Of a stretch of 62,507 bases of DNA, positions 1 to 62,507 are shown in pieces. The DNA comes from Vairimorpha necatrix. Its lineage: Eukaryota. How positions within the stretch are numbered: position 1 is the stretch's first letter; every line of letters starts with the position of its first letter. The stretch is from NCBI GenBank assembly GCA_036630325.1, contig CP142737.1, positions 930,001-992,507 on the forward strand, written 5' to 3'. Made by a program: the position numbers and the translations under genes. The notes under the pieces are model-generated. The model was not told the DNA's origin and did no database searches. It worked only from the letters and a program-made list of their open reading frames with translations.

Positions 1-380
1 GGAATTTACTGTTAAAGAAATGATTTTTCTTACACTTTTAATTCTAATTCCAAGAAATTCCGCAATAGCTTTATACTTTACATTAACAGACCATGATTTA
101 ATAATTAATAACATAGTATTAATTCCAAGCTTGTTATTGTAGAATGGAGTGTTTTTTAATAAAGACCATTTACTTCTACATTTAGACCAAGTACATCGAA
201 AAATAAAATTTTCATTATATTTTTTACTTATAGAACCACATTTTATACATGATTTGCTTGTTTTTTCAATATATTTTAAAAAAATTTCAAAAAGTTTTTC
301 CTCTTGACTTTTCATTTTTGGGGTGATTTTTTTAAAAATTCCTTTTAAGGGATTTTTGGCCCCCAGACTGCCATAGCCCC
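1..380 (-). mobile_element. Merlin (IS1016/IS1595-like) DNA transposon, partial copy cut by the window start
   Basis: Near-identical to 12849-13205; ends in a full TIR (...gggatttttggcccccagactgccatagcccc) that is the reverse complement of the left end of the 12259-13205 element. Confidence 0.9.
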
Positions 381-650
381 GGAATAGTAACTAATTTTCA
401 CCGTACGCATATCAAAGTGCTCAGATTAGAACCCAGAACGCAAGAATATATACAGTCAAGAGTCCTTAAAATGACTTTAGAAAGCCTAACTATGTCAGCC
501 AGACATGGGCTTGATACAGATCAGGAAGGGGTCTCCGAGAGCCCAATGAGTGAATCTAAGAAGGAAGTTCTGGAACTGCCAGATGAGACTGTAAGCGTAT
601 CTTGTGAAAAGTAATTAATAAGCCGAATATTATATCCAATTAAATTATAT
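381..650 (+). mobile_element. 3' fragment of an RLE-type non-LTR retrotransposon (family A)
   Basis: From 381 reads GIVTNFHRTHIKVLRLEPRTQEYIQSRVLKMTLESL, matching the (WD)GxVTxxH...EAYIQxxVLKKTLESI C-terminal pattern of RLE LINEs; includes ORF 417-614. 3' boundary approximate. Confidence 0.7.
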
Positions 651-1044
651 AGTATATTATGTATAGTACCGATTTAGTAGGTTACATATTCAAATGTAGA
701 AATCTATATATTAGTTAAAACATCCATTCGTATATTTTTTTATAAGGGACCAAAACAAACGAAAGGTTGTAATTTACTTTTTCATGCTGAATTTATGAAA
801 GCATTAGATTACCTATTGATACAATTGACTGGCTTGAATATTTTTATTGTTTATGTATCAATATTTAAGCATAAAAATAACGAAACTAGAACGTAGAAGA
901 ATATATACGCTAATACATATGGGTAACAAATGGGAGATTCTTTTACTATTGTTTTAAAATTTATTTCAATTTTCTTATATCATCTACTTTATTATGTTGA
1001 TTTACCATATATTACGTATCCTAGTAGAATTTAGCATATGTAAA

Positions 1045-1353
1045 ATAAATGAATTTATTTAGTTATGCTATTTGTAAATTATAATACAAATAGAATAGAT
1101 TCCGCGTTAGCGTCTCCTGCTTGTACGTGGCTTCTCTTCTCTATAGTCCTTTCCACACGGCTTCGTCTTCTCTCCTTCTGTAGTCTAAAGAAATGCATTC
1201 TAGCGTCTTCTTTAGCGCGTTCTTTTAATGTACACTTCTACCTTCTTGGGGATTTCAAGTCTTGTGGTACAAGATTTGTTAAAGTTAGTCACTATACGAT
1301 CCCAAGTGATTACGTAGAGGATGTTTCTGTTTTAAACCTTATATTAGGCCCAG
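1045..1353 (-). mobile_element. 5'-truncated RLE-type LINE (family B) with 14-bp target-site duplication
   Basis: Reverse complement of the 32290-32572 fragment (shares caggagacgctaacgcgga); flanked by TTAGCATATGTAAA at 1031-1044 and 1354-1367; 3' end attcatttat. Confidence 0.8.
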
Positions 1354-2460
1354 TTAGCATATGTAAATATTAATATTAATATATTGGGTTTTATTAATTT
1401 ATTATAATTTGTTTTACATGTGATCTTAACAATAGAATATGTATTATTTCATAATTATTTACGATTTCTGAGTGTAAAAGATATTTTTACGCTAATAAGT
1501 GTTTAGTCTACAATATATATTGTTAGCATACTTTACTAAAATTAATTATTTCATTAGTTTATTAGTTATGGCGTAGCGGTGGTGCTAAAAATCTAATACG
1601 TAAATAAAAAGCGGCATTTGCCCCTCTTCGTTTGTATATATTACAATACAATATGTAGAAGAAATCAAATGATACGAATTGACGATAAGCACAATTTTTT
1701 AAAATAAATCCTAAAACTTATTTTTAGGTAAGTAATAGACTTTTTAGGAAACCTCACTAGACAATAAGCCTTAAAACTTACCTCACCACTATTTATCTGT
1801 GTAATTTTTGTATTTCAACTTTTTTTTGTAAAACAATTTAAAGTTCTACGAAAATATACAACTTTTACGGCTAAAAAAGAAAACAAAAAAAAATTAAAGT
1901 ATAAAAAGACTGTCTTTTTTAACAATTAAATGAGAGGAAAAACACACATAGAAACATTAGTTGACATTGTAAAGCTTAACTTTGCTAAGATGTTATAGAA
2001 TGAGTATTTTTAATAATCTAATCGAATCTTTATGAAAGTTCGTTAAAAGAACCCCCAAAGCTGATACTTTATATAGGATGCGTATCATTTCTGAAGTAAT
2101 TTAACAATTAATTTTGATATGTTCTATCAACTACGTCTACTAGTAGGATATTTTTTATTTAAATTATAACTGTAGATAAAAACTTTTTTAAACCATGCAA
2201 TTTGCGAAAAAATTTAAATCAAATCTTATAGTCAAACAGCTTTCTTCTTTCTCTAAAGTTATTTATTGCATTTAAGCCTGTAATATTTGTATGTAATCCA
2301 AGAATGATATTTGCAAAATTAAATGTTTATTTTTATGTTATTTAAAAACATTAAGAATTCATTTACTTAAATCGAAAATGTTTCTAATCTTTTTCATAAA
2401 TTTGTGACCAAACTATGAAAATCTATAATTAATTTTAAGAGGAAAAAACGAAATAAACGA

Positions 2461-2569
2461 TGTAGGAAGTGCCACATATGTCAAATATATTGTGTCCGTG
2501 TTTTGATATATTTGACATGTTGTTTCTTAAATATTTTATAATAAATAAACCCATGTTTTCATTCCAACA
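2461..2569 (+). repeat. 5' LTR (109 bp)
   Basis: tgtaggaagt...attccaaca, identical to 6051-6159; contains a 13-bp hairpin, AATAAA and CCC-ATG. Confidence 0.97.
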
Positions 2570-5500
2570 ATTTGGCGAGAACGACAAGAAAGAGTTGATA
2601 TTTAGAAATGAAGAGGATGATGACCCACAGCAGTTCGTGGAGGACATTTTAGAGGTGGGGAGGTTGCTGGAGTACAGCGAGGGGAAACTGATGCTCCTGT
2701 TCAAAATGTCTCTAAAGGATGAAGCGAGCGACTGGATTAATTCACTGCCAGTAGGACTTAGATTTGATAAGCTAATTGAATTATTTAAAGAAAGATTTTT
2801 TAGTAAAATGCAGTTAAAAATATGCATTGATAAACTTTCGGCGTTAGTATACCATGGAGGCTCGATTTTAAATTATTTGGATAAGATGGCGGGACTAGCA
2901 CGCAAAGGTAATGTCCCGGAGAGTATATTAATTGCCTTTGCGTTAAAAGGACTACCCAAGGAGTTGGCAAATTTGGTGCTAGTAAATAATAAAGATACCT
3001 TATCGTGGAGGTACATTTACAGAGCTCTGAGTAATATGAAGTCAGCGAATGTCCAAAGATATACAGAAGTGGCTCGAGGAGAATCTAGGGAGGTAGATGC
3101 GATAAAAGAAAAGGTCTGGTGGAACAATAATGAGAAAACAGAAAAAAATGGAAAAATTAAGTGTTTTATTTGCGGGAAAAGGGGCCATATAGTTTCACAA
3201 TGCAAATTCAATAGCTTCCATAAGAATGTTAGAGCTGTAGAAAAGGCCACAGAGAAGGAGGAACAAAATGAGGAAAATGATTCTTATAAGTTTATTTTTA
3301 ACTATTCCGTGTCGAAGTCTAAGGACATTAGAACAACACTTAAAGCTGCGTCATTATTCAATTCAGGAGGAAAATTCAAAGTACTGATTGATACAGGAGC
3401 CGATTTAAATCTTATTAGACCAGAACTGTTACCGAATAAAACTGTTGTTAATATTTCGAAACAACAGCTTAGAGCAGCAAATGGTTCGAGGATAAAAATT
3501 ATTGGTGAAACGGTAGTTAAAATTAAAATTGATGGGATGATATTTGAGGATAAATTCATTATAACAAGAGATATCACAATCCCATGCATCATAGGACATG
3601 GGCTACTCGATAAATACAGAATTAGTTTAAGATTTGGGGATAATAGAATGGAAATTGAATCTGGACAAATGGCAAAGGGTAAAGCCATAGGATACCATAA
3701 AATCATCACGAAGGATGATAACCCAATATTATCACAGTTATACAAGTTGGGTGCTGCAAAAGAGGACATAGCATCGAAAATAATAAAAGAATATCTTAGC
3801 TTAGGAATAATAAGACCTAGTGAAAGTTCATGGAGAAGCCCAATAATTATTGTTCCAAAAAAGAATGGAGACCATAGGCTATGCGTGGATTATAGAAGAC
3901 TGAATGACGTGACGATTAGGGATGCATATCCAATGCCCCGTGTAGAAGAATTCATAAACGCATTAGAAGGTGCTACTTACTTTACCAAATTAGACGCTGA
4001 ATCTGGCTATCACCAAATAGATATGGCGCCTTGTGATATTGAGAAGACAGCTTTTGCCTGTAGAGAAGGGTTATTCGAATTTACTAAAATGCCATTTGGG
4101 CTTGTTAACGGACCAGCTACATTTCAGCGGGTGATGAATGATATATTAAGGGAATTTTTGTTTAAGTTTGTTGTAGTATATATGGATGATATACTAATTT
4201 ATAGTAAAACTGAAGAAGACCATAGGAGAGATGTTCAAATGGTATTGGAAAAGCTCAAATCGGTAGGATTGAAACTTAATCAGGAGAAATGCGAATTTAA
4301 GAAGACCGAGTTAAGAATTTTAGGTCATGTAATATCAAAGGAAGGAATAAGGGTAGATGAAGAGAGAGTGAGGAGTATTCAGAAGCTACCAATCCCTAAA
4401 AATAAGAAAAAGCTACAATCATTGTTGGGGTTGTATAATTACTGGGCAAAATTTATAAAAAACAGTCACAAGATAATTAGCCCATTATTTGATATAATCA
4501 GGCTCAAGAATGAGGACGCTGAGAACTTTTGGAAAAATGTAGAACAAAACGCTAAATATCGTAAGGATATTGAAGAGGTAAAACAGGCCATGAAGAGAAC
4601 GGCCTTGTTGACTATCCCAAACTTGAAGGATAAGTTCATTTTGACAACAGATGCATCAAACGAGGGATGTGGCGCCACTTTGGCACAAGTAATTGGAGGA
4701 AAAGAAAAGATTGTTTCTTATTACAGCTCCCTGCACTCAAAGACGGAAAAGAATTACTCCACGACGGAACAAGAACTATTGGCGGTAATAAAATCCATTC
4801 AACATTTCAGAGAATACTTATTATTAGGTAAGTTTACATTAAAAACTGATCATCAAGCTCTGAAATATTTATTTAAGTCTAGAAACGTCAAAGCTAGGCT
4901 GGCTAGATGGTCATTGATTTTACAAGAATATGACTTTGATATTGAATACATAACAGGACCATCAAACCATACAGATCACCTGAGCAGAGAATTTAAAAAG
5001 GAGGGAGAGAATGTTTTGGAAATTCATTTAGTACAAAAGAAAGTTATAAAAAAAGAGAGAACATCGGTATTGTTAAAGTTTTATCATGATTTATTGGGCC
5101 ACGGATCAAAACAAAACATGAAGTACAATATTGGTCAAAAATACACCTGGAAGCATATGAACAAAGATATAGAAGACTATGTAGACAACTGTGAAGTTTG
5201 TCAAAAGGAAAAACCTCAGAGAAAATTTAAAGATATTGTACCAGTGGTAGCAAATAAATTAGGAGAAATCTGGGAGTTAGACATGGTAGGCCCTCTGAAA
5301 GAGAGTGAGCAAGGATACAAGTTTTTATTAACAATGATAGACCATTTCTCAAAAATCGCAGAGGTAGTGCCGGTTTATACAAAGGATATGAATACGGTTG
5401 TTTATTTGATCGATAAACATATAGTCAGGAAACATGGAGTTCCGAAAGCCATACTAACTGATAATGGTAAAGAGTTCAGAAATAAAATCTGTGATGAATA

Positions 5501-6050
5501 TGCAAGGATTAAGAATTTCATCTGGAAATATGGTTCCCCCTACAAACCTACGACCACGGGGCTTGTGGAGAGATTTAATAGAACAATGGGTTCAAAGTTA
5601 AGGAAAATTACGGAATTTGGGAAATTTGATTGGGCAAAATGCGTTCCTAAATTGGTCAAGGCCTATATGCAGTCTGACCATAGGGCTATAGGCTGCGCCC
5701 CAGTAGAACTTATTACAGGAATGGTGCTTAATAAATTGGACTTACAGGAAGGGATTAAGACATCAAAAGAAAAGAAAGAATATCAGGAACAGGCCATTAA
5801 AAATTTAGAAGCCTACAGACTTGAGTATAACACGGGTGGAAAGAAAAATGGTGAGAGTAAGGAAACCATAAAGGTTGGAGATAGGGTCTGGTACTATTTA
5901 ATTCTCCCTATAAGAGGAAAACTTGAACCTAAATGGGAAGAAAAAGGAGTGGTAGTAGAACAAAAATTTCATTCATTTAAAGTTTTATTGGACAGTGGAA
6001 AAACAGTTACGGCAAGCCGAAATCATGTAAAGCTTTTAAAGGAGGGGTAG
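2553..6050 (+). CDS. Gag-Pol polyprotein (zinc knuckle, aspartic protease, reverse transcriptase, RNase H, integrase)
   Basis: CFICGKRGHIVSQC (CCHC), LIDTGAD (protease), YMDD (RT), TTDAS (RNase H), H-x4-H...CEVC plus ELDMVG/LTDNG/VERFN (integrase). Start placed at the CCC-ATG at 2553 instead of the ORF-track GTG at 2469 (inference). Confidence 0.95.
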   Translation: MFSFQQFGENDKKELIFRNEEDDDPQQFVEDILEVGRLLEYSEGKLMLLFKMSLKDEASDWINSLPVGLRFDKLIELFKERFFSKMQLKICIDKLSALVYHGGSILNYLDKMAGLARKGNVPESILIAFALKGLPKELANLVLVNNKDTLSWRYIYRALSNMKSANVQRYTEVARGESREVDAIKEKVWWNNNEKTEKNGKIKCFICGKRGHIVSQCKFNSFHKNVRAVEKATEKEEQNEENDSYKFIFNYSVSKSKDIRTTLKAASLFNSGGKFKVLIDTGADLNLIRPELLPNKTVVNISKQQLRAANGSRIKIIGETVVKIKIDGMIFEDKFIITRDITIPCIIGHGLLDKYRISLRFGDNRMEIESGQMAKGKAIGYHKIITKDDNPILSQLYKLGAAKEDIASKIIKEYLSLGIIRPSESSWRSPIIIVPKKNGDHRLCVDYRRLNDVTIRDAYPMPRVEEFINALEGATYFTKLDAESGYHQIDMAPCDIEKTAFACREGLFEFTKMPFGLVNGPATFQRVMNDILREFLFKFVVVYMDDILIYSKTEEDHRRDVQMVLEKLKSVGLKLNQEKCEFKKTELRILGHVISKEGIRVDEERVRSIQKLPIPKNKKKLQSLLGLYNYWAKFIKNSHKIISPLFDIIRLKNEDAENFWKNVEQNAKYRKDIEEVKQAMKRTALLTIPNLKDKFILTTDASNEGCGATLAQVIGGKEKIVSYYSSLHSKTEKNYSTTEQELLAVIKSIQHFREYLLLGKFTLKTDHQALKYLFKSRNVKARLARWSLILQEYDFDIEYITGPSNHTDHLSREFKKEGENVLEIHLVQKKVIKKERTSVLLKFYHDLLGHGSKQNMKYNIGQKYTWKHMNKDIEDYVDNCEVCQKEKPQRKFKDIVPVVANKLGEIWELDMVGPLKESEQGYKFLLTMIDHFSKIAEVVPVYTKDMNTVVYLIDKHIVRKHGVPKAILTDNGKEFRNKICDEYARIKNFIWKYGSPYKPTTTGLVERFNRTMGSKLRKITEFGKFDWAKCVPKLVKAYMQSDHRAIGCAPVELITGMVLNKLDLQEGIKTSKEKKEYQEQAIKNLEAYRLEYNTGGKKNGESKETIKVGDRVWYYLILPIRGKLEPKWEEKGVVVEQKFHSFKVLLDSGKTVTASRNHVKLLKEG
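2573..2589 (+). other. Primer-binding site
   Basis: TGGCGAGAACGACAAGA 3 nt after the 5' LTR; complementary to a tRNA 3' end with discriminator G (Ser-like, tentative). Confidence 0.75.
6038..6050 (+). other. Polypurine tract containing the pol stop codon
   Basis: aaaggaggggtag directly abuts the 3' LTR. Confidence 0.85.
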
Positions 6051-6159
6051 TGTAGGAAGTGCCACATATGTCAAATATATTGTGTCCGTGTTTTGATATA
6101 TTTGACATGTTGTTTCTTAAATATTTTATAATAAATAAACCCATGTTTTCATTCCAACA
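6051..6159 (+). repeat. 3' LTR (109 bp)
   Basis: Identical to 2461-2569, followed by TSD AACGA. Confidence 0.97.
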
Positions 6160-6188
6160 AACGATATAAGGATAAACATTAAAAGTTT

Positions 6189-7397
6189 TTAATTCAAAAG
6201 ATAATCATTACCTAACTGATGAGTTGCTAATAGTGATGCAAGACTCGCAACAAGCATAGGACACGAATTACTATAAAACGTTATGGCTGAATTATTGGTA
6301 TCATCAATCATATTATAACTGCCATTTCGATGCATGTTTAAATGCTTTTCTATGCGACTAATTCTTTCTTCTTCTTTTTTGTCCATATGATCTTCATTAG
6401 TAATATTAGTATTATCCATCATATTGTTGTTGTTTTCTTGAGTGTTCATATTTAATTTTTTACTACTAATATCTTTTTCAGTTAAATTCTTATTATTGCA
6501 TTCCCCACTGTTATTATAATTGCCTTCTTCCTCATGCCTAATTTCTTTTTCGATATCATCATTCATTTGTTTATTGTCATCGTTATCGGGTTTATCTACA
6601 TCACTAATATCTTCTTTAGCAGTAGTATTATGGTTATTATTTTCTTCCATTTTATTATCATTGGTTTCTTCCGTATAACTTCTATCTTTTTCATTATTTA
6701 TGTGTTTACTGTCATTGTTATTGGAAGTTTCCTCATCATTATTATCTTCTCCAGTATTAACAAATTTATCCATCATAGAATCGTCCATTTTTCTCTTTTC
6801 GTCAACAAATTGGTTTTGGGGACCAATGGTAGCGTATAAATCATCAATGATGCGTTTCTGAGCATCTTCACTAAAAATTTGATTAAAATAAGAATTTTTT
6901 GCATCGAATGTTTTTCTTACGTGTTTATCAAGAATATTTTTAACTGTAAGAAGTTTAAGTTTTCCCATTTTGAAATTTATACATAACAAGGTTTGAAATA
7001 ATAGTTTAGTATGATTTGAAATTTCTTTGTGCAACCTAAGAAGCGATTTTTCTTTACTTGCCGCATATTTTGAGATATCGATATTATTTTCTAGACCTTC
7101 AATATATTTACTAGCATCCATATCTGCCAGATCAATTACATATTCTATCATCTGATTCGACTTTGACTTGTGAAAGATTTTAAAAGGAAAATTCATTTTT
7201 TCCAAAACAGCGTCAAATAGTGTTCTTGCTATCTCTTTATATTCATCTTTGTTATTCTGAAGATTATTTTGTAAAGAGTAAGGATTATCTAGTATCGTTT
7301 CACATTTCACTAAATCAATGTTTGTTGCCTCTGTTATGGCGATAAATATCGATAGCTGTAATTTTATAATGGTAGATATTGCAATTAAATACATCAT
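6189..7397 (-). CDS. Hypothetical secreted/surface protein (402 aa) with Asn/Asp/Glu-rich low-complexity region
   Basis: Long ORF in very AT-rich DNA, CCCC-TT-ATG start context, hydrophobic N-terminus, mildly hydrophobic C-terminus; family not recognised. Confidence 0.85.
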   Translation of the reverse strand: MMYLIAISTIIKLQLSIFIAITEATNIDLVKCETILDNPYSLQNNLQNNKDEYKEIARTLFDAVLEKMNFPFKIFHKSKSNQMIEYVIDLADMDASKYIEGLENNIDISKYAASKEKSLLRLHKEISNHTKLLFQTLLCINFKMGKLKLLTVKNILDKHVRKTFDAKNSYFNQIFSEDAQKRIIDDLYATIGPQNQFVDEKRKMDDSMMDKFVNTGEDNNDEETSNNNDSKHINNEKDRSYTEETNDNKMEENNNHNTTAKEDISDVDKPDNDDNKQMNDDIEKEIRHEEEGNYNNSGECNNKNLTEKDISSKKLNMNTQENNNNMMDNTNITNEDHMDKKEEERISRIEKHLNMHRNGSYNMIDDTNNSAITFYSNSCPMLVASLASLLATHQLGNDYLLN

Positions 7398-7403
7398 AAG
7401 GGG
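7398..7403 (-). promoter_or_regulatory. CCC-type start-proximal motif
   Basis: CCCCTT immediately before the ATG, the known microsporidian transcription/translation start signature. Confidence 0.7.
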
Positions 7404-7985
7404 TAAAATAATTTTATTTATTAGTAGGGGAATATTTACTGATTTTATACATCAAAATTACTTTTTTAGAACTTTCTTCGTTTGTTGTATTAGCAGTTTT
7501 TATCACTCATTCTAATAAAATCTTTGTATTTTTAATTTATCAAGATGATAAATTAAAAGAAATAATCAAACAATAAAATTATTATTTACTAATTTATTAT
7601 TCAAATTATATGCATATTTGTTTGTTTTAAACATATTAAATGTATTTATAAATTCAGTAAATAAAAAATTAAAAATTTGGAGGTTTTAACCATAGAATAT
7701 TCTATTTGCTTATTTGTCTACATATTTTTTATATGTATATTAAAAATTGTAAACACACAACGCAAATATTTTTTGTTTTATTTTATAATATTTTAAAGAC
7801 TTATTTTATATTGTTACGTAAAATAAAGTAATAATATAAATCATTTTCGACATTATAATATAGCGTTGACTATATAAGAAACTATTATTGAATACATAAA
7901 ATTATTTAATTCATACTTTAGTCCGTAAACTTAGATCATTTTATCTTTATTTAGAAAATTTTAGCATATTGCATGTATTATTTAT

Positions 7986-8844
7986 GGAGCATTTTCACTT
8001 TATTCCCCCCCCCTACCAATATAAATTAAGAATTTTTAAAAAATAATCCTTTTTTTCGAAATTCGAAGCGGAAAAAATGTGAAGGAGCAAAAGTCAAAAA
8101 AATAAAGTTGTAATAAAATAGCATATTTACCAAAAATAAAACAATTGTTTTTTCGTTTTTTTCCAATTTTTTAAAAATTTCCTTTTTCAGTTATTGATCA
8201 AGATTTATCTTTATTATACATTACAATGTATAACAACAAAAATCTCTATATAAACATATTATATAAGGTTCATTTGCTGTTATAAATGAATATTTTTCAA
8301 GAATTAAAGAATTTATCAAACATGTAATATTTTACTTTTGAAGCTAAAATATAACATATCTTATTAAAATGACATTATATACGATTCAATAATTCTTTAA
8401 AGAGCATAATATAACATTATTTTTTATCTGTTTGTCTAGAAAACCCAATGAAAACCTTAAAAACAAGACTAATAAATATACTACCAAACTAAGAATAACC
8501 AAACCTAGAATCTGTTTTAAACAACATAAACTGTGTATAAACATGTTTATCTTTGGCAAAAATTAAATGTAATGACAAAAGAAAGCAATAGGTTAAAACA
8601 TATTTTTACAAATTTAGACTTCTATTTAACTCATAGTTTATCAGAAAACATTATCAAATTGGTTTAAATAATATATTTTTTATAAACTATGTTCAAATTA
8701 GATATTTCTAAGACCATTTTTTTACTTATGTATATTTTTCTCTGTTCCTTTCCGCTCTAGAAGCTTTGACTTTTGAAAAACAGGGCTAAAAATAAAAAAT
8801 TCTGTATATATATTGGTAAGGGGGGGATAAAGTGAAAATTAGCC
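7986..8844. mobile_element. Non-autonomous Merlin-like MITE (family M1), copy 1
   Basis: TIRs ggagcattttcactttattccccc.../...gggggataaagtgaaaattagcc; inverted near-copy at 27683-28539; no TSD visible at this copy. Confidence 0.85.
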
Positions 8845-9846
8845 CTTTAAATGCATATGAAATATAAATTATAAGATTTTATTTGCCATAAATATATTTT
8901 ATTAACTCCAATACCCCTGCATTGCTTATGAAATTGGCTCTTTCAAACTTTAATATTTTGGGATATTTACGCGTAAGCTATATTTTTACTAGCCTTATCT
9001 TTAAGACGCCACTACCTTTAGAATTTGCATTTTGTACGTTTATCACACTTAGTCACATATTCTATCAGCATCTTCTCAATTTCATCTTTTGCTCTTTTGC
9101 ATTAGACAGACTTTAAAATCTTTTTCATCATATGGACTAACGAATACTGAGAAACGATTGTATCGCTTGTGCCTTGCTATTTATACATGTTTCTAATGTA
9201 ATCAAATGCAAAAGCAAATGTTTTGTTCGGATTTATGTGTTATGTTTAGTTTATTTATAAGAAATTCATTTGCGTTTAATAAAAATTTGCATCTTCATTC
9301 TCTGTTGTTATTATTAAAAATTTTATATTCGTAGCCTTCAATTCATAAAAATGTTATGAAAAGTAATTCCTAAAATAAAAAAAAAATTTAAAAAAGAGAT
9401 ACGTGAAGTATGACTATAAATCAAAAAAAGACATTATAATGATTTTACAAAAAGAGACCATTGATAAATTTAACAGGAAGATTATAATGTTAAAATTATA
9501 AAGGTTATAACCAAAATCGCTTACAAATCGCCAAACAAGAATACCTCTAAATAAAGTAAAATCCAACAATATCCGTAATTTCTATGATGGAGATAGCGAA
9601 TTGCTGTATGAACGATATCCTGCATTTTTGTAAAACAGCTTAGAAAATAAAATAAAAATATTTAACTGATTATTTAAAGGTATCTAAAGCTTTAGTAAAT
9701 GATTCGTGCATTTTTATTCCTTCAGTCTTGTTCAATATTTCTAGAATTATTGTTTCATCTAACATCATTTTAACATTTGCAAAATTTTTTCTTAATTTAA
9801 CCTTTTCTACGTGACATATTTTCATTTCACTTTCGAATAAATTATT

Positions 9847-11913
9847 TTAAGTATTAGGTAATTCAATCGAGGCCTGTTTTCTTAATCTAACTTCTATATT
9901 ATTTCTCAAAATTTGTATAAAATCATCTTCTATTTCATTTTTATAATCATTTATTGATTCTTCTTGTGTTTCATTTTTTTTTATAAATTCATTAAATATA
10001 TTTTCGATGATTATTTTTCCTTTTTTTATTTGTTCATTTTCATAATATGTTCTAATATCTTCGTCGAAAATATCTTTAAGCTCTTCTTCCAAGGGATTTG
10101 ATTTAATTATGTTTAAATCATAATCTAATGATGAGTTTTTTAACATTTCTCTTATTTTTTTTGTTTCTTGCTCTTTTAACTTTCTCTTTTTTTCATATTC
10201 TTCATCTTCATCTGTATTTTTTTGTAGATTATTTTTTATAATATTGGCCTTTTCCTCTATCTCATTTCCATCAAGTTGAAAGTTTTCACAAATTTCATTT
10301 CTTATGAAATCTTCCTTAATATATTCGTACACAAAACGCGAACTAGCCAATCCTGTAAATAATGATGTCATTTTGCAGACATTTTTCAAAACTTCGTTTT
10401 TATATTTTATAATATTGTTAATATGGTAATTTTCTGCTTCCTTTATGATTTTTACGATATTGATACATCTGCTTTTTCTATCTGCACGAGAAATCTTTTC
10501 ATTATTTTTCCCCTGTATGCATTTATTTATATCTATTAATGATTTCCAAATATATTCGTTGTTTATGTTTTTTTTATTGATGTATTCTTCTGCTGCCAAA
10601 AGTAGGCAAATTTTTATTAAATAACAATCTAAAAATTGAAGCCCTGACAATCTATATGATAATTTATTTATAATTTTGTTTTTATTGTCTTCTTCATTGT
10701 TTGATCTGAATATTATTTCACCTGTTGTGTAATCCAATTCATCTTCCTCTACAATGTACATATGCTTAATAATAAAATTAAATATTAATTTTAAGGCAGA
10801 TCTTTGCTTGTTCATTATTCTCATTATGAGAAATTTAACTTTGTTGTAATTTTTTAGTAATCTATAAAAAAATTCAACACATTTATAATCTTTTGTATTT
10901 GCTATAAAATTAATCTTTTCCAATATTTTCTTAATTTCATCAAAAAAATTATTGTTTATAAATTTTTTTTCACCATCGTCCTTGTTTGATTCATTTTTTA
11001 AATATACAGAATTTTTTGTATATCCATCAAAAAAGCTTATAGAGTCTAAGTGTACCTCTATTTTGAATTTTTTAGGCATTATCTTTTCGATTTTGTTTGG
11101 TGTAATTTCTAAACATCTAATTTCGCCCCTTGCCTCAATATGATATAAATCATTGACGTTAAAAATTTCATATAATTTTTTTAATATTTTTGCGTCATAA
11201 TAACACATATTCTCTGCATCAATTTTAACTAAAATATTAAGTTCTTTATTTTCAAGTTCGTTTATATCAAATTCAAACAAATAACACATATTTTTAATTA
11301 CAATGCATAATCTGAAATAGTAACTATTATCGTCTTCTTTTCTGCTGTAACTTAGCGTGGGTTCTGGGTCTTGCACCTTAGATTCGTTTTTTGAATTATA
11401 CTTTCGCTTCTTCTCAAGAATATTGTGTAAGAAACAACCCCGAACGCAAATATTTTCATAATAAATTTCGGTTCCTTTCTTTTTAATTCTTCTTTCATCA
11501 TTTATTTGATTTAACTTTTCTATAATTTTTTTCACAATTCTGTTACTTTGTCGATATTTAGATTGTCTATATAATAATACGATAGAGTCAATGTTTAAAG
11601 TCGATTTAATCTTCTTTATAAATTGTTCTATTTCTTCGATAATATTATAAGTGGATTTATTAGCATAATCAATAATTATATATCCAAATTCATTAGAAAT
11701 AGTTTCATTAAAAATATTATTCACAAGCAAACAACATAATTTCTTATTATTTTCACTACAAGTAATTTGTATTTGGGTATATTTCTTATTTAGGTTGAAA
11801 ACTGTATACTTCCTATTCTCAATTTGCTTTAGTATAATTCCATTTATTTTGTTATAAATATTTATATTTGATTTTACAAACCAAATTACAACAAAAAATT
11901 TGATTATATTCAT
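9847..11913 (-). CDS. Hypothetical protein (688 aa) with signal-peptide-like N-terminus and charged C-terminus
   Basis: Long ORF, CCCC-TA-ATG start, MNIIKFFVVIWFVKS N-terminus; family not recognised; frame stays open 58 codons past the stop. Confidence 0.85.
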   Translation of the reverse strand: MNIIKFFVVIWFVKSNINIYNKINGIILKQIENRKYTVFNLNKKYTQIQITCSENNKKLCCLLVNNIFNETISNEFGYIIIDYANKSTYNIIEEIEQFIKKIKSTLNIDSIVLLYRQSKYRQSNRIVKKIIEKLNQINDERRIKKKGTEIYYENICVRGCFLHNILEKKRKYNSKNESKVQDPEPTLSYSRKEDDNSYYFRLCIVIKNMCYLFEFDINELENKELNILVKIDAENMCYYDAKILKKLYEIFNVNDLYHIEARGEIRCLEITPNKIEKIMPKKFKIEVHLDSISFFDGYTKNSVYLKNESNKDDGEKKFINNNFFDEIKKILEKINFIANTKDYKCVEFFYRLLKNYNKVKFLIMRIMNKQRSALKLIFNFIIKHMYIVEEDELDYTTGEIIFRSNNEEDNKNKIINKLSYRLSGLQFLDCYLIKICLLLAAEEYINKKNINNEYIWKSLIDINKCIQGKNNEKISRADRKSRCINIVKIIKEAENYHINNIIKYKNEVLKNVCKMTSLFTGLASSRFVYEYIKEDFIRNEICENFQLDGNEIEEKANIIKNNLQKNTDEDEEYEKKRKLKEQETKKIREMLKNSSLDYDLNIIKSNPLEEELKDIFDEDIRTYYENEQIKKGKIIIENIFNEFIKKNETQEESINDYKNEIEDDFIQILRNNIEVRLRKQASIELPNT

Positions 11914-11919
11914 TAGGGG
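11914..11919 (-). promoter_or_regulatory. CCC-type start-proximal motif
   Basis: CCCCTA immediately before the ATG at 11913. Confidence 0.7.
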
Positions 11920-12258
11920 AAAAATAAAATTAGTATTTTAATTGTTTTAAAAATTAAAAAAAATTTCTAATTTTAAAGAAATCGTAAAATTAACGAAAAA
12001 TAAATTATCAAGGTTTTGAACTTAACATTTCAAAAATCTCATTTGGGTTGTACAAATCTTAATGGCTGTCAATAATTTTTTTAATTTTTTTGCAGAAATT
12101 TTAAAAAGAACAATATAGAAAGTAACTCGGCCAAAGTGAACTTTAGACAATATCTATTATAGACTTATAAGAAAAATTGAAAGGATTTTCATTTTATTCT
12201 AGAATCCGTGTAAAAATTATTATCATATTTTTTTTGTACGTGTTGTACTCAAAGCGGG

Positions 12259-13205
12259 GGTTCAAGGGCAGTCTGGTGGCCAAAAATCCCTTAAAAGGAA
12301 TTTTTAAAAAAATCACCCCAAAAATGAAAAGTCCAAGGGAAAAATTTAAAAATCATTTTAATAATTTTATCAAAAAAATCCCCTTCAAAATTTCTTCTAA
12401 GCATAAATCTTACCAAAGAACTCTTTATTAATCTTTTTGTTCTATGCCTTATGGAAGTTTCACTTTTAACAGCGCTCCAATTACCTTCGATAGTATTAGT
12501 ATGGCATGAATTATTATTATTAACAAATTCTTTTGCATGATTAACCGTCTTATGTTGTTGAAAAATTGAACACAACCTAGAATATGAAGAGAAGCAATCA
12601 CTATGTATGATAGATTCTGGGTGAACATATTTAATTAAAAGTTCTTCTAGTGTAGTTGCTCTTCTATTATCAACAGAGGCAAACACAATTTTCCTTTGAG
12701 GTGTTCTTTCTACCATTCCAAAAATCCAAACTCCTTCTACCCTATGGCCTCTATGTTATTTTACTTTACCAAACTTACTTTCATCTATTTCCACAACAAT
12801 CCCATGTCCTCCTATTATACCTGTTTCAACGTAAACAGAATTTTCGATGGAATTTACTGTTAAAGAAATGATTTTTCTTACACTTTTAATGCTAATTCCA
12901 AGAAATTCCGCCTTAGATTTATACTTTACATTAACAGACCATAATTTAATAATTAATAACATAGTATTAATTCGAAGCTTGTTATTGTAGAATGGAGTGT
13001 TTTTTAATAAAGACCATTTACTTCTACATTTAGACCAAGTACATCGAAAAATAAAATTTTCATTATATTTTTTACTTATAGAACCACATTTTATACATGA
13101 TTTGCTTGTTTTTTCAATATATTTTAAAAAAAAATTTCGAAAAAGTTTTTCCTCTTGACTTTTCATTTTTGGGGGGATTTTTGGCCACCAGACTGCCATA
13201 GCTCC
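12259..13205 (-). mobile_element. Merlin DNA transposon, full length (947 bp)
   Basis: Ends GGTTCAAGGGCAGTCTGGTGGCCAAAAATCCC and (reverse complement) GGAGCTATGGCAGTCTGGTGGCCAAAAATCCC; encloses a transposase; no TSD. Confidence 0.9.
12291..13166 (-). pseudogene. IS1595/ISXO2-like (Merlin) DDE transposase with one in-frame stop
   Basis: ORFs 12756-13208 and 12291-12716 share a frame: ...VEIDESKFGKVK*HRGHRVEGVWIFGMVER...; motifs CIKC...CTWSKC, VEIDES, IHSD, HTNTIEGNW. Confidence 0.9.
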
Positions 13206-13495
13206 CATTCATTTTAATGTGATGAAGAAAACTCCAGAGTACATCTCTTTGGAACGACAACGAAGATATGATAAAGAGGATGCAGGAGAGGAAGAAGTAA
13301 CTAGAGCTATAAGCGCACTAGCGAATATGGCTTATTAAAGAAGTGTGTCGGCAAAGGAGATTGATCTAAAAATTTAGAGTTGAAAAACATAAATAATTCT
13401 ACAGAAACCAAAGTCTACGAAGAGCCGAATCTAGTGAGCGATACCAAGATAAACTGTGCTAATCTAACTTTAATGATAAATAAAGCTAATAAATT
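13206..13495 (+). mobile_element. 3' fragment of RLE-type LINE (family C), truncated by the Merlin element
   Basis: Reads IHFNVMKKTPEYISLERQRRY; the duplicate at 40707 reads LEAYIQSNVIKKTPESISLERR. Confidence 0.65.
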
Positions 13496-14251
13496 TTTTA
13501 TATGTTGTCAACACTAAACACAAACATTGGCGTACTTACGAATGTAGTAACGACCATGCAACTTTCGTTTGATTGTGTGACACAACTTGACATGTCATCT
13601 GAAACGGTTGACATATTTTTGACATCTGTCCATGTGTTGTAGTAATGTACATCACAGTATTTAAGAAAAACAAAATCTCAATAAAGAATATTAGTTAATT
13701 CACATAAATATGTTTTTATTATTTTGTAGTCGAAATTATTAAAAGGATGTAGTTCATATATAGTTGTAGCAGATCAAATACATATTAATCATATTCTTAC
13801 AAATGACAGTTTTAACTTTGTTGAAAAAATTATTTAAAAAAATTTACTTTAGAGGGTATGGAAAATAAGAATAACAAAATTGCCAGATATTATAGAGAAA
13901 TTGAAATAGATGCCAGTACATCATAAAATTTGCGATCACATATGAAAGTATTTTGTATATAATATAGGATATATACTCGTTTTTGCCGTGTAAAATGTAT
14001 ATTATTTTTTAGTATAACATGTATATATATTAGAAATGTATATTCGGATCGAAGAAAATCTTATATAATCTTATTTTATATAAGAAAGCATAAAACCAAT
14101 ATTGTAAATTATTCTATTATTTGGTTAAATCGCTTAATGATCTTTCGTTCTGACTAATATGAAATGTTTCTTTATGCATAGAAAGAAAACAAAAATTAAA
14201 GGAATTTGAAAATATAAATGGTTTTCATAAAGGATAACAAAGTTTAAATAA

Positions 14252-14318
14252 GTGTGCTTGCAAAAGGGTGCACCTTGATTTGGGATATCGAAGGTCAAAG
14301 GTTTGATTCCCAGTGGGA
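14252..14318 (+). pseudogene. Decayed tRNA-like sequence (Pro-like) or SINE head
   Basis: B-box-like ggtttgattccc, anticodon-arm-like cttgatttgggatatcga; the duplicate has an A-box TGGCAGAATGG. Confidence 0.45.
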
Positions 14319-15069
14319 ATTAAATTAAAATTTATATTCGCTGTGTAGAAATAGATGCTGTTGGGCATACAGACGTCACTAAATATAATATTTCAAAATT
14401 TATAGACTAAACGAATATTATGAAAAGTATCTCTTGTAATGAATTGATCATTAATTTCTTAAATATATTCACAATTCGAATTCTGTTTACGTATAATTTG
14501 TTCTTCTGTGTTTCAAAATACCATAGCTGTATATATTATAGGGATCTAAAAGCCAATTATGGCACTCTTGATGTAGAAATTTATGAAGTTTGTTTTTATA
14601 CAAACAAGATATAGTATTAGATGGAGATCTGTTCAATTATTCATTAATGACAAAGAAGTTTAATAAGTTTGCTTTTAGTGTTCTGTGTGAGAGAAAGACA
14701 CATCTAAGATCTAGATGATTTATTTATATAATATCGACACTAGATTAAAACGATAAATCTACACTGAGTTTTTAAAATCTTCATTTTAATATATTTATTG
14801 ATTTAATGAGCGATTAGAGGCTTGTATATAAAAAAATTCTTACCAAATCAAATCCCAATGGTTACGTCGGAGATAGTGCAGCGCAAGTATTCGGTAATAG
14901 TTAAGAGTTAGAAATTCCCTATATCAATTGGATAATTAACTCTCTTTCTTTTGAGTTCATGTATAATATTTCATCTTCCCTTCTACTCGCCAAGAATATG
15001 AAATTTTAAAGTAAATATAGGCTAAAAGTCAAAATTTTGTTTTTTGAACTTCCAAATTTTTAATATTCC

Positions 15070-15470
15070 AAGGATGACAAGTATATATATTCAAACATCA
15101 AGAATAAGAATAAAATCATGAAAAAATAAATTATCTAAAATTACATAATTTTGATTTTCTTTTTTCATTGATGACAAGTATATATACACATTTTTAAAAA
15201 ATAAGAAGCTGATAAAAATCATGAAAAAATTTTTGTCTAAAATGTCATAATTTTAGAGTTTTGAAATTTTCATTTTATAAATGAGGAAAATTATATATAC
15301 ATATATATATTTACAATAAGACAGAAAAAAAAATCATGAAAAAATAATTAGTCTAAAATGAAATAATTTCTAATTTAAGAGATTTAAATTTTAGATTTTT
15401 CAAACTTGACAATATATATACAAATGTAATAAGATGAAGAAGAAAATCATGATAAATAACTGAGGAAAAT
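15070..15470 (+). repeat. Degenerate tandem repeat, ~105-115 bp, about 4 units
   Basis: aaaatcatgaaaaaat...tctaaaat recurs near 15113, 15217, 15330 and 15444. Confidence 0.65.
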
Positions 15471-18400
15471 AATTACCCCAAAATAATTCATCACAAAAGA
15501 ATTTAGCTATATCACGAAGGCTTTAAAGTAATTATTCTTGACATTGCAAACGACCAATTAATTATTAAGAAGAGATGTATTTGTATATGTATATATATAT
15601 TTAAGAAGAGATAATAATATCAACAAGACGAAAATAGTCCATCAATAAAATTCAGATAAAACAGTATTGTAAGTACAAAATTTTAAAAGTAGACTTAATA
15701 TTTTTTACGATTGGGAAATTATAATTATATCTATCGCTTGCAAACAAAATAAAGTTAGTATATAAAATAGAGAAACATAAAAAATTAGTTTAATCAACAA
15801 ACACTGTTAAATACATTGTTACATAAATATATATCTATATAATCGAACTTAGATGAACTAAGAAATTTGTATTTCGAACAGATTTCCATTAATACTCCAG
15901 AATTGAATAATCTATATGTGACGAGTCATTTGCATACTGAGACGTGCCCTGCCCAAAGGAATAGCCATTATTGACTGGCACATCGATAGACTGAAGAAAT
16001 GATTGACAATAGATGGCAAAATGAGAGGGTATATATATATGTAATAAATACATATAAAGATTTATATAACAAATGTTTTTTGTGTTTTAAATATCTCCAA
16101 TTAGTCATTAGCATTTTACTATAATAAGACACTTTTAGTGAAAGACCAGGAAAGATTGAACATTAAGGATCACAAAGCACAGAAAAATTGAATTTATTAA
16201 ACAAAACAAAAAAGTTCCCTTTTTAGGACGTAAATCAACCTCAAAGTCTATATATAAAATAAATTAAAAATTATATGATACTAGAAATTCAAAATCTCAA
16301 CAAAATTTATAAGCTTTTACGAAGATATGTGTAGATATAATAAACATGGCAAGTGCTTAATATAAATATACATTTATACTAAGATATAAAAATCTTGGTA
16401 ATAAGTTCATATTTATTGCAACAACCAGATGTATCTTTGTTTTCTAGAATGAAATACCCAGAATCAATTACATCATATATTTTATTACAGACTTAACATA
16501 ATAAACAAAAACGTATTTTAATGATATAAAATAAGATAATTTTGAGTTTCTGAGTTATGATAATATCGATTAATTAATATAGAAATAATATTTCATATGT
16601 AAAAAGAATAAACAAATCCTATTAAAGAACCCAATTGATAAAATTAAGTATTGTAAACAATCAAACTATTGTTTTTTTGCCAAGACAATAGCCAACCCCC
16701 CAAAAATTAAATAAAAGACAAATAAAAAAAAAATTTACGTATCTTATATATTCTAAAAATATAATGTCAGTGTAAATGTACTATTATTAATATTCTGTAG
16801 GACTGATTATAGAGATATTGACCATCAATAAATAATAGAAGAGAAATAATCAGTTATTTAAGATAGTAAATGAACAAAAGTTGAAAAATAAAGGAAATAT
16901 AAAGTGGGAAACACGAGATTATAATTATTTATGATTTTGATTATAAATAAAATCATTTTTTACAACATATATACAATAGAGTAATATAATTCTGCAATTT
17001 AATATTTGATATGTTTAGATTTCATTAAGTTAACATTTTATTGTAAAATTATATAATCTTAACAATTGCAAAAAATCATTTTGGGATACTATATTTTTTG
17101 AATATTTCAGAGATAAAAGTGTTTTACATAAGATAAGGTGAATGATCATTTAAATATAACATTAATAAAAAAAAAGTAAATTGGTATATTTTGCATTACA
17201 CCCCCTAATAGATATACTTTCTGTTTGCAAATAAATAGACCATCTAAATCATACATAATTTAAACAGATAAGAGGACGTTGTATACAATAGAAAAGAAAA
17301 CAAATAAAAAGATTACAGTCTAAAAATAGTTATAAAACTGTACACTAAATCAAAATTATTGTTCACATTAGATGCTATACAATGGATTTAATAATTGCAG
17401 ACATAAATTTTGACTACAACTTCCTGGGATTGATTTGGTTGTAAATTAAATTTTTATAAAAAATGCACATATTTTATTTATGTTCTATAAAAAAAGGAAA
17501 ACGACATTATATTCACATTATCAGTTACTTTTAAAATAATTTGACAAATAATAAAGTATGCAGGAAACAAATTAACTTGTTTCGTTCTTATTTCTAATTT
17601 CTAAAAGCAAATTCCGTACACTAATTTTTTTGGCAGAAAAACAAATCCCTAGATGAAAGATTATCGAAATGTCGTTTCTTACAAAAAAAATTGGATAATA
17701 TGTTGAAGCCATTTATAATAAAAACTGCGAAAATATATATATGCGAGAAATTAATATTTACAAAATAAAAGAATCAATTTCTTTGAAGAAACAGTTCAAT
17801 ATTTATTTTAGATGAATCAGTAGTTTACATTCCTCGTGTAAAGGACAAGGAACACATATATCATTATTAAAATAGCAATACTGTCATTGTTATTTGTTTT
17901 TTCCGTAAATCCGAACCTAATCCTCTATCGTATAACAAAACATAAGGTTACACATTTGATAATCTTTAAAAATTTTTAGATTGTAATTTAGTACTGTTTC
18001 TTTAATAAAGATGTATTGTTTTAATAAATATCAGTTGTAGATAAAATCTTGACAAGAAATAAATATGAAAATTACCTTATAAAACCTAGATGAAATACGC
18101 TTTATACGTATAATTCATGTCGAATTAATATGATCAACTTGTTATAAGCTAATATTAAGTAAAGCCGCACGATTCAATGTATCTGTGTAAAATCAAAAAT
18201 AAGATAAATTCTTAGTAAAAAATACATTATGTAAAATATAATAATTTTAAGTATTTATATTTTTCAATTATTATTTGAAAATGACAAGAAACGTATCTAC
18301 AATAAAAATATAATACAAGCGTTAAAATGATGCAAATCTAACACACTCTTAAAAATCGAAAACAACTTGCATTATAGATATAAAAATATGTATATATAAA

Positions 18401-20499
18401 TTTTTAAGTTAATAAATTTGAATATAAAACTGCAACAGCAATATATATAGATTAAATAAAAAAAATATTAGTTAAAAACAAAATAACAAACCGTTTTCTA
18501 TTACAATTTTATAATAAATAGTGTAATATAAGAAAATTTACATTTAGAGTATTAATAAACTGAAAATGAATGTTTCTTATATAAATTAGAAATGAATATT
18601 GTATGAATAATAAGTAATTTTGTATAAAGTAGCTTTTAATATTAAAATTTAAATTTATTTTTTTTGTAGAAGACACTGAATATGTAGAACATTTTGAAAA
18701 TATTTATGAGATATGTATGCATGTCTAGTCCTTTACCTATAAGATTAACGTCCCTATAAAAAAAAACATGGTAACCAAGCCTTTAAAACAATGACTTTCT
18801 AATTTCGGGTTTTTTGAAAAAAATTTTTACGTTCCCCGCACGAAGAAGTTTATTTTGGAAATCATTAAAAAGTTTTATGTAACAATGAGCTTAAAAAAAT
18901 GAAAAAATAGAACTTTACTATTAATGAACAACTTCACTAACAACTAGAAATGAAATGATGTTTAAATCGACCGTTTTTCAAAAAGAGGCCAGTTTTTTAA
19001 AAAAAAACATTACTGATGCAGTGTTTATTGATATTTCTTAATGGTGAATTAACGACTAGAAGGATTTATCTAGGAGCATCTTCTTTTCTTTTATACGATC
19101 CTATATCCCCAATTTCCAAAATTCGAATAACTGGTGGTCAAAGAAGTTTGTAGAAAGCAGTTTCGAATTATAGTAATGTTAGAAGTCGCGTAAAAGATTC
19201 ATTAATGATAAGTTCATTCGTGTAAGTTAATTATGTACATGATTTTGCAATTTGAAATTTATTTAAATCTTAGTTTCTTATTAGCAGTGAATCTTGACGA
19301 TGTAATATAAAGATAGATAAAAACATATGTTCTGAAACGAAAAATTTTACAATATGTACTTTCTGTAGTTTGTATGAGAATTTAAATCGGTATCTATCAA
19401 TTAACTACCTACAATAAACGTATGAGGTTAAATTCAATCTTAACAAAAATCTATGTAATGGTTCTCTCTTATCTTACATGGAAAAAAATAAAAATTAAGA
19501 AGAGAGTAATATTATGTAACAAGAAGAAAATGTCTAGAAATATTTTCTAATGAAGGATCATTAACATTTACGGAAAATTTGTAACAATCGAAAAGCGAAA
19601 TTATGAGATAAGAAATTTAGCATATAATAAAATTTGAAAGTTTGTGTAATAACTAAATGATGTTAATAGTAAAATTTTCTCAACCACATTAATAGCATGC
19701 TGACAAAGCTTCTATATCGGATTTTAAAAGGCTTTATTAGTTATCATACAATTTTAGATAATTGTTTAGTAATAAACAGATAGCAAATTATCATATAAAC
19801 TGTTTACAGTTATAATTAAGATGAATCAGTAGAACAAAATATGTCAAATGTAAAGTTATAAATAATTAGAACATTATATAATTACCAAATTAAAGACTGT
19901 CATTCTATTATAATGAATAATTTTAATGAGTTTAATATATAAAAATATCATAAAAACGTATATATGATATAAATTTTTAAAAATAAATAAGAATGATTAT
20001 TTTATATATATCAGTAAAAATCTAGAATTTAGTATAAAAATATATTTAGAAAAAACATGTTGGTCATTTAAGAGAAGGTGTCTAGTAATTTTGTTGAAGG
20101 TAATGAATTTTGCTTTTTTTTAGAGATAAAGATAATTAACAACGAAGTATAATACAATAAATAATAATAAAGGAATTAATCATCAGATCAAGGCTTATAG
20201 AATTCTAATATTCTTTATCGATGCTAGGTTCATATTAATCTTGTCTATTATATTTAATGAAATTAATCTTTTTGTAATATTTAAGTTTTTATATTTTGGG
20301 ATCTGAAATTATCTTCATTTAAAGAAAATATTTGAAAAAAAAATATTTTAAATATATTATGATTAAACAAAAATGATATATAAAAAAGTAAATAAGATAG
20401 TTTATAGAGTATAATAAGGAAGATATATTTACATTTGAACAAAAATAAAAATAATATTAATATTAATATTGTTGTTTTGTATAAAATAAAAAAAAGGGT

Positions 20500-20722
20500 T
20501 AACTATCAAATACTCTAAGAAAGTAGAAGCGTACATCAAGATGATTAACATAGAAGGCAAACGAAACCATTCCAACAGACTACCGAAGAGATGTACATGT
20601 TCCGATTTGAAAAGGACTAAGAACCGAGAAGCTGCCCACAAACAGGAGTTGCTAACGCGGAACCTATTCAGAAGATACTAGAAATATTAAACACTATTAG
20701 CATATCCCAAATGATTCATTTT
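20500..20722 (+). mobile_element. 3' fragment of RLE-type LINE (family B)
   Basis: aagtagaagcgtacatc...gctaacgcggaaccta...attcatt, homologous to 32290-32572. Confidence 0.75.
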
Positions 20723-23700
20723 TTATAATAGAAAAATATTAGTAATTATGTTGTAATTGTTTGTAAAGATTGTTTATATATATTATAACTTCGGAATTTA
20801 TTATGTTATTTTATGAAAAAAACAATATTTTTCATATTTAGATATAATTTAATCAAATAAACAAGAATTAAATATATGACAAATTAATAATTTTTTTCTT
20901 TATGGAGTATCTACACATCTTATATATCCGGCATGAAGTCTGATCCGAAGTTGAAGTGGTGAGTCTAAACTAACATATTGATTTATATTATTTGTTTGTT
21001 TTGCTGCTCATCGGAATTGTGAATCAGGGGTAAATTCCGTTTAAATAGTCAAATAGATTAACTGTCAAACCCCATGAGATGTAAACAAACAAACAAGAAA
21101 CCGAAATTCTACTAAATACGTAGTACTTCATGTGACATGCACTTTTCTTCTTTTTAGTTTGTGAATGTCAAACATGTCCAATGTTTGTTTACAATGCTCT
21201 GAGATGTTTGACAGCACCAATAATCATTATTTAATTGGAAGCCGTATCGTCAGTATAGGTCTGCAACCTCACACATCTGAATAAATATTAATATTGTTAT
21301 TTCGAATATTATTTCTTGCACAATTTAGTACATTTTTTTTTGGAGGTTGCCAACGTATGTATCTGAATAATTAATTTTTTAAGAAATTTAGATTTATTTG
21401 TCTTTTCGTATGAGTACGTAAGTATATAATTTGCTGTATATAAAATAATTATGAAACGCATTATGTGCAGAATCGCCATAAAAATAAAAAATTGAAGTAA
21501 AGTTAAACATATTAAATCGCCTTTGGACACAATACGTGAATTAAACGATATATTTATTTTTTTTGCAAGACAAAAACATATTTTTAAAAACAAGTAAATT
21601 AGATTCTTTCAAAAGGAAATTTAAACACAATCATTGCGTAATTTAATTACAAAAATGTCTGACACTATATACCAATCATTAAAGACATATAATTTAGTAT
21701 AACAATATATTTGTTGAATAAAATAGGACATATTTATATACAAGAAAAAAGATTATAAATCTATCTTAAACAATTTAGGTATATGCATTAAAGTATTTAA
21801 TAAAATGTTAAAAAACAAAACTTGATAAACTAAATACAAAGGTTTCATAGAAGTGTGTATTAACGATTACTTAATAAGGACGGTTTCAAAGTTTACTCTG
21901 TCAAATATTCACCAATAATACAACAAAAAATGAAAAATTTACAATATGTTTATCCATGCAAAATAAATAACCTTTAACTTACGCAGCTAAAAAATTATTA
22001 CAATAAAAGAAAAAATTTAAAAAATAATTTTGTATATGAAGGGCAAGGAATATCTATGAAGCAAGTCCACAATCATAAAGTTATTAATAACGAAATATTT
22101 TTAGCCTTCTAACTTAAAAGTAGCAAGGTTTTATCTGTGAATAACAGAGAAATAAATGAAAAATAAGAAAGAGCATATTGGTTAAAGAAAAAAATATCTT
22201 TTAAATTTAAAACGAATTCTACATTCAATCTAAATTATATCATAGGTAATAACAAGATAATTGAAATTTGATCTTTCGCCTTTTCTTTTGGTATAAGTAC
22301 GAAAGCAAACAAATAAAATTATTTTACGATCAAAAATAGAATGAGTAAGAAGTGATACAAATAATATTCATTTATTATAACTAGATAGTAAAGGGATTAT
22401 AAAAAGATATACATATGATTCATACATGTTGCTTTTCAAGATAAATACAAAAGAATTTAAAATAAAGATATACGATCAAGATATTATATGAAATACAATT
22501 TTCTTTTATATTAAAATCTACCCAAGATAAACCAAAATAAATCCCAATATTGCATATAGTATATTTTAAATACAATTAAAACAAGTAATGAAATTTTTAA
22601 TTATCTAGAACATATCAACGATTTTTTTAAAAAAAATTATACTAAAAAATCAACTATATATCTTTATATATGACCAATATGTACACGTTATTAAGTATAA
22701 TAATTACTAATGGTAAAAAAACGAAAACAAATATTATATAAAAGTTTTAAACGAATTTCGATTAACCTTGTATATTACATTTTTTTGATTTATAGAATTC
22801 TAAACAAGTTTTAGTTTTAAAACATTGTAAACTTTTTAAATCGAAGTTGGTAAAAAACTAATGTCACTAATATTAATTTGTTGTTTACAATCATATTGAC
22901 CACACAAAATTAGAAATTATGACCAAAAAATTCAAAAAGTAAAATCATTAATACTTTTATCATATTTATAAAAATATATTATTTTATTAATTTCAAATAA
23001 ATAAGAACAAATCAATTCAAAAATCTATCGGTTAAATATTTGATAATCGCTCTTTTGTTGTATATAATACTTTCTAAATCCGTAAAGTATAATATTTTTA
23101 TATAATAATTAGTATAAAATTTAAGTATGAAGATAGAAATATTATAAAAAGAATTCATTTACGAAAGAAAAAAAAATTCTAAATTCATTCAACAATTATC
23201 GTGAAATTATATATTCATTAAGAAAATCATTTATTTAATGTATAATTAGAAGAATTAAAGAAAATTATCAAAAATTAACAATATAAAATCAGACCTATTC
23301 ATTGTAAAATCGTTCAGTAACGGTAAAAAATATTTTACTTAAAAACAACATTTATGTTAAAATTTTAAAAATCCTAGGGAAAACCTACTTATATACATAT
23401 TCCATATTATAATATAATAAGAAATAATAAGTAAATTTTTAATTATGAATAATTAAATAAAAACAATAGCACATACAATTTAATACAAAGTTGTTGTAAA
23501 TAAAACGTATTCGAGATTTTGAAAAAGGCGTCGCATATTCCAAAAAAAAAACCAAAAATACGGGGAGAGGGAATAGAAATGCATACAAATCGAATACAGT
23601 TAATAACAAAAATAGAATTAATTATGAAATGCTATATTTTATAAAAAATCAGATATATATAATAGTTACACGCAAAAGGAATATATATTTCAAAATTTAT

Positions 23701-26700
23701 ATATTTAAGCAGAAAATAATTTAAATTATAATAAAGAGTAATAACATAAAATAAAATGTTTAACACTAGCTTAATTTAAATTTAAAAACTTACTTATGAC
23801 ATGTTAATACAAGATAAATATTTTTCAATAATAATACTATATAATATTTCACCTGGACGTTTTCAAGATTATTTACAAAAAAAATAAAATAAAAGTCTAA
23901 AAGTTAGAATTGGATATATTAAATATTAACAATATGGTAATACTTCGAAACAAATAAGAATCTTAGAAAAAACACCTAAATAATATTTATATATCGTTAG
24001 TCTCAAAAATTTAAAAGTATTCTTAAGAAATTAAATTTTTAGAATATATAATAATTCATTTACACATATTTAAATAAAAAATAAAATTTTTTATTATTTA
24101 GCAAAAAACCGAAATATTATTAGTTAAAAGACTAAACTTAAAAAATTCCTCTTATAAAGTAAAAAATTTTGCTCTTTGTCTTATAATTATCAGATATTTA
24201 GAATTTTTGAATCAAAAATTCAAATAAAACCGTCATAGTCAATATTTTTGAAGTAAAATTGAAATTTGATTTTGAAATTATGTTTTGTCTATAATTCAAT
24301 AAAATGCGTTAGATTAAATCTAAGTATCTTAAGGGCAAAATTTTTTTTTACTTTAATATAAATTTTATAATACACAAGGATTTATCTACAAGTAAAATAA
24401 ACATAATGTCAATAAAAATCTTTAAAAAAAAATATATTTCAAAATGCAATTGTAATAAAGATAATTGAGGTTAATATTACAAAAATATTTTCAAAAGAAA
24501 ATATATTTAGAGTAGTAGGATAACTTTTTTTTAAATAAACGTATTGGACTAAAACTCGTTTTGAAAATGCATATTTTCATCCAGAATAGATATAAAAAAC
24601 ATTCAAACTAAACGCTCAAATAATTTTAGATAAGTAGAAAGAAGGAATTTTTCATACAATTAAATTTTCACGACTAATTAAGCTAAAAGTTTCAACAACT
24701 AAACGAAAAAATATTTTCTTATCACTAAATACAATTTTTTATTTTAAAATTTCGCTTTTAATAATGTACATACGGCTGATTAAAATAAGTAATTGTTTTA
24801 GAACATATAACGATTTTTTTTTAAAAAATAATATATCAATCGAAAATTTAAAATGCAATATATTACACCTACATGTTAAACATGATTATATATACAACCT
24901 ACATGAGAAACATATGATTCAATAATGAAAAATTTATAAAAATATTAAAAACAATCTTTTAAAAATTTTTATATTGTTGTATTTCAAAAGAAACCATATC
25001 AAGGAGGGTTTTAGAAAATTATATTTTAAAGTTATTAAATTACAATCAATATTTCATAAAGTTTTATAAATGATTTAAATCATTCTTATAGTAAAATAAT
25101 CAAAACTAATTATCGCAAGGAAACATTGGAAAGTAGTTCTTATCTAAAAACTTCATTTTTTTATGCCTAACTTAAGTTTTTAAAATTATTATAAAAATGT
25201 AGCATATATAAACCAAATAATATCAAGAAAATTCATAAATAAAAATTTAAGTCTCAAAGAAACAAACAGACATACAACGAAAATAAAAAATAAACATATA
25301 TAGAGGAACACAACGAAAGGCATTTCATTCTGTTATCATTTATTAAAACGGTATTTTAAAATTTTTGGTTATAATCTGTAAAAAAATTATAAAATACAAA
25401 AAATTATTTCAAGGGAAATAATGATATATCATGGAAATAATAATAAAAATGAAAATAAAACATATTAAATACAAATTAAAAGATAAGATAATTTATATTC
25501 ATACAAATTGTAAATTTATACACAAAACTAGGCTAAAATGAATTTCGTATTTCTTCATATGAATTTTTCTAGTAAATATCATATATTCCACGTATTTATT
25601 ATTTATACTAAAATTATGATAAAACTAAAATTAAAATAAATACAGAATTAGTAATTTTATTGAAAAAAAATTTACACTAACCGAAGAATTTAAAAATATA
25701 AATCAATAAGAGCTAATAAGGGTTAATAAAAAGTATAAACAAAACCCAATGCAACTAACTAATAGATATTTTTTTATAAAGAATAAATAATGTAAGAGCG
25801 TATAAATTAAAAAACAAATCTTATCTTTAATAATGACAGAAAATATTTTTATGCATAAACCCAATTACATATTAAACATAGATGCGGTTGACGATTTCTA
25901 ATAATTATTAAACTATAATTAATTTAAATATTAATTGATAAAAAAATTATAATAATAAATTGATAAATTAAATTTTAATTATTAAAACAAAAAAATCTTT
26001 ATGAATTTTTTTGGAATAAGCATTTTGGTTTTCGTAGAATGAAATCAATCTAATGATTTAATTAGAAAATAAAATTTTTTAACAATCCAAGAATTGGTTT
26101 TATCATAAAAAATAACATTTTAACATAACACATTAAGTAAAACATTTTCATAGAGAATGTTAAGTTACTTTTAAACTATTCGCAATTTTTTACGTAATAA
26201 ATTTGTATATACAACATATCTGAATTGCAAAAAATTTATCAATATTAACTGGCTATCAATAATATCAAACTGGTTGCTTCATAATTGAAATTATATGAAG
26301 ATCAAGCAAGAAGAAAATCTAACGGTTATAAAAGAAACTATAAAAGTATAAAAAACATATCTAGGGTATTATGATCATATAATCAAATATATTTTTTATA
26401 GGATGTATTTTTCAATTATCCAATAGTTTTTCTCCCTTTTATTTTTAAAATATTTTATTTTCTACCATAAAAAATTGAATCCCAAAGAGAACATAAAAAA
26501 TAGACACAATATCATTTGTAATTATAAAAGACTTCCTGAACAGTTGGGCAAATACATAGATAAATAAGATTGTACATTAGAAGAAGCCGCATCCCTATGC
26601 AGCAGCCAAGTAGATTTAAATATTCATAAAAAAATTCAAAAAAAACAATTTTTTTCTATAATTTTTTATTCTATAAAAATAAATTAAATCATATTTACTT

Positions 26701-27144
26701 TCATTGATCTATTTTAATATCACATAATTTTATACTGAAATATTCAAATGTAATTAGTTATTACTATTGAATTTTCAAACAAACACTGGAATCTTGTCCT
26801 TAAGTTTCCAAATTATTAAGTCCTTTTACTTTCTTGGAATAGTGATTCAATTTTATCATTCAAAGTGGTTATTTTGAGCTTTCCTAAAAGGTATAATCTC
26901 TTGTGTCTGTATATATGCGATAGTACAGCATTCGAGATTTAAGTTATTTGTATAATATCCCTAAAATATTATTTTTTAGTATAATACGAATATATCCAGT
27001 AAGAAATATGTTAAAACACAAAAATGACCTTTTTTACAATAATATATATTTTAAATTAAAGAAGTAATTTCATACTTTAACAATATATTATAACATAAAT
27101 TTATTCGCAGAGTTACACCAAAAAACTTTGTGTTTTAATTATAA

Positions 27145-30100
27145 TGTTAATGTTGAACCTCCTATAAAATAAATGTAAAACATGGCAAACACAAAAGACG
27201 AAAGGGTACAAGTGAGACCTGTGTTTAAGAGAAGAGAAAATTACTAAAAGAAGCTCAGAGAGTAGAAGCAATCATCAGAATGCAGAAAGATGTAAAAAGA
27301 AGTGACAACGAAGCAGTCGATAAAACAAGTAAGTACTGAACTTCAAAATTTTATTGTTGATAAAAATTTAATCAGTATGATAAATTGGAATGATATTATT
27401 AATGAAATTGATAAATTAGTTGTTGAAGAGGAAGAGAATAAGAACAAGGAAAAAATAATGAGTAGAGAACTAGAAGATATGGTAGAGTGTATGAAAGAAA
27501 AATTAAAAAGAAGATTATAAGATAAATGACTATACTGTATCAGTGCCAGGAAGAAACTTTCAATATCAAAGACGAGAAATACATTGTTTTATATGTGGAA
27601 GAATTATACAATTAGTTAGAGGTTGTATGGAGCGTAAACAAAGACAGGAAGAGAATAATGAAAATAAAAGTGTTAAATATTTGGCTAATTTTCACTTTAT
27701 CCCCCCCTTACCAATATAAATACAGAATTTTTTATTTTTAGCCCTGTTTTTTAAAAGTCGAAGCGTCCAGAGCGGAAAGGAACAGAGAAAAATTTACATA
27801 AGTAAAAAAAGGTCTTAGAAATATCTAATTTGAACATAGTTTATGAAAAATATATTATTTAAACCAATTTAATAATGTTTTCTAATAAACTATGAGTTAA
27901 ATAGAAGTCTAAATTTGTAAAAATATGTTTTAGCCTATTGCTTTCTTTTGTCATTATAATTAATTTTTGCCAAAGATAACCATGTTTATACTTAGTTTAT
28001 GTTGTTTAAAACAGATTCTAGGTTTGGTTATTCTTAGTTTGGTAGTATATTTATTAGTCTTGTTTTTTAGGTTTTTATTGGTTTTCTAGACAAACAAAGT
28101 AAAAATAATGTTATATTTATGCTCTTTTAAGAATTATTGAATCGTATAGAATGTCAATTTATTAATATATGTTATATTTTAGCTCCAAAAGTAAAATATT
28201 ACATGTTTGGAAAATTCTCTAATTCTTGAAAAATATTCATTTACAACAGCAAATAAACCTTATAAATATTGTTTATACGGAGATTTCGTTGTTATACATT
28301 GCAATGTACAATAAAGATAAATCTTGATCAATAATTGGAAGAAGGAAATTTTTAAAAAATTGAAAAAAAAATGAAAAAACAATTGTTTTATTTTTGGTAA
28401 ATATGCTATTTTATTACAACTTTATTTTTTTGACTTTTGCTCCTTCACATTTTTTCCGCTTCGAATTTCGAAAAAAAGGGATATTTTTTAAAAATTCTTA
28501 ATTTATATTGGTAAGGGGAGGATAAAGTGAAAATGCTCCAAATATTTTGGCATTTATGATAATAGTAAAATGAAAATATTAAAAGGAAATGATTTTAAAT
28601 TGAGACTACCAGTGGAGATAGAAAGAGAGAACTCAAGAAACAGTTTTTATTCAAAAAATACAAACCAAGATAAAAGAAGAAAAAATATTAATAAATATGA
28701 AGAATTGGAAGGAAAATTTCCATAGGTATTAGGAAAATACAAAGGGAAAATAAAATGCTTAACAGGGGGAAATATTCTATCAAAACAAAACAATGAGTGA
28801 AAGTAGTAAAAAAAAATATTCCTTATAAACTCCGAGAAAAGTTAGAAAAGTATATTAAATATTATAAAGTATAGGTATTATCAGAAGGACAAAGAGCGAA
28901 TGGAGAAGCGCAATGAAGACATAGAAAAATTTTATAGTGAAGTACAATTGAGAAGCGATTTGATGGCTTTAAACGAACTGGTTTAAAAAGATCCGTATGA
29001 ATTGCCATTGATTAGAGACATTATTGAAGCAACGCAAGGTTCTAATTTATTTATGGTTATAGACCTAAAGGAAGGATTCTATCATATAGAAATTGAGAAA
29101 GCTCAAAAACATAAGACAGCTTTTAGATAAATGATAGAGTTTACGAATGGGATAGCATGGTAATGAGATTTAACAATGCCCCATATTATGCTCTGAGTGA
29201 TGAACGGAGTTTTAGATAAGTTTAGAGGCAAGATTGTTACGGTGTACATGGATGGTATTATAATCATTCAAGAGATAGTAATATACACAAAAAATTTTTA
29301 AAATAAGTAATTCGAAAATTTAACGAATTTGGATTAAAAGAAAGTTAAAAAAAATACAATATAAAGGAGAAGTAAAACTACTTGGAGTATCAATTAACGA
29401 TGAAGACATTTCACCTAACAACATTAAAAAGCAAGAGATATTAAAATACAGAAGGCCTGCTAACATAAAAGAGCTTAAAAAATTTTTTTTTTTTTGGGGG
29501 GGGGGAGGCAGGCTAGTTAAGAGATTTTATTTCTAATTAGCTTATCGGACAGCACGTCTTACAGAAGCACTAAAAAAAGATAGTATATGGGAATGAGCCG
29601 AAGATATGGAAAGAGCTTTTATGGATATCAAAATGGGTTGAAGATTATGAAAAAATGAGAAATAGTAGATAGTAAAAAAATGTATAGAGTAAGAACGGAT
29701 GCATGCAATACGGGAATTGGAGCTATACTATTGCAAGAAGACAAGGGAGGTGGATTCCGATCAATGGGCATCATAAATGATAACACCAACAGATAAAAGT
29801 ATACGTTTAGTGAAAAAGAGATGATGGCAGCGTTATTTGAAATAATGAAATTCGAGTCAAATTTGGGAGAAGTAAATTTCATTAAATGACAGATCATAAA
29901 GGACTGGCCGAGACTAGAAACAAATCGTTTTTTAATAATAACAGAATTAATAGATGGATAGAATATATATAAGAGTTCGATTTTACTAATGAATATGAAA
30001 AAGGAAAATTCATGACGGATGTGGATGCTCTTAGTAGACAATTTAAGAATAACGAAGTGTAAGAAAAAAGCGAAAGAGAGAAACGGAAATCAAAAACAGA

Positions 30101-31171
30101 TGAATGGAAAATAATAAAGAGCATGGTTAAAAGAGAAGGTTAAGACTATAAAAGTTTTTAACAGGAGAAATTAATAAATACAACACAAAGAACTAAGAGA
30201 GACAGAAATTCGTAGAGTTCACGAGGAATTAAATCATCGTGGAGTTAAGGGAACACATTATAAGATTATACAAAGATTATCTTGGCAGGTATGAAGGACC
30301 AGATAACCACATCGCTTAAAAATTGTGAAGTATGTAGCATTAATAGCAGAAAAATGACCGGAGGTTGCAATTTTGTAACAATATTTAAGAAATTAGAAAA
30401 AGTAGCTGTAGACGTAATTGATATTGAGGAAAAATAAAGAGACATGCTATTAGGGATTTACCACTTTACAAGAAGAGTATAGGGCGAAAAGATGGAAAAA
30501 CTGGGAAGTGATGTTATTACGAAAATTTTAGCATTATGGATATATGAAATGAATGCCCAGATGTTATATTACGGATAACGGTATAGAATTTGTCAGATAA
30601 AAGTTTGTATCTCCGTGTAAAGAAAACGGAATTATACAACGGAAAGTAGGTTTAGAAGCTCATAGGTTTAATTGAAGAATAGAACGATGTATTTGAACAA
30701 TAAGGGAATCGATGATCAAACAAAAAGAAGGAAACCCAGAGGAAAAACTAGAACAAGCTGTAAGAACCTATAATAACACTCTACACACAGCGATTAAAAA
30801 ACACCAATGGAAGCATGTAAAGAACAAGGAAAAGAAGTCTTTATTGAAAACGATAAAAAGGGTGGGTATGCAAGTAATTTTAACAAAGGCATAGAGAAAA
30901 ATTTGAAGTAGATCAGGCTGTGTGAATCGCAAGATAAAAAACTTGGGTAAATAGATGAAAAGTACAAAATGAAGATTTACAAGTGTCGGTAAAATATTCG
31001 GAAACTATAGAATAATTCTTATTTTGTAAGGACTGATATCGTAAGATATATTAAGAAACGACATTATGACCTAAAAGATTTTAAAAATCAATAATTAGAA
31101 GCTTGTAACGTGAGACTACCCGTCTGGAGAGGGTGTTGGGGTTGAACCCCCTATTAAATAAATGTATAACA
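27145..31171 (+). mobile_element. Degenerate Ty3/gypsy element with 38-bp LTRs (interrupted by a MITE)
   Basis: Broken motifs CFICGR, YELPLIRDII, IDLKEGFYHIEI, HKTAF, RTDAC, ELNHRG, CEVC, TDNG, YNNTLHTAI; repeats at 27145-27182 and 31134-31171; TSD TATAA; TGG after the 5' repeat; purine tract ggagaggg before the 3' repeat. Confidence 0.9.
27683..28539. mobile_element. Merlin-like MITE (family M1), copy 2
   Basis: GGCTAATTTTCAC...GTGAAAATGCTCC, 8-bp TSD AAATATTT (27675-27682, 28540-28547); empty site in the duplicate near 58070. Confidence 0.92.
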
Positions 31172-31319
31172 TATAATCATTAATCTGAAAAAAAAGACTT
31201 GAATTATAAAGATAGTTAGATAAATTTTTTATTTTTATTTATTTAAGTTACATATTGATTAAAATGATAAATTTTTAAACAAAATATTCAGGAAGGTTTG
31301 AGGGCTAAAAGCTAACGTG

Positions 31320-31345
31320 TTAGGAACGTTAGGTAGGTAGGTAGG
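31320..31345 (+). repeat. Interstitial telomeric remnant
   Basis: ttagg-aacg-ttaggtaggtaggtagg at the position equivalent to the telomere junction at 60841. Confidence 0.9.
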
Positions 31346-32289
31346 TGTATCTGTTATATTAAAAAATGTAAAGTTTGATGAAGAGAAAAACTATACTCTA
31401 ATTTATTTTTGAATTCTAGCCACAAAATTAGAATATGTTGTACCGAAAGCATTATATACTTTTTCTATATTCTATAAATAGACTTTAAATCGACTCTTCA
31501 ACATTAATCAAAAATTTATCCAGAGAAGCCTAATAAAGAATAGAAAGAAACAAATAATAAGTTAAATCATACAGTAAAATATACTATGACAAGTTTTTCG
31601 CAAATCAATTTTTAATTTTATAATTACGCACTTTTATTCGAACATAAAATGTTATTTGAAAACATTTAAAATAAAAAAATAAATTAGTAATTTTTTTATC
31701 CAACACATGACAAGAACAATATTTGTTTTGTTCTTCGTCACATAGAGTCATATACTAAGATCTAAAAGACTTATCAATTTCATAAAAAATTTGTAATATA
31801 TCAAAATAAATTTTAAAAAGAAAACTTATCGCAAATTGTTTTCAAATTTAGCATTAGAACTTCATAATATAGGCATAATTTCTCAAAGTCAAAAAATGAT
31901 GTTTATACAAAAAGGTTTACAATTAATAATTATTAGAAAATTATCTAGAATTAAAAGCAATTTTTTAGATTAAAGTTTTCTTCTTTATAAGATGAGTTTA
32001 GTTTTTTATTTAAAAGTTATTTAAATATAAAAATTAATATTTCTTTATAAAAAAATTTCAGTCATACGAAAATATTAAAATATACAAATTTTAATAATTT
32101 AATAATAGTATATCAATAAATATATTAAATAATTAAATCATTAAGAACAAAAAAAACCTTTTTATATGTACAATTTGATATCATTTGTCTCAATTCAATA
32201 TTTTATAAAGGATCAAGCATATTATCATAGATAAATTAAAATGAAAAATATAAAAAAAGATTTAATATATGGTTTTATAACAGAGAAAT

Positions 32290-32572
32290 TTCCTACTTAA
32301 TCACTTGGGACGGTATCGTGACTAAGTTCCACAAATCAAATACCACAAGACTTGGAATCCCTAAGAAGGTAGAAGCGTACATCCAGATGATAACGCTAAA
32401 GAAGACGCTAGAAAGCATTCTCCGGACTACCAAATGAGAGATGACGAAGCCGTTGTGGAAAGGACTTTGGAGCCACAAAGCTACCTTTATACAGGAGACG
32501 CTAACGCGGAACCTACTCCTGTAAAACTATAAATATAAACTACAATAAGCATACTCTAATTAAATTCATTGA
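32290..32572 (+). mobile_element. 3' fragment of RLE-type LINE (family B)
   Basis: Reads YLITWDGIVTKFHKSNTTRLGIPKKVEAYIQMITLKKTLESI, then a 3' UTR ending attcatt. Confidence 0.8.
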
Positions 32573-35500
32573 TTAAAAAAAGATGAATATTTATCAAAAT
32601 AATTAGATTATTTAAATGAAATTATGAATCAGACGAATTACTAAAAATAATTTAATATTAATATAAACGGTAAATATATAAAACAAGACACGGAATAAAT
32701 TTAATTAACGTAAATAATTATACTTATCATAAAGTATTATTAATAAAGATGAATTTTAGAATTCCAGATTTTGTTATGTATATAACTTTAGAACTACAAG
32801 ATAAAACAGATTTCTAATAAAGGGATATTTTATATCTACCAATAAATTATAATCGATTTGTCAAACAAAGTGTTCTAGCACATCTATCAAATAAATTCTT
32901 TAAACCAAATAATATATTTTATGTAAAATTTACATAATATCTTTAAAATTCAGAGTTTATTAGAAATAAACAACCAAGATACAACAATGATAATACAAAC
33001 TGAAATCGCTAGAATTCAAAATTACTTATTCTAGTACCACAATTAATCTTTTGATATTATTGACAAGTCTATATATATTCAAATATTTCGGTTATACATA
33101 AAATAGATAGAATACTTTTTTTGTATTAAAATAACAATCCCAAATATTAATATATTTAGATCTGCATTAAATCCATCTTATCATCAAATTAAACGTGAAT
33201 ATTAAATAGAATCCTAAAAATATAAATCTTAGGCCCCAAATTATGTTATTTTTCGATTCTACTAATATTTTATCAATATCACATTAAGACTCAACTATTT
33301 CGCAATTAGAAGCAAAGTATCTATTAATAATCGCCTTTTTTGTAAATTTAATATTTTTAAAAATTGAATTCGTTACTAAAATATGATCACAAAGATCTTA
33401 TTTATATTTATTAAATTTATTTGATTCAAAATAGAAAAATTTTAAAAATTCAATATAATGGTATAAATTATATATAAAGCTGAAGAATATATAATATTCA
33501 AAAACATAACTTTTATCAAAAATTTTATTAAAACACAAAACAAAAAAAACTAGTTACTTACAAAAAGAAATTTATTGATTTGTTTTAGCTATCACGAAAA
33601 ATAAAAGAAGTGTAAACTAAAAGATTTAATAAGTATTATTAGTTATATATTGCCTTTTTTAGGTTAATGCGATCATATTCAACAAACTATTATTACAGTT
33701 ATATAAAAATTCAAAATTCAACATTTATATTCCTTTTATAAAACCGTATCATTTTTACGTACTATCATGATTGACACACCTCAGGCTTTCCAAAATCCTA
33801 TCAATTATACATACGTATTCACAGCTTTACGGTTCTCACATATAGGTTCATAAAATAATATATCCAACAAATTACATCATAATAATAAAAAACTAAATTA
33901 AATAATGTTTGCTAAAACTTGTTATTATGATTTTTTTACAATAAGAATTAGTTCAAATTTATAAAATAAAAGTTTTAATACTTTAATAAGACATAAGATT
34001 TTTGAATTTAATTGTTTAACGAAATAGTGTAATGAAGTAAATCATAATGAACATTGTGTAATGAACATAAACCTTACATAAAGAAATATATATTCAATAA
34101 ATATATATTTAGGATAGATAAAAATAATATGCTCATGTAATGATAAATTAATATAGACCACAAAGTAGTGCTTTAAATATAACTTTAGTATGTGATAAGC
34201 ATACAACTGATAATTTATTTTTTTTCCTTAAGATGAAGTTAAAAACAAATATAAAAACCTACGTAGTTAGAATTTGGAGAATTAGTTTTTTGATGATATA
34301 GGTAAATGACTGCTATAGATAAACATTTTAGATTTAAGATTCTTATTTAATAATTTGATTGATCCAACAAAATTTAAAATAAAAAGCAAAATCAATATCA
34401 TATGCTGCATTTTATAATTTATTTTAGTTATCCATATAAATTTTTAATAGCAAAAGATATACTACAACTATACAATTAAATACACCTTACCTTCTAGTTC
34501 ATGTTACTGTGTAAATACAAAGAATCAAAAAGTAGAAGATCTCATTATTTAACTTTATTATATTGAAATTCCTTAAGTTTTCTAATATAATCATTTAAAA
34601 GACAAATAACTATATAGATACAAGTTAGGGAAATAAAAAAAATATCTTTGAAAAACAATGTGTTCTAGGAAATAATTAACAATAAATTTATAGAAAATGT
34701 AATAATAAATTATCCTTCTCATAAATCTAAATTACAAAATAAAATTTTTCTGATTCAGATATAGCTTACATATATATATTAATAATAAAATACTTTACAA
34801 ATGTTATATATGCTTGTCTTTGCAATCGTTTACTGAAAGTTTAAACAAATTTTTAAATTTATCCCATAAAGAGTAATTTCTTTTCATATCGCATTACCCT
34901 ACTAATTCGTTTATAAGTTTTATTTTCGAAGGATAGTATTGCAGAACATTTTAAAATTCTTGTATAACACTGGTCTGTATAGATGACACAGTCCAAAATT
35001 TAGCTTGGGTCTATTGCATATATTCTCAAATATTACATTATTTAGATTTTAAATTACGTTTCCTAAATAAATAGTTGTAAACTAGTCGACAGAACCTTTG
35101 ATCATAGATTATATTGCATTGTTTTCATAATATCATAATTTATTAAATACAACGTATGTTTGAATAATATTTATATTAGTTTAATCGAAACAAGCTTTTA
35201 ACTTAGCAAACAATTATGAGTATACTTTATAACTAAGTGATATGATAATATAATAAAAAAAAAGGGATGGAATTTAATTTTGTATATTAAGTCAATTTTA
35301 GAGTTAACTGAAAAAAACTTTATTGAGAATCGTTTTTCTTGTAGGTAAGGTAAGTATGTTAGGTATTTTTTATTTAGAAAAAGACCAATTCTTAACTTAA
35401 GAAACAATTTAAGTCCGCAAAACAAAGGGATGAAAGTATTTTCTATTTATTTATATTTTTGTCTATTTAGATCATCAATTATGGTTTGTTAGTCCCTTAA

Positions 35501-35995
35501 AGTTTTTAGATGATCGATGTATGAAGAAGTTGTGCCAAAGAATTAACCATAATTTTTAATAGTGTAAATATAGAAATTCAACCTTTTAAATTGTACTTAT
35601 AAAACAATAATATACTATATACACTATGAAGCTAAATTATTAAAAAATCTTTAACATAACGTATTTTAACAACAAACAGAAACATACTGTATCGAAATAT
35701 TGGTTAATATATAAAAATCATTGGGGTACTAAGAAAAACAGAACTTATACTCTTTGAAAAAAACAATTGTAAATATGTATATGTATATATAAGAAGGATA
35801 ATGAACTTGAAAGAAGAAGAAAATTAACTTTACTTATGAACAAAAAAAATTAACATGTATAGAATATGTATGTAAAGTAAGAAGTATTGGTTTTTGATGA
35901 TATTTTTATAAGAAAAATAATTTCAAATTTTTTTATAGATAAGTAACTATAGCTTAATAAACATATAAGAATGAAATAACAACGTCGTAAAATTT

Positions 35996-36826
35996 AGAAC
36001 GCCTAAGACTACATATAAATATATATTATTGGTATATAAGTGAACGTTGTGTGTCTTTTTTTGTTTTTGAGCCATATAAAAGATTTGTTATTTTTCCATC
36101 TCTTTCTTGTATATATATATATATATATATAAGAAGACAAATCTTGCAAAATATGAAAAAATTAAGAACAGCTGAAAATGCATATAAATTCATATATTTG
36201 TTATATAAGTACTTTTTTGTATCTTTTTTTGTTTTAAAGCATTTATGAAATTTGCCATTTTCCATCTCCTTCTTGTATATATATATAAGAAGACAAATCT
36301 TGCAAAATATGAAAAAATTAAGAACATCTAAGACTACATATAAATATATATTATTGGTATATAAGTGAACGTTGTGTGTCTTTTTTTGTTTTTGAGCCAT
36401 TTAAAAGATTTGTTATTTTTCCATCTCTTTCTTGTATATATGTATATAAGAAGACAAATCTCGAAAAATATGAAAAAATTAAGAACATCTAAGACTAAAT
36501 ATAAATCTATATTATTGTTATATAAGTGACACTTGAGCATCTTTATTTGTTTTTAAAGCATTTATGAAATTTGTCATTTTTCCATCTTATTTTTGTATAT
36601 ATATATATATAAGAAGACAAATCTTGAAAAATATGAATAATTAAGAACAGCTGAAAATGCATATAAATACACATCATTGTTATATAAGTAACACCTGGGT
36701 ATCTTTTTTTTGTTTAAAAACATTTATGAAAGTTGCCATTTTTCCATCTCCTTCTTGTATACATATATAAGAAAACAAATCTTGAAAAATATGAAAAAAT
36801 TAAGAACAGCTGAAAATACATATAAT
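35996..36826 (+). repeat. Tandem repeat, ~160-bp unit, 5 units plus a partial
   Basis: Units start near 35996, 36164, 36320, 36481, 36643, 36802; core tataagaagacaaatcttgcaaaatatgaaaaaattaagaaca. Confidence 0.9.
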
Positions 36827-38198
36827 TGTACGGTCTTATGAGATAACAAGGAATCTGTGTATATATATATGCGTACTTATTAGCTTATATGATTTATTTT
36901 TTCTTTAAGTAAATCAAAGTATGTCTTTGTTGTGAAGATTTTAAAACAGAATGATTCTAAAAATTTCTAGTGTAAACGTGGTTGTTTTACGATTTAACAT
37001 TCTAACATAAGAATAAAATTGAAAATGAATACTAATTGGTAAAAAATCTTATTATAATGATTAAATATTTTAAAAACTCCCAGAAACAATCTCTATTTTA
37101 ATTACAATTACATCTAAATATATATACAAGTCTTTAAGTATCAGCAATATTTCTAATTTTTTTGGCTAATGGAAAGTATTTATGTATATTTGTACATGAG
37201 AGAGATAATGAACACGAAAAAAGAGAAATTGACATCTCATAAAAACTAGTAAAAATAACATTGTATATATGTAAGTAGATTGTAAAGTTTTTATTCTAAT
37301 TAAAACCTTTATTATATACATGATTTAAATTTTTTTAAAGGGTATCTATCTGCATATATATATATATATAAAAGTACAAAATAAAAACTTTAAATTCAAG
37401 AAAAATATGCATAAATATTAGTGCAGTGAATTTAATTGTATTGAAATAATAGAACATTCATTTGGTAACAAATAATATATAAGTATTTTTATGTAATTAA
37501 AATATATAATTATATAATTTTTGCCGGTATCAACACATAGAATAAATAGATTTTGAATTAAACAAATCAGAATATAATTTGTGTATAAATCAAGAAAAAA
37601 GATTTTTTGAATTTTAAGATGAATTTTTATTATTGGAATATATCGAGGTGCATTAGAAAGAATAGAATCGTGGATAAAAAACAACCAATACCCCATTGGA
37701 AAACAATAGTGTATAAAAATACAACACTTTAAAAAAATATAAAACGAAATTTAAATATAATGAAGATTTTATATTTTATTTATTTAATACGAGGGAGCGA
37801 TTATATAAATGTATCGTAAATAAACACAATTTCTATTAAGAATAATAGAAAAATCTCATATGTACGTATATATGAATTTAACATTGAAATTTTCTAAAAA
37901 TTATAATTTTCATACTTAATGTAGATAGTATCGTAGCCAATTAAATACTGATCAATCATATTCTCACAAATTGGCAGATTTAATTGGCTACAAAAAGTAT
38001 TAAGAAAAATTCCAAAAGGGGGAATGGAAAATAAGAATAAAGAAATTGACATATTTCAAATAAATAAGATCTTATAGAATCATGTAATTATATTATATAT
38101 TTATATATTATTTTTTGCATAATTCAATGAGAATTTCTAAAAAAAATAAGCTTGAATAAGAATTGTCATATTTACAAAAATTATGTTATGTCTAAATA

Positions 38199-38384
38199 AC
38201 ATCCAGATGATCACGCTACAAACCATTTCTCTGGACTAATGAAGGAGAGAATACGAAGCTGATGTGGAAAGGACTATGGAGATAAGAAGCAACCTACAAA
38301 CAGGAGGCGCTAACGCGGAACCTATCCTTGTCAAACTATAAATATAAATTACAATAAGCATACCCTAATTAGATTCATTTATTT
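38199..38384 (+). mobile_element. 5'-truncated RLE-type LINE (family B) with TSD
   Basis: Homologous to 32380-32572; flanked by ttatgtctaaata (38186-38198) and ttatgtcgaaata (38385-38397). Confidence 0.8.
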
Positions 38385-39764
38385 TTATGTCGAAATATAA
38401 CTATATTCCAACGATATCTTATGGTAGTATAACATAGAATTTTGCGACCCAATATAGGATATTATAAAATTAGTTACAACATCTTGATCTTAAGATATCT
38501 CATGATTTTACGAGATCAAAATTACTTTTAATAAAGGATAGTTTTTAAAAAACTTACTTTCAATATATGAATATATTGGCAAACCTGTTCGGAAATGATT
38601 AGACCACCTAGAATTAAAACGAAATATATATGTTGGAAATAGCAGACGAGTCTGAATGAAATTGCATGTTTATTAAGAAACTTTCTCTTTTATATTTAAT
38701 TCTGAAACACTGATTAGTGATAACCATATTCAATTGGACCAGCTTGTGATGAAACAGTTTGATGATTGATAAAGAGCAATGATTTGTATTTAGAGTTACA
38801 ACAATATATATATATATATATCTGATTGTTATGTTAGTATCTTTCTATTAAAGAAAATATTTTATATCTGATCGTATAATATATACTCGTAAAATCAGTA
38901 GTAGATCAAAAAAAAGTAAAAAGGATTCATTTTAAACTAATATTTTTTGTATATCTTTTATATAGAAACCTCATTAATAACAATTTCATATATATATATA
39001 TAAAATACTTTTTTGTTTAATATTTTGTTTTCGATATTTCTAAAATTTTATCCTTATACATCTATTTTAAATTAAAAGTCAATAGATAATTAGGGATATT
39101 TATGCATACTTCTTAATTAAAAATATGAATTGTTAATCGTATAGTGTTATAACACTAAATATGATAACGTTTTGAATTTTATCATTTATATCATTATATG
39201 TAAGGGACACATAAAATATTAAGCATTCTAAAGTTTTCATAAATTATCTTTTAAATTCTTATAATCATTAATTAAATACTAGAATAATCATCAAAATATT
39301 CTTGTTTTTACATATCACACAATTCAATGTTATGTATCAAATTCATCAGACTGATGTTCTATGAATAATATTAGTAAGTAGGATTATTTAAATAGTCGAA
39401 ATGTCTAAAATTGCCCTTTATTCTACGTAAAACTGTTTCTAAATAGTCTATATTTATAATTTGATCTTAATTCTAATATCCCTTTTAATAATTGAATTAT
39501 TTATTCAGATAATGCTAAACTTATATCTATAGAAGTTTTCGCATACATTCATCACAATGATTATGTAATAATCATACTTATGTTTGATTGGCAATAATTA
39601 GGTATAAATGCGATTATTAAAATCATTATTTTCTACGGACTAAAAATATATGACCGGAGAAACCTTATGTTTATCAATAGATTATATGACTAAATTTAAG
39701 TAAAGCACATGTAGCGGAAGTGCTTTTAAAAATTATAGTAAAAAGCTGCAATTACAATTCTTGT

Positions 39765-40076
39765 GACAGCACGTGTTTTTTCACTGTTAATGTAATTTTT
39801 TTTTACTTTATGCTCATGATCTTTTTTATCAGCTAATGATTATTATAAAATTTAATACTTCGGAAATTTGAGTATACATCTGTATTCCAACTTTTCAACT
39901 TCTCGCGACACGTGGGATGCGCAAGCGCTATAAGGTCTTGTCCATTGAAGTTGGTATAACTAACGATACTCAAACTTCAGAAGTATATAATTCGTATAAT
40001 AATCATTTGCTGATAAAAAAGATCATGAGCATAAAATATAATGATTATTACACTAGCATAAAAAAAATTGACTGTC
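39765..40076. repeat. Foldback/MITE-like inverted repeat, ~130-bp imperfect arms
   Basis: tttatgctcatgatcttttttatcagc pairs with gctgataaaaaagatcatgagcataaa; pairing extends inward to ccaactt/aagttgg and more weakly outward to gacag/ctgtc. Confidence 0.8.
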
Positions 40077-40706
40077 TTGGATTATAAATTATGTAATACT
40101 TATTTTTATAATACTATATTCCACAAATCTTTTGTCATTCCAACTTAACTTATCTCTTTATTGCACCAATCCAATCTTTGATTTATCATTGCCCATAAAC
40201 AAAATTTTTTTTTTAATATTTTAGGAGGGAAATTTAAAATAAACAAAATATAGAAAAGAGCGTAGATTTTGAATTAAAAGGATTTAATAGCAACAATAAA
40301 ACAAATTTTTGTTATAAATTAATTAAAAATATACAATCAAAAACTAAACAAATATGTTAATTACTCTTTATTCAATGATCTTTATTTGAAATTTATTATT
40401 AATTTTTCTTTGTCTATAGAGTAACAACTCAATTAAAAAGATGATCAGATGGTATTTTTTGAAATACAATACGGCCTTAAAATTTTTTAAATTCTCTTGA
40501 CATTTTTTGAAGAAATTGAAAATTTAATTAAATTTTTACTAAAAATCAATCGTAATGTCAAAATAAAATATTTTTTACAAAATAATAGTTACAGTTGTAA
40601 AATTTAAAAAGATTAGGAATTCATTATTTCTAAATTATATTATTATTGTGTACATATATATTAATATTTTAAGATCTTATTTGCATTCTTCAGAAATCTA
40701 AACATT

Positions 40707-41010
40707 TCTGGAAGCATACATTCAGTCTAATGTGATAAAGAAAACTCCAGAGTCCATCTCTTTGGAACGACGAACAAGATACGATAAAGATTATGCAGAA
40801 GAAGAAGAAGTAACTAGAGCTGTAAGCGCACTAGCGAATATGGCGACTGTTGAACAAGCGATGTCGGTATAGGAGAATGAAGCTAAAAATTTGGAGTTGA
40901 AAAACATAAATTATTCCACAGAAACCAAAGTCTATGAAGAGCCGAATCTAGTGAGCGATACCGAGGGAAACTGAACAATCTAACTTTAATGATAAATTTA
41001 CTCAATAAAT
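40707..41010 (+). mobile_element. 3' fragment of RLE-type LINE (family C)
   Basis: Reads LEAYIQSNVIKKTPESISLERR; duplicate of 13206-13495. Confidence 0.7.
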
Positions 41011-41769
41011 CTTTTATATGTTGTCAACACTAAACACAAACATTGGCGTACTTACGAATGTAGTAACGACCATGGAACTTTCGTTTGATTGTGTGACCCA
41101 ACTTGACATGCCTTTCAAAACGGTTGACATATTTTTGACATCTGTCCATGTGTTGTAGTAATGTACATCACAGTATCTAAGAAAAACAAAATCTCAATAA
41201 AGAATATTAGTTAAATCACATAAATATGTTTTTATAATTTTGTATTCGAAATTATTAAAAGAATGTAGTTCATATATAGTTGTAGCAGATCAAATATATA
41301 TTAATCATATTCTTACAAATGACAGTTTTAACTTGTTGAAAAAATTATTTAAAAAAATTTACTTTAGAGGGTATGGAAAATAAGAATAACAAAATTGCCA
41401 GATATAATGGAGAAATTGAAATACGATGCCAGTAAATCTTAAATTGTGCGGTCACATATGAAAGTATTTTGTATATAATATAGGACATATACTTGTTTTT
41501 GCAGTGTAAAATGTTTACTATTTTTTAGTATAACATGTATATATATATAGAAATGTATATTTGGATCAAAGAAAATCTTATATAATTTATTTTCCAAAAG
41601 AAAGCATAAAACTAACATTGTAAATTGTTCTATTATTTGATTCATTCAGATTAATGATCTTTTAATCTGACTAATTTGAAATTTTTCTTTATGCATAGAA
41701 AGAAAAACAAAAATAAATAAAGTTGAACTATAATTGGTTTTCTTAAAGGATAACAAAAAATTAAAATAA

Positions 41770-41838
41770 TCGTGCTTGGCAGAATGGTTGCACCTTGATT
41801 TAGGATTTCGAAGGTCCAAGGTGAGATTCCCGGTAAGA
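41770..41838 (+). pseudogene. Decayed tRNA-like sequence or SINE head (duplicate)
   Basis: A-box TGGCAGAATGG, degenerate B-box ggtgagattccc. Confidence 0.45.
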
Positions 41839-42579
41839 GAAAATTTAAATTTATTTTAGTATAAAGATATCTACTGGCGGACATATAGACGTCACTAAAT
41901 ATAATATTTCAAAATTGATAGACTAAACAAATATTTTGAAAAGTATCTCTTGTATGAATTGATCATTAATTTCTTAAATACATTCACACTTTAAATTCTT
42001 ATTACATATAATTTGTCCTTCTGTGTTTCATAATACCATAGCTGTATATTCTATAGGGACCTAAAAGCCAATTATGGCACTCTTGATGTAGAAATTTATG
42101 AAGTTTGTTTTTATACAAACAAGATATAGTATAAGATGGAGATATGTTCAATTATTTCATTAAAGACAAAGAAGTTTAATAAGTTTGCTTTTAGTGTCTT
42201 TGTAGTTGAAGAGCCATCTGAGATCTAGATGATTTATATATATAATATCGACACTAGATTAAAACGATAAATCTATACAGAGGTTTTAAAATCTTCATTT
42301 TAATATATTTTTTGATTTAATGATGCGATTAGAGGCTTGTATATAAAAATAAACTCATCAAATCTAAATGGTTACGTCGGAGATAGTGCAGCGAAAGTAT
42401 TTGGTAGAAGTTAAGTGAATAATAATACCCTATATCAATTGGATTTTTAACTCAATTGCTTTTGAGTTTATGTTTAATATCATCTTCTCTTCTCCTCGCC
42501 AAAAATTTGAAATTTTAAAGTAAATAAAGGCTATAAGTCAAAATTATGTTTTTTGAACTTTTAAATTTTTAATTATTCA

Positions 42580-42990
42580 AGGATGACAAGTTAAATTATT
42601 TAAACAGCAAGAATAAGAATAAAATCATGAAAAAATAAATTATCTAAAATGACATAATTTTGATTTGTTTTTTTCATTATTGAAAAGAATTTATACACAT
42701 TTATAAAAAATAAGAAGTTGATAAAAATCATGAAAAAATATTTGTCTTACTTGCAATAATTTCTAATATAAAGTTTTTAAATTTTCATTTTTAAAATAAG
42801 GAAAATTTTATATACATATATATATATATATATACAATAAGACAGAAAAAAAATTATGGAAAAATAATTAGTCTAAAATGCAATAATTTCTAATTTAAGT
42901 GATTTAAATTTTAGATTTTCCAAACTTGACAATATATATACAAATGTAATAAGATGATGAAGAAAATCATGATAATTATTTGAGGAAAAT
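42580..42990 (+). repeat. Degenerate ~110-bp tandem repeat (duplicate of 15070-15470)
   Basis: Same aaaatcatgaaaaaata units. Confidence 0.6.
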
Positions 42991-45007
42991 AATCACCCCA
43001 AAATATTTCATTACAAAAGAACTTAGCTATATCATGAAGGCTTGAAAGTAATTATTCTTGACATTCTAAACAACTAACTAATTATTAAGAGTAGATTTAT
43101 TTGTATATGTAAATATATTTAAGAAGAGATAATAATATTGACAAGACAAAAATAATCTGATATTAAAATTCAGAATAAACAGTATTGTAAGTACCAAACT
43201 TCAAAAATAGATTTAATATTTTTTGCGACTGAAAAATTAAAATTATATCTATCGCTTGCAAACAAAGTAAAGTTAGTATGTATAATATAGAAACAAAAAT
43301 AATAAAGTTTAATCGTTTATTCAACAAACACTGTTAAATACATTGTTTTGGAGCTATTTATCTTAACAACCGTACTAGATGATTTAAGAAATTTATATTT
43401 TGAACAGATTTCCCATAAATACTACTAAATTGAATAATCTATGTGTTACGAGTCATTTGCATACTAAGACGTGCTCTCCCTAAAGGAATAGCTATTATTG
43501 CCAAGTATATTGAAAGACAAAAACAAGGATTGACTTTAAATGGCAAAATGAGCATTAAATATATGTAATAAAGACATATAAAGATTTTTTCAACAAATGT
43601 TTCTTGTGTTTTAAATATCTTCAATTAGTCATTAGCATTTTACTTAAACAAGACACTTTTAGGAAAAGACTAGGAAAGATTAAACATTAAGGATCGAAAA
43701 GCGCTGAAAAAACACATTAAAGAAAACAACAATATTCCTTCTTTAGGGCGTAAATCAACCTCAAAGTCTATATATAAAATGAAATAAAAATTATATGATA
43801 CTAAAAATTCAAAATCTCAGCAAAATTTATAAGCTTTTACGAAGATATGTGTAGATATAATAAACATGGCAAGTGCTTAATAAAAATATACATAATATAC
43901 TAAGATATAAAAATCTTGGTAATAAGTTCATATTTATTGCAACAACCAGATGTATATATGTATAAAAGAATGAAATACCCCAGAAATAATTGCATCAAAT
44001 ATTTTAATCGTACAGACTTTACATAATCAACAATAACGTTTTTAATGATATATAATAAGAAATAATGTTTGTTTCTGAGTTATTATAATATCGATTAATT
44101 TATAAAGAAAAAATATTCATATGTAAAAAGAATAAACAATTTATTATAATGAACCTAATCGATGAAAATTAAGTATTGTAAACAATTAAATGATTGTTCT
44201 CTTTGGCAATATAATAGTTAAAATCTAAAAACAAAATTAGAGAAAATTAAAAAATAAAATTCACGTTTCATTTATCCTCTAAGAATAGAAAGTCAGTGTG
44301 AATATACTATTAACTTTATTCTATAGGACTGATATAGTAATTTTGACTTACAAAACCAAAAATAGAAGACAAATAATCAGTTATTTAAGATAGTAAAATG
44401 AACAAAAGTTGAAAAATAAAGGAAATATAAAGTCAGAAACACGATATTATAATTATTTGTGCATTTGAATATAAATAAAATCATTTTTTACAACATATAT
44501 ACAATAGAGTGATATAATTCCGCAATTTAATATTTGATATGTTTAGATTTCATTACGTTAACATTTTTTTTTAAATTATATAATCTTAACAATGAAAAAT
44601 TTATATTTTATGATACTATATTTTTTGAATATTCCAGAGGTTAAAATATTTTTCAAATATGGGGTGAATGATCATTTAAATATAACATTTCTAAAAAATA
44701 ATTAAATTGATATATTTTTGAATTACACCCCCTAATAGATATACTTTTTGTTTTCATATAATTAGACTATTTAAATCATACACAATTCAAATAGAGAAGA
44801 GAAAGATATATTGTTTAGAAAAGAAAACAAAAAAAAAGATTGTAGATCTTAAAATAGTTATAAAACTGTACACTAAATCAAAATTATTCTTCACATTAGA
44901 TATTATACCATGGATTTAATAATTGCAGACATAAATTTTGACTGAATTTTTCTGGGATTGATTTGGTTGCAAATTAAATTTTTATAAAAAATGCACATAT
45001 TTTATTT

Positions 45008-45842
45008 GGCTAAAGAGAACTTACAGCCCCCGCATTTGAGGCGCTACGATTTTTTTTTCCGAACCCCAAAAATGAAGTGTAAAAAAAGGAGGAGCAAAGA
45101 AGAGACAAAAATTACTAAGCACTTATGACATTAAAAACAATAAATAAATATATATTTATGTACACAATTATATTTTAATACAAGTTTTTACAATAATATA
45201 AACCAATAAGCATTTTTTGCCCTTCTGATTTTTTAGAATTGGGGACAAAACCGCTCTCTCTGAGGGTGTTCACTTTATTATTTTGAACCCCAAAAACGAA
45301 GTGCAAAATAAAGGAGAAGCAATCATTAGTACTCAAATTACTTGCATCTTAAAACAGTAAAAATACCAAATAAATATATATTCTTATACGAAATTTAATT
45401 TAAAATAAGAATATAACCATAAAACTATATAATTCTAAATAACTTAACATATTTTAAATTAAATTTTTTGATTTAACAATCTGTATAGATCGATGAACAT
45501 TTATTAAAATTTTCTTATATAAGTAATATTTATAATTTTAATTGTTGTTTTATTATTAAAGTAGATTTTTGAAGAAAATCTACTTTCATAATAAAACAAC
45601 AATTAAAAAAAATTGAAAAAATAAGAAAGGCGAAAAAGACACAATACTTCAAATGATTATTATAACTAAATTTAAAATTAATTTTTGTATAAAATTAAAT
45701 ATTTATTTGCTATTTTTAATGTAATAAGTGCTTAGTAATTTTTGTCTCTTCTTTGCTCCTCCTTTTTTTACACTTCATTTTTGGGGTTCGAAAAAAAAAA
45801 TCGTAGCGCCTCAAATGCGGGGGCTGTAAGTATCCCAGCTCC
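45008..45842. mobile_element. Merlin-like MITE (family M2) with long TIRs
   Basis: GGCTAAAGAGAACTTACAGCCCCCGC...GCGGGGGCTGTAAGTATCCCAGCTCC, TIRs over 120 bp, 8-bp TSD TTTTATTT (45000-45007, 45843-45850); empty site near 17475. Confidence 0.93.
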
Positions 45843-48800
45843 TTTTATTTATGTTCTATAAAAAAAAGTAAAAGGACATTATATTCACATTATAAGTTTC
45901 TTTAAAAATAATTAGACAAAAAATAAAGTATGCATGAAACAAATTAACTCGTTTGTTCCTTATTTCTAATTTCTAAAACCAAATTCCGTACACAATTTTA
46001 ATTTGGCAGAAAAACAAATCCTTTTAAGAGAGATTATCGAAATGTCGTTTCTTACAAAAACAATTTTGATTTTAAGTTCAAGCCATTTATAATATTTAGG
46101 GCGAAAATATATATATGCGAGAAATTAATATTTAAAAAATAAAAGAATAAATTTCTTTGAAGAAACAGTCCAATATTTATTTTAGATGAATCAGTGGTTT
46201 ACATTCCTCGTATAAAAACCAACGATCAAATATATCATTACTAAATTAGTAATACTGTCATTGTTTTTTTTGTTCCGTAAATCCTAACCTAGTCTTCTAT
46301 CGTATAACAAAACATAAGGTTACACATTTGATAAACTTTATGAATTTTGTGTTGCTAAAGTATTTCTGATTTTTAAATAGAAATGTAATCTTTTAATAAA
46401 TATCAGTTGTAGATAAAATTTTGACAAGAAATAAATATGAAAATTACCTTATAAAACCTAGATGAAATGCGCTTAATACGTACGATTCAAGTCGAATTAA
46501 TAAAATCAACTTGTTATATTCAAGAACATAAGTAAAAGCCGCCTAATTCAATGTATCTGTGTAAAATCAAAAATAAGATAAATTCTTAGTTAAAAAATGC
46601 ATCATGTTAAATATAATAATTCAAGTATTTATATTTTTTAATTATTATTTGAAATGACAAGAAACGTATCTACAATAAAAATATAATACAAGGATCAAAA
46701 TGATGCAAATCTAACACACTCGTAAAAATCAAAAACAACTTGCATTATAGTATAAAACTATCTATGTAGAAATTTTTAAGTTAATAAATTTGAATAGAAA
46801 ACTTGCATCAGCAATACATATAGAGTGGATAAAAAAATATTAAAATTAAAACAAAATAACAAACCGTTTTTTAAAACAATTTTATAATCAATAGTGTAAT
46901 ATAAGGAAAATTTACATATAGAGTATTAATAAACTGAAATCGAAAGTTCTATATATAAATTAGAGATGATTATTGTATAAAAAATAATAAGTAATTTTGT
47001 ATAAAGTAGCTTTTAATATTTAATTTTAAAATTATATTTTTTGTAGTAGATACTAAATATGTAGAACATTTTGAAAATATTTATGAGATATAAAATGCAT
47101 GCCCAGTCCTTTACCTTTAAGATTAACGTCGCTAGAAAAAAACATTGTAACTAAGCCTTTTCCATAATGACTATTAAGATTTACTTTTTTTGAAAAAACT
47201 TTTTTGTTCCCCCCACGACAAAGTTCTTTTTGGTAATCATAAAAAAGTTTTATGTTCCACTGAGCTTTAAAAAATGAAAAAATGGAACTTTACTATAAAT
47301 GAACAACTTCACTTACAACTAGAAATAAAATTGATGTTTACATCGACCGTGTTTTCAAAAAAGGCAAGTTTTTTTTAAAAAAAACATTACGTAAGCAGTG
47401 TTTAATGAAATTTGTTAAAGGCAAATTAACGTCTAAAGAATTTATCTAGGATCATCTTTTTTTTCTTTTATACGATTCTATATCCCCATTTTCCAAAATT
47501 CGAATAACTGGTGGTCAAAGAAGTTCGTAGAAAGCAGGATCGAATTTTAGTAATGTTAGAAGTAGCGTAAAAGATTCATGTAATGATAAGTGTTATTCGT
47601 GGAAGTTAAATATGTACATGGATTTGCAATTTAGAATTTATTTAAATCCTAGTTTCTTATCAGCAGTGGATCTTGACGATGTAATATAAAGATAGATAAA
47701 AACATATGTTCTGAAACGAAAAAATTGTACAATATGTACTTTCTGTAGTTTGTATACAAATTCAAATTGGTATTTATCAATAAACTCTATACACTAAACG
47801 TATGAGAACAAATTCATTGTTAACAAAATTCTAAGTAATAGTTTTCTCTTACCTTTCATGGAAAAAAATAAAAGTTAGGAAGAGAGTAATATTATGAGAA
47901 AAGAAGAGAATGTCTAGAAATATTATCTAATGAAAGATCATTAACTTTACGAAAAATTCAATACAATCGAAAGCGAAATTATTAGATAAGAAATTTAGCA
48001 TATAATAAAATTTGAAAGTTTGTGCATGCACTAAATGATGATAATAGTATATTTTTTTCGAATAACAACATTGTAATAGCATGCTGACAAAGCTTATATA
48101 TCGGTTTTTGTAAGCCCTTATTAGTTATCATACAATTCTAGATAATATATTAGCAATAAATAAATTCTGAATTATCATATAAACTGTTTACAGTTATAAT
48201 TAAGATGAATCAGTAGAACAAAATATTTCAAATGTAAAGTTAGAAATAATTAGAACATTATATTAATACCAAATTAAAGACTGTCATTCTATTATAATGA
48301 ATTATTTTAATGAGTTTAATAAATAAAAATATCATAAAAACGTATATATGATATAAAATTCTATAAATAAAAAGAATAATTATTTTATATATATATATAT
48401 ATATATATATCAGTAAAAATCTAGAGTTTAGTATAAAAAAAATATATTTAGAAAAAAATGTTGGCCATGTAAAAGAATGTGTGTAGTAATTTGGTTGTCG
48501 GTATTGAATTTTGCTTTTTTTTTATGATAAAGATAATTAAAACAACTGATTATCTTACAATAAATACTAAATGAAGGATAAATCATCAGATCAAGCGTTG
48601 TAGAATTCTAATATTCTTTATCGATGCTAGGTTCATATTAATCTTGTCTATTATATTTAATGAAACTAATCTTTTTGTAATATTTAATTTATATATTTTG
48701 GAATCTGAAATTATCTTCATTTAATGAAAATATTTGAAAATTTTTTTTTAAATATATTATGATTAAACAAAAATGATATATAAAAAAGTAAATAAATTAG

Positions 48801-48889
48801 TTTATAGAGTAAAATAAAGAAGATATATATACATTTGAATAAAAATATAATATAATATTAATATTGTTGTTTTATATAAAATAAAAAAT

Positions 48890-49113
48890 AGGTTAAACTA
48901 TCAAATACTCTAAGAAAGTAGAAGCGTACATCAAGATGATTACAGAAGACAAACTTAAGCATTCCAATAGACTACCGAAGAGATGTTTGGGTTCCGCTTT
49001 GAAAATGACTAAGAGTCGATAAGCTGCCCACAAACAGGAGACGCTAACGCGAACCTATTCAGAATATACTAGAATATAAAACATCATTAGCATATCTCGT
49101 TATAATTCATTTT
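48890..49113 (+). mobile_element. 3' fragment of RLE-type LINE (family B), duplicate of 20500-20722
   Basis: aagtagaagcgtacatc...caggagacgctaacgcgaaccta. Confidence 0.75.
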
Positions 49114-49240
49114 TATGTGAAAAATAATAGTAATTATGTTGTATATATTTGTAAAGATTGTTTATATATATTATAACAATGATATTTATTATGTTATTTT
49201 CTGAAATTAAACTATATTTTTTTTATATTAAATATGAATT

Positions 49241-51217
49241 TGTGGTATTATTTACCACATTATTATATTTTCCTCCAAATGAATTTTCTAGAATTTATTT
49301 TTATATAAATATTTTCTTTTTATTTTTACCCCCACCAAAATATGTCAAGAAGAACAGAGGAGTCTAGAAATCAGCAGTATCAATCACTGCATCCCCAGAA
49401 AAGGGAAGATAAAGCCCAAGGAGGCAGATTTAATAATACAACTTAAATTATAATAAAACTTTAATACCCGTCAGAAGCATTATAGAATGCTATCTGAGGA
49501 ACGGCCAACTCCCGGGTAATACCTCAATGAGCTCATTAGTATTAGAAAAAAGTAATAATACTGAGAAATAAAATGATGATGAAGCATATACCACATTTGA
49601 TAAAACCATAGAAGGAACTACAATAGTGGTTAAAGAAAAAATTGAAAAATGTAAAACTTGACTGCACCATAAAGCATCTCGAGCTGTTTGAAGAGCTAGG
49701 AACGGCCATTAAATGGACTGATGAGCAGATGGGACTCATCTACTAACCTTTGATTGAAGATTCTAAGGTGAAAGATAAGCTAAATAAGAAAAGCTTCAAA
49801 AAACAAAAAAAAAAGAACTACTAGAATTTAGATATCCAAAAAATGATGTAGCTTTATTATTAACAGAGATGGAAACTGTAAAACAGGTAAATTATAGAAG
49901 TATAGCAGATTACTACGAGAAAATAGAGTCGATGATTGAAATATACGGAATATCTATGAACTTATCGAAAAGGAATTTGATGTTAGATTGAAACAGATTT
50001 TTGAGAGAGGATTAGGCAGATCAACTGCCATTGAAGTTTTAAAATCAGGAATGAAAAACAAGGGAACAAACAAGCTATTAAAATATTCACAAGATCTGGA
50101 AGAAATGATTATTTTATAGGCGAAACTGTTGGGACACGATATCGCAATTTATATCTAAGAAAGAGCTTTATGAAAGACCTGAAGAAACAGGAAGATACTT
50201 TAAATGTGATAATGGTGCTCTATACATCGAGCAAGATCACATGATACACGAGATTGTCGTCTAAGAAAACCAAAAGCCAACGATAGTGAAATAAAAAAAG
50301 AAGAAAAATCGTTAATGATAAAAAAAAAATTCCTACGATGAATTGGATATAAAACATAAAAAACCGACTGCCTATTAATTCAGAAACAAAAAGAAAATAA
50401 AATCATCAATAAACAGAAAAGTATAAATGAAAGAATAAATAATATAGATAATTGTATTAAAAGGAATTTGAATAAAAAATAGACAATCTTCTAGCTAAAG
50501 TCTTAACTAATATAGTTGACTTTGTGAAAAGGACAGGGAATACGATACCATCAGATGATATATATTCAAGAAATATTAAAATAAATAACAAAGAAAGAAG
50601 CAAGCCTCGTGATAAAATTAAAGATAACCATGCACATGTAAAAGATTTGGCAACATCTAAATATGATAGTTATTAGAATAAAAATAAATTAAATCTTGGA
50701 ACTTTCAGAAAACATTGCCTCAAAAATAAAATGCAGCAGTTGCCATTTAGCATATGTAGATATGAAATAAACGGTGAATTTGAGAGCTCAAATATGATAA
50801 GTTGAACTCATACCTTGATTTGAGGTTTAAAATATCCTACCCAGCTATTACTAGGAAACGGCGGAAAGAACTATATGATGATTTCGGAGGAATCCGTATT
50901 CTAATTTGCTGACCCTTTAGAGAAGGTAGTATGTGGCATTATTTACCACATTATTATATTTTCCTCCAAATGAATTTTCTAGAATTTATTTTTATATAAA
51001 TATTTTCTTTTTATTTTTACCCCCACCAAAATATGTCAAGAAGAACAGAGGAGTCTAGAAATCAGCAGTATCAATCAATGCATCCCCAGAAAAGGGAAGA
51101 TAAAGCCCAAGGAGGCAGATTTAATAATACAACTTAAATTATAATAAAACTTTAATACCAGGGAGAAGCATTATAGAATGCTATCTGAGGAATGGCCAAC
51201 TCCCGGGTAATACCTCA
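49241..51217 (+). mobile_element. Non-autonomous LTR retroelement (286-bp LTRs, decayed gag, no recognisable pol)
   Basis: LTRs 49241-49526 and 50932-51217 (about 6 differences), TG...CA, TSD GAATT, PPT agagaaggtagta, knuckle remnant WCSIHRARSHDTRDC near 50213; empty site near 20845. Confidence 0.92.
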
Positions 51218-54200
51218 GAATTAAACATAAAAACAAGAAATAATTATATGACAAATTAATAATTTTTTTTTCTGAATGGAGTATCCACACATCTTATATC
51301 CGGCATGAGGCCTGATCCGAAGTTGAAGTGGTGAGTCTAAACTAACATATTGATTTATATTATTTGTTTGTTTTGCTGCTCATCGGAATTGTAGGTCAGG
51401 GGTAAATTCCGTTTAAATAGTCAATTAGATTAACTGTCAAACTCTTTGAGATGTAAACAAACAAACATGAAACCGAAGTTCTACTGAATTAGTAGTACTT
51501 CATGTGACATGCACTTGTCTTACTTTTAGTTTGTGAATGTCAAACATGTCTTATGTTTATTTACAATACTCTGAGATGTTTGACAGTACCAATAATCATT
51601 GTTTAATTATAAGCCGTATCGTCAGTGCAGGTCTCAGGCTTCAAGACATCTGAATAAATATTATAATTGATATTTCGAAAACTATTTCTTGCATAATTTA
51701 GTACATTTTTTTTTAGAGGTTGCCAACGTATGTATCTGTATAATTAATATTTTAAGAATTTTAGATTTATTTGTCTTTTTTGTATGAGTACGTAAGTATA
51801 TAATTAGCTGCATATAAAATAATTATGAAACGCATTATGTGCAGAATCGACATGTAATTAAAAATTGAAGTAAAGTTTAACATATTAAATCGCCTTTGGA
51901 CACAATACGTAAATTAAACGATATATTTATTTCTTTTTTCAAGATAAAAACATATTTTTCAAACAAGTAAATAAGATTCTTTCAAAAAGAAATTAAAACA
52001 CAATCATTGAATGTTTTAATTACAAGAAATGTCTGATACTATACATAAACTATTTAAGACATATAATTTAGTCTAACAATCTATTGTTTAATAAATTAGG
52101 ACGTATTTATATACAAGAAATAAGATTATACATTTATCTAAAATAATTCTGGTATATGCATTAAAATATTTAAATAAATGTTAAAAAACCAAAACTTGAT
52201 AAACTAAATACAAAGGTTTCATAGAAGTGTGTATTAATGATTACTTAATAAGGACAGTTGTCAAAGTTTACTCTGTTAAATATTCACCAATAATACAACA
52301 AAAAATGAAAAATTTACAATATGTGTTTATCCATGCAAATTAATTAACCTTTAACTTACGTGGCTAAAAATCATTACAATAAAAATAAAATATAAAAAAG
52401 AAGTTTGTATATGAAGGGCAAAAAAAAAATCAATGAAGCAAGTACACAATCATAAAGTTATTAATAGCGAAATATTTTTAGCCTTCTAACTTAAAAGTAG
52501 CAAAGTTTTATCTATGAAGAACAGAGAAATACAGGAAAAATAAGAACGAGCATACTGGTTGAAAGAAAAAAAAATCTTCTAAAATTTAAAACGAACTCTA
52601 CAATCTATCTAAATTTACAACATAGGTAATAACAAAATAACTTAAATTTGATCTTTTCATTTTTTTTGGTATAAGTACGAAAGCAAATAATTAGAATTAC
52701 TTTTACGATCAAAAATAGAATGAGTAAGAAGTGATACAAATAATATTCATTTATTATAACTAGATAGTAAAGAGATTATAAAGAAAAGATATACATATTA
52801 TTCTACATATTGCTTTGCAAGATTATACATAAGAATTCAAAATAAAGATATACGATCAAGATATTTTATGAAATATAATTTTCTTTTATATTAAAATCTA
52901 CGCCAAGATAAACAAAAATAAATCATAATATTGCGTATAGTATTATTTAAGTACAATTAACACAAACAATGAAGTTTATTAATTATCTAAAACATATCAG
53001 AGGATTTTATAAATGAAAATTATATAAAAAAATCAACTATATTATATTTATATATGATCAATATGTATACTATTAAGTATAATAATTACTAATGATAAAA
53101 AAACGAAAAACAAATATTGTATAAAGTTTTAAACGAATTTCGATTAACCTCGTATTTTACATTTTTTTGGTTGATAGAATTCTAAAGAAGTTTCATTTAT
53201 AAAACATTGTAGACTTTTGAAATTGAAGTTGGTAAAAAACAAATGTCACAAATATTACTTTGTTGTTTACAATCATATTGACCACACAAAATTAGAAATT
53301 TTGACCAAAAAATTCTAAAAAGTAAAATCATTCATACTAGTATCATAATTATAAAAATATATTATTTTATTATTAATTTCAAATAAATAAGAACAAATCA
53401 ATTCAAAAATCTATCGGTTAAATATTTGATAATCGCTCTTTTGTTATATATATACTTTCTAAATCCGTTAAGTATAATATTTTTATATAATAATTTGATC
53501 AAAATTTAAGTATGAAAATCGAAATATTATAAAAAGAGGTCATTTACGAAAGAAAAACAAAATTCTAAATTTATTCAACAATATCGTAAAATTATATATT
53601 CATTAAGAAAATCTCTTATTTAATGTATAATTAGAAGAATTAGAGATAATTATTTTAAATTAACAATATAAAATAAGAACTATTCATTTAAATCGTTCAG
53701 TAACGGTAAAAAGAATTTTACTTAGAAACAACATTTATGTTATTGATTTAAAAAATCCTAAGGAAACCTACTTAGTTATATTTTCCATATTATAATATAA
53801 TAAGAAATAATAAGTAAATTTTTAATTATGAATAATTAAATAAAAACAATAACACGTACAATTTAATACAAGGTTGTTGTAAATAAAACGTTTTCGAGAT
53901 TTTGAAAAAGGCGTCGTTATTAAAAAAAATAAAACAAAAAATGGGGTGAATAGAAATGCATATAAATTCAATACAGTTAATAACATAATAGAATTAATTT
54001 TGAATCTAAATTTAAAAAACCTTATATACCATAGTTACAAGCAAACTAAAATATATTTCAAAATTTATATATTTAAGCAGAAAATAATTTTGATTAATAT
54101 TAAGAGTAATAACATAGAATAAACATGATTAATACTAGCTTAATTTAAATTTAAAAACTTACTAAAAACATGTTAATTCAAATTAAGTATTTCTTAATTA

Positions 54201-57200
54201 TAATACTATTAAATATTTCACTTGGACGTTTTCAAGATTATTTACAAAAAAAAGTCTAAAAGTTAGAATTGGATATATTAAATATTAACATAATGGTAGT
54301 ACTATGGGAAAACAAATTAGAATTTTAGAAAAAACACCTAAATAATATTTATATATCGTTAGTCTCAAAAATTTAAAAGTATTCTTAAGAAATTAAATTT
54401 TTAGAATATATAAGAATTCATTTACACATATTTAAATAAAAAAAAAAATTTATATTATTTAGCATAAAAATGAAATATTATTAGTTAAAAAACTAAACTT
54501 AAAAATTCCTCTTATAAAATAAAAAATTTCGTTCTTTGTCTTATAACTATCAGATATTTAAATTTTTTGAATCAAAAATTTTATATAACTGTTATAGTCA
54601 ATATTTTTGAAGAAAAATTGAAATTTAATTTTGATATTATATATTGTCTATAGTTCAAAAAATGCGTTAGATTAAATCTAAGTATGAAAAGGTCACTAAA
54701 ATTTTTTACTTCAATATAAATTTTATAATACACAAAGATTTATCTACAAGTAAAATAAACATAATGCCAATAAAAATTTTTGAAAAAACTAATATTTTTT
54801 GAAATGCAATTTCAATAAAGATAATTGAGGTTAATATTACAAAAATAATTTTAAAAAGAAAATATATTTAAAGTAGTAGGATAACTTTTTTTAAAAAAAA
54901 CATATTGGACTAAAACTCGTTTTAAAAAAATAAATTTTAATATTTAGAATAGTTAATAAAAACATTCAAACTAAACATTCAAAACATTTTAGATAAGTAA
55001 AAAAAAAGAAAATTTATATACAATTAAATTTTCACGACTATTTAATCAGAAGTCTCAACCACTAAAACGAAAATAATATTTTTTGATCATTATATTATAT
55101 TTTATATTTTTAAATTTCTCTCTTAATAATACACATACGACTGATTGAAAAAAGTAATAGTTTTAGAACATATAACGAATTTTTTTTAAAAAATAATATA
55201 TCAATCGAAAATTTAAAATGCAATATATTACACCTACATTATTAAACATGATGATATATTCAACCTACACGAAAACATATGATTAAATAACGAAAAATTT
55301 ATAAAAATATAAAAATAATCTATTAAAAATTTTTATATATTTGTATTTCAAAAGAAACCATATCATGGAGGGTTTTAGAAAATTGTAAATTAAAGGTACT
55401 AAATTACAATCAATATTTCATAAAGTTTTATAAATGATTTAAATCATTTTTATAGTAAAAAATTCAATACTATTTATCGCAAGGAAACATTGGAAAGTTC
55501 TTCATATCTAAAAACTCATTTTTTATGCTTAACATAAGTTTTTAAAATTATTATAAAAATGTAGCATATATAAACCAAATAATATCAAGAAAATTCATAA
55601 ATAAAAATTTAAAGTCTCAAAAAAACATAAAGACATACGACGAAAATAAAATATAAACATCTATAGAGGAACACAACGAACGACATTTAATTTTGTTTTT
55701 ATTTATTACAACAGTATTTTGAAATTTTTGGTAATAATCAAGAAAAAAATTATAAAATAAAATACAAAAAATTATTTCAATAAAAATAATGATAAATAAT
55801 TAAGAAATAAATCTAATAATGGTCAGAAAACATATTAAATACAAATTAAAAGATAAGATAATTAATATTCATACAAATTGTAAATTTATACACAAAAATA
55901 GGCTGGAAATGAATTTCGTATTTCTTCATATGAATTTTTCTAGTAAATATTATATAGTCCACGTATTTATTAATGATACTATAATTATGATAAAAATAAA
56001 ATCAAAATAAATACATTTTAAGTAAATTTTTGAAAAATATCTTACACTAACCGAAGAATTTAAAAATATAAATCAATAAGAGCTAAGAAGGTTAAATAAA
56101 ACAAATAAACAAAACCCAATGCACTAATAAATAAACATTATATAAATTTAAGGATAATATAATGTAAGAGCGTATAAATTAAAAAAACAAATCTTATCTT
56201 TAATAATGACAGAAAATAGTTTAATTAAAATATTTTAATGCATAAAACCAATTACATATTAAACATAAATGCATTTGACAATTTATAATAATTATTAAAT
56301 TATATTTACTTTAAATATTTATTGAGAAAAAAAAATATAATAAATTGAAAAATTAAATTTTAAATATTTAAACAAAAAAAATTTTATTAATTTTTTTGGA
56401 ATAAGCATATTGATTTTCGTAAATTAAATCAATCTAATGATTTAATTAAAAAAAAATTTTTTAATAATCCATGAATTGGTTTTATCATAAAAAATAACAT
56501 TTAACATAACACATTATGTAAAACATTTTCATAGATAATGATAGGATACTTTTAAACTCTTCGCAATTTTTTAAGCAATAATTTTGAATATACAACATAA
56601 CTGAATCGCAAAAATTTATCAATTTTAACTGGTTATCAAATAAATCAAACTATTTCTCTTCATAATTAAAATTATATAAAGATCAAGCAAGAAGTAAATC
56701 TAACGGTCATAAAAGAAAATATAAAAGTAAAAAAAAACATATCTAAGGTATTATGATCAATAAATCAAATATATGGTACAGAGGAAGTATTTTTCAATTA
56801 TCCAATATTTTCACACCCTCTTATTTTTAAAATATATTATTTTCTATCATAGAAAATTAAATCCCAAAGAGAACATAAAAAATAGACACAATAACATTTG
56901 TAATATTAAAAGACTTCCTAAACAGTTCAGCAAATAATTAGAAAAATAAGATTGTACTTTAGAAGAAGCCGCATCCCTATGCAGCAGCCAAGTAGATATA
57001 AATATTTATAAAAAAATTCCAAAAACAATTTTTAATTTTATAAAAATAAATTACATCATATTAGTTTAGAAAAATATTAATTACTTGTATTGATCTATTT
57101 TAAAATCACAAAAATTTATATATATGATATTAAAATGTAATTAGTTATTCGTATTTTATTTTTAAACAAACACTGGAATCTTTCCTTAATGTTAACAAAT

Positions 57201-57531
57201 TGTTACGTCCTTTTGCTTTTTTAGAATAATGATTCAATTTTATTATTCAAAGTGGTTATTTTGAGCTTTCCTAAATGTATAAGCTCCTGTGTCTGTATAT
57301 ATGCGTTAGTACATCATTCGAGATTTAAGTTATTTGTATAATATGCTAAATATTATTTTTTTTTTAGTATAATACGAATATTTCTAGTAAAAAATTTATA
57401 AAACACAAGAATGACCTTTTTACAATAGAATATATTACAAAATAAAGACATAGCTTCATACTTTTACAATATATTATTTCTTTAAATTTATTTGAAGAAT
57501 TACATCAAAAATACTTTGTGTTTTAATTATA

Positions 57532-60500
57532 TGGATAAAGTTGAACCTCCTATTAAATAATTTTTTCCATGGCGAACACAAAATACGAAAGGGTAACAAG
57601 TATAAGCCGTGTTTAAGAGAACGATAAATTACTAAAAGAAGCTCAGAGAGTGAGACAAACATCATAATGCAGAAAGATGTATAAGATGTGACAACGAAAA
57701 ATCGAAACAAGTAAGGACTGAACTTCAAAATTTTATTATTGATAAAAATTTGATATGTATGATAAATTTGAATGATATTACTGATGAAAATGATAAATTA
57801 GTTGTTATAGAGAAAGAGAATATGAACAAGGAAAAAATAAGAAGCAGAGAACTAGAAGATATGGTAGATGGTATGAAAGAAAAATTAAGAAAAGAGAAAA
57901 AAAAAACATCTGAGTAGGACTATAGCAGTGGCAGGAAGACACTTTCAATATAAAAGACGAGAAACCAAAAAACATTGCTTTATATGTAGAAATGTCGGGC
58001 ATATAGGTAGAAGTTGTATGGAGCGTAAAGGAAGACAGGAAGAGAAAAATGAAAATAAAAAAGTTAATTAATTTTGGCATTCGTGATAATAGTAAAATGA
58101 AAATACATAAAAGGAAATGATATTAAATTTAGACTACCAGTGAAGGTATAAAGAGAGAACTAAGAAACAGTTTATATGTAAAAAATACAAACCAAGATAA
58201 AAGAAGAAAAAATATTAATAAATATGAAGAATTGGAAGGAAAATTCTCTGAGGTATTAGGAAAAGACAAAGAAAAAATAAAATACTTAACAGGGAAAAAA
58301 TGTTCTATCAAAACAAGGAGTGAAAGTTGTTATAAAAAGACAAAATATTTCTTATAATTCGAGAAAAGTTAGAAAATTATATTAATTTATTAGAAAGTAG
58401 AGGTATTATTAGAAGGACAAAGAGCGAATGGAGAAGCCTAATAAAGCCCATAGAAAAACCAAATGGTGAAGTACAATTGAGAAGCAATTTGATGGCTTTA
58501 AACGAACTGGTTTAAAAAGATCCGTATGAATTGCCATTGATTAGAGACAATATTAGGGCAACGGAGGTTCTAAAGTATTTATGGTTTTAGACCTAAAGTT
58601 AGGATTCTATCATATAAAATTGAGAAAGCTCAAAAACATAAGACAGGTTTTGAGATAATTGTTCGAGTTTACGAATGAAATAGCATTGTAATGGGATTTA
58701 AAAATGCTCCTTATATTATGCAAAGAGTGATGAACGAAGTTTTAGATAAGTTTAGAAGCAAGAGTATTAAGGTTACATGGATGATATTATTATTCATGCA
58801 CGAGATAGCAATATACACGAAAATTTTTTAAAACAAGTAATTCGAAAATTTAACGAATGTGGATTGAAAGAGAATTAAAAAAATACAATATAAAGAAGAA
58901 GTAAAACTACTTGGAGTATCAATTTTCGGAGAAGACATAACACCTAACAAAATTAAAAAGCATTTGACATTAGAATACAGAAGGCCTAACAACATGAAAG
59001 ATTTTAAAAGATTTGAGGGACAAGCAGGCTGGTTAAGAGATTTTATTTTCAATTATGCTTATCGGATAGCACGTCTTAAAGAAGCACTAAAAAAAGATAG
59101 TAATTTGGAATGATCCATAGATATGGAAAGAGCTTTTAAAGATATCAAAGAGAGTTTAAAGGCTGTGAAAAAATTGAAAATAGAAGATAGTTAAAAACTA
59201 TTTAGAGTAAGAACGGATGCATGCGATACGGGAATTGGAGCCATACTTCTGCAAGAAGACAAGGAAGGTGGATTCCGATACAATGGGCATCAAAAATGAT
59301 AACACCAACAGATAAAAAGTACACGATTAGTGAAAAAGAGATGATGGTAGCGTTATTTGGAATAAAGAAATTCGAGTTAGTTTTGAAGAAAATTTCATTA
59401 AATGACAAATCATAAAGAACTGGCTGAGATTATTAACAACCCGTTTTTCAAAAATTAACAAAATTAAGGGATGGATAGAATATATACAAGAGTTCGATTT
59501 TACTAAAGAATATGTAAAAGGAAAATTTATGACGGATGTGGATGCTCTTAGTAGACAATTTGAAAATAACGAAGTATTTGAAAAAGGCGAAAGAGAGAAA
59601 CGGATCCAAAAACATATGAAAAGGAAAGAAAAAAAGCGCATGGTTAAAAGAGAAGGCAAAAACGATTGGAAGTTCTCAACTGGAAAAATTAATAAATACT
59701 TAAAAAGAACTAAGAGAGACAGAAATTCGTAAAGTTCATGAGGAATTAAATCATCGAAGAGTTATTGAAACACATTATAAGATTAAATCAAAGATGGTAG
59801 TGGTCGGGTATAAAGGACCAGATAACCACAACACTAAAAAATTGTGAAGTATGTAGCATTAATATTAGAAACACGACCTGAGGTTGCAATTTTGTAAAAA
59901 CATTCAAGAAATTATAAAGTAGCTTTAGACGTAATGGATATTGGGGAAAAAGAAAGAGACGTGCTATTAGGGACTGACTCCTTTATGAGAAGAGTATGGG
60001 GCGCAAAGATGGAAAATAAGGGAAGTGATGTTATTACGAAAATTTTAGGAAAATAGATGCCCAGATGAATATATTACGGATAACGGTTAGGAATTTTTCA
60101 GTAAGAGGTTTGTAACTTGGTGTAAAGAAAACGAAATTATGCAATGGAAAGTAGGTTTAGAATCTCATAGAAGTAATAGAAGAATAGAACGATGTATTTG
60201 AACAATAAGGGAATAGATGATCAAACAAAAAAAGGAAACCAAGAGGGAAAACTAGAGCAACCTGTAAGAACCTATAATAACACTCTACACACAGCGATTA
60301 AATGTACACCAATGGAAGCATGGAAAGAACAAGGAAAAGAAGTCTTAATTGAAAACAATAAAAAGAATGTGTATGCAAGTAAGTTTAAACAAAAGCATAG
60401 AGAAAAATTTGAAGTAGATCAGGCTGTGAGAATCGCAAGAAGAGAAAACTTGGGTAAATAGATGAAAAGTATGAAAAAAGATTTACAAGTGTTGGTAAAA

Positions 60501-60679
60501 TAATGGGAAAGTGTAAAAATGATTCTTTTATTGTAAGGACTGATAGCTGAAGATACATTAACACGACATTATGACCTAAAAGATTATAAAAATGATAAAT
60601 TAGAAGCTTGTTGCATTGTGCTGTCCCGCTTGATAAGGGATGTTAGGGGGTAAACCCCCTATTAAATAAATATATAACA
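57532..60679 (+). mobile_element. Degenerate Ty3/gypsy element with ~38-bp LTRs (duplicate of 27145-31171)
   Basis: Same broken RT/RH/IN motifs (MDDI, RTDAC, WIPIQWASKM, YNNTLHTAIKCTP); repeats at 57532-57569 and 60641-60679; TGGCGAAC after the 5' repeat. Confidence 0.88.
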
Positions 60680-60840
60680 TATTATCATCAATCAGAAAAA
60701 AAATTATTGTTTTTTAAAGATAGTTAGATAAATATTATCAAAAAATGAAAATTTTTTATTTATTTTGGTTACATATTGATAAATTGATAAATTTTTTAAA
60801 CAAAAGGTTCAGGAAGGTTTTAGGGCCAAAATCTTACGTG

Positions 60841-62507
60841 TTAGGTAGGTAGGTAGGTTAGGTTAGGTAGGTTATGTAGGTTAGGTAGGTAGGTTAGGTT
60901 AGGTAGGTGTAGGTTAGGTTAGGTAGGTAGGTAGGTTAGGCAGGTAGGTTAGGTTAGGTAGGTTAGGTAGGTTAGGTTAGGTAGGTAGGTAGGTTTAGGT
61001 AGGTTAGGTAGGTAGGTAGGTTAGGTAGGTAGGTTAGGTAGGTTTTAGGTTAGGTTAGGTAGGTTAGGTAGGTAGGTTAGGTAGGTTTTAGGTTAGGTTA
61101 GGTAGGTTAGGTAGGTTAGGTGGTTAGAGGTAGGTGGTAGGTAGGTGTTTAGGTAGTAGGTAGGTGGTAGGTTAGGTAGGTAGGTTAGGTAGGTAGGTTA
61201 GGTAGGTAGGTTAGGTTAGGTAGGTTAGGTAGTAGGTTAGGTAGTAGGTTAGGTTAGGTTTAGGTTAGGTAGGTTAGGTAGGTTAGGTTAGGTAGGTAGG
61301 TAGGTTTAGGTAGGTAGGTAGGTTAGTAGTTTTTAGGTTAGGTAGGTTAGGTAGGTAGGTTAGGTAGGTTAGGTTAGGTTAGGTAGGTTAGGTGTTAGGT
61401 TAGGTTAGGTAGGTAGGTAGGTAAGGTTAGGTAGGTTAGGTAGGTAGGTTAGGTAGGTAGGTTAGGTAGGTTAGGTTAGGTAGGTAGGTTAGGTAGGTTA
61501 GGTAGGTAGGTAGGTTAGGTAGGTTAGGTAGGTTAGGTTAGGTAGGTAGGTTAGGTTAGGTTAGGTAGGTTAGGTAGGTTAGTAGGTTAGGTAGGTTAGG
61601 TTAGGTAGGTAGGGTAGGTAGGGTTAGGTAGGTTAGGTAGGTAGGTTAGGTAGGTAGGTAGGTTAGGTAGGTAGGTTAGGTTAGGTTAGGTTAGGTAGGT
61701 AGGTTAGGTTAGGTTAGGTAGGTTAGGTAGGTTAGGTAGGTAGGTTAGGTTAGGTAGGTTAGGTTAGGTTAGGTAGGTTAGGTAGGTAGGTTAGGTAGGT
61801 TAGGTAGGTTAGGTTAGGTAGGTTAGGTTAGGTAGGTTAGGTAGGTAGGTAGGTAGGTAGGTTAGGTAGGTAGGTTAGGTTAGGTAGGTTAGGTAGGTAG
61901 GTAGGTAGGTAGGTTAGGTAGGTTAGGTAGGTAGGTAGGTTAGGTTAGGTAGGTAGGTAGGTAGGTTAGGTAGGTTAGGTAGGTAGGTTAGGTAGGTTAG
62001 GTAGGTTAGGTAGGTTAGGTAGGTTAGGTAGGTAGGTAGGTAGGTTAGGTAGGTTAGGTAGGTAGGTTAGGTTAGGTAGGTTAGGTAGGTTAGGTAGGTA
62101 GGTTAGGTAGGTAGGTTAGGTAGGTTAGGTAGGTAGGTAGGTAGGTTAGGTAGGTTAGGTAGGTTAGGTAGGTTAGGTAGGTTAGGTAGGTAGGTTAGGT
62201 AGGTAGGTTAGGTAGGTTAGGTTAGGTTAGGTAGGTTAGGTTAGGTAGGTAGGTTAGGTTAGGTAGGTTAGGTAGGTAGGTAGGTTAGGTAGGTAGGTTA
62301 GGTAGGTAGGTAGGTTAGGTAGGTTAGGTAGGTAGGTTAGGTAGGTAGGTAGGTTAGGTAGGTAGGTTAGGTAGGTTAGGTAGGTAGGTAGGTTAGGTAG
62401 GTAGGTAGGTTAGGTAGGTTAGGTAGGTAGGTAGGTTAGGTTAGGTAGGTTAGGTAGGTAGGTTAGGTAGGTAGGTAGGTAGGTAGGTAGGTTAGGTAGG
62501 TTAGGTA
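60841..62507 (+). repeat. Telomere: irregular mix of TTAGG and TAGG
   Basis: 1667 bp of G-rich repeats on the + strand running to the end of the sequence. Confidence 0.97.

Follow-up and report, generated by a model that had tools for sequence, protein, structure and literature searches.

A microsporidian Ty3/gypsy retrotransposon with its start codon inside the LTR and its primer binding site and polypurine tract in coding sequence

We describe a 3.7 kb LTR retrotransposon (2461-6159, + strand) with a single gag-pol gene in a 62,507-nt stretch of DNA, hereafter the window. The start codon (2553-2555) lies inside the 5' LTR, 17 nt (2553-2569) from its end, and the internal region is coding throughout. 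Gag takes its first nine residues from the end of the LTR and the primer binding site (PBS), while the last Gag-pol residues and the stop codon come from the polypurine tract (PPT). We lean towards reading this as an intact Ty3/gypsy element with a host-type gene start in its LTR and a short R region of about 10-20 nt. An earlier note on this DNA had placed AATAAATAAA-CCC-ATG within the LTR, with a frame crossing the LTR edge and the PBS and a TAG adjoining the 3' LTR. These coordinates were confirmed: the frame reads MFSFQQFGEN over the LTR end and TGGCGAGAACGAC, and the stop codon occupies 6048-6050, with the LTR following from 6051. The element illustrates how the control region of an LTR retrotransposon is fitted to a host whose gene starts are unusual, as the end of its LTR mimics a microsporidian gene start while LTR end, PBS and PPT are carried in coding sequence.

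Table 1. Features of the element and its flanks (positions in the window).
Feature	Position	Strand	Remarks
Target-site duplication AACGA, left copy	2456-2460	+	same 5 bases at 6160-6164
5' LTR, 109 nt, TGT...ACA	2461-2569	+	109/109 bases identical to 6051-6159
Near-perfect palindrome/hairpin, presumed U3	2477-2519	+	exact 13-nt arms 2478-2490 and 2506-2518
AAATATTTT, AAATTT-like microsporidian upstream signal	2529-2537	+	matched by eye to the motif in the available part of PMC2803860
AATAAATAAA, two overlapping poly(A) signal hexamers	2540-2549	+	read from sequence
CCC motif directly 5' of the start codon	2550-2552	+	read from sequence
Single gag-pol ORF, 1165 codons + TAG	2553-6050	+	start codon within LTR
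Predicted U5/PBS stem GUUUUC.AUU.CCAA / UUGG.C.GAGAAC	2555-2582	+	whole fold not significant, z = -0.98
PBS-like TGGCGAGAACGAC, TGG-type, translated	2573-2585	+	3 nt past LTR
Retrotrans_gag domain	2697-2957	+	PF03732, E = 2.3e-6, residues 49-135
CCHC zinc knuckle	3156-3206	+	PF00098, E = 6.7e-4
Aspartyl protease	3369-3629	+	PF00077, E = 3.3e-4
Reverse transcriptase	3852-4334	+	PF00078, E = 6.8e-40
RNase H	4557-4931	+	PF17917 and PF17919
Integrase zinc-binding and core domains	5052-5549	+	PF17921 (834-889), PF00665 (903-999)
Polypurine tract AAAGGAGGGG, then stop TAG	6038-6050	+	run 6038-6047; wholly coding or stop
3' LTR	6051-6159	+	100% match to 5' LTR
Target-site duplication AACGA, right copy	6160-6164	+	repeats 2456-2460

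Judged by a neighbouring ORF, which shares 82-87% identity with four Vairimorpha necatrix proteins, the host is V. necatrix or a very close relative. Two LTRs ending TG...CA and a flanking 5-bp target duplication mark the element as an LTR retrotransposon; the target duplication of Ty3 is also 5 bp. The direct repeat measures 110 nt (2461-2570 and 6051-6160, 100% identical), and since the final base of this repeat doubles as the opening base of AACGA and belongs to the target duplication, the LTR is 109 nt long (Table 1). A convergent host ORF (6189-7397, - strand) has its stop codon 25 nt away from the right AACGA copy. No further copy of the element and no solo LTR was found in the window, and two degenerate reverse transcriptase fragments there both belong to other families. 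Along the 1165 aa, the Pfam domains follow the order gag, protease, reverse transcriptase, RNase H and integrase, which is that of Ty3/gypsy elements (Metaviridae), and the best protein matches are Ty3/gypsy-type polyproteins. The zinc knuckle scores slightly under the curated cut-off of PF00098 (20.1 versus 20.8 bits), and alignment A1 shows no variation at its residues C204, C207, H212 and C217. A chromodomain (PF00385) was absent among the nine Pfam families found at E ≤ 0.001, and the element does not qualify as a chromovirus. One polyprotein ORF in a microsporidian host is the pattern of the microsporidian Ty3/gypsy elements of Parisot et al. 2014, whose three published groups (PMC4202319, as far as available) served as our definition. 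The element thus appears to be an intact Ty3/gypsy lineage member that inserted recently and is probably active.

In the final 40 nt of the LTR, AAATATTTT, the poly(A) signal AATAAATAAA, CCC and the Gag ATG follow one another. An A[AT]TAAA at most 12 nt upstream was found for 6.3% of background ATGs and a CCC at most 8 nt upstream for 1.7%, and of the 1956 ATGs that the two strands of the window carry outside the element, none had both. Both large host ORFs in the window (2/2) carry CCC(C) 2 nt before the ATG. For Encephalitozoon cuniculi, the available part of PMC2803860 gives 5' UTRs of less than 7 nt, a CCC-like motif abutting the start codon and AAUAAA about 20 nt upstream of cleavage; for Nosema ceranae, that of PMC2685015 places CCC at -10 to -3 and the peak of a TATA motif at -27 from the ATG. 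Together with the two host ORFs, these sources back the earlier note's statement of a CCC motif and short 5' UTRs in microsporidia. By eye, the region around -27 of ATG 2553 has no exact TATA[AT]A[AT], and a scan for sigma-70 promoters and terminators, irrelevant for a eukaryote, gave nothing above shuffles. The open LTR frame by itself is only mildly unusual: it is open from base 6 and holds extra in-frame ATGs at 2478 and 2517, and among 20,000 base-shuffled LTRs 6.2% were open across the same span and 18.8% had an in-frame ATG without a later stop. The further claim that short host UTRs force this layout found no support. The mean intergenic distance of V. necatrix is 3.6 kb and its genome is not compact (PMC10759460), so nothing forces compaction; 5' UTRs are long, with a mean of 180 nt, in E. 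aedis, a microsporidian with a large genome (PMC2474625); and Ty1 has a normal R.

The TGGC that follows the LTR is conserved in relatives, where it is seen as [LM]-A. The tRNA scan found no tRNA gene in the window and hence none to compare with TGGCGAGAACGAC. At the other end, AAAGGAGGGG is followed by TAG and then the 3' LTR, which identifies it as the polypurine tract. The Ty1 POL stop lies shortly before the PPT, not in it.

Comparison with related polyproteins indicates that the layout is a lineage trait and not an accident of a single copy. The closest relative (P0001) is also 1165 aa long and also begins MF, and the sole named close relative of the lineage is the microsporidian Nosema granulosis, whose polyprotein (P0002) shows 42% identity to the element protein. 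The PBS-encoded peptide [LM]-A-[TSM], placed 6-22 residues before the conserved gag block, was present in 34 of the 66 gag relatives with a complete N-terminus, while control windows had it in 71 of 2139 cases (3.3%); the 32 complete N-termini without it are mostly distant matches with long N-terminal extensions. Five relatives (P0001, P0121, P0122, P0132 and P0216) begin MF, 6-8 residues before the peptide. Among relatives the first Met lies 0 to about 35 residues before it, and six start exactly at M-A-[ST] with the ATG overlapping the PBS; if these starts are real, the R-U5 of those six would be an untranslated leader. Comparing the ATG position across relatives, as the earlier note had proposed, thus showed that an ATG inside the LTR recurs but that its position is not fixed.

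Among 41 related loci from metagenome, genome and viral collections, only L022, which is without a 3' LTR, extends to the gag N-terminus. It has TATAAAT at -28 and ATTAAA, followed by CCC-ATG, and it has in common with the element a 15-nt word over LTR end and PBS, TTCCAACAATTTGGC, which is translated as NNLA in L022 and as QQFG in the element. Since the frame of this word differs in relatives, the first Gag residues are, on this comparison, constrained at the nucleotide level (integrase end and PBS) and not as a peptide. The peptide N-N-[L/M]-A-[T/S] is a simple marker of the lineage and helps to set start codons in microsporidian annotation, where transposable elements are mostly masked. The genome bin that contains L022 held no relative besides it, and a gag-only word-index protein search gave no match at E ≤ 1e-5. 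In viral contigs, 108 stretches with a shared 15-mer were dismissed as chance, as no fetched locus encodes a relative. In one public sequencing run, kept as contigs, the family is multi-copy: 223 contigs matched, 44 at ≥99% identity, 32 at 95-99%, 81 at 90-95% and 66 below 90%, and the flanks of the element were nearly uncovered by contigs of that run.

If transcription follows the host-type gene start in the LTR, RNA polymerase II would begin inside AATAAA or directly behind it, a few nt short of ATG 2553, and only the 3' LTR would then yield a transcribed poly(A) signal. Cleavage would follow about 10-20 nt further, at a CA dinucleotide in 2560-2569, leaving an R of about 10-20 nt and a U5 of no more than a few nt. 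Priming at TGGC would be by a tRNA with discriminator G, and packaging signals may lie in coding RNA, by analogy with Ty1. A very short R with unusual strand transfer or packaging is plausible, but because Ty1 combines coding R-U5 and PBS with ordinary replication, the layout need not imply unusual replication. Tentatively, the lineage might even be the most compressed among autonomous LTR retrotransposons, a possibility to which we give rather less credence than to a host-type start in this one element: about 40 nt of the 109-nt LTR would accommodate the promoter core and poly(A) signal together with start codon, integrase end and all of R-U5, the RNA would be near-leaderless with an R of about 10-20 nt and a U5 of about zero, and the Gag N-terminus would consist of translated cis-elements with a frame that drifts between relatives. 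If true, first-strand transfer and packaging would have to manage on much reduced terminal redundancy and without any leader, and an R of truly 10-20 nt would offer a natural minimal system for the study of both.

An ordinary LTR layout is doubtful but the most serious alternative. The start codon region would be unchanged, but transcription would begin well before the AATAAA, for instance at about 2520-2540, just after the U3 palindrome, giving an R of 30-50 nt that contains the poly(A) signal; the cap-proximal copy of this signal would be ignored and strand transfer would take the usual course known from Ty1 and many retroviruses. Ty1 indeed joins an AUG in the LTR, a PBS in GAG and a 53-nt 5' UTR, according to the parts available of the Ty1 papers cited below, and long 5' UTRs are known in microsporidia from E. 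aedis. The LTR frame is open, and given its upstream ATGs at 2478 and 2517 an upstream transcription start would still yield a working, slightly longer Gag. The variable distance between first Met and PBS-encoded peptide in relatives, from about 35 residues down to none, likewise means that leader length varies. Against this, CCC abuts the ATG as in host genes, a position that in relatives of the host goes with very short leaders; with a transcription start before 2517, Gag would gain a hydrophobic extension of 12 residues, which is missing in the relatives starting MF; and an LTR of 109 nt leaves little space for U3.

Self-priming of the kind used by Tf1 appears improbable here. The Schizosaccharomyces pombe element Tf1 has a single gag-pol ORF, belongs to Ty3/gypsy and carries an RNA 5' end complementary to its PBS, with the self-primer far enough from the PBS for R-U5 to be copied. 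Applied to our element, the transcript 5' end GUUUUCAUUCCAA would fold on the PBS UUGGCGAGAAC and, once cut by RNase H, prime the minus strand without a tRNA. Folding predicts an interrupted stem of 10 bp that pairs 2555-2567 with 2572-2582, and by eye a matching stem whose outer pairs differ (UGUU.U.CCAA / UUGG.C.AACA) is possible in L022; the consensus elements of Anncaliia algerae, in the available part of their description, also show hairpins, and no TGG right past the LTR end (by eye). However, the loop of 4 nt here, unlike the spacing in Tf1, would leave almost no template between primer and PBS and no R copied, and the TGGC kept across the lineage as [LM]-A fits a tRNA 3' CCA plus discriminator G. 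Nor is the fold of RNA 2461-2620 better than that of shuffles, 31 of 200 of which fold at least as well (z = -0.98), and covariation is impossible to claim from two sequences. Less probable still are two readings in which the compact start is accidental. Gag might begin at residue 47, the next in-frame Met, with 2553-2690 as an untranslated leader open by chance, and the shuffles described above show that chance open LTR frames are not rare. A translation start at a Met beyond the PBS, which would have spoken against the earlier note, is nevertheless unlikely because residues 10-46 are conserved: homology with L022 starts at residue 10 and extends over this span, and P0001, P0121 and others align from about residue 16, the FRNE block (FRNE..DDPQ.FV.DILE). 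As the Pfam gag domain runs from residue 49, a start at 47 would lose the conserved block before it. The element might also be a dead relic that only looks compact, and silencing of transposable elements in V. necatrix is conceivable, as its genome paper reports Dicer and Argonaute (PMC10759460). Identical LTRs, an intact target duplication, 1165 codons without a stop, the 44 near-identical contigs in an independent-looking run and the recurrence of the same layout in relatives all argue against this.

A host-type start in the LTR makes for a layout that is tidy but not unprecedented, being common to relatives and preceded by Ty1. In the available parts of PMC5454406 and PMC4974528, Ty1 resembles the element in that the GAG AUG lies in the 5' LTR (RNA nt 54) and the PBS (RNA nt 95-104) inside the GAG ORF. 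Its LTR is 334 bp long, its RNA starts at DNA nt 241 with a 53-nt 5' UTR, the signals for packaging and dimerisation are part of its coding RNA, and R is normal. Unlike the element, Ty1 belongs to Ty1/copia (Pseudoviridae), has the order PR-IN-RT and two overlapping ORFs and is primed by tRNA-iMet. Since Ty1 replicates in the ordinary way with R-U5 and PBS in coding sequence, the layout found here refines and does not overturn known biology. Ty3 has the same PR-RT-RH-IN order but differs in its two ORFs and its PBS, which is bipartite over both RNA ends and whose 5' segment adjoins the 5' UTR outside GAG3 (PMC4974528, available part).

Nosema bombycis elements were reportedly first described by Xu et al. 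in 2006. No description of an ORF start inside the LTR or PBS of a microsporidian element was found in a search that lay outside this earliest N. bombycis paper and the supplementary tables and figures of Parisot et al.; the main text of PMC4202319, in the part available, has no wording on such a layout, and PMC7313128 has 0 occurrences of LTR or ORF terms. The elements of A. algerae (PMC4202319) were compared through the consensus sequences retroA, retroB and retroC, and retroE from its 5' end alone. As far as this source is available, they resemble the element in having a single gag-pol polyprotein (according to the discussion of the paper), a length of about 3.6-3.7 kb and short LTRs and, by eye, A(A)TAAA 0-3 nt before an ATG within the LTR and a coding PPT, with a AGGAGGGG-type tract before the 3' LTR in retroA. 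They differ in their longer LTRs (about 170-230 nt, 109 here), in an ATG 22-98 nt before the LTR end (17 here), in an ORF that continues into the 3' LTR, in retroA via the PPT, where the element stops at TAG, and, by eye, in a hairpin and no TGG after the LTR end, where the element has TGG. By eye, the LTR consensuses of A. algerae also have palindromes close to their 5' end.

A complete LTR retrotransposon, 3,699 bp long, lies in the window. A direct repeat of 110 nt (2461-2570 and 6051-6160, 100% identity) was found by repeat search, with which blastn agreed. Inspection of the junctions revealed that its 110th base is part of a 5-bp target-site duplication, and the LTRs are therefore 109 nt long. 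A single reading frame extends without a stop from LTR base 6 to the TAG at 6048-6050. Counted from the ATG at 2553, which lies 17 nt from the LTR end, its product has 1165 residues, with Pfam domains in the order gag, CCHC, protease, RT, RNase H, integrase zinc and integrase core. The primer-binding site (PBS) lies within this frame (..QQFGEND..), and the last 13 bases ahead of the 3' LTR are a purine run plus the stop codon. Repeats, junctions and frame thus confirm the earlier note, which had described an ATG in the LTR, a translated PBS and a stop codon in the polypurine tract (PPT); its coordinates were all correct. Absent from that note are two further in-frame ATGs within the LTR, at 2478 and 2517. 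A hairpin or palindrome of 16 bp, whose 13-nt arms match exactly, also lies in the 5' half of the LTR (2477-2519). The copy of the CCC-ATG in the 3' LTR (6143-6169) gives a frame of just 8 codons that runs into the flank (ATG..TAA).

Features of the element and of neighbouring host ORF starts (nucleotide positions in the window; domains in residues of the polyprotein)
Feature	Position	Remark
Target-site duplication AACGA	2456-2460 and 6160-6164	
LTRs, TGT...ACA	2461-2569 and 6051-6159	109 nt each
AATAAATAAA	2540-2549	upstream of CCC and ATG 2553
CCC	2550-2552	abuts ATG 2553
PBS sequence TGGCGAGAACGAC	from 2573	TGG-type, 3 nt past LTR
Purine run AAAGGAGGGG	6038-6047	
gag	residues 49-135	Pfam
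CCHC knuckle	residues 202-218	Pfam
Aspartyl protease	residues 273-359	Pfam
RT	residues 434-594	Pfam
RNase H	residues 669-793	Pfam
Integrase zinc domain	residues 834-889	Pfam
Integrase core	residues 903-999	Pfam
..TTTTACCCCTT-ATG	7397 (-)	host ORF start
..TTTTTCCCCTA-ATG	11913 (-)	host ORF start

An open LTR frame alone is weak evidence. The same LTR span was open in 6.2% of 20,000 base shuffles, and 18.8% of the LTR shuffles contained an in-frame ATG without a later stop. The start context is more telling. The two strands of the window carry 1956 ATGs that are not part of the element. A[AT]TAAA occurred within 12 nt upstream of 6.3% of them and CCC within 8 nt upstream of 1.7%, and none had both. 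A CCC motif also lies 2 nt before the ATG in both (2/2) large host ORFs of the window. The strongest argument is the comparison with relatives.

Of 7,995 proteins scored in a search with the polyprotein, 294 had E <= 0.001. The closest polyprotein, P0001 (51% identity), likewise has 1165 residues and is encoded on a contig of 3,671 nt; it is followed by one from Nosema granulosis (42%) and by the polyproteins P0004 and P0005 (39%), on contigs of 3.4-3.7 kb. A gag search with the first 260 residues against 1.84 billion representatives gave 120 proteins at E <= 0.001, of which 35 had E <= 1e-10 and 5 had E <= 1e-30. These matches and P0001-P0005 were re-aligned to the gag query, and we kept the 66 proteins that start with M, match the query from its residue 30 or earlier and carry 7 or more residues ahead of the conserved block; rows with a later match start were dropped, and 8 more, short or incomplete, were set aside. 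In 34 of the 66, [LM]-A-[TSM] occurs 6-22 residues ahead of the F.N...DP..F block, compared with 71/2139 (3.3%) for control segments elsewhere in the same proteins. The motif falls in one column of the alignment and reads N-N-[L/M]-A-[T/S].

The origin of this motif is visible in L022, a related DNA locus of 3582 nt and the only one of 41 loci to reach the N-terminus at the DNA level (39% protein identity). L022 is a microsporidian-type Ty3/gypsy contig from a bacterial metagenome-assembled genome, and so probably a contaminant of that bin; several further related loci are retroelements of eukaryote type that likewise sit in bins of bacteria or archaea. In L022, AAC AAT TTG GCA ACA is the LTR end followed by the PBS TGGCAACA, so the N-terminal peptide motif is the translated PBS. 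The 15-mer TTCCAACAATTTGGC occurs in both L022 and the window, but the two translate it differently, as ..S N N L A.. in L022 and, in another frame, as ..F Q Q F G.. in the element. It is therefore the nucleotide word, made up of the integrase end and the PBS, that is conserved, and the peptide rides along. Judged from sequence, translation of the PBS is a family-wide trait of the lineage. The start region of L022 has TATAAAT at -28 and ATTAAA, then a CCC abutting the ATG.

The alignment with L022 begins at residue 10 of the element's protein, and P0001 and the related protein P0121 align from the FRNE block onward. Since the stretch from the LTR end to residue 10 contains no ATG, initiation at an ATG would place the start codon inside the LTR. 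The next in-frame Met after the 2553 start is residue 47, and a start at this downstream Met is made unlikely by the homology with L022 from residue 10. Within the LTR, ATG 2553 is the predicted start: it has the host-type context and is matched by the MF-starting relatives P0001, P0121, P0122, P0132 and P0216, in which MF precedes the PBS-encoded peptide by 6-8 residues as in the element. Other relatives start up to ~35 residues ahead of that peptide. Six have M-A-[ST] as their very first residues; this start would be either an ATG that overlaps the PBS's TGG or an artefact of gene calling.

We inspected by eye the Anncaliia algerae consensus elements in parts 1-3 of 48 of the supplementary sequences of Parisot et al. 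(2014; PMC4202319). Like the element, retroA, retroB and retroC, each covered with both LTRs, have an ATG inside the LTR that opens the polyprotein frame, with AATAAA 0-2 nt before it; retroE, represented by its 5' end, looks similar. The frame of retroA passes the PPT into the 3' LTR and the ORF of retroB likewise continues into it, whereas the element stops just before the 3' LTR; the retroC stop lies within its first bases. In these parts, retroA, B, C and E show a short hairpin after the LTR end, with a stem sequence that differs per element, and no TGG, which suggests a priming mode other than the tRNA 3' end. On this sequence evidence the layout is general in the element's lineage and can already be seen in the elements published in 2014. 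No description of it turned up in the literature covered, and 'start codon', 'ATG' and 'overlap' do not occur in the main text of that 2014 paper.

The anatomy and the host-type start context are established; for the way the element is transcribed we turn to relatives of the host. E. cuniculi has 5' UTRs of <7 nt and a CCC that immediately precedes the start codon, with an AAATTT-like signal upstream; its AAUAAA lies ~20 nt ahead of the cleavage site (PMC2803860). In N. ceranae, the CCC is found at -10 to -3 relative to the ATG, and TATA has its peak at -27 (PMC2685015). From these patterns we infer that transcription of the element would start near 2553. It would begin within a few nt of this position, inside or just after AATAAA, and cleavage would follow 11-20 nt further, at a CA dinucleotide of 2560-2569 (= 6150-6159), leaving an R of ~10-20 nt and almost no U5. 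Such a short R is a reasonable idea, to which we give about an even chance. Its main rival is a transcription start further upstream, which would put AATAAA within R, the arrangement of Ty1 and many retroviruses; this is compatible with every measured feature.

The claim that short host UTRs force the layout asserts a necessity beyond the evidence. Nor is the layout unprecedented, as the sections on Ty1 RNA in PMC5454406 and PMC4974528 illustrate. In the 334-bp LTR of Ty1, the RNA begins at DNA nt 241, and its 5' UTR spans RNA nt 1-53, which places the GAG AUG inside the LTR; the PBS (RNA nt 95-104) lies within the GAG ORF, and packaging and dimerisation signals reside in coding RNA. Coding R-U5 and PBS are thus by themselves no sign of unusual strand transfer or packaging, contrary to what had been proposed for the element. 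Ty3, as described in the sources covered, has an arrangement that differs from the element's. The element is a young, new addition to a known group; what is added here is the lineage-wide PBS-encoded peptide, with frame drift in the window's copy, and the recognition of the LTR end as a copy of a host gene start. If true, a nearly leaderless genome with an R of 10-20 nt would be the finding of greater interest.

The one public run that contains the stretch, stored as contigs, has 223 contigs matching it, 44 at >=99% identity, 32 at 95-99%, 81 at 90-95% and 66 at <90%, and the flanks of the element are nearly without contig cover. This graded identity with almost bare flanks indicates a multi-copy, diversified family. 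LTR variants in this run (loose contig ends) diverge upstream of ~2504-2510 and retain the 3' half, so the part with promoter, poly(A), ATG and U5 seems to be the conserved one.

The 688-residue ORF at 9847-11913(-) has no Pfam match. Its protein search returned 7 proteins at E <= 0.001, one being the window's own; in Vairimorpha necatrix the family has multiple copies, four paralogues sharing 82-87% identity and two sharing 41-51%. The matches at 82-87% identify the host as Vairimorpha necatrix or a very close relative. GC is about 17-30% outside the element versus 33-38% inside, and the window has 5 ORFs of >=150 residues in its 62.5 kb. This AT-rich, gene-poor setting fits the published V. 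necatrix genome description: 15 Mb, 50% repeats, a mean intergenic distance of 3.6 kb and 109 retrotransposable-element genes, with gene calling after TE masking (PMC10759460). The convergent ORF 6189-7397(-) has its stop codon 25 nt from the element, whose insertion may have replaced this gene's 3' end signals.

The window further contains an ~18-20 kb segmental duplication (13206-31346 and 40719-60868) of four collinear blocks at 85-88% identity, a repeat of 1-331 with 12849-13182 (97%), an inverted repeat of 7985-8844 with 27683-28540 (94%) and a tandem array near 35989-36825. At 28868-29253 and 58396-59254, which are corresponding sites in the duplication's two copies, lie degenerate reverse-transcriptase fragments that belong to other retroelement families and have 26-37% identity to the element's RT.

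Follow-up and report, generated by a model that had tools for sequence, protein, structure and literature searches.

A decayed Ty3/gypsy retrotransposon lies at positions 27145-31171 of the window, as we call the whole 62,507-nt stretch of DNA analyzed. It is probably an old, dead, ultra-compact insertion from a Metaviridae-type family whose native LTR is only 38 bp long, and it was later segmentally duplicated. We regard 38 bp as the normal state of the family because an unbroken relative from outside the window, L001, ends in the same 38-base repeat. The LTR would thus have been 38 bp long at integration, a working family size and no remnant, and the whole element would have measured about 3.15 kb, with about 1,020 codons occupying its entire interior. 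It would belong to a lineage with its nearest named relatives in Nosema and Vairimorpha. The insertion would have joined a conserved subtelomeric block and then been copied once more in the window by segmental duplication. The features are as follows.

27140-27144, no strand: left target-site duplication (TSD), TATAA, identical to 31172-31176.
27145-27182, + strand: 5' LTR of copy 1, 38 nt, TG..CA, with a promoter-like ACCCCC decayed to ACCTCC.
27183-27192, + strand: primer-binding-site (PBS)-like TGGCAAACAC, directly 3' of the 5' LTR.
27181-27674, + strand: decayed gag with stops and frameshifts; CCHC knuckle remnant near 27585-27626.
27675-28540, no strand: nested insertion of about 865 bp with ~90-nt inverted ends, MITE-like and foreign to the retroelement.
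28541-31125, + strand: decayed pol, from Pfam (RVT_1, RT_RNaseH_2) and alignment to L001.
About 28948-29268, + strand: RT.
About 29662-29880, + strand: RNase H.
About 30200-31060, + strand: integrase (HHCC motif and core).
31126-31133, + strand: polypurine tract GGAGAGGG, directly 5' of the 3' LTR and shared with L001.
31134-31171, + strand: 3' LTR of copy 1, 38 nt, with TGA at nt 10-12, ACCCCC at nt 13-18, AATAAA at nt 24-29, ATG at nt 29-31, and the end ..ACA.
31172-31176, no strand: right TSD, TATAA.
57532-60679, + strand: copy 2 of this insertion, at 82-85% identity with copy 1 and without the nested insertion.
57532-57569 and 60641-60679, + strand: LTRs of copy 2 (38 and 39 nt).
2461-6159, + strand: intact Ty3/gypsy element from a different family, 3.7 kb, TSD AACGA.
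2461-2569 and 6051-6159, + strand: its LTRs, 109 bp, 100% identical.

A letter-for-letter check confirmed the two 38-nt repeats of copy 1, which are identical at 32 of 38 positions without an indel. The flanking signs listed in the preliminary description are all present as well: TATAA on both outer sides (a perfect 5-bp TSD), TGTT..AACA ends (hence TG..CA termini), TGG after the first repeat, and, ahead of the second, a purine run. When 400-nt zones at both ends were compared all against all, the best 38-mer match (32) fell exactly on the LTR coordinates. The likeness of the 5' end to the 3' end stops at 38 nt on either side in both window copies, and the two LTRs of copy 1 are co-linear at 38 nt. 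A 21-nt LTR core pattern matched four times in the window, against 0.11 matches expected, and all four lie at predicted element ends. The full 38-mer, searched with up to three mismatches, found only itself in the window, so there is no solo LTR there.

The nucleotides after the 5' LTR read TGGC(G/A)AACAC across the window copies, the first 10 to 12 nt being TGGCGAACAC and variants of it. The window contains no tRNA gene. The complements of the primer sites of two other relatives, L005 and L015, were found in G001 and G002 only in the elements themselves and in one non-tRNA coding stretch, and inspection by eye for Tf1-type self-priming revealed no PBS complement inside the LTR. A small GGGGTT/AACCCC hairpin proposed earlier for the LTR found no support: the three intact-looking versions fold no better than shuffled sequences (z = +1.0, -0.79, and +0.58). 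We also dropped the reading of the TGA, TAA, and TAG stops in the "loop" of the three variants as meaningful, because the L001 version is no clean palindrome and the ancestral 3'-end frame of the window copies is ambiguous. Rfam gave no match in the window.

The interior is a decayed gag-pol, as had been described, with RVT_1 and RT_RNaseH matches and a weak CCHC knuckle. The pattern C..C....H....C is present, and in copy 2 the knuckle matches zf-CCHC with an E value of 0.0027, which falls short of the Pfam cut-off; in the relative P0126 the value is 5e-4. The pol order RT-RNase H-integrase is seen in the window copies as RVT_1, RT_RNaseH_2, and then the HHCC motif, and the relative P0122 has RVT_1 at 165-324, RNase H at 387-517, Integrase_H2C2 at 592-647, and rve at 664-745. 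The nested insertion of copy 1 is missing from copy 2 of the retroelement and has a second copy at 7985-8844 (93.75% identity). The joint 27674>28540 is present in contigs from both of the runs used for contig placement, X1 and X2.

Copy 2 had been presented as a duplicate with the same layout. The layout stands, but copy 2 is not a separate insertion: it is part of a subtelomeric segmental duplication of roughly 18 kb, and its flanks are homologous on both sides. Because it is a segmental duplicate, it provides no independent support for the LTR size. Four differences between the 5' and 3' LTRs are common to both window copies and, on this comparison of the letters, are older than the segmental duplication. 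Contig placement speaks for a multi-copy family: run X1 placed 331 contigs on the element region and run X2 placed 233. Depth in X2 is zero left of 27149 and drops off right of 31180. Two X1 contigs part from the reference at 31133, beyond which they read a variant start with a G-run/C-run and AATAAA. Much of the copy number in X1 may reflect duplication of the subtelomere and not transposition, because depth in the flanks is about equal to depth in the element.

The independent evidence for the LTR size comes from L001. A check for younger copies with much longer LTRs found that this relative, with 911 open codons, carries the same 38-nt repeat, identical to the 3' LTR of copy 1 at 31 of 38 positions and directly after the same purine tract; its contig begins inside gag, so that the 3' LTR alone is visible and the LTR end is set by comparison. 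The 22 nt preceding the LTR are near-identical in L001 and copy 1, and the stop codon of L001 is a TAG at LTR nt 12-14. The block of polypurine tract and LTR is 81.5% identical between the window and L001 over 81 nt, and pol is about 66% identical over 1,600 to 1,900 nt. The proposal that the LTR is natively near-minimal, and is missed by length-thresholded finders, thus gains support from a repeat that has the same length in L001 and is better conserved than pol. Among the contigs found, no young copy was complete with a 38-bp LTR at each end.

Homology past the 38-bp boundary was checked in the same pair and ends there; immediately after the LTR, copy 1 and L001 still agree at 9 of 13 positions. 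Aligned without gaps, they match at 50% over 20 nt and at 42% over 60 nt; the background is 32%, and 3 to 7% of random pairs do as well as copy 1 and L001. We read this residual likeness as a preference for AT-rich targets, although the L001 repeat may be slightly longer.

The coding frame runs into both LTRs. The pol stop falls at LTR nt 10-14; downstream of it come the host-type promoter motif ACCCC, then AATAAA and the first ATG. The last A of the 5' LTR and the primer-site letters together read ATG GCA AAC ACA (M-A-N-T), a conserved gag start. Two host-like open reading frames in the window are preceded by ttttacccctt-ATG and tttttccccta-ATG. In Nosema, according to the part of PMC11592040 available to us, a T-run with ACCCC lies mostly less than 20 bp from start codons, immediately upstream of transcripts.

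Our working model, inferred from these motifs, is that the 38 nt make up a whole LTR of minimal size, each part of which does double duty. Nucleotides 1-2 (TG) and 37-38 (CA) would be the integrase ends, and nt 1-14 would encode the final Pol residues and the stop codon. U3 would be only about 18 nt long, because ACCCCC at nt 13-18 would be the host core promoter motif, with transcription starting just downstream. Nucleotides 19-38 would be R, with U5 little or absent; R would carry AATAAA, used at the 3' end only, and the first in-frame ATG. Since the conserved start codon would be made of the last A of the LTR and the TG of the PBS, gag would begin on the PBS. The model predicts a minus-strand strong-stop DNA of just some 20 nt, which would be transferred on this short R and rebuild two 38-bp LTRs.

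The 38-bp repeats might instead serve integration and strand transfer as genuine LTRs but lack a self-sufficient promoter, with transcription coming from the flank or from nearby host promoters. In its favor, no more than 18 nt precede the likely start, and both window copies share one genomic context. We nevertheless consider it unlikely. The ACCCC-type motif lies at the same short distance from the ATG as in host genes of the window and, as far as the available part of PMC11592040 describes them, in those of Nosema. Both L015 and the intact element of the window have a T-run/ACCC directly before an in-LTR ATG. A transcript started outside, without a repeated R, would not regenerate a clean TG start.

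The nearest named protein matches were the pol of Nosema granulosis, Vairimorpha necatrix, and V. apis. Nine polyproteins of 976 to 1031 aa lie on contigs only 3036 to 3192 bp long, and gag and pol form a single open reading frame in relatives such as P0126 (1002 aa) and P0137 (1031 aa). Among 13 relatives fetched, M-A occurs within the first 8 residues in 9 (three with MANT) and M-G-A in 2, and all 13 have RH[YCN]DLK near the C terminus, followed by a tail of 4 to 29 residues. P0126 and P0129, which begin with MANT, lie on contigs of 4023 and 3511 bp, each with 0.5 to 1 kb outside the open reading frame. Among more distant relatives, the LTR pair of L005 is 58 bp long (58/58 identical); in L005 the junction ATG supplies the first Met, and the stop lies at nt 16-18 of the 3' LTR. 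L015 has a 75-bp pair (75/75 identical) containing TTTTTAACCCATG, the LTRs of L011 are about 172 to 176 bp long, and the 5' LTR of L002 is inferred to be 47 nt long. Neither L005 nor L015 has matching TSDs at the element ends, possibly because metagenome contigs join the flanks of different copies. One decayed relative, L019, whose LTR is possibly deleted, was left out of the comparison.

Other searches returned little. In viral_contigs, neither the intact gag-pol nor a 108-aa piece of copy 2 found a relative, and metagenome_contigs gave no match to a two-sequence RT-thumb alignment or to a 23-nt LTR core pattern. The LTR core pattern found only L001, two AT-rich near-matches, and one bacterial terminator-like site in G001/G002. 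A DNA query with the 5' portion of copy 2 met only short low-complexity matches in the same two. The 108-aa piece had no match in a protein search among longer sequences, and a neighboring 688-aa open reading frame had no usable match in the atlas protein search.

Taken across the lineage, the model can be stated more broadly. Elements of a Nosema/Vairimorpha type would carry an LTR of 38 to 75 bp that serves as pol end, host-type core promoter, poly(A) signal, gag start, and integrase ends, with an R of at most about 20 nt, a U5 of about zero, a start codon at the LTR/PBS junction, and maybe no protease. We hold this tentatively and would stop just short of calling it probable. If such lineage-wide shrinkage is real, no smaller design of a self-sufficient LTR retrotransposon would be known (about 3.1 kb), and the cis needs of reverse transcription and integration would gain an empirical lower limit.

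The autonomy of the 38-bp-LTR family is not certain, as Pfam found no protease domain. At E <= 0.001 there was no match to a retropepsin-type protease in the window copies, P0122, or P0126, a search that a divergent protease may escape, and the domain was detected in L015 and in the intact element of the window. These results would suit a protease-less, non-autonomous family whose mobilization in trans depends on fuller relatives, for example the 109-bp-LTR element. That seems improbable to us, since gag-CCHC, RT, RNase H, and integrase are intact in many relatives of ~1,000 aa, and the lack of a Pfam match in some 120 divergent residues between the knuckle and RT says little about whether a protease is missing. 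The question bears on autonomy and not on LTR size.

LTR size would be affected if the insertion were a dead-end derivative of an element with a longer working LTR, the parent having lost most of U3 in its 3' LTR and reverse transcription having put the short form at both ends of a copy that never moved again. In favor of this, a single insertion event is visible in the window, and relatives have longer LTRs (58 to 176 bp). L001 makes this very improbable: at about 34% pol divergence its repeat is equally long (31/38 identical), its frame has 911 open codons, and its flank is different, and a dead-end form is not expected to survive such divergence or to outdo coding sequence in conservation. 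That the repeats are a chance direct repeat beside a pol pseudogene, and no LTRs at all, has next to no probability despite the AT-rich, low-complexity sequence, since shuffled controls gave best matches of 23 to 27 of 38 and none of 60 reached 32, the 5-bp TSD is perfect, TGG and the purine tract are exactly adjacent, and L001 carries the same repeat.

Our preferred reading remains a native 38-bp LTR. LTR finders use a default minimum of 100 bp. Since their minimum lengths far exceed 38 bp, such elements would be annotated as orphan pol fragments only, and the retrotransposon load and insertion ages of microsporidia would be miscounted. A 38-bp LTR that holds both ends of the open reading frame besides integrase ends, promoter motif, and poly(A) signal would show how far cis requirements can be compressed and offer a natural system for testing how short R can be in strand transfer. 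It would also be a mobile element using the unusual minimal promoter of its host, ACCCC beside the ATG.

One close comparison is the intact element at 2461-6159. Like the 38-bp element, it has TG..CA ends, a 5-bp TSD, a TGGCGA primer site, and an open reading frame filling the interior, and it likewise has AATAAATAAA, ACCC, and an in-LTR ATG in that order. Its LTR contains AAACCCATG, and its 1190-codon frame starts inside the 5' LTR and stops at the base before the 3' LTR. Unlike the 38-bp element, it has a 109-bp LTR, a stop just outside the LTR, and a detected protease domain, and the two are only about 26 to 37% identical in protein over RT.

The Nbr elements of Nosema bombycis are of the microsporidian single-polyprotein Ty3/gypsy type. 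Elements of this type have the same gag-pol fusion and RT-RNase H-integrase order (Parisot et al. 2014, PMC4202319), whereas LTRs of less than 50 bp, an open reading frame entering both LTRs, and a start codon at the LTR/PBS junction are undescribed in the available portions of that paper. Its text and the supplement parts searched give no LTR lengths; the consensus library may contain them.

In the published literature searched, we found no LTR shorter than 76 bp, the shortest being those of FRetro64 and FRetro129. The LTR of Bombyx Mag is 77 bp long. The Mag lineage of insect Ty3/gypsy elements likewise combines short LTRs (119 to 304 bp in the Culex table) with an often single open reading frame, but its LTRs are 3 to 8 times longer than 38 bp and its elements measure 4.5 to 10 kb (PMC3286476, available portions). 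In a study of grasses that had to lower the LTR_FINDER minimum LTR length to 50 bp, FRetro129 had repeats of 85 bp and the candidate autonomous FRetro64 repeats of 76/90 bp, with TGT..ACA ends and a 5-bp TSD (PMC3281118, available portions). These SMART elements are Ty1/copia-related plant elements, FRetro129 being non-coding, and their LTRs are twice as long and lie outside the coding frame (PMC3281118, same portions). The TRIM/SMART class is defined by a lack of coding capacity, whereas the interior of the 38-bp element encodes gag-RT-RNase H-integrase.

The preliminary description had placed a decayed Ty3/gypsy gag-pol between two 38-nt repeats, and both parts of that claim held. We found the repeats 32/38 identical with no indels, flanked on both outer sides by TATAA (27140-27144 and 31172-31176), with TGGCAAACAC directly after the 5' repeat and GGAGAGGG directly before the 3' repeat. 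When the 400-nt zones at both ends were compared exhaustively, the best 38-mer match (32) fell exactly at 27145/31134; 60 shuffles gave 23 to 27. A 21-nt core pattern occurred four times in the window (0.11 expected), each time at an element end, and no solo copy of the repeat was found in the window. The interior retained a CCHC knuckle, RVT_1, RT_RNaseH and the integrase HHCC motif in Ty3/gypsy order, and without a nested insertion copy 1 is only ~3.15 kb. The GGGGTT/AACCCC hairpin proposed earlier did not survive folding, being no more stable than shuffles.

Features of the window
2461-6159: intact Ty3/gypsy element of another family, 3.7 kb; LTRs 109 bp, 100% identical; TSD AACGA
7398-7415 and 11914-11930, minus strand: upstreams of two host-like ORFs (402 aa and 688 aa); T-run plus CCCC 2 nt before ATG; no Pfam match
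7985-8844, minus strand: second copy of the MITE-like insertion, 93.75% identical
~13461-31350 versus ~40977-60850: subtelomeric segmental duplication, ~18 kb; 84-94% identity, offsets 27.5-30.4 kb
27145-31171: copy 1; 38-nt LTRs 27145-27182 and 31134-31171
~27675-28540: MITE-like insertion nested in copy 1, ~865 bp; inverted ends ~90 nt
57532-60679: copy 2; LTRs 57532-57569 and 60641-60679
~60838-62507: telomeric end, ~1.7 kb, irregular composite TAGG/TTAGG repeats

Copy 2 had been called a duplicate of copy 1, which it is, but it is not an independent insertion: in alignments of both ends, homology between the copies does not stop at the element but extends into the left and right flanks. 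The two copies have four 5'-versus-3' LTR differences in common (CCTCC versus CCCCC; AATG/AAAG versus GGGG). Shared flanks and shared LTR differences together indicate one old insertion, followed by LTR divergence and then by block duplication. Copy 2 lacks the ~865-bp insertion; contigs of the sequencing runs X1 and X2 span its empty site, with 8 nt in common at the junction. Depth over the flanks equals that over the element in run X1, so that subtelomere duplication may account for much of the copy number there; run X2 shows hundreds-fold depth over the element and none over the left flank. The inverted ends of the MITE-like element are also very abundant in run X2.

The flank after copy 1 ends, at ~31325-31350, in a short interstitial TTAGG/TAGG remnant resembling a telomere, at the position where the flank of copy 2 joins the real one. 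The window is AT rich (GC ~18-30%) except for two richer islands. One Nosema species has a composite TAGG/TTAGG telomere, conserved subtelomeres of ~20 kb, and a T-run plus ACCCC motif lying mostly ≤20 bp upstream of start codons (PMC11592040), and the window agrees with all three features. The two host-like ORFs begin in the contexts ttttacccctt-ATG and tttttccccta-ATG. From these traits and the named protein relatives given below, the host is taken, at taxon level only, to be a Nosema-like microsporidian. Other repeats were seen as well. A 286-bp pair (49241-49526 and 50932-51217, 1691 bp apart, 98% identical) has the look of a tandem duplication specific to the distal unit, 35951-36830 is a tandem array of ~161-bp period, and a 284-bp stretch of the 12291-13208 region recurs at 98% at the window start (1-284). 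That region holds two adjacent short minus-strand ORFs, one of which, of 141 aa, matches DDE_Tnp_IS1595 (ISXO2-like transposase; E 1.6e-11).

We then compared the element with relatives elsewhere. Viral and metagenome contig scans found none. A protein search with the RT-RNase H part of copy 1, its stops read as X, returned 49 matches, the closest named ones from Nosema granulosis, Vairimorpha necatrix and V. apis. Nine of the 49 are polyproteins 976-1031 aa long whose contigs span just 3036-3192 bp, so such elements are nearly all ORF. Among the 13 matches taken into a comparison of termini, M-A falls within the first 8 residues in nine and M-G-A in two; one starts otherwise and one is cut by the contig end. 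The MANT of the window element recurs in three (P0141, P0126 and P0129). All 13 carry RH[YCN]DLK and then a tail of 4-29 residues, which in P0122 and P0131 ends ..ETTRLE.GML.., which is what the purine tract and the first LTR bases of the window element translate to.

A scan of genome contigs with P0122 led to its own contig, L001, and to a second, L002. L001 is open for 911 codons from the contig start, and behind this frame stands a 38-nt sequence (TGTT..AACA), 31/38 identical to the 3' LTR of copy 1; the 22 nt before it match bar one small indel. Beyond the 38-bp boundary there is no clear homology, an AT-rich flank following: aligned without gaps, 20 nt are 50% and 60 nt 42% identical, where the background is 32% and 3-7% of random pairs reach such values. 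Pol DNA is ~66% identical between L001 and the window copies, and the 81-nt block of polypurine tract plus LTR is 81.5% identical. That LTR length and most of its sequence were kept behind an unbroken gene while one-third of pol changed argues that the 38 nt look like a functional cis element. A one-off deletion as their origin does not resemble this pattern. The proposal of a natively 38-bp LTR is supported by a same-length repeat in a relative, and the sequences support copy 1 as a member of such a Ty3/gypsy family. L001 and L002 come from records G001 and G002, labeled bacterial metagenome-assembled genomes yet yielding 44 and 14 microsporidian-type Ty3/gypsy pol matches, many of them open for 1,100-1,300 codons; these contigs are very likely eukaryotic and wrongly binned.

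We read the anatomy of the LTR from the 3' LTR of copy 1 and from L001. Nucleotides 1-2 are TG. The pol frame reads through the purine tract and ends inside the LTR, at nt 10-14 (TGA 31143-31145 in copy 1, TAA 60651-60653 in copy 2, TAG at LTR nt 12-14 in L001). ACCCCC occupies nt 13-18 (GCCCC in L001), AATAAA nt 24-29 and ATG nt 29-31; an in-frame second ATG is formed by nt 38 and the TG of the putative primer site, so that the window reads M-Y-N-M-A-N-T and L001 M-T-N-M... No more than ~16 nt of the LTR are purely noncoding. The window has no tRNA gene, and complements of the primer sites of L005 and L015 hit no tRNA in G001 or G002.

From this layout we propose that U3 would span ~nt 1-18 and end in the core promoter motif that the host itself uses, with transcription starting just 3' of ACCCCC, R covering ~nt 19-38 and U5 nearly nil. 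AATAAA would be inactive at the 5' end, because it lies too near the cap, and would be used at the 3' end, the RNA being cut at the terminal CA or directly after it. tRNA-primed strong-stop DNA would be ~20 nt and would transfer on the short R; that so short an R would suffice is an expectation from work on retroviruses. The TG and CA ends would be set, as usual, by the purine tract and the primer site.

The intact element has a related layout. Its 1190-codon frame encodes gag, CCHC, protease, RT, RNase H and integrase; AATAAATAAACCC-ATG lies within the LTR, TGGCGAGAAC three nt past it, and the last base of the stop codon adjoins the 3' LTR. The start is likely the ATG at 2553, after AAACCC in the 5' LTR, and the element is apparently very young. 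The closest relative in the database, at 51% identity, sits on a 3671-bp contig. The second-best match, P0002, covers 47% of the query at 42% identity; it is annotated as an uncharacterized protein of Polistes canadensis, a wasp, and could reflect parasite contamination or transfer. We extended the terminal-repeat analysis to G001/G002 contigs with long open frames.

LTRs of related elements
L002: 5' LTR 47 nt, inferred (start by similarity to L001, end by TGGCAACACC)
L005: 58 bp, 58/58 identical; first Met is the junction ATG; stop at nt 16-18 of the 3' LTR
L015: 75 bp, 75/75 identical; contain TTTTTAACCCATG; ORF begins at LTR nt 45
L011: ~172-176 bp
L013, L009: more distant families; longer, ordinary-looking LTRs

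Short LTRs are the rule in the group. No matching TSDs were found at L005 or L015, and these contigs may mix flanks of several copies. A Pfam search from knuckle to RT detected no protease domain in the 38-bp-LTR family (the ~1,000-aa P0122 and P0126; window 58080-58400), where it may be absent or very divergent; two longer-LTR relatives, L015 and the intact element, have one. Taken together, the sequences support the family of copy 1 as part of an ultracompact microsporidian lineage in which LTR and ORF overlap at either end of the ORF.

A survey of microsporidian transposable elements describes single-polyprotein Ty3/gypsy groups and, in the accessible portion of its text, gives no LTR lengths (PMC4202319); the Nosema genome paper makes no mention of transposable elements (0 occurrences; PMC11592040). 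In the literature on short LTRs we found none below 76 bp. FRetro129 has repeats of 85 bp and FRetro64 LTRs of 76/90 bp (PMC3281118), and the LTRs of Mag-lineage elements in Culex measure 119-304 bp (PMC3286476), compared with 38 bp in copy 1.

Follow-up and report, generated by a model that had tools for sequence, protein, structure and literature searches.

A telomere remnant buried at the edge of a duplicated subtelomeric block marks a probable former chromosome end in Vairimorpha necatrix

A telomeric seed at the junction of the current telomere

We propose that a 26-bp telomeric tract buried 31.2 kb from the end of a contig of Vairimorpha necatrix, a microsporidian parasite of insects, most likely records where the chromosome once ended, as a subtelomeric interstitial telomeric sequence (ITS) left behind when an eroded end received a terminal segment by break-induced replication (BIR) or end joining. 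The tract, referred to here as the seed, lies in a contig-terminal window of 62,507 nucleotides (assembly GCA_036630325.1, contig CP142737.1, positions 930,001 to 992,507 of the forward strand), which is apparently the right end of chromosome 12. The window denotes this whole stretch, and positions are counted from its first letter. The terminal segment would consist of a spacer (S), the distal copy of a duplicated block (A2) and the present telomere, and the elements of this layout are arranged as follows.

9847..11913, minus strand: 688-aa open reading frame (ORF), the last long ORF matching a called protein before the gene-free end
13206..31319, plus strand: proximal copy of block A (A1), 18.1 kb, without an intact gene
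31320..31345, plus strand: the seed (ITS), TTAGG AACG TTAGG TAGG TAGG TAGG, 26 bp
31346..40718, no strand assigned: spacer S, 9,373 bp, AT-rich
40719..60840, plus strand: distal copy of block A (A2), 20.1 kb, colinear with A1 and adjoining the true telomere
60841..62507, plus strand: terminal telomere, 1,667 bp, with 204 TAGG and 149 TTAGG units in irregular order

Positions 31289-31345 read ...caggaaggtttgagggctaaaagctaacgtg followed by ttagg aacg ttagg tagg tagg tagg, and the junction between A2 and the telomere reads ...caggaaggttttagggccaaaatcttacgtg followed by ttaggtaggtagg..., with the telomere running from 60841. In the pairwise alignment of the two block copies, the ACGTG/TTAGG junctions of the seed and of the telomere fall in one alignment column, and the ending that A1 and A2 share, ...CAGGAAGGTTT(G/T)AGGGC(T/C)AAAA(G/T)CT(A/T)ACGTG, is followed in both by TTAGG. 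A preliminary description of this DNA had placed a telomere remnant at 31320..31345, at the same junction as the current telomere, and the sequence itself, the alignment and a self-BLAST of the window all confirm it there. Since the true telomere also contains TAGGTG, the right edge of the seed is fixed only to within about 2 nt.

The G-strand of the seed points to the chromosome end, as does that of the terminal telomere at 60841-62507, and a regular-expression scan of the plus strand found no CCTAA-type run. Because the seed shares the orientation of the terminal telomere, the arrangement is one of head-to-tail stacking and not of telomere-telomere fusion. The TTAGG and TAGG units of the seed are the host's own terminal repeat units; the single non-canonical unit among them, AACG, is decay as expected of a tract that telomerase no longer renews. 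Lying 29.5 kb proximal to where the telomere tract begins, the seed bounds A1 at the homologue of the A2/telomere junction and hence at the edge of a duplicated subtelomeric block, so that it combines the three properties of an ITS of this kind: composition from the host's own repeat, an internal position in telomeric orientation, and a place at a duplicated-block boundary. A telomerase (TERT), VNE69_03063, is annotated for V. necatrix in supplementary table 1 of the genome paper (PMC10759460), and a seed of this repeat is therefore what telomerase would have made.

A regular-expression search of both strands of the 60.8 kb outside the telomere returned one run of at least three T(1-2)AGG units, the seed itself, where 200 mononucleotide shuffles set the chance expectation for such runs at 0.005 per window. 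In vertebrates, ITSs that are only a few units long are put down to repair, and the seed might accordingly be read as a tract added by telomerase during the repair of an internal double-strand break, or as a chance microsatellite, in either case unrelated to a former end. Short ITSs are indeed listed as a class in a review (PMC6410037), but here the tract stands where, in the other copy of a duplicated ~18-kb block, subtelomere gives way to telomere, and the chance expectation is for a run anywhere in the window, let alone at that junction; we hold such an origin to be very improbable. A metagenome pattern scan with a degenerate form of the junction motif gave no matches.

The duplication that the seed delimits was recovered by self-BLAST as four colinear pieces, at 85-88% identity, between 13206-31346 and 40719-60868; on the left the homology begins at 13206/40719, within about 10 bp. 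On the right, the preliminary description had homology end at 31345/31346 and 9.4 kb of other sequence follow, and both self-BLAST and alignment bear this out. In the within-window comparison S is a copy neither of block A nor of positions 1-13205, and its matches elsewhere in the window are only dispersed repeats of ~120-310 bp. As S is related neither to A nor to the proximal 13 kb, the structure cannot be reduced to one unit duplicated in tandem. We also rejected the idea that S is an older, decayed copy of A, since dispersed repeats of that size are all that the two have in common.

S contains a tandem repeat at 35989-36825, with 5.2 copies of 161 bp (also scored as 2.6 copies of 325 bp). 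Near the S/A2 boundary there is an imperfect palindrome of ~290 bp (39776-40066), which matches its own reverse complement at 75%. A dispersed repeat of ~170-310 bp, probably a MITE-like element, occurs at 1044-1346, 20515-20740, 32263-32574, 38213-38385 and 48910-49127 in both orientations and at 70-83% identity, and contigs from two public runs have loose ends at its edges.

Divergence, transposons and coding content of the blocks

Realigned over 17,073 positions, A1 and A2 are 88.6% identical, with a K2P distance of 0.124 overall and of 0.114-0.150 by piece. Recent gene conversion between them was considered and rejected, as identity ranges from 0.82 to 0.96 across 57 windows of 300 columns and no exact 100-mer is common to the two copies. 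Transposable elements lie in and beside the blocks at the following positions.

12258..13205, minus strand: remnant of a DNA transposon with terminal inverted repeats (TIR), carrying an IS1595/Merlin-like transposase fragment at 12291-12716
27145..31171, plus strand: decayed Ty3/gypsy-like element in A1, with 38-nt LTR remnants and domain fragments
27685-28544: 860-bp insertion private to A1, inside the gypsy-like element
45007..45843, no strand assigned: 836-bp insertion private to A2, with inverted terminal repeats of ~160 bp
49241..51221, plus strand: 1.98-kb insertion private to A2, with 286-bp terminal direct repeats (280/286 identical)
57533..60679, plus strand: decayed Ty3/gypsy-like element in A2, the counterpart of that in A1

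The gypsy-like relics span the distal ~4 kb of each A copy, and all of their reading frames are broken. Domain fragments recognised in A1 are RVT (28987-29127), RNaseH (29659-29793) and integrase H2C2 (30178-30291), and those in A2 are zf-CCHC (57889-58068), RVT (58679-58875) and RNaseH (59195-59412). The flanking 38-nt TG..CA repeats lie at 27145-27182 and 31134-31171 in A1 and at 57533-57570 and 60642-60679 in A2; a search for long LTRs of the relic yielded these 38-nt repeats only. Further element signals are a PBS-like TGGCAAAC, a PPT-like GGAGAGGG and, in A1, a 5-bp target-site duplication (TSD), TATAA. The relics thus display, on the plus strand, the gag knuckle - RT - RNaseH - integrase order together with the LTR, PBS, PPT and TSD signals of a Ty3/gypsy element. 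Most single-fragment Pfam scores of the relics are below the gathering cut-off, and the assignment is made because the ordered domain series is found in both copies and because tblastn, with the window's own intact Ty3/gypsy element as partner, gave E values of 1e-9 and 2e-14.

The gap between the gypsy-like element and the telomere repeats measures 148 bp in A1, up to the ITS, and 161 bp in A2. Since the element lies near the junction in both copies, it would have been inserted near a chromosome end before the copies separated. As a separate observation, its 38-nt LTRs are unusually short, and an insertion distance of ~150 bp recalls elements that target telomeric chromatin.

The three insertions confined to one copy would reflect the time elapsed since A1 and A2 separated, with different transposons apparently arriving after the split. 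The inverted repeats of the 836-bp insertion (45019-45178 / 45831-45672) are 92.5% identical. In contigs of two related public runs the 860-bp insert is skipped (joint 27674->28540), and it therefore represents either an insertion polymorphism or a recent insertion. The 860-bp element has a second copy, inverted and 93.8% identical, at 7985-8844.

At the opposite end of A1, the TIR transposon ends just where the A1/A2 homology begins, so that an exchange involving the transposon may have set this boundary. A second copy of this transposon end occupies positions 1-385 of the window, and no target-site duplication is evident around the remnant. Further from the blocks, a Ty3/gypsy element at 2461-6160, apparently intact and recent, carries a 1,190-aa gag-pol ORF (2478-6050) that begins inside the 5' LTR; its 110-bp LTRs are identical, and it is flanked by a 4-bp ACGA duplication.

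From the last gene to the telomere, ~49 kb pass without an intact gene. Nearer to A1 than the 688-aa ORF there are only transposon-remnant ORFs, of 141 aa (12291-12716) and 150 aa (12756-13208). The 688-aa ORF, which is identical to a called protein, is one of a family specific to V. necatrix and devoid of Pfam domains, and its relatives VNE69_03380, _05002, _11001 and _12002 share 82-87% identity with it. According to supplementary table 1 of the genome paper, VNE69_03380 closes chromosome 3, the row below it being _04001, and VNE69_05002, _11001 and _12002 stand first or second on chromosomes 5, 11 and 12; the annotated family members have spore RNA-seq counts of 728-8222 in the same paper's table (PMC10759460). 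By sequence and annotated position, the family marks where the coding core stops at no fewer than five chromosome ends, and it provides paralogy between these ends. A 402-aa ORF at 6189-7397 on the minus strand has a single relative, a V. necatrix signal-peptide-containing protein at 46% identity, and could represent a secreted-protein gene that is specific to the species and situated close to the chromosome end.

The preliminary description had credited the blocks with no coding capacity, and for intact genes this stands: between 13209 and 60840 there is no ATG ORF of at least 120 aa other than one inside the 161-bp tandem repeat. It does not stand for decayed sequence, in which pseudogenised Ty3/gypsy domains are recognisable. 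None of the 57 stop-free segments of at least 40 aa in S matched Pfam, and hidden genes in S plus proximal A1 were rejected on the result that 0 of 108 stop-free segments (40-45 aa or more) match Pfam at E<=1e-3. No homologue was found for a 153-aa antisense ORF at 29631-30089. ORFs of at least 70 aa number 40, against 15 in shuffles, and many lie in the purine-rich retroelement relics; the excess presumably stems from the base composition of these relics.

Proposed rebuilding of the chromosome end

The shared junction, the seed of the same orientation and the colinear duplication of ~18 kb lend support to the view, already advanced in the preliminary description, that an old telomere was capped by a block of ~29.5 kb. 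The order of events that we infer, together with the donor and the repair pathway, begins with an ancestral end that would have run core - 688-aa gene - A - telomere. The telomere of A1 would then have eroded, or broken down, to a few repeats, and the short end would have gained a 29.5-kb terminal segment composed of S, a paralogous A block and a telomere. This gain would most likely have come about through BIR that was primed at a different chromosome end, or else through a terminal fragment being end-joined to the short end. Once buried, the seed would no longer have been renewed by telomerase, and the A copies would have decayed separately while collecting different transposon insertions.

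A single window is as compatible with BIR as with end joining, and the 11% divergence of A1 and A2 fits an old duplication and the recent capture of an already diverged paralogue alike. The coincidence of the left homology edge with a transposon end leaves room for transposon-mediated exchange or for insertion of a terminal fragment. The size of the gene-free end is also informative. The genome paper, in its available text, allows at most 20 kb per missing V. necatrix telomere (PMC10759460), and the ~49 kb between gene and telomere here, compared with subtelomeres of ~20 kb in the papers, fits the addition of one extra module. The sizes given in PMC10759460 and PMC11592040 hint that gene-A-telomere may be a common end layout.

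The pieces could also have been assembled in the reverse order. The chromosome would then first have ended in core - S - A2 - telomere, and a terminal fragment of another end, namely A1 capped by a very short telomere, would have entered at a break inside the chromosome, where core and S met, which would make the seed the former end of another molecule rather than of this chromosome. The left edge of A1 is a plausible site for such a break or exchange, given that the end of the TIR transposon lies within ~10 bp of it and that the transposon shows no flanking target-site duplication; the lack of relation between S and the proximal 13 kb suits either order. This scheme, however, requires two joins instead of one. 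The relatives of the 688-aa ORF, moreover, are the outermost genes at other ends, and A1 sits just where the gene-A-telomere layout hinted at above predicts it. We consider the reverse order unlikely, and favour the capping of an eroded end in place.

Assembly error must be weighed as well, in the form of a false join or chimeric read that linked an end made of A1 and telomere to an unrelated end made of S, A2 and telomere. The assembly, 48 contigs in four pseudo-haplotypes, was made with hifiasm, and the HiFi reads behind it have an N50 of 13.7 kb; repeats take up ~50% of the tetraploid genome, and contigs were chosen from 14 sub-assemblies and then polished (PMC10759460), circumstances in which such an error could arise. 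Contigs of four public runs from related samples, two of the runs with word shares of 0.16 and 0.10 and none recorded as RNA, were compared with 22000-35900; those listed are ~230-530 bp long with 85-99% likeness, and among them no piece, joint or loose end falls at 31345/31346. Against an artefact, a 26-bp tract is too short for an overlap assembler to join, so the junction should exist in reads, and a true end would bear a telomere on the 1.67-kb scale rather than 26 bp with a decayed AACG unit. A1 and A2, without a common exact 100-mer, are not confusable with each other, and a misjoin elsewhere in A1 or S would relocate the structure to another chromosome or haplotype without removing it. 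An artefact at the junction itself strikes us as improbable, and the junction marks a place at which the published assembly can be checked.

On our preferred reading of a capped former end, the seed is today probably a scar without a required function. At most, and purely by inference from a single case, it could serve recombination, or let telomerase start afresh from it should the distal 31 kb disappear.

Comparison with other chromosome ends and the telomere repeat

To our knowledge, microsporidian chromosome-end architecture has been described mainly for Encephalitozoon. In the literature searched we met with no microsporidian example of an interstitial telomeric sequence, and the available portions of the V. 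necatrix, Nosema and Encephalitozoon papers (PMC10759460, PMC11592040, PMC10158259) carry no mention of ITSs. The seed and its blocks offer a dated, base-resolved example of chromosome-end rebuilding in a microsporidian. They extend a known phenomenon, represented by yeast Y' elements and human subtelomeric duplicons, and overturn nothing.

The preliminary description had likened the arrangement to yeast Y' arrays, and the likeness holds for the layout and fails for membership. As in Saccharomyces cerevisiae Y' arrays, telomere-adjacent modules are set head to tail with short telomere-oriented tracts between them. In yeast, TG1-3 tracts of 20 to ~500 bp are reported for 145 of 234 tandem Y' junctions, and such interstitial tracts arise and expand by recombination or BIR from short telomeres, as described in the portion of PMC13177704 available. 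Here, in contrast, only A is repeated within the window, twice, with the single-copy 9.4-kb spacer between its copies, so that no whole module recurs as in Y' arrays; the A copies have not been homogenised; and the blocks contain neither a helicase ORF nor any intact ORF, with Pfam finding degenerate retroelement domains only. The modules also differ in size, at 18-29 kb here and 5-7 kb for Y'.

A bolder reading of the same features, which we put forward as doubtful but worth stating, is that A, or S plus A, is a mobile subtelomeric module that has been stacked on eroded ends by ALT-like or BIR rescue. The T(1-2)AGG seeds would then be sites of invasion or re-healing, the module would be a non-coding microsporidian counterpart of Y', and the gypsy-like element at ~150 bp would reflect targeting of telomeric chromatin. 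This reading predicts that the number of modules varies among the remaining chromosome ends and between the other three pseudo-haplotypes, with a short seed at each junction. It is a prediction of this work that the copy number of an end module of ~20-30 kb varies between haplotypes and isolates.

Subtelomeric ITSs at duplicon boundaries are interpreted as scars of past exchanges between ends and subtelomeres. Human subtelomeric ITSs resemble the seed in sitting at block boundaries, and human blocks are paralogous between chromosome ends, whereas cross-end sharing is seen here for the adjacent gene family only, and the seed, built of T(1-2)AGG units, measures just 26 bp. In human and yeast subtelomeres, degenerate telomere-like repeats divide proximal from distal domains, according to the available text of a review (PMC6410037, citing Flint 1997 and Ambrosini 2007). 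Seeds of like orientation placed where blocks meet are the hallmark of subtelomeric ITSs in yeast and humans (PMC6410037), as they are of tandem Y' junctions (PMC13177704).

Among microsporidia, Encephalitozoon ends are described in the order telomere - TAREs - rRNA - subtelomere, and they share with the present end a TTAGG-type telomere followed by non-coding repeated DNA (PMC10158259, available portion). An rDNA-bearing end of the Encephalitozoon kind was nevertheless rejected here, on the result that Rfam families and tRNAs gave 0 matches in the window. The window has neither rRNA nor another Rfam family and no TARE-like tandem arrays at the telomere; in their place stand a decayed LTR retrotransposon and AT-rich unique DNA. 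Nosema muscidifuracis is a related microsporidian. Its telomere-adjacent subtelomeres of ~20 kb are conserved between ends and fall into two types, and it shares with V. necatrix both a composite 4/5-bp TAGG/TTAGG telomere and blocks of ~20 kb directly at the telomere (PMC11592040). The likeness is one of description, and the available part of that paper differs in making no mention of a buried seed or of stacked blocks (PMC11592040).

The terminal telomere is least regular at its proximal side, where variant units are concentrated: non-unit bases number 59 in 60841-61340, 19 in 61341-61840 and 3 in 61841-62507. The genome paper gives the V. necatrix telomere as a 5-mer only, TAACC (PMC10759460), a later comparison likewise calls it a 5-mer, and the composite TAGG/TTAGG telomere of Nosema muscidifuracis was reported as unseen in other microsporidia (PMC11592040), each as worded in the available text. 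The irregular succession of both unit lengths in the present telomere indicates that the composite type may occur more widely among Nosema/Vairimorpha species. It also points to a telomerase template that slips or is read in two registers.
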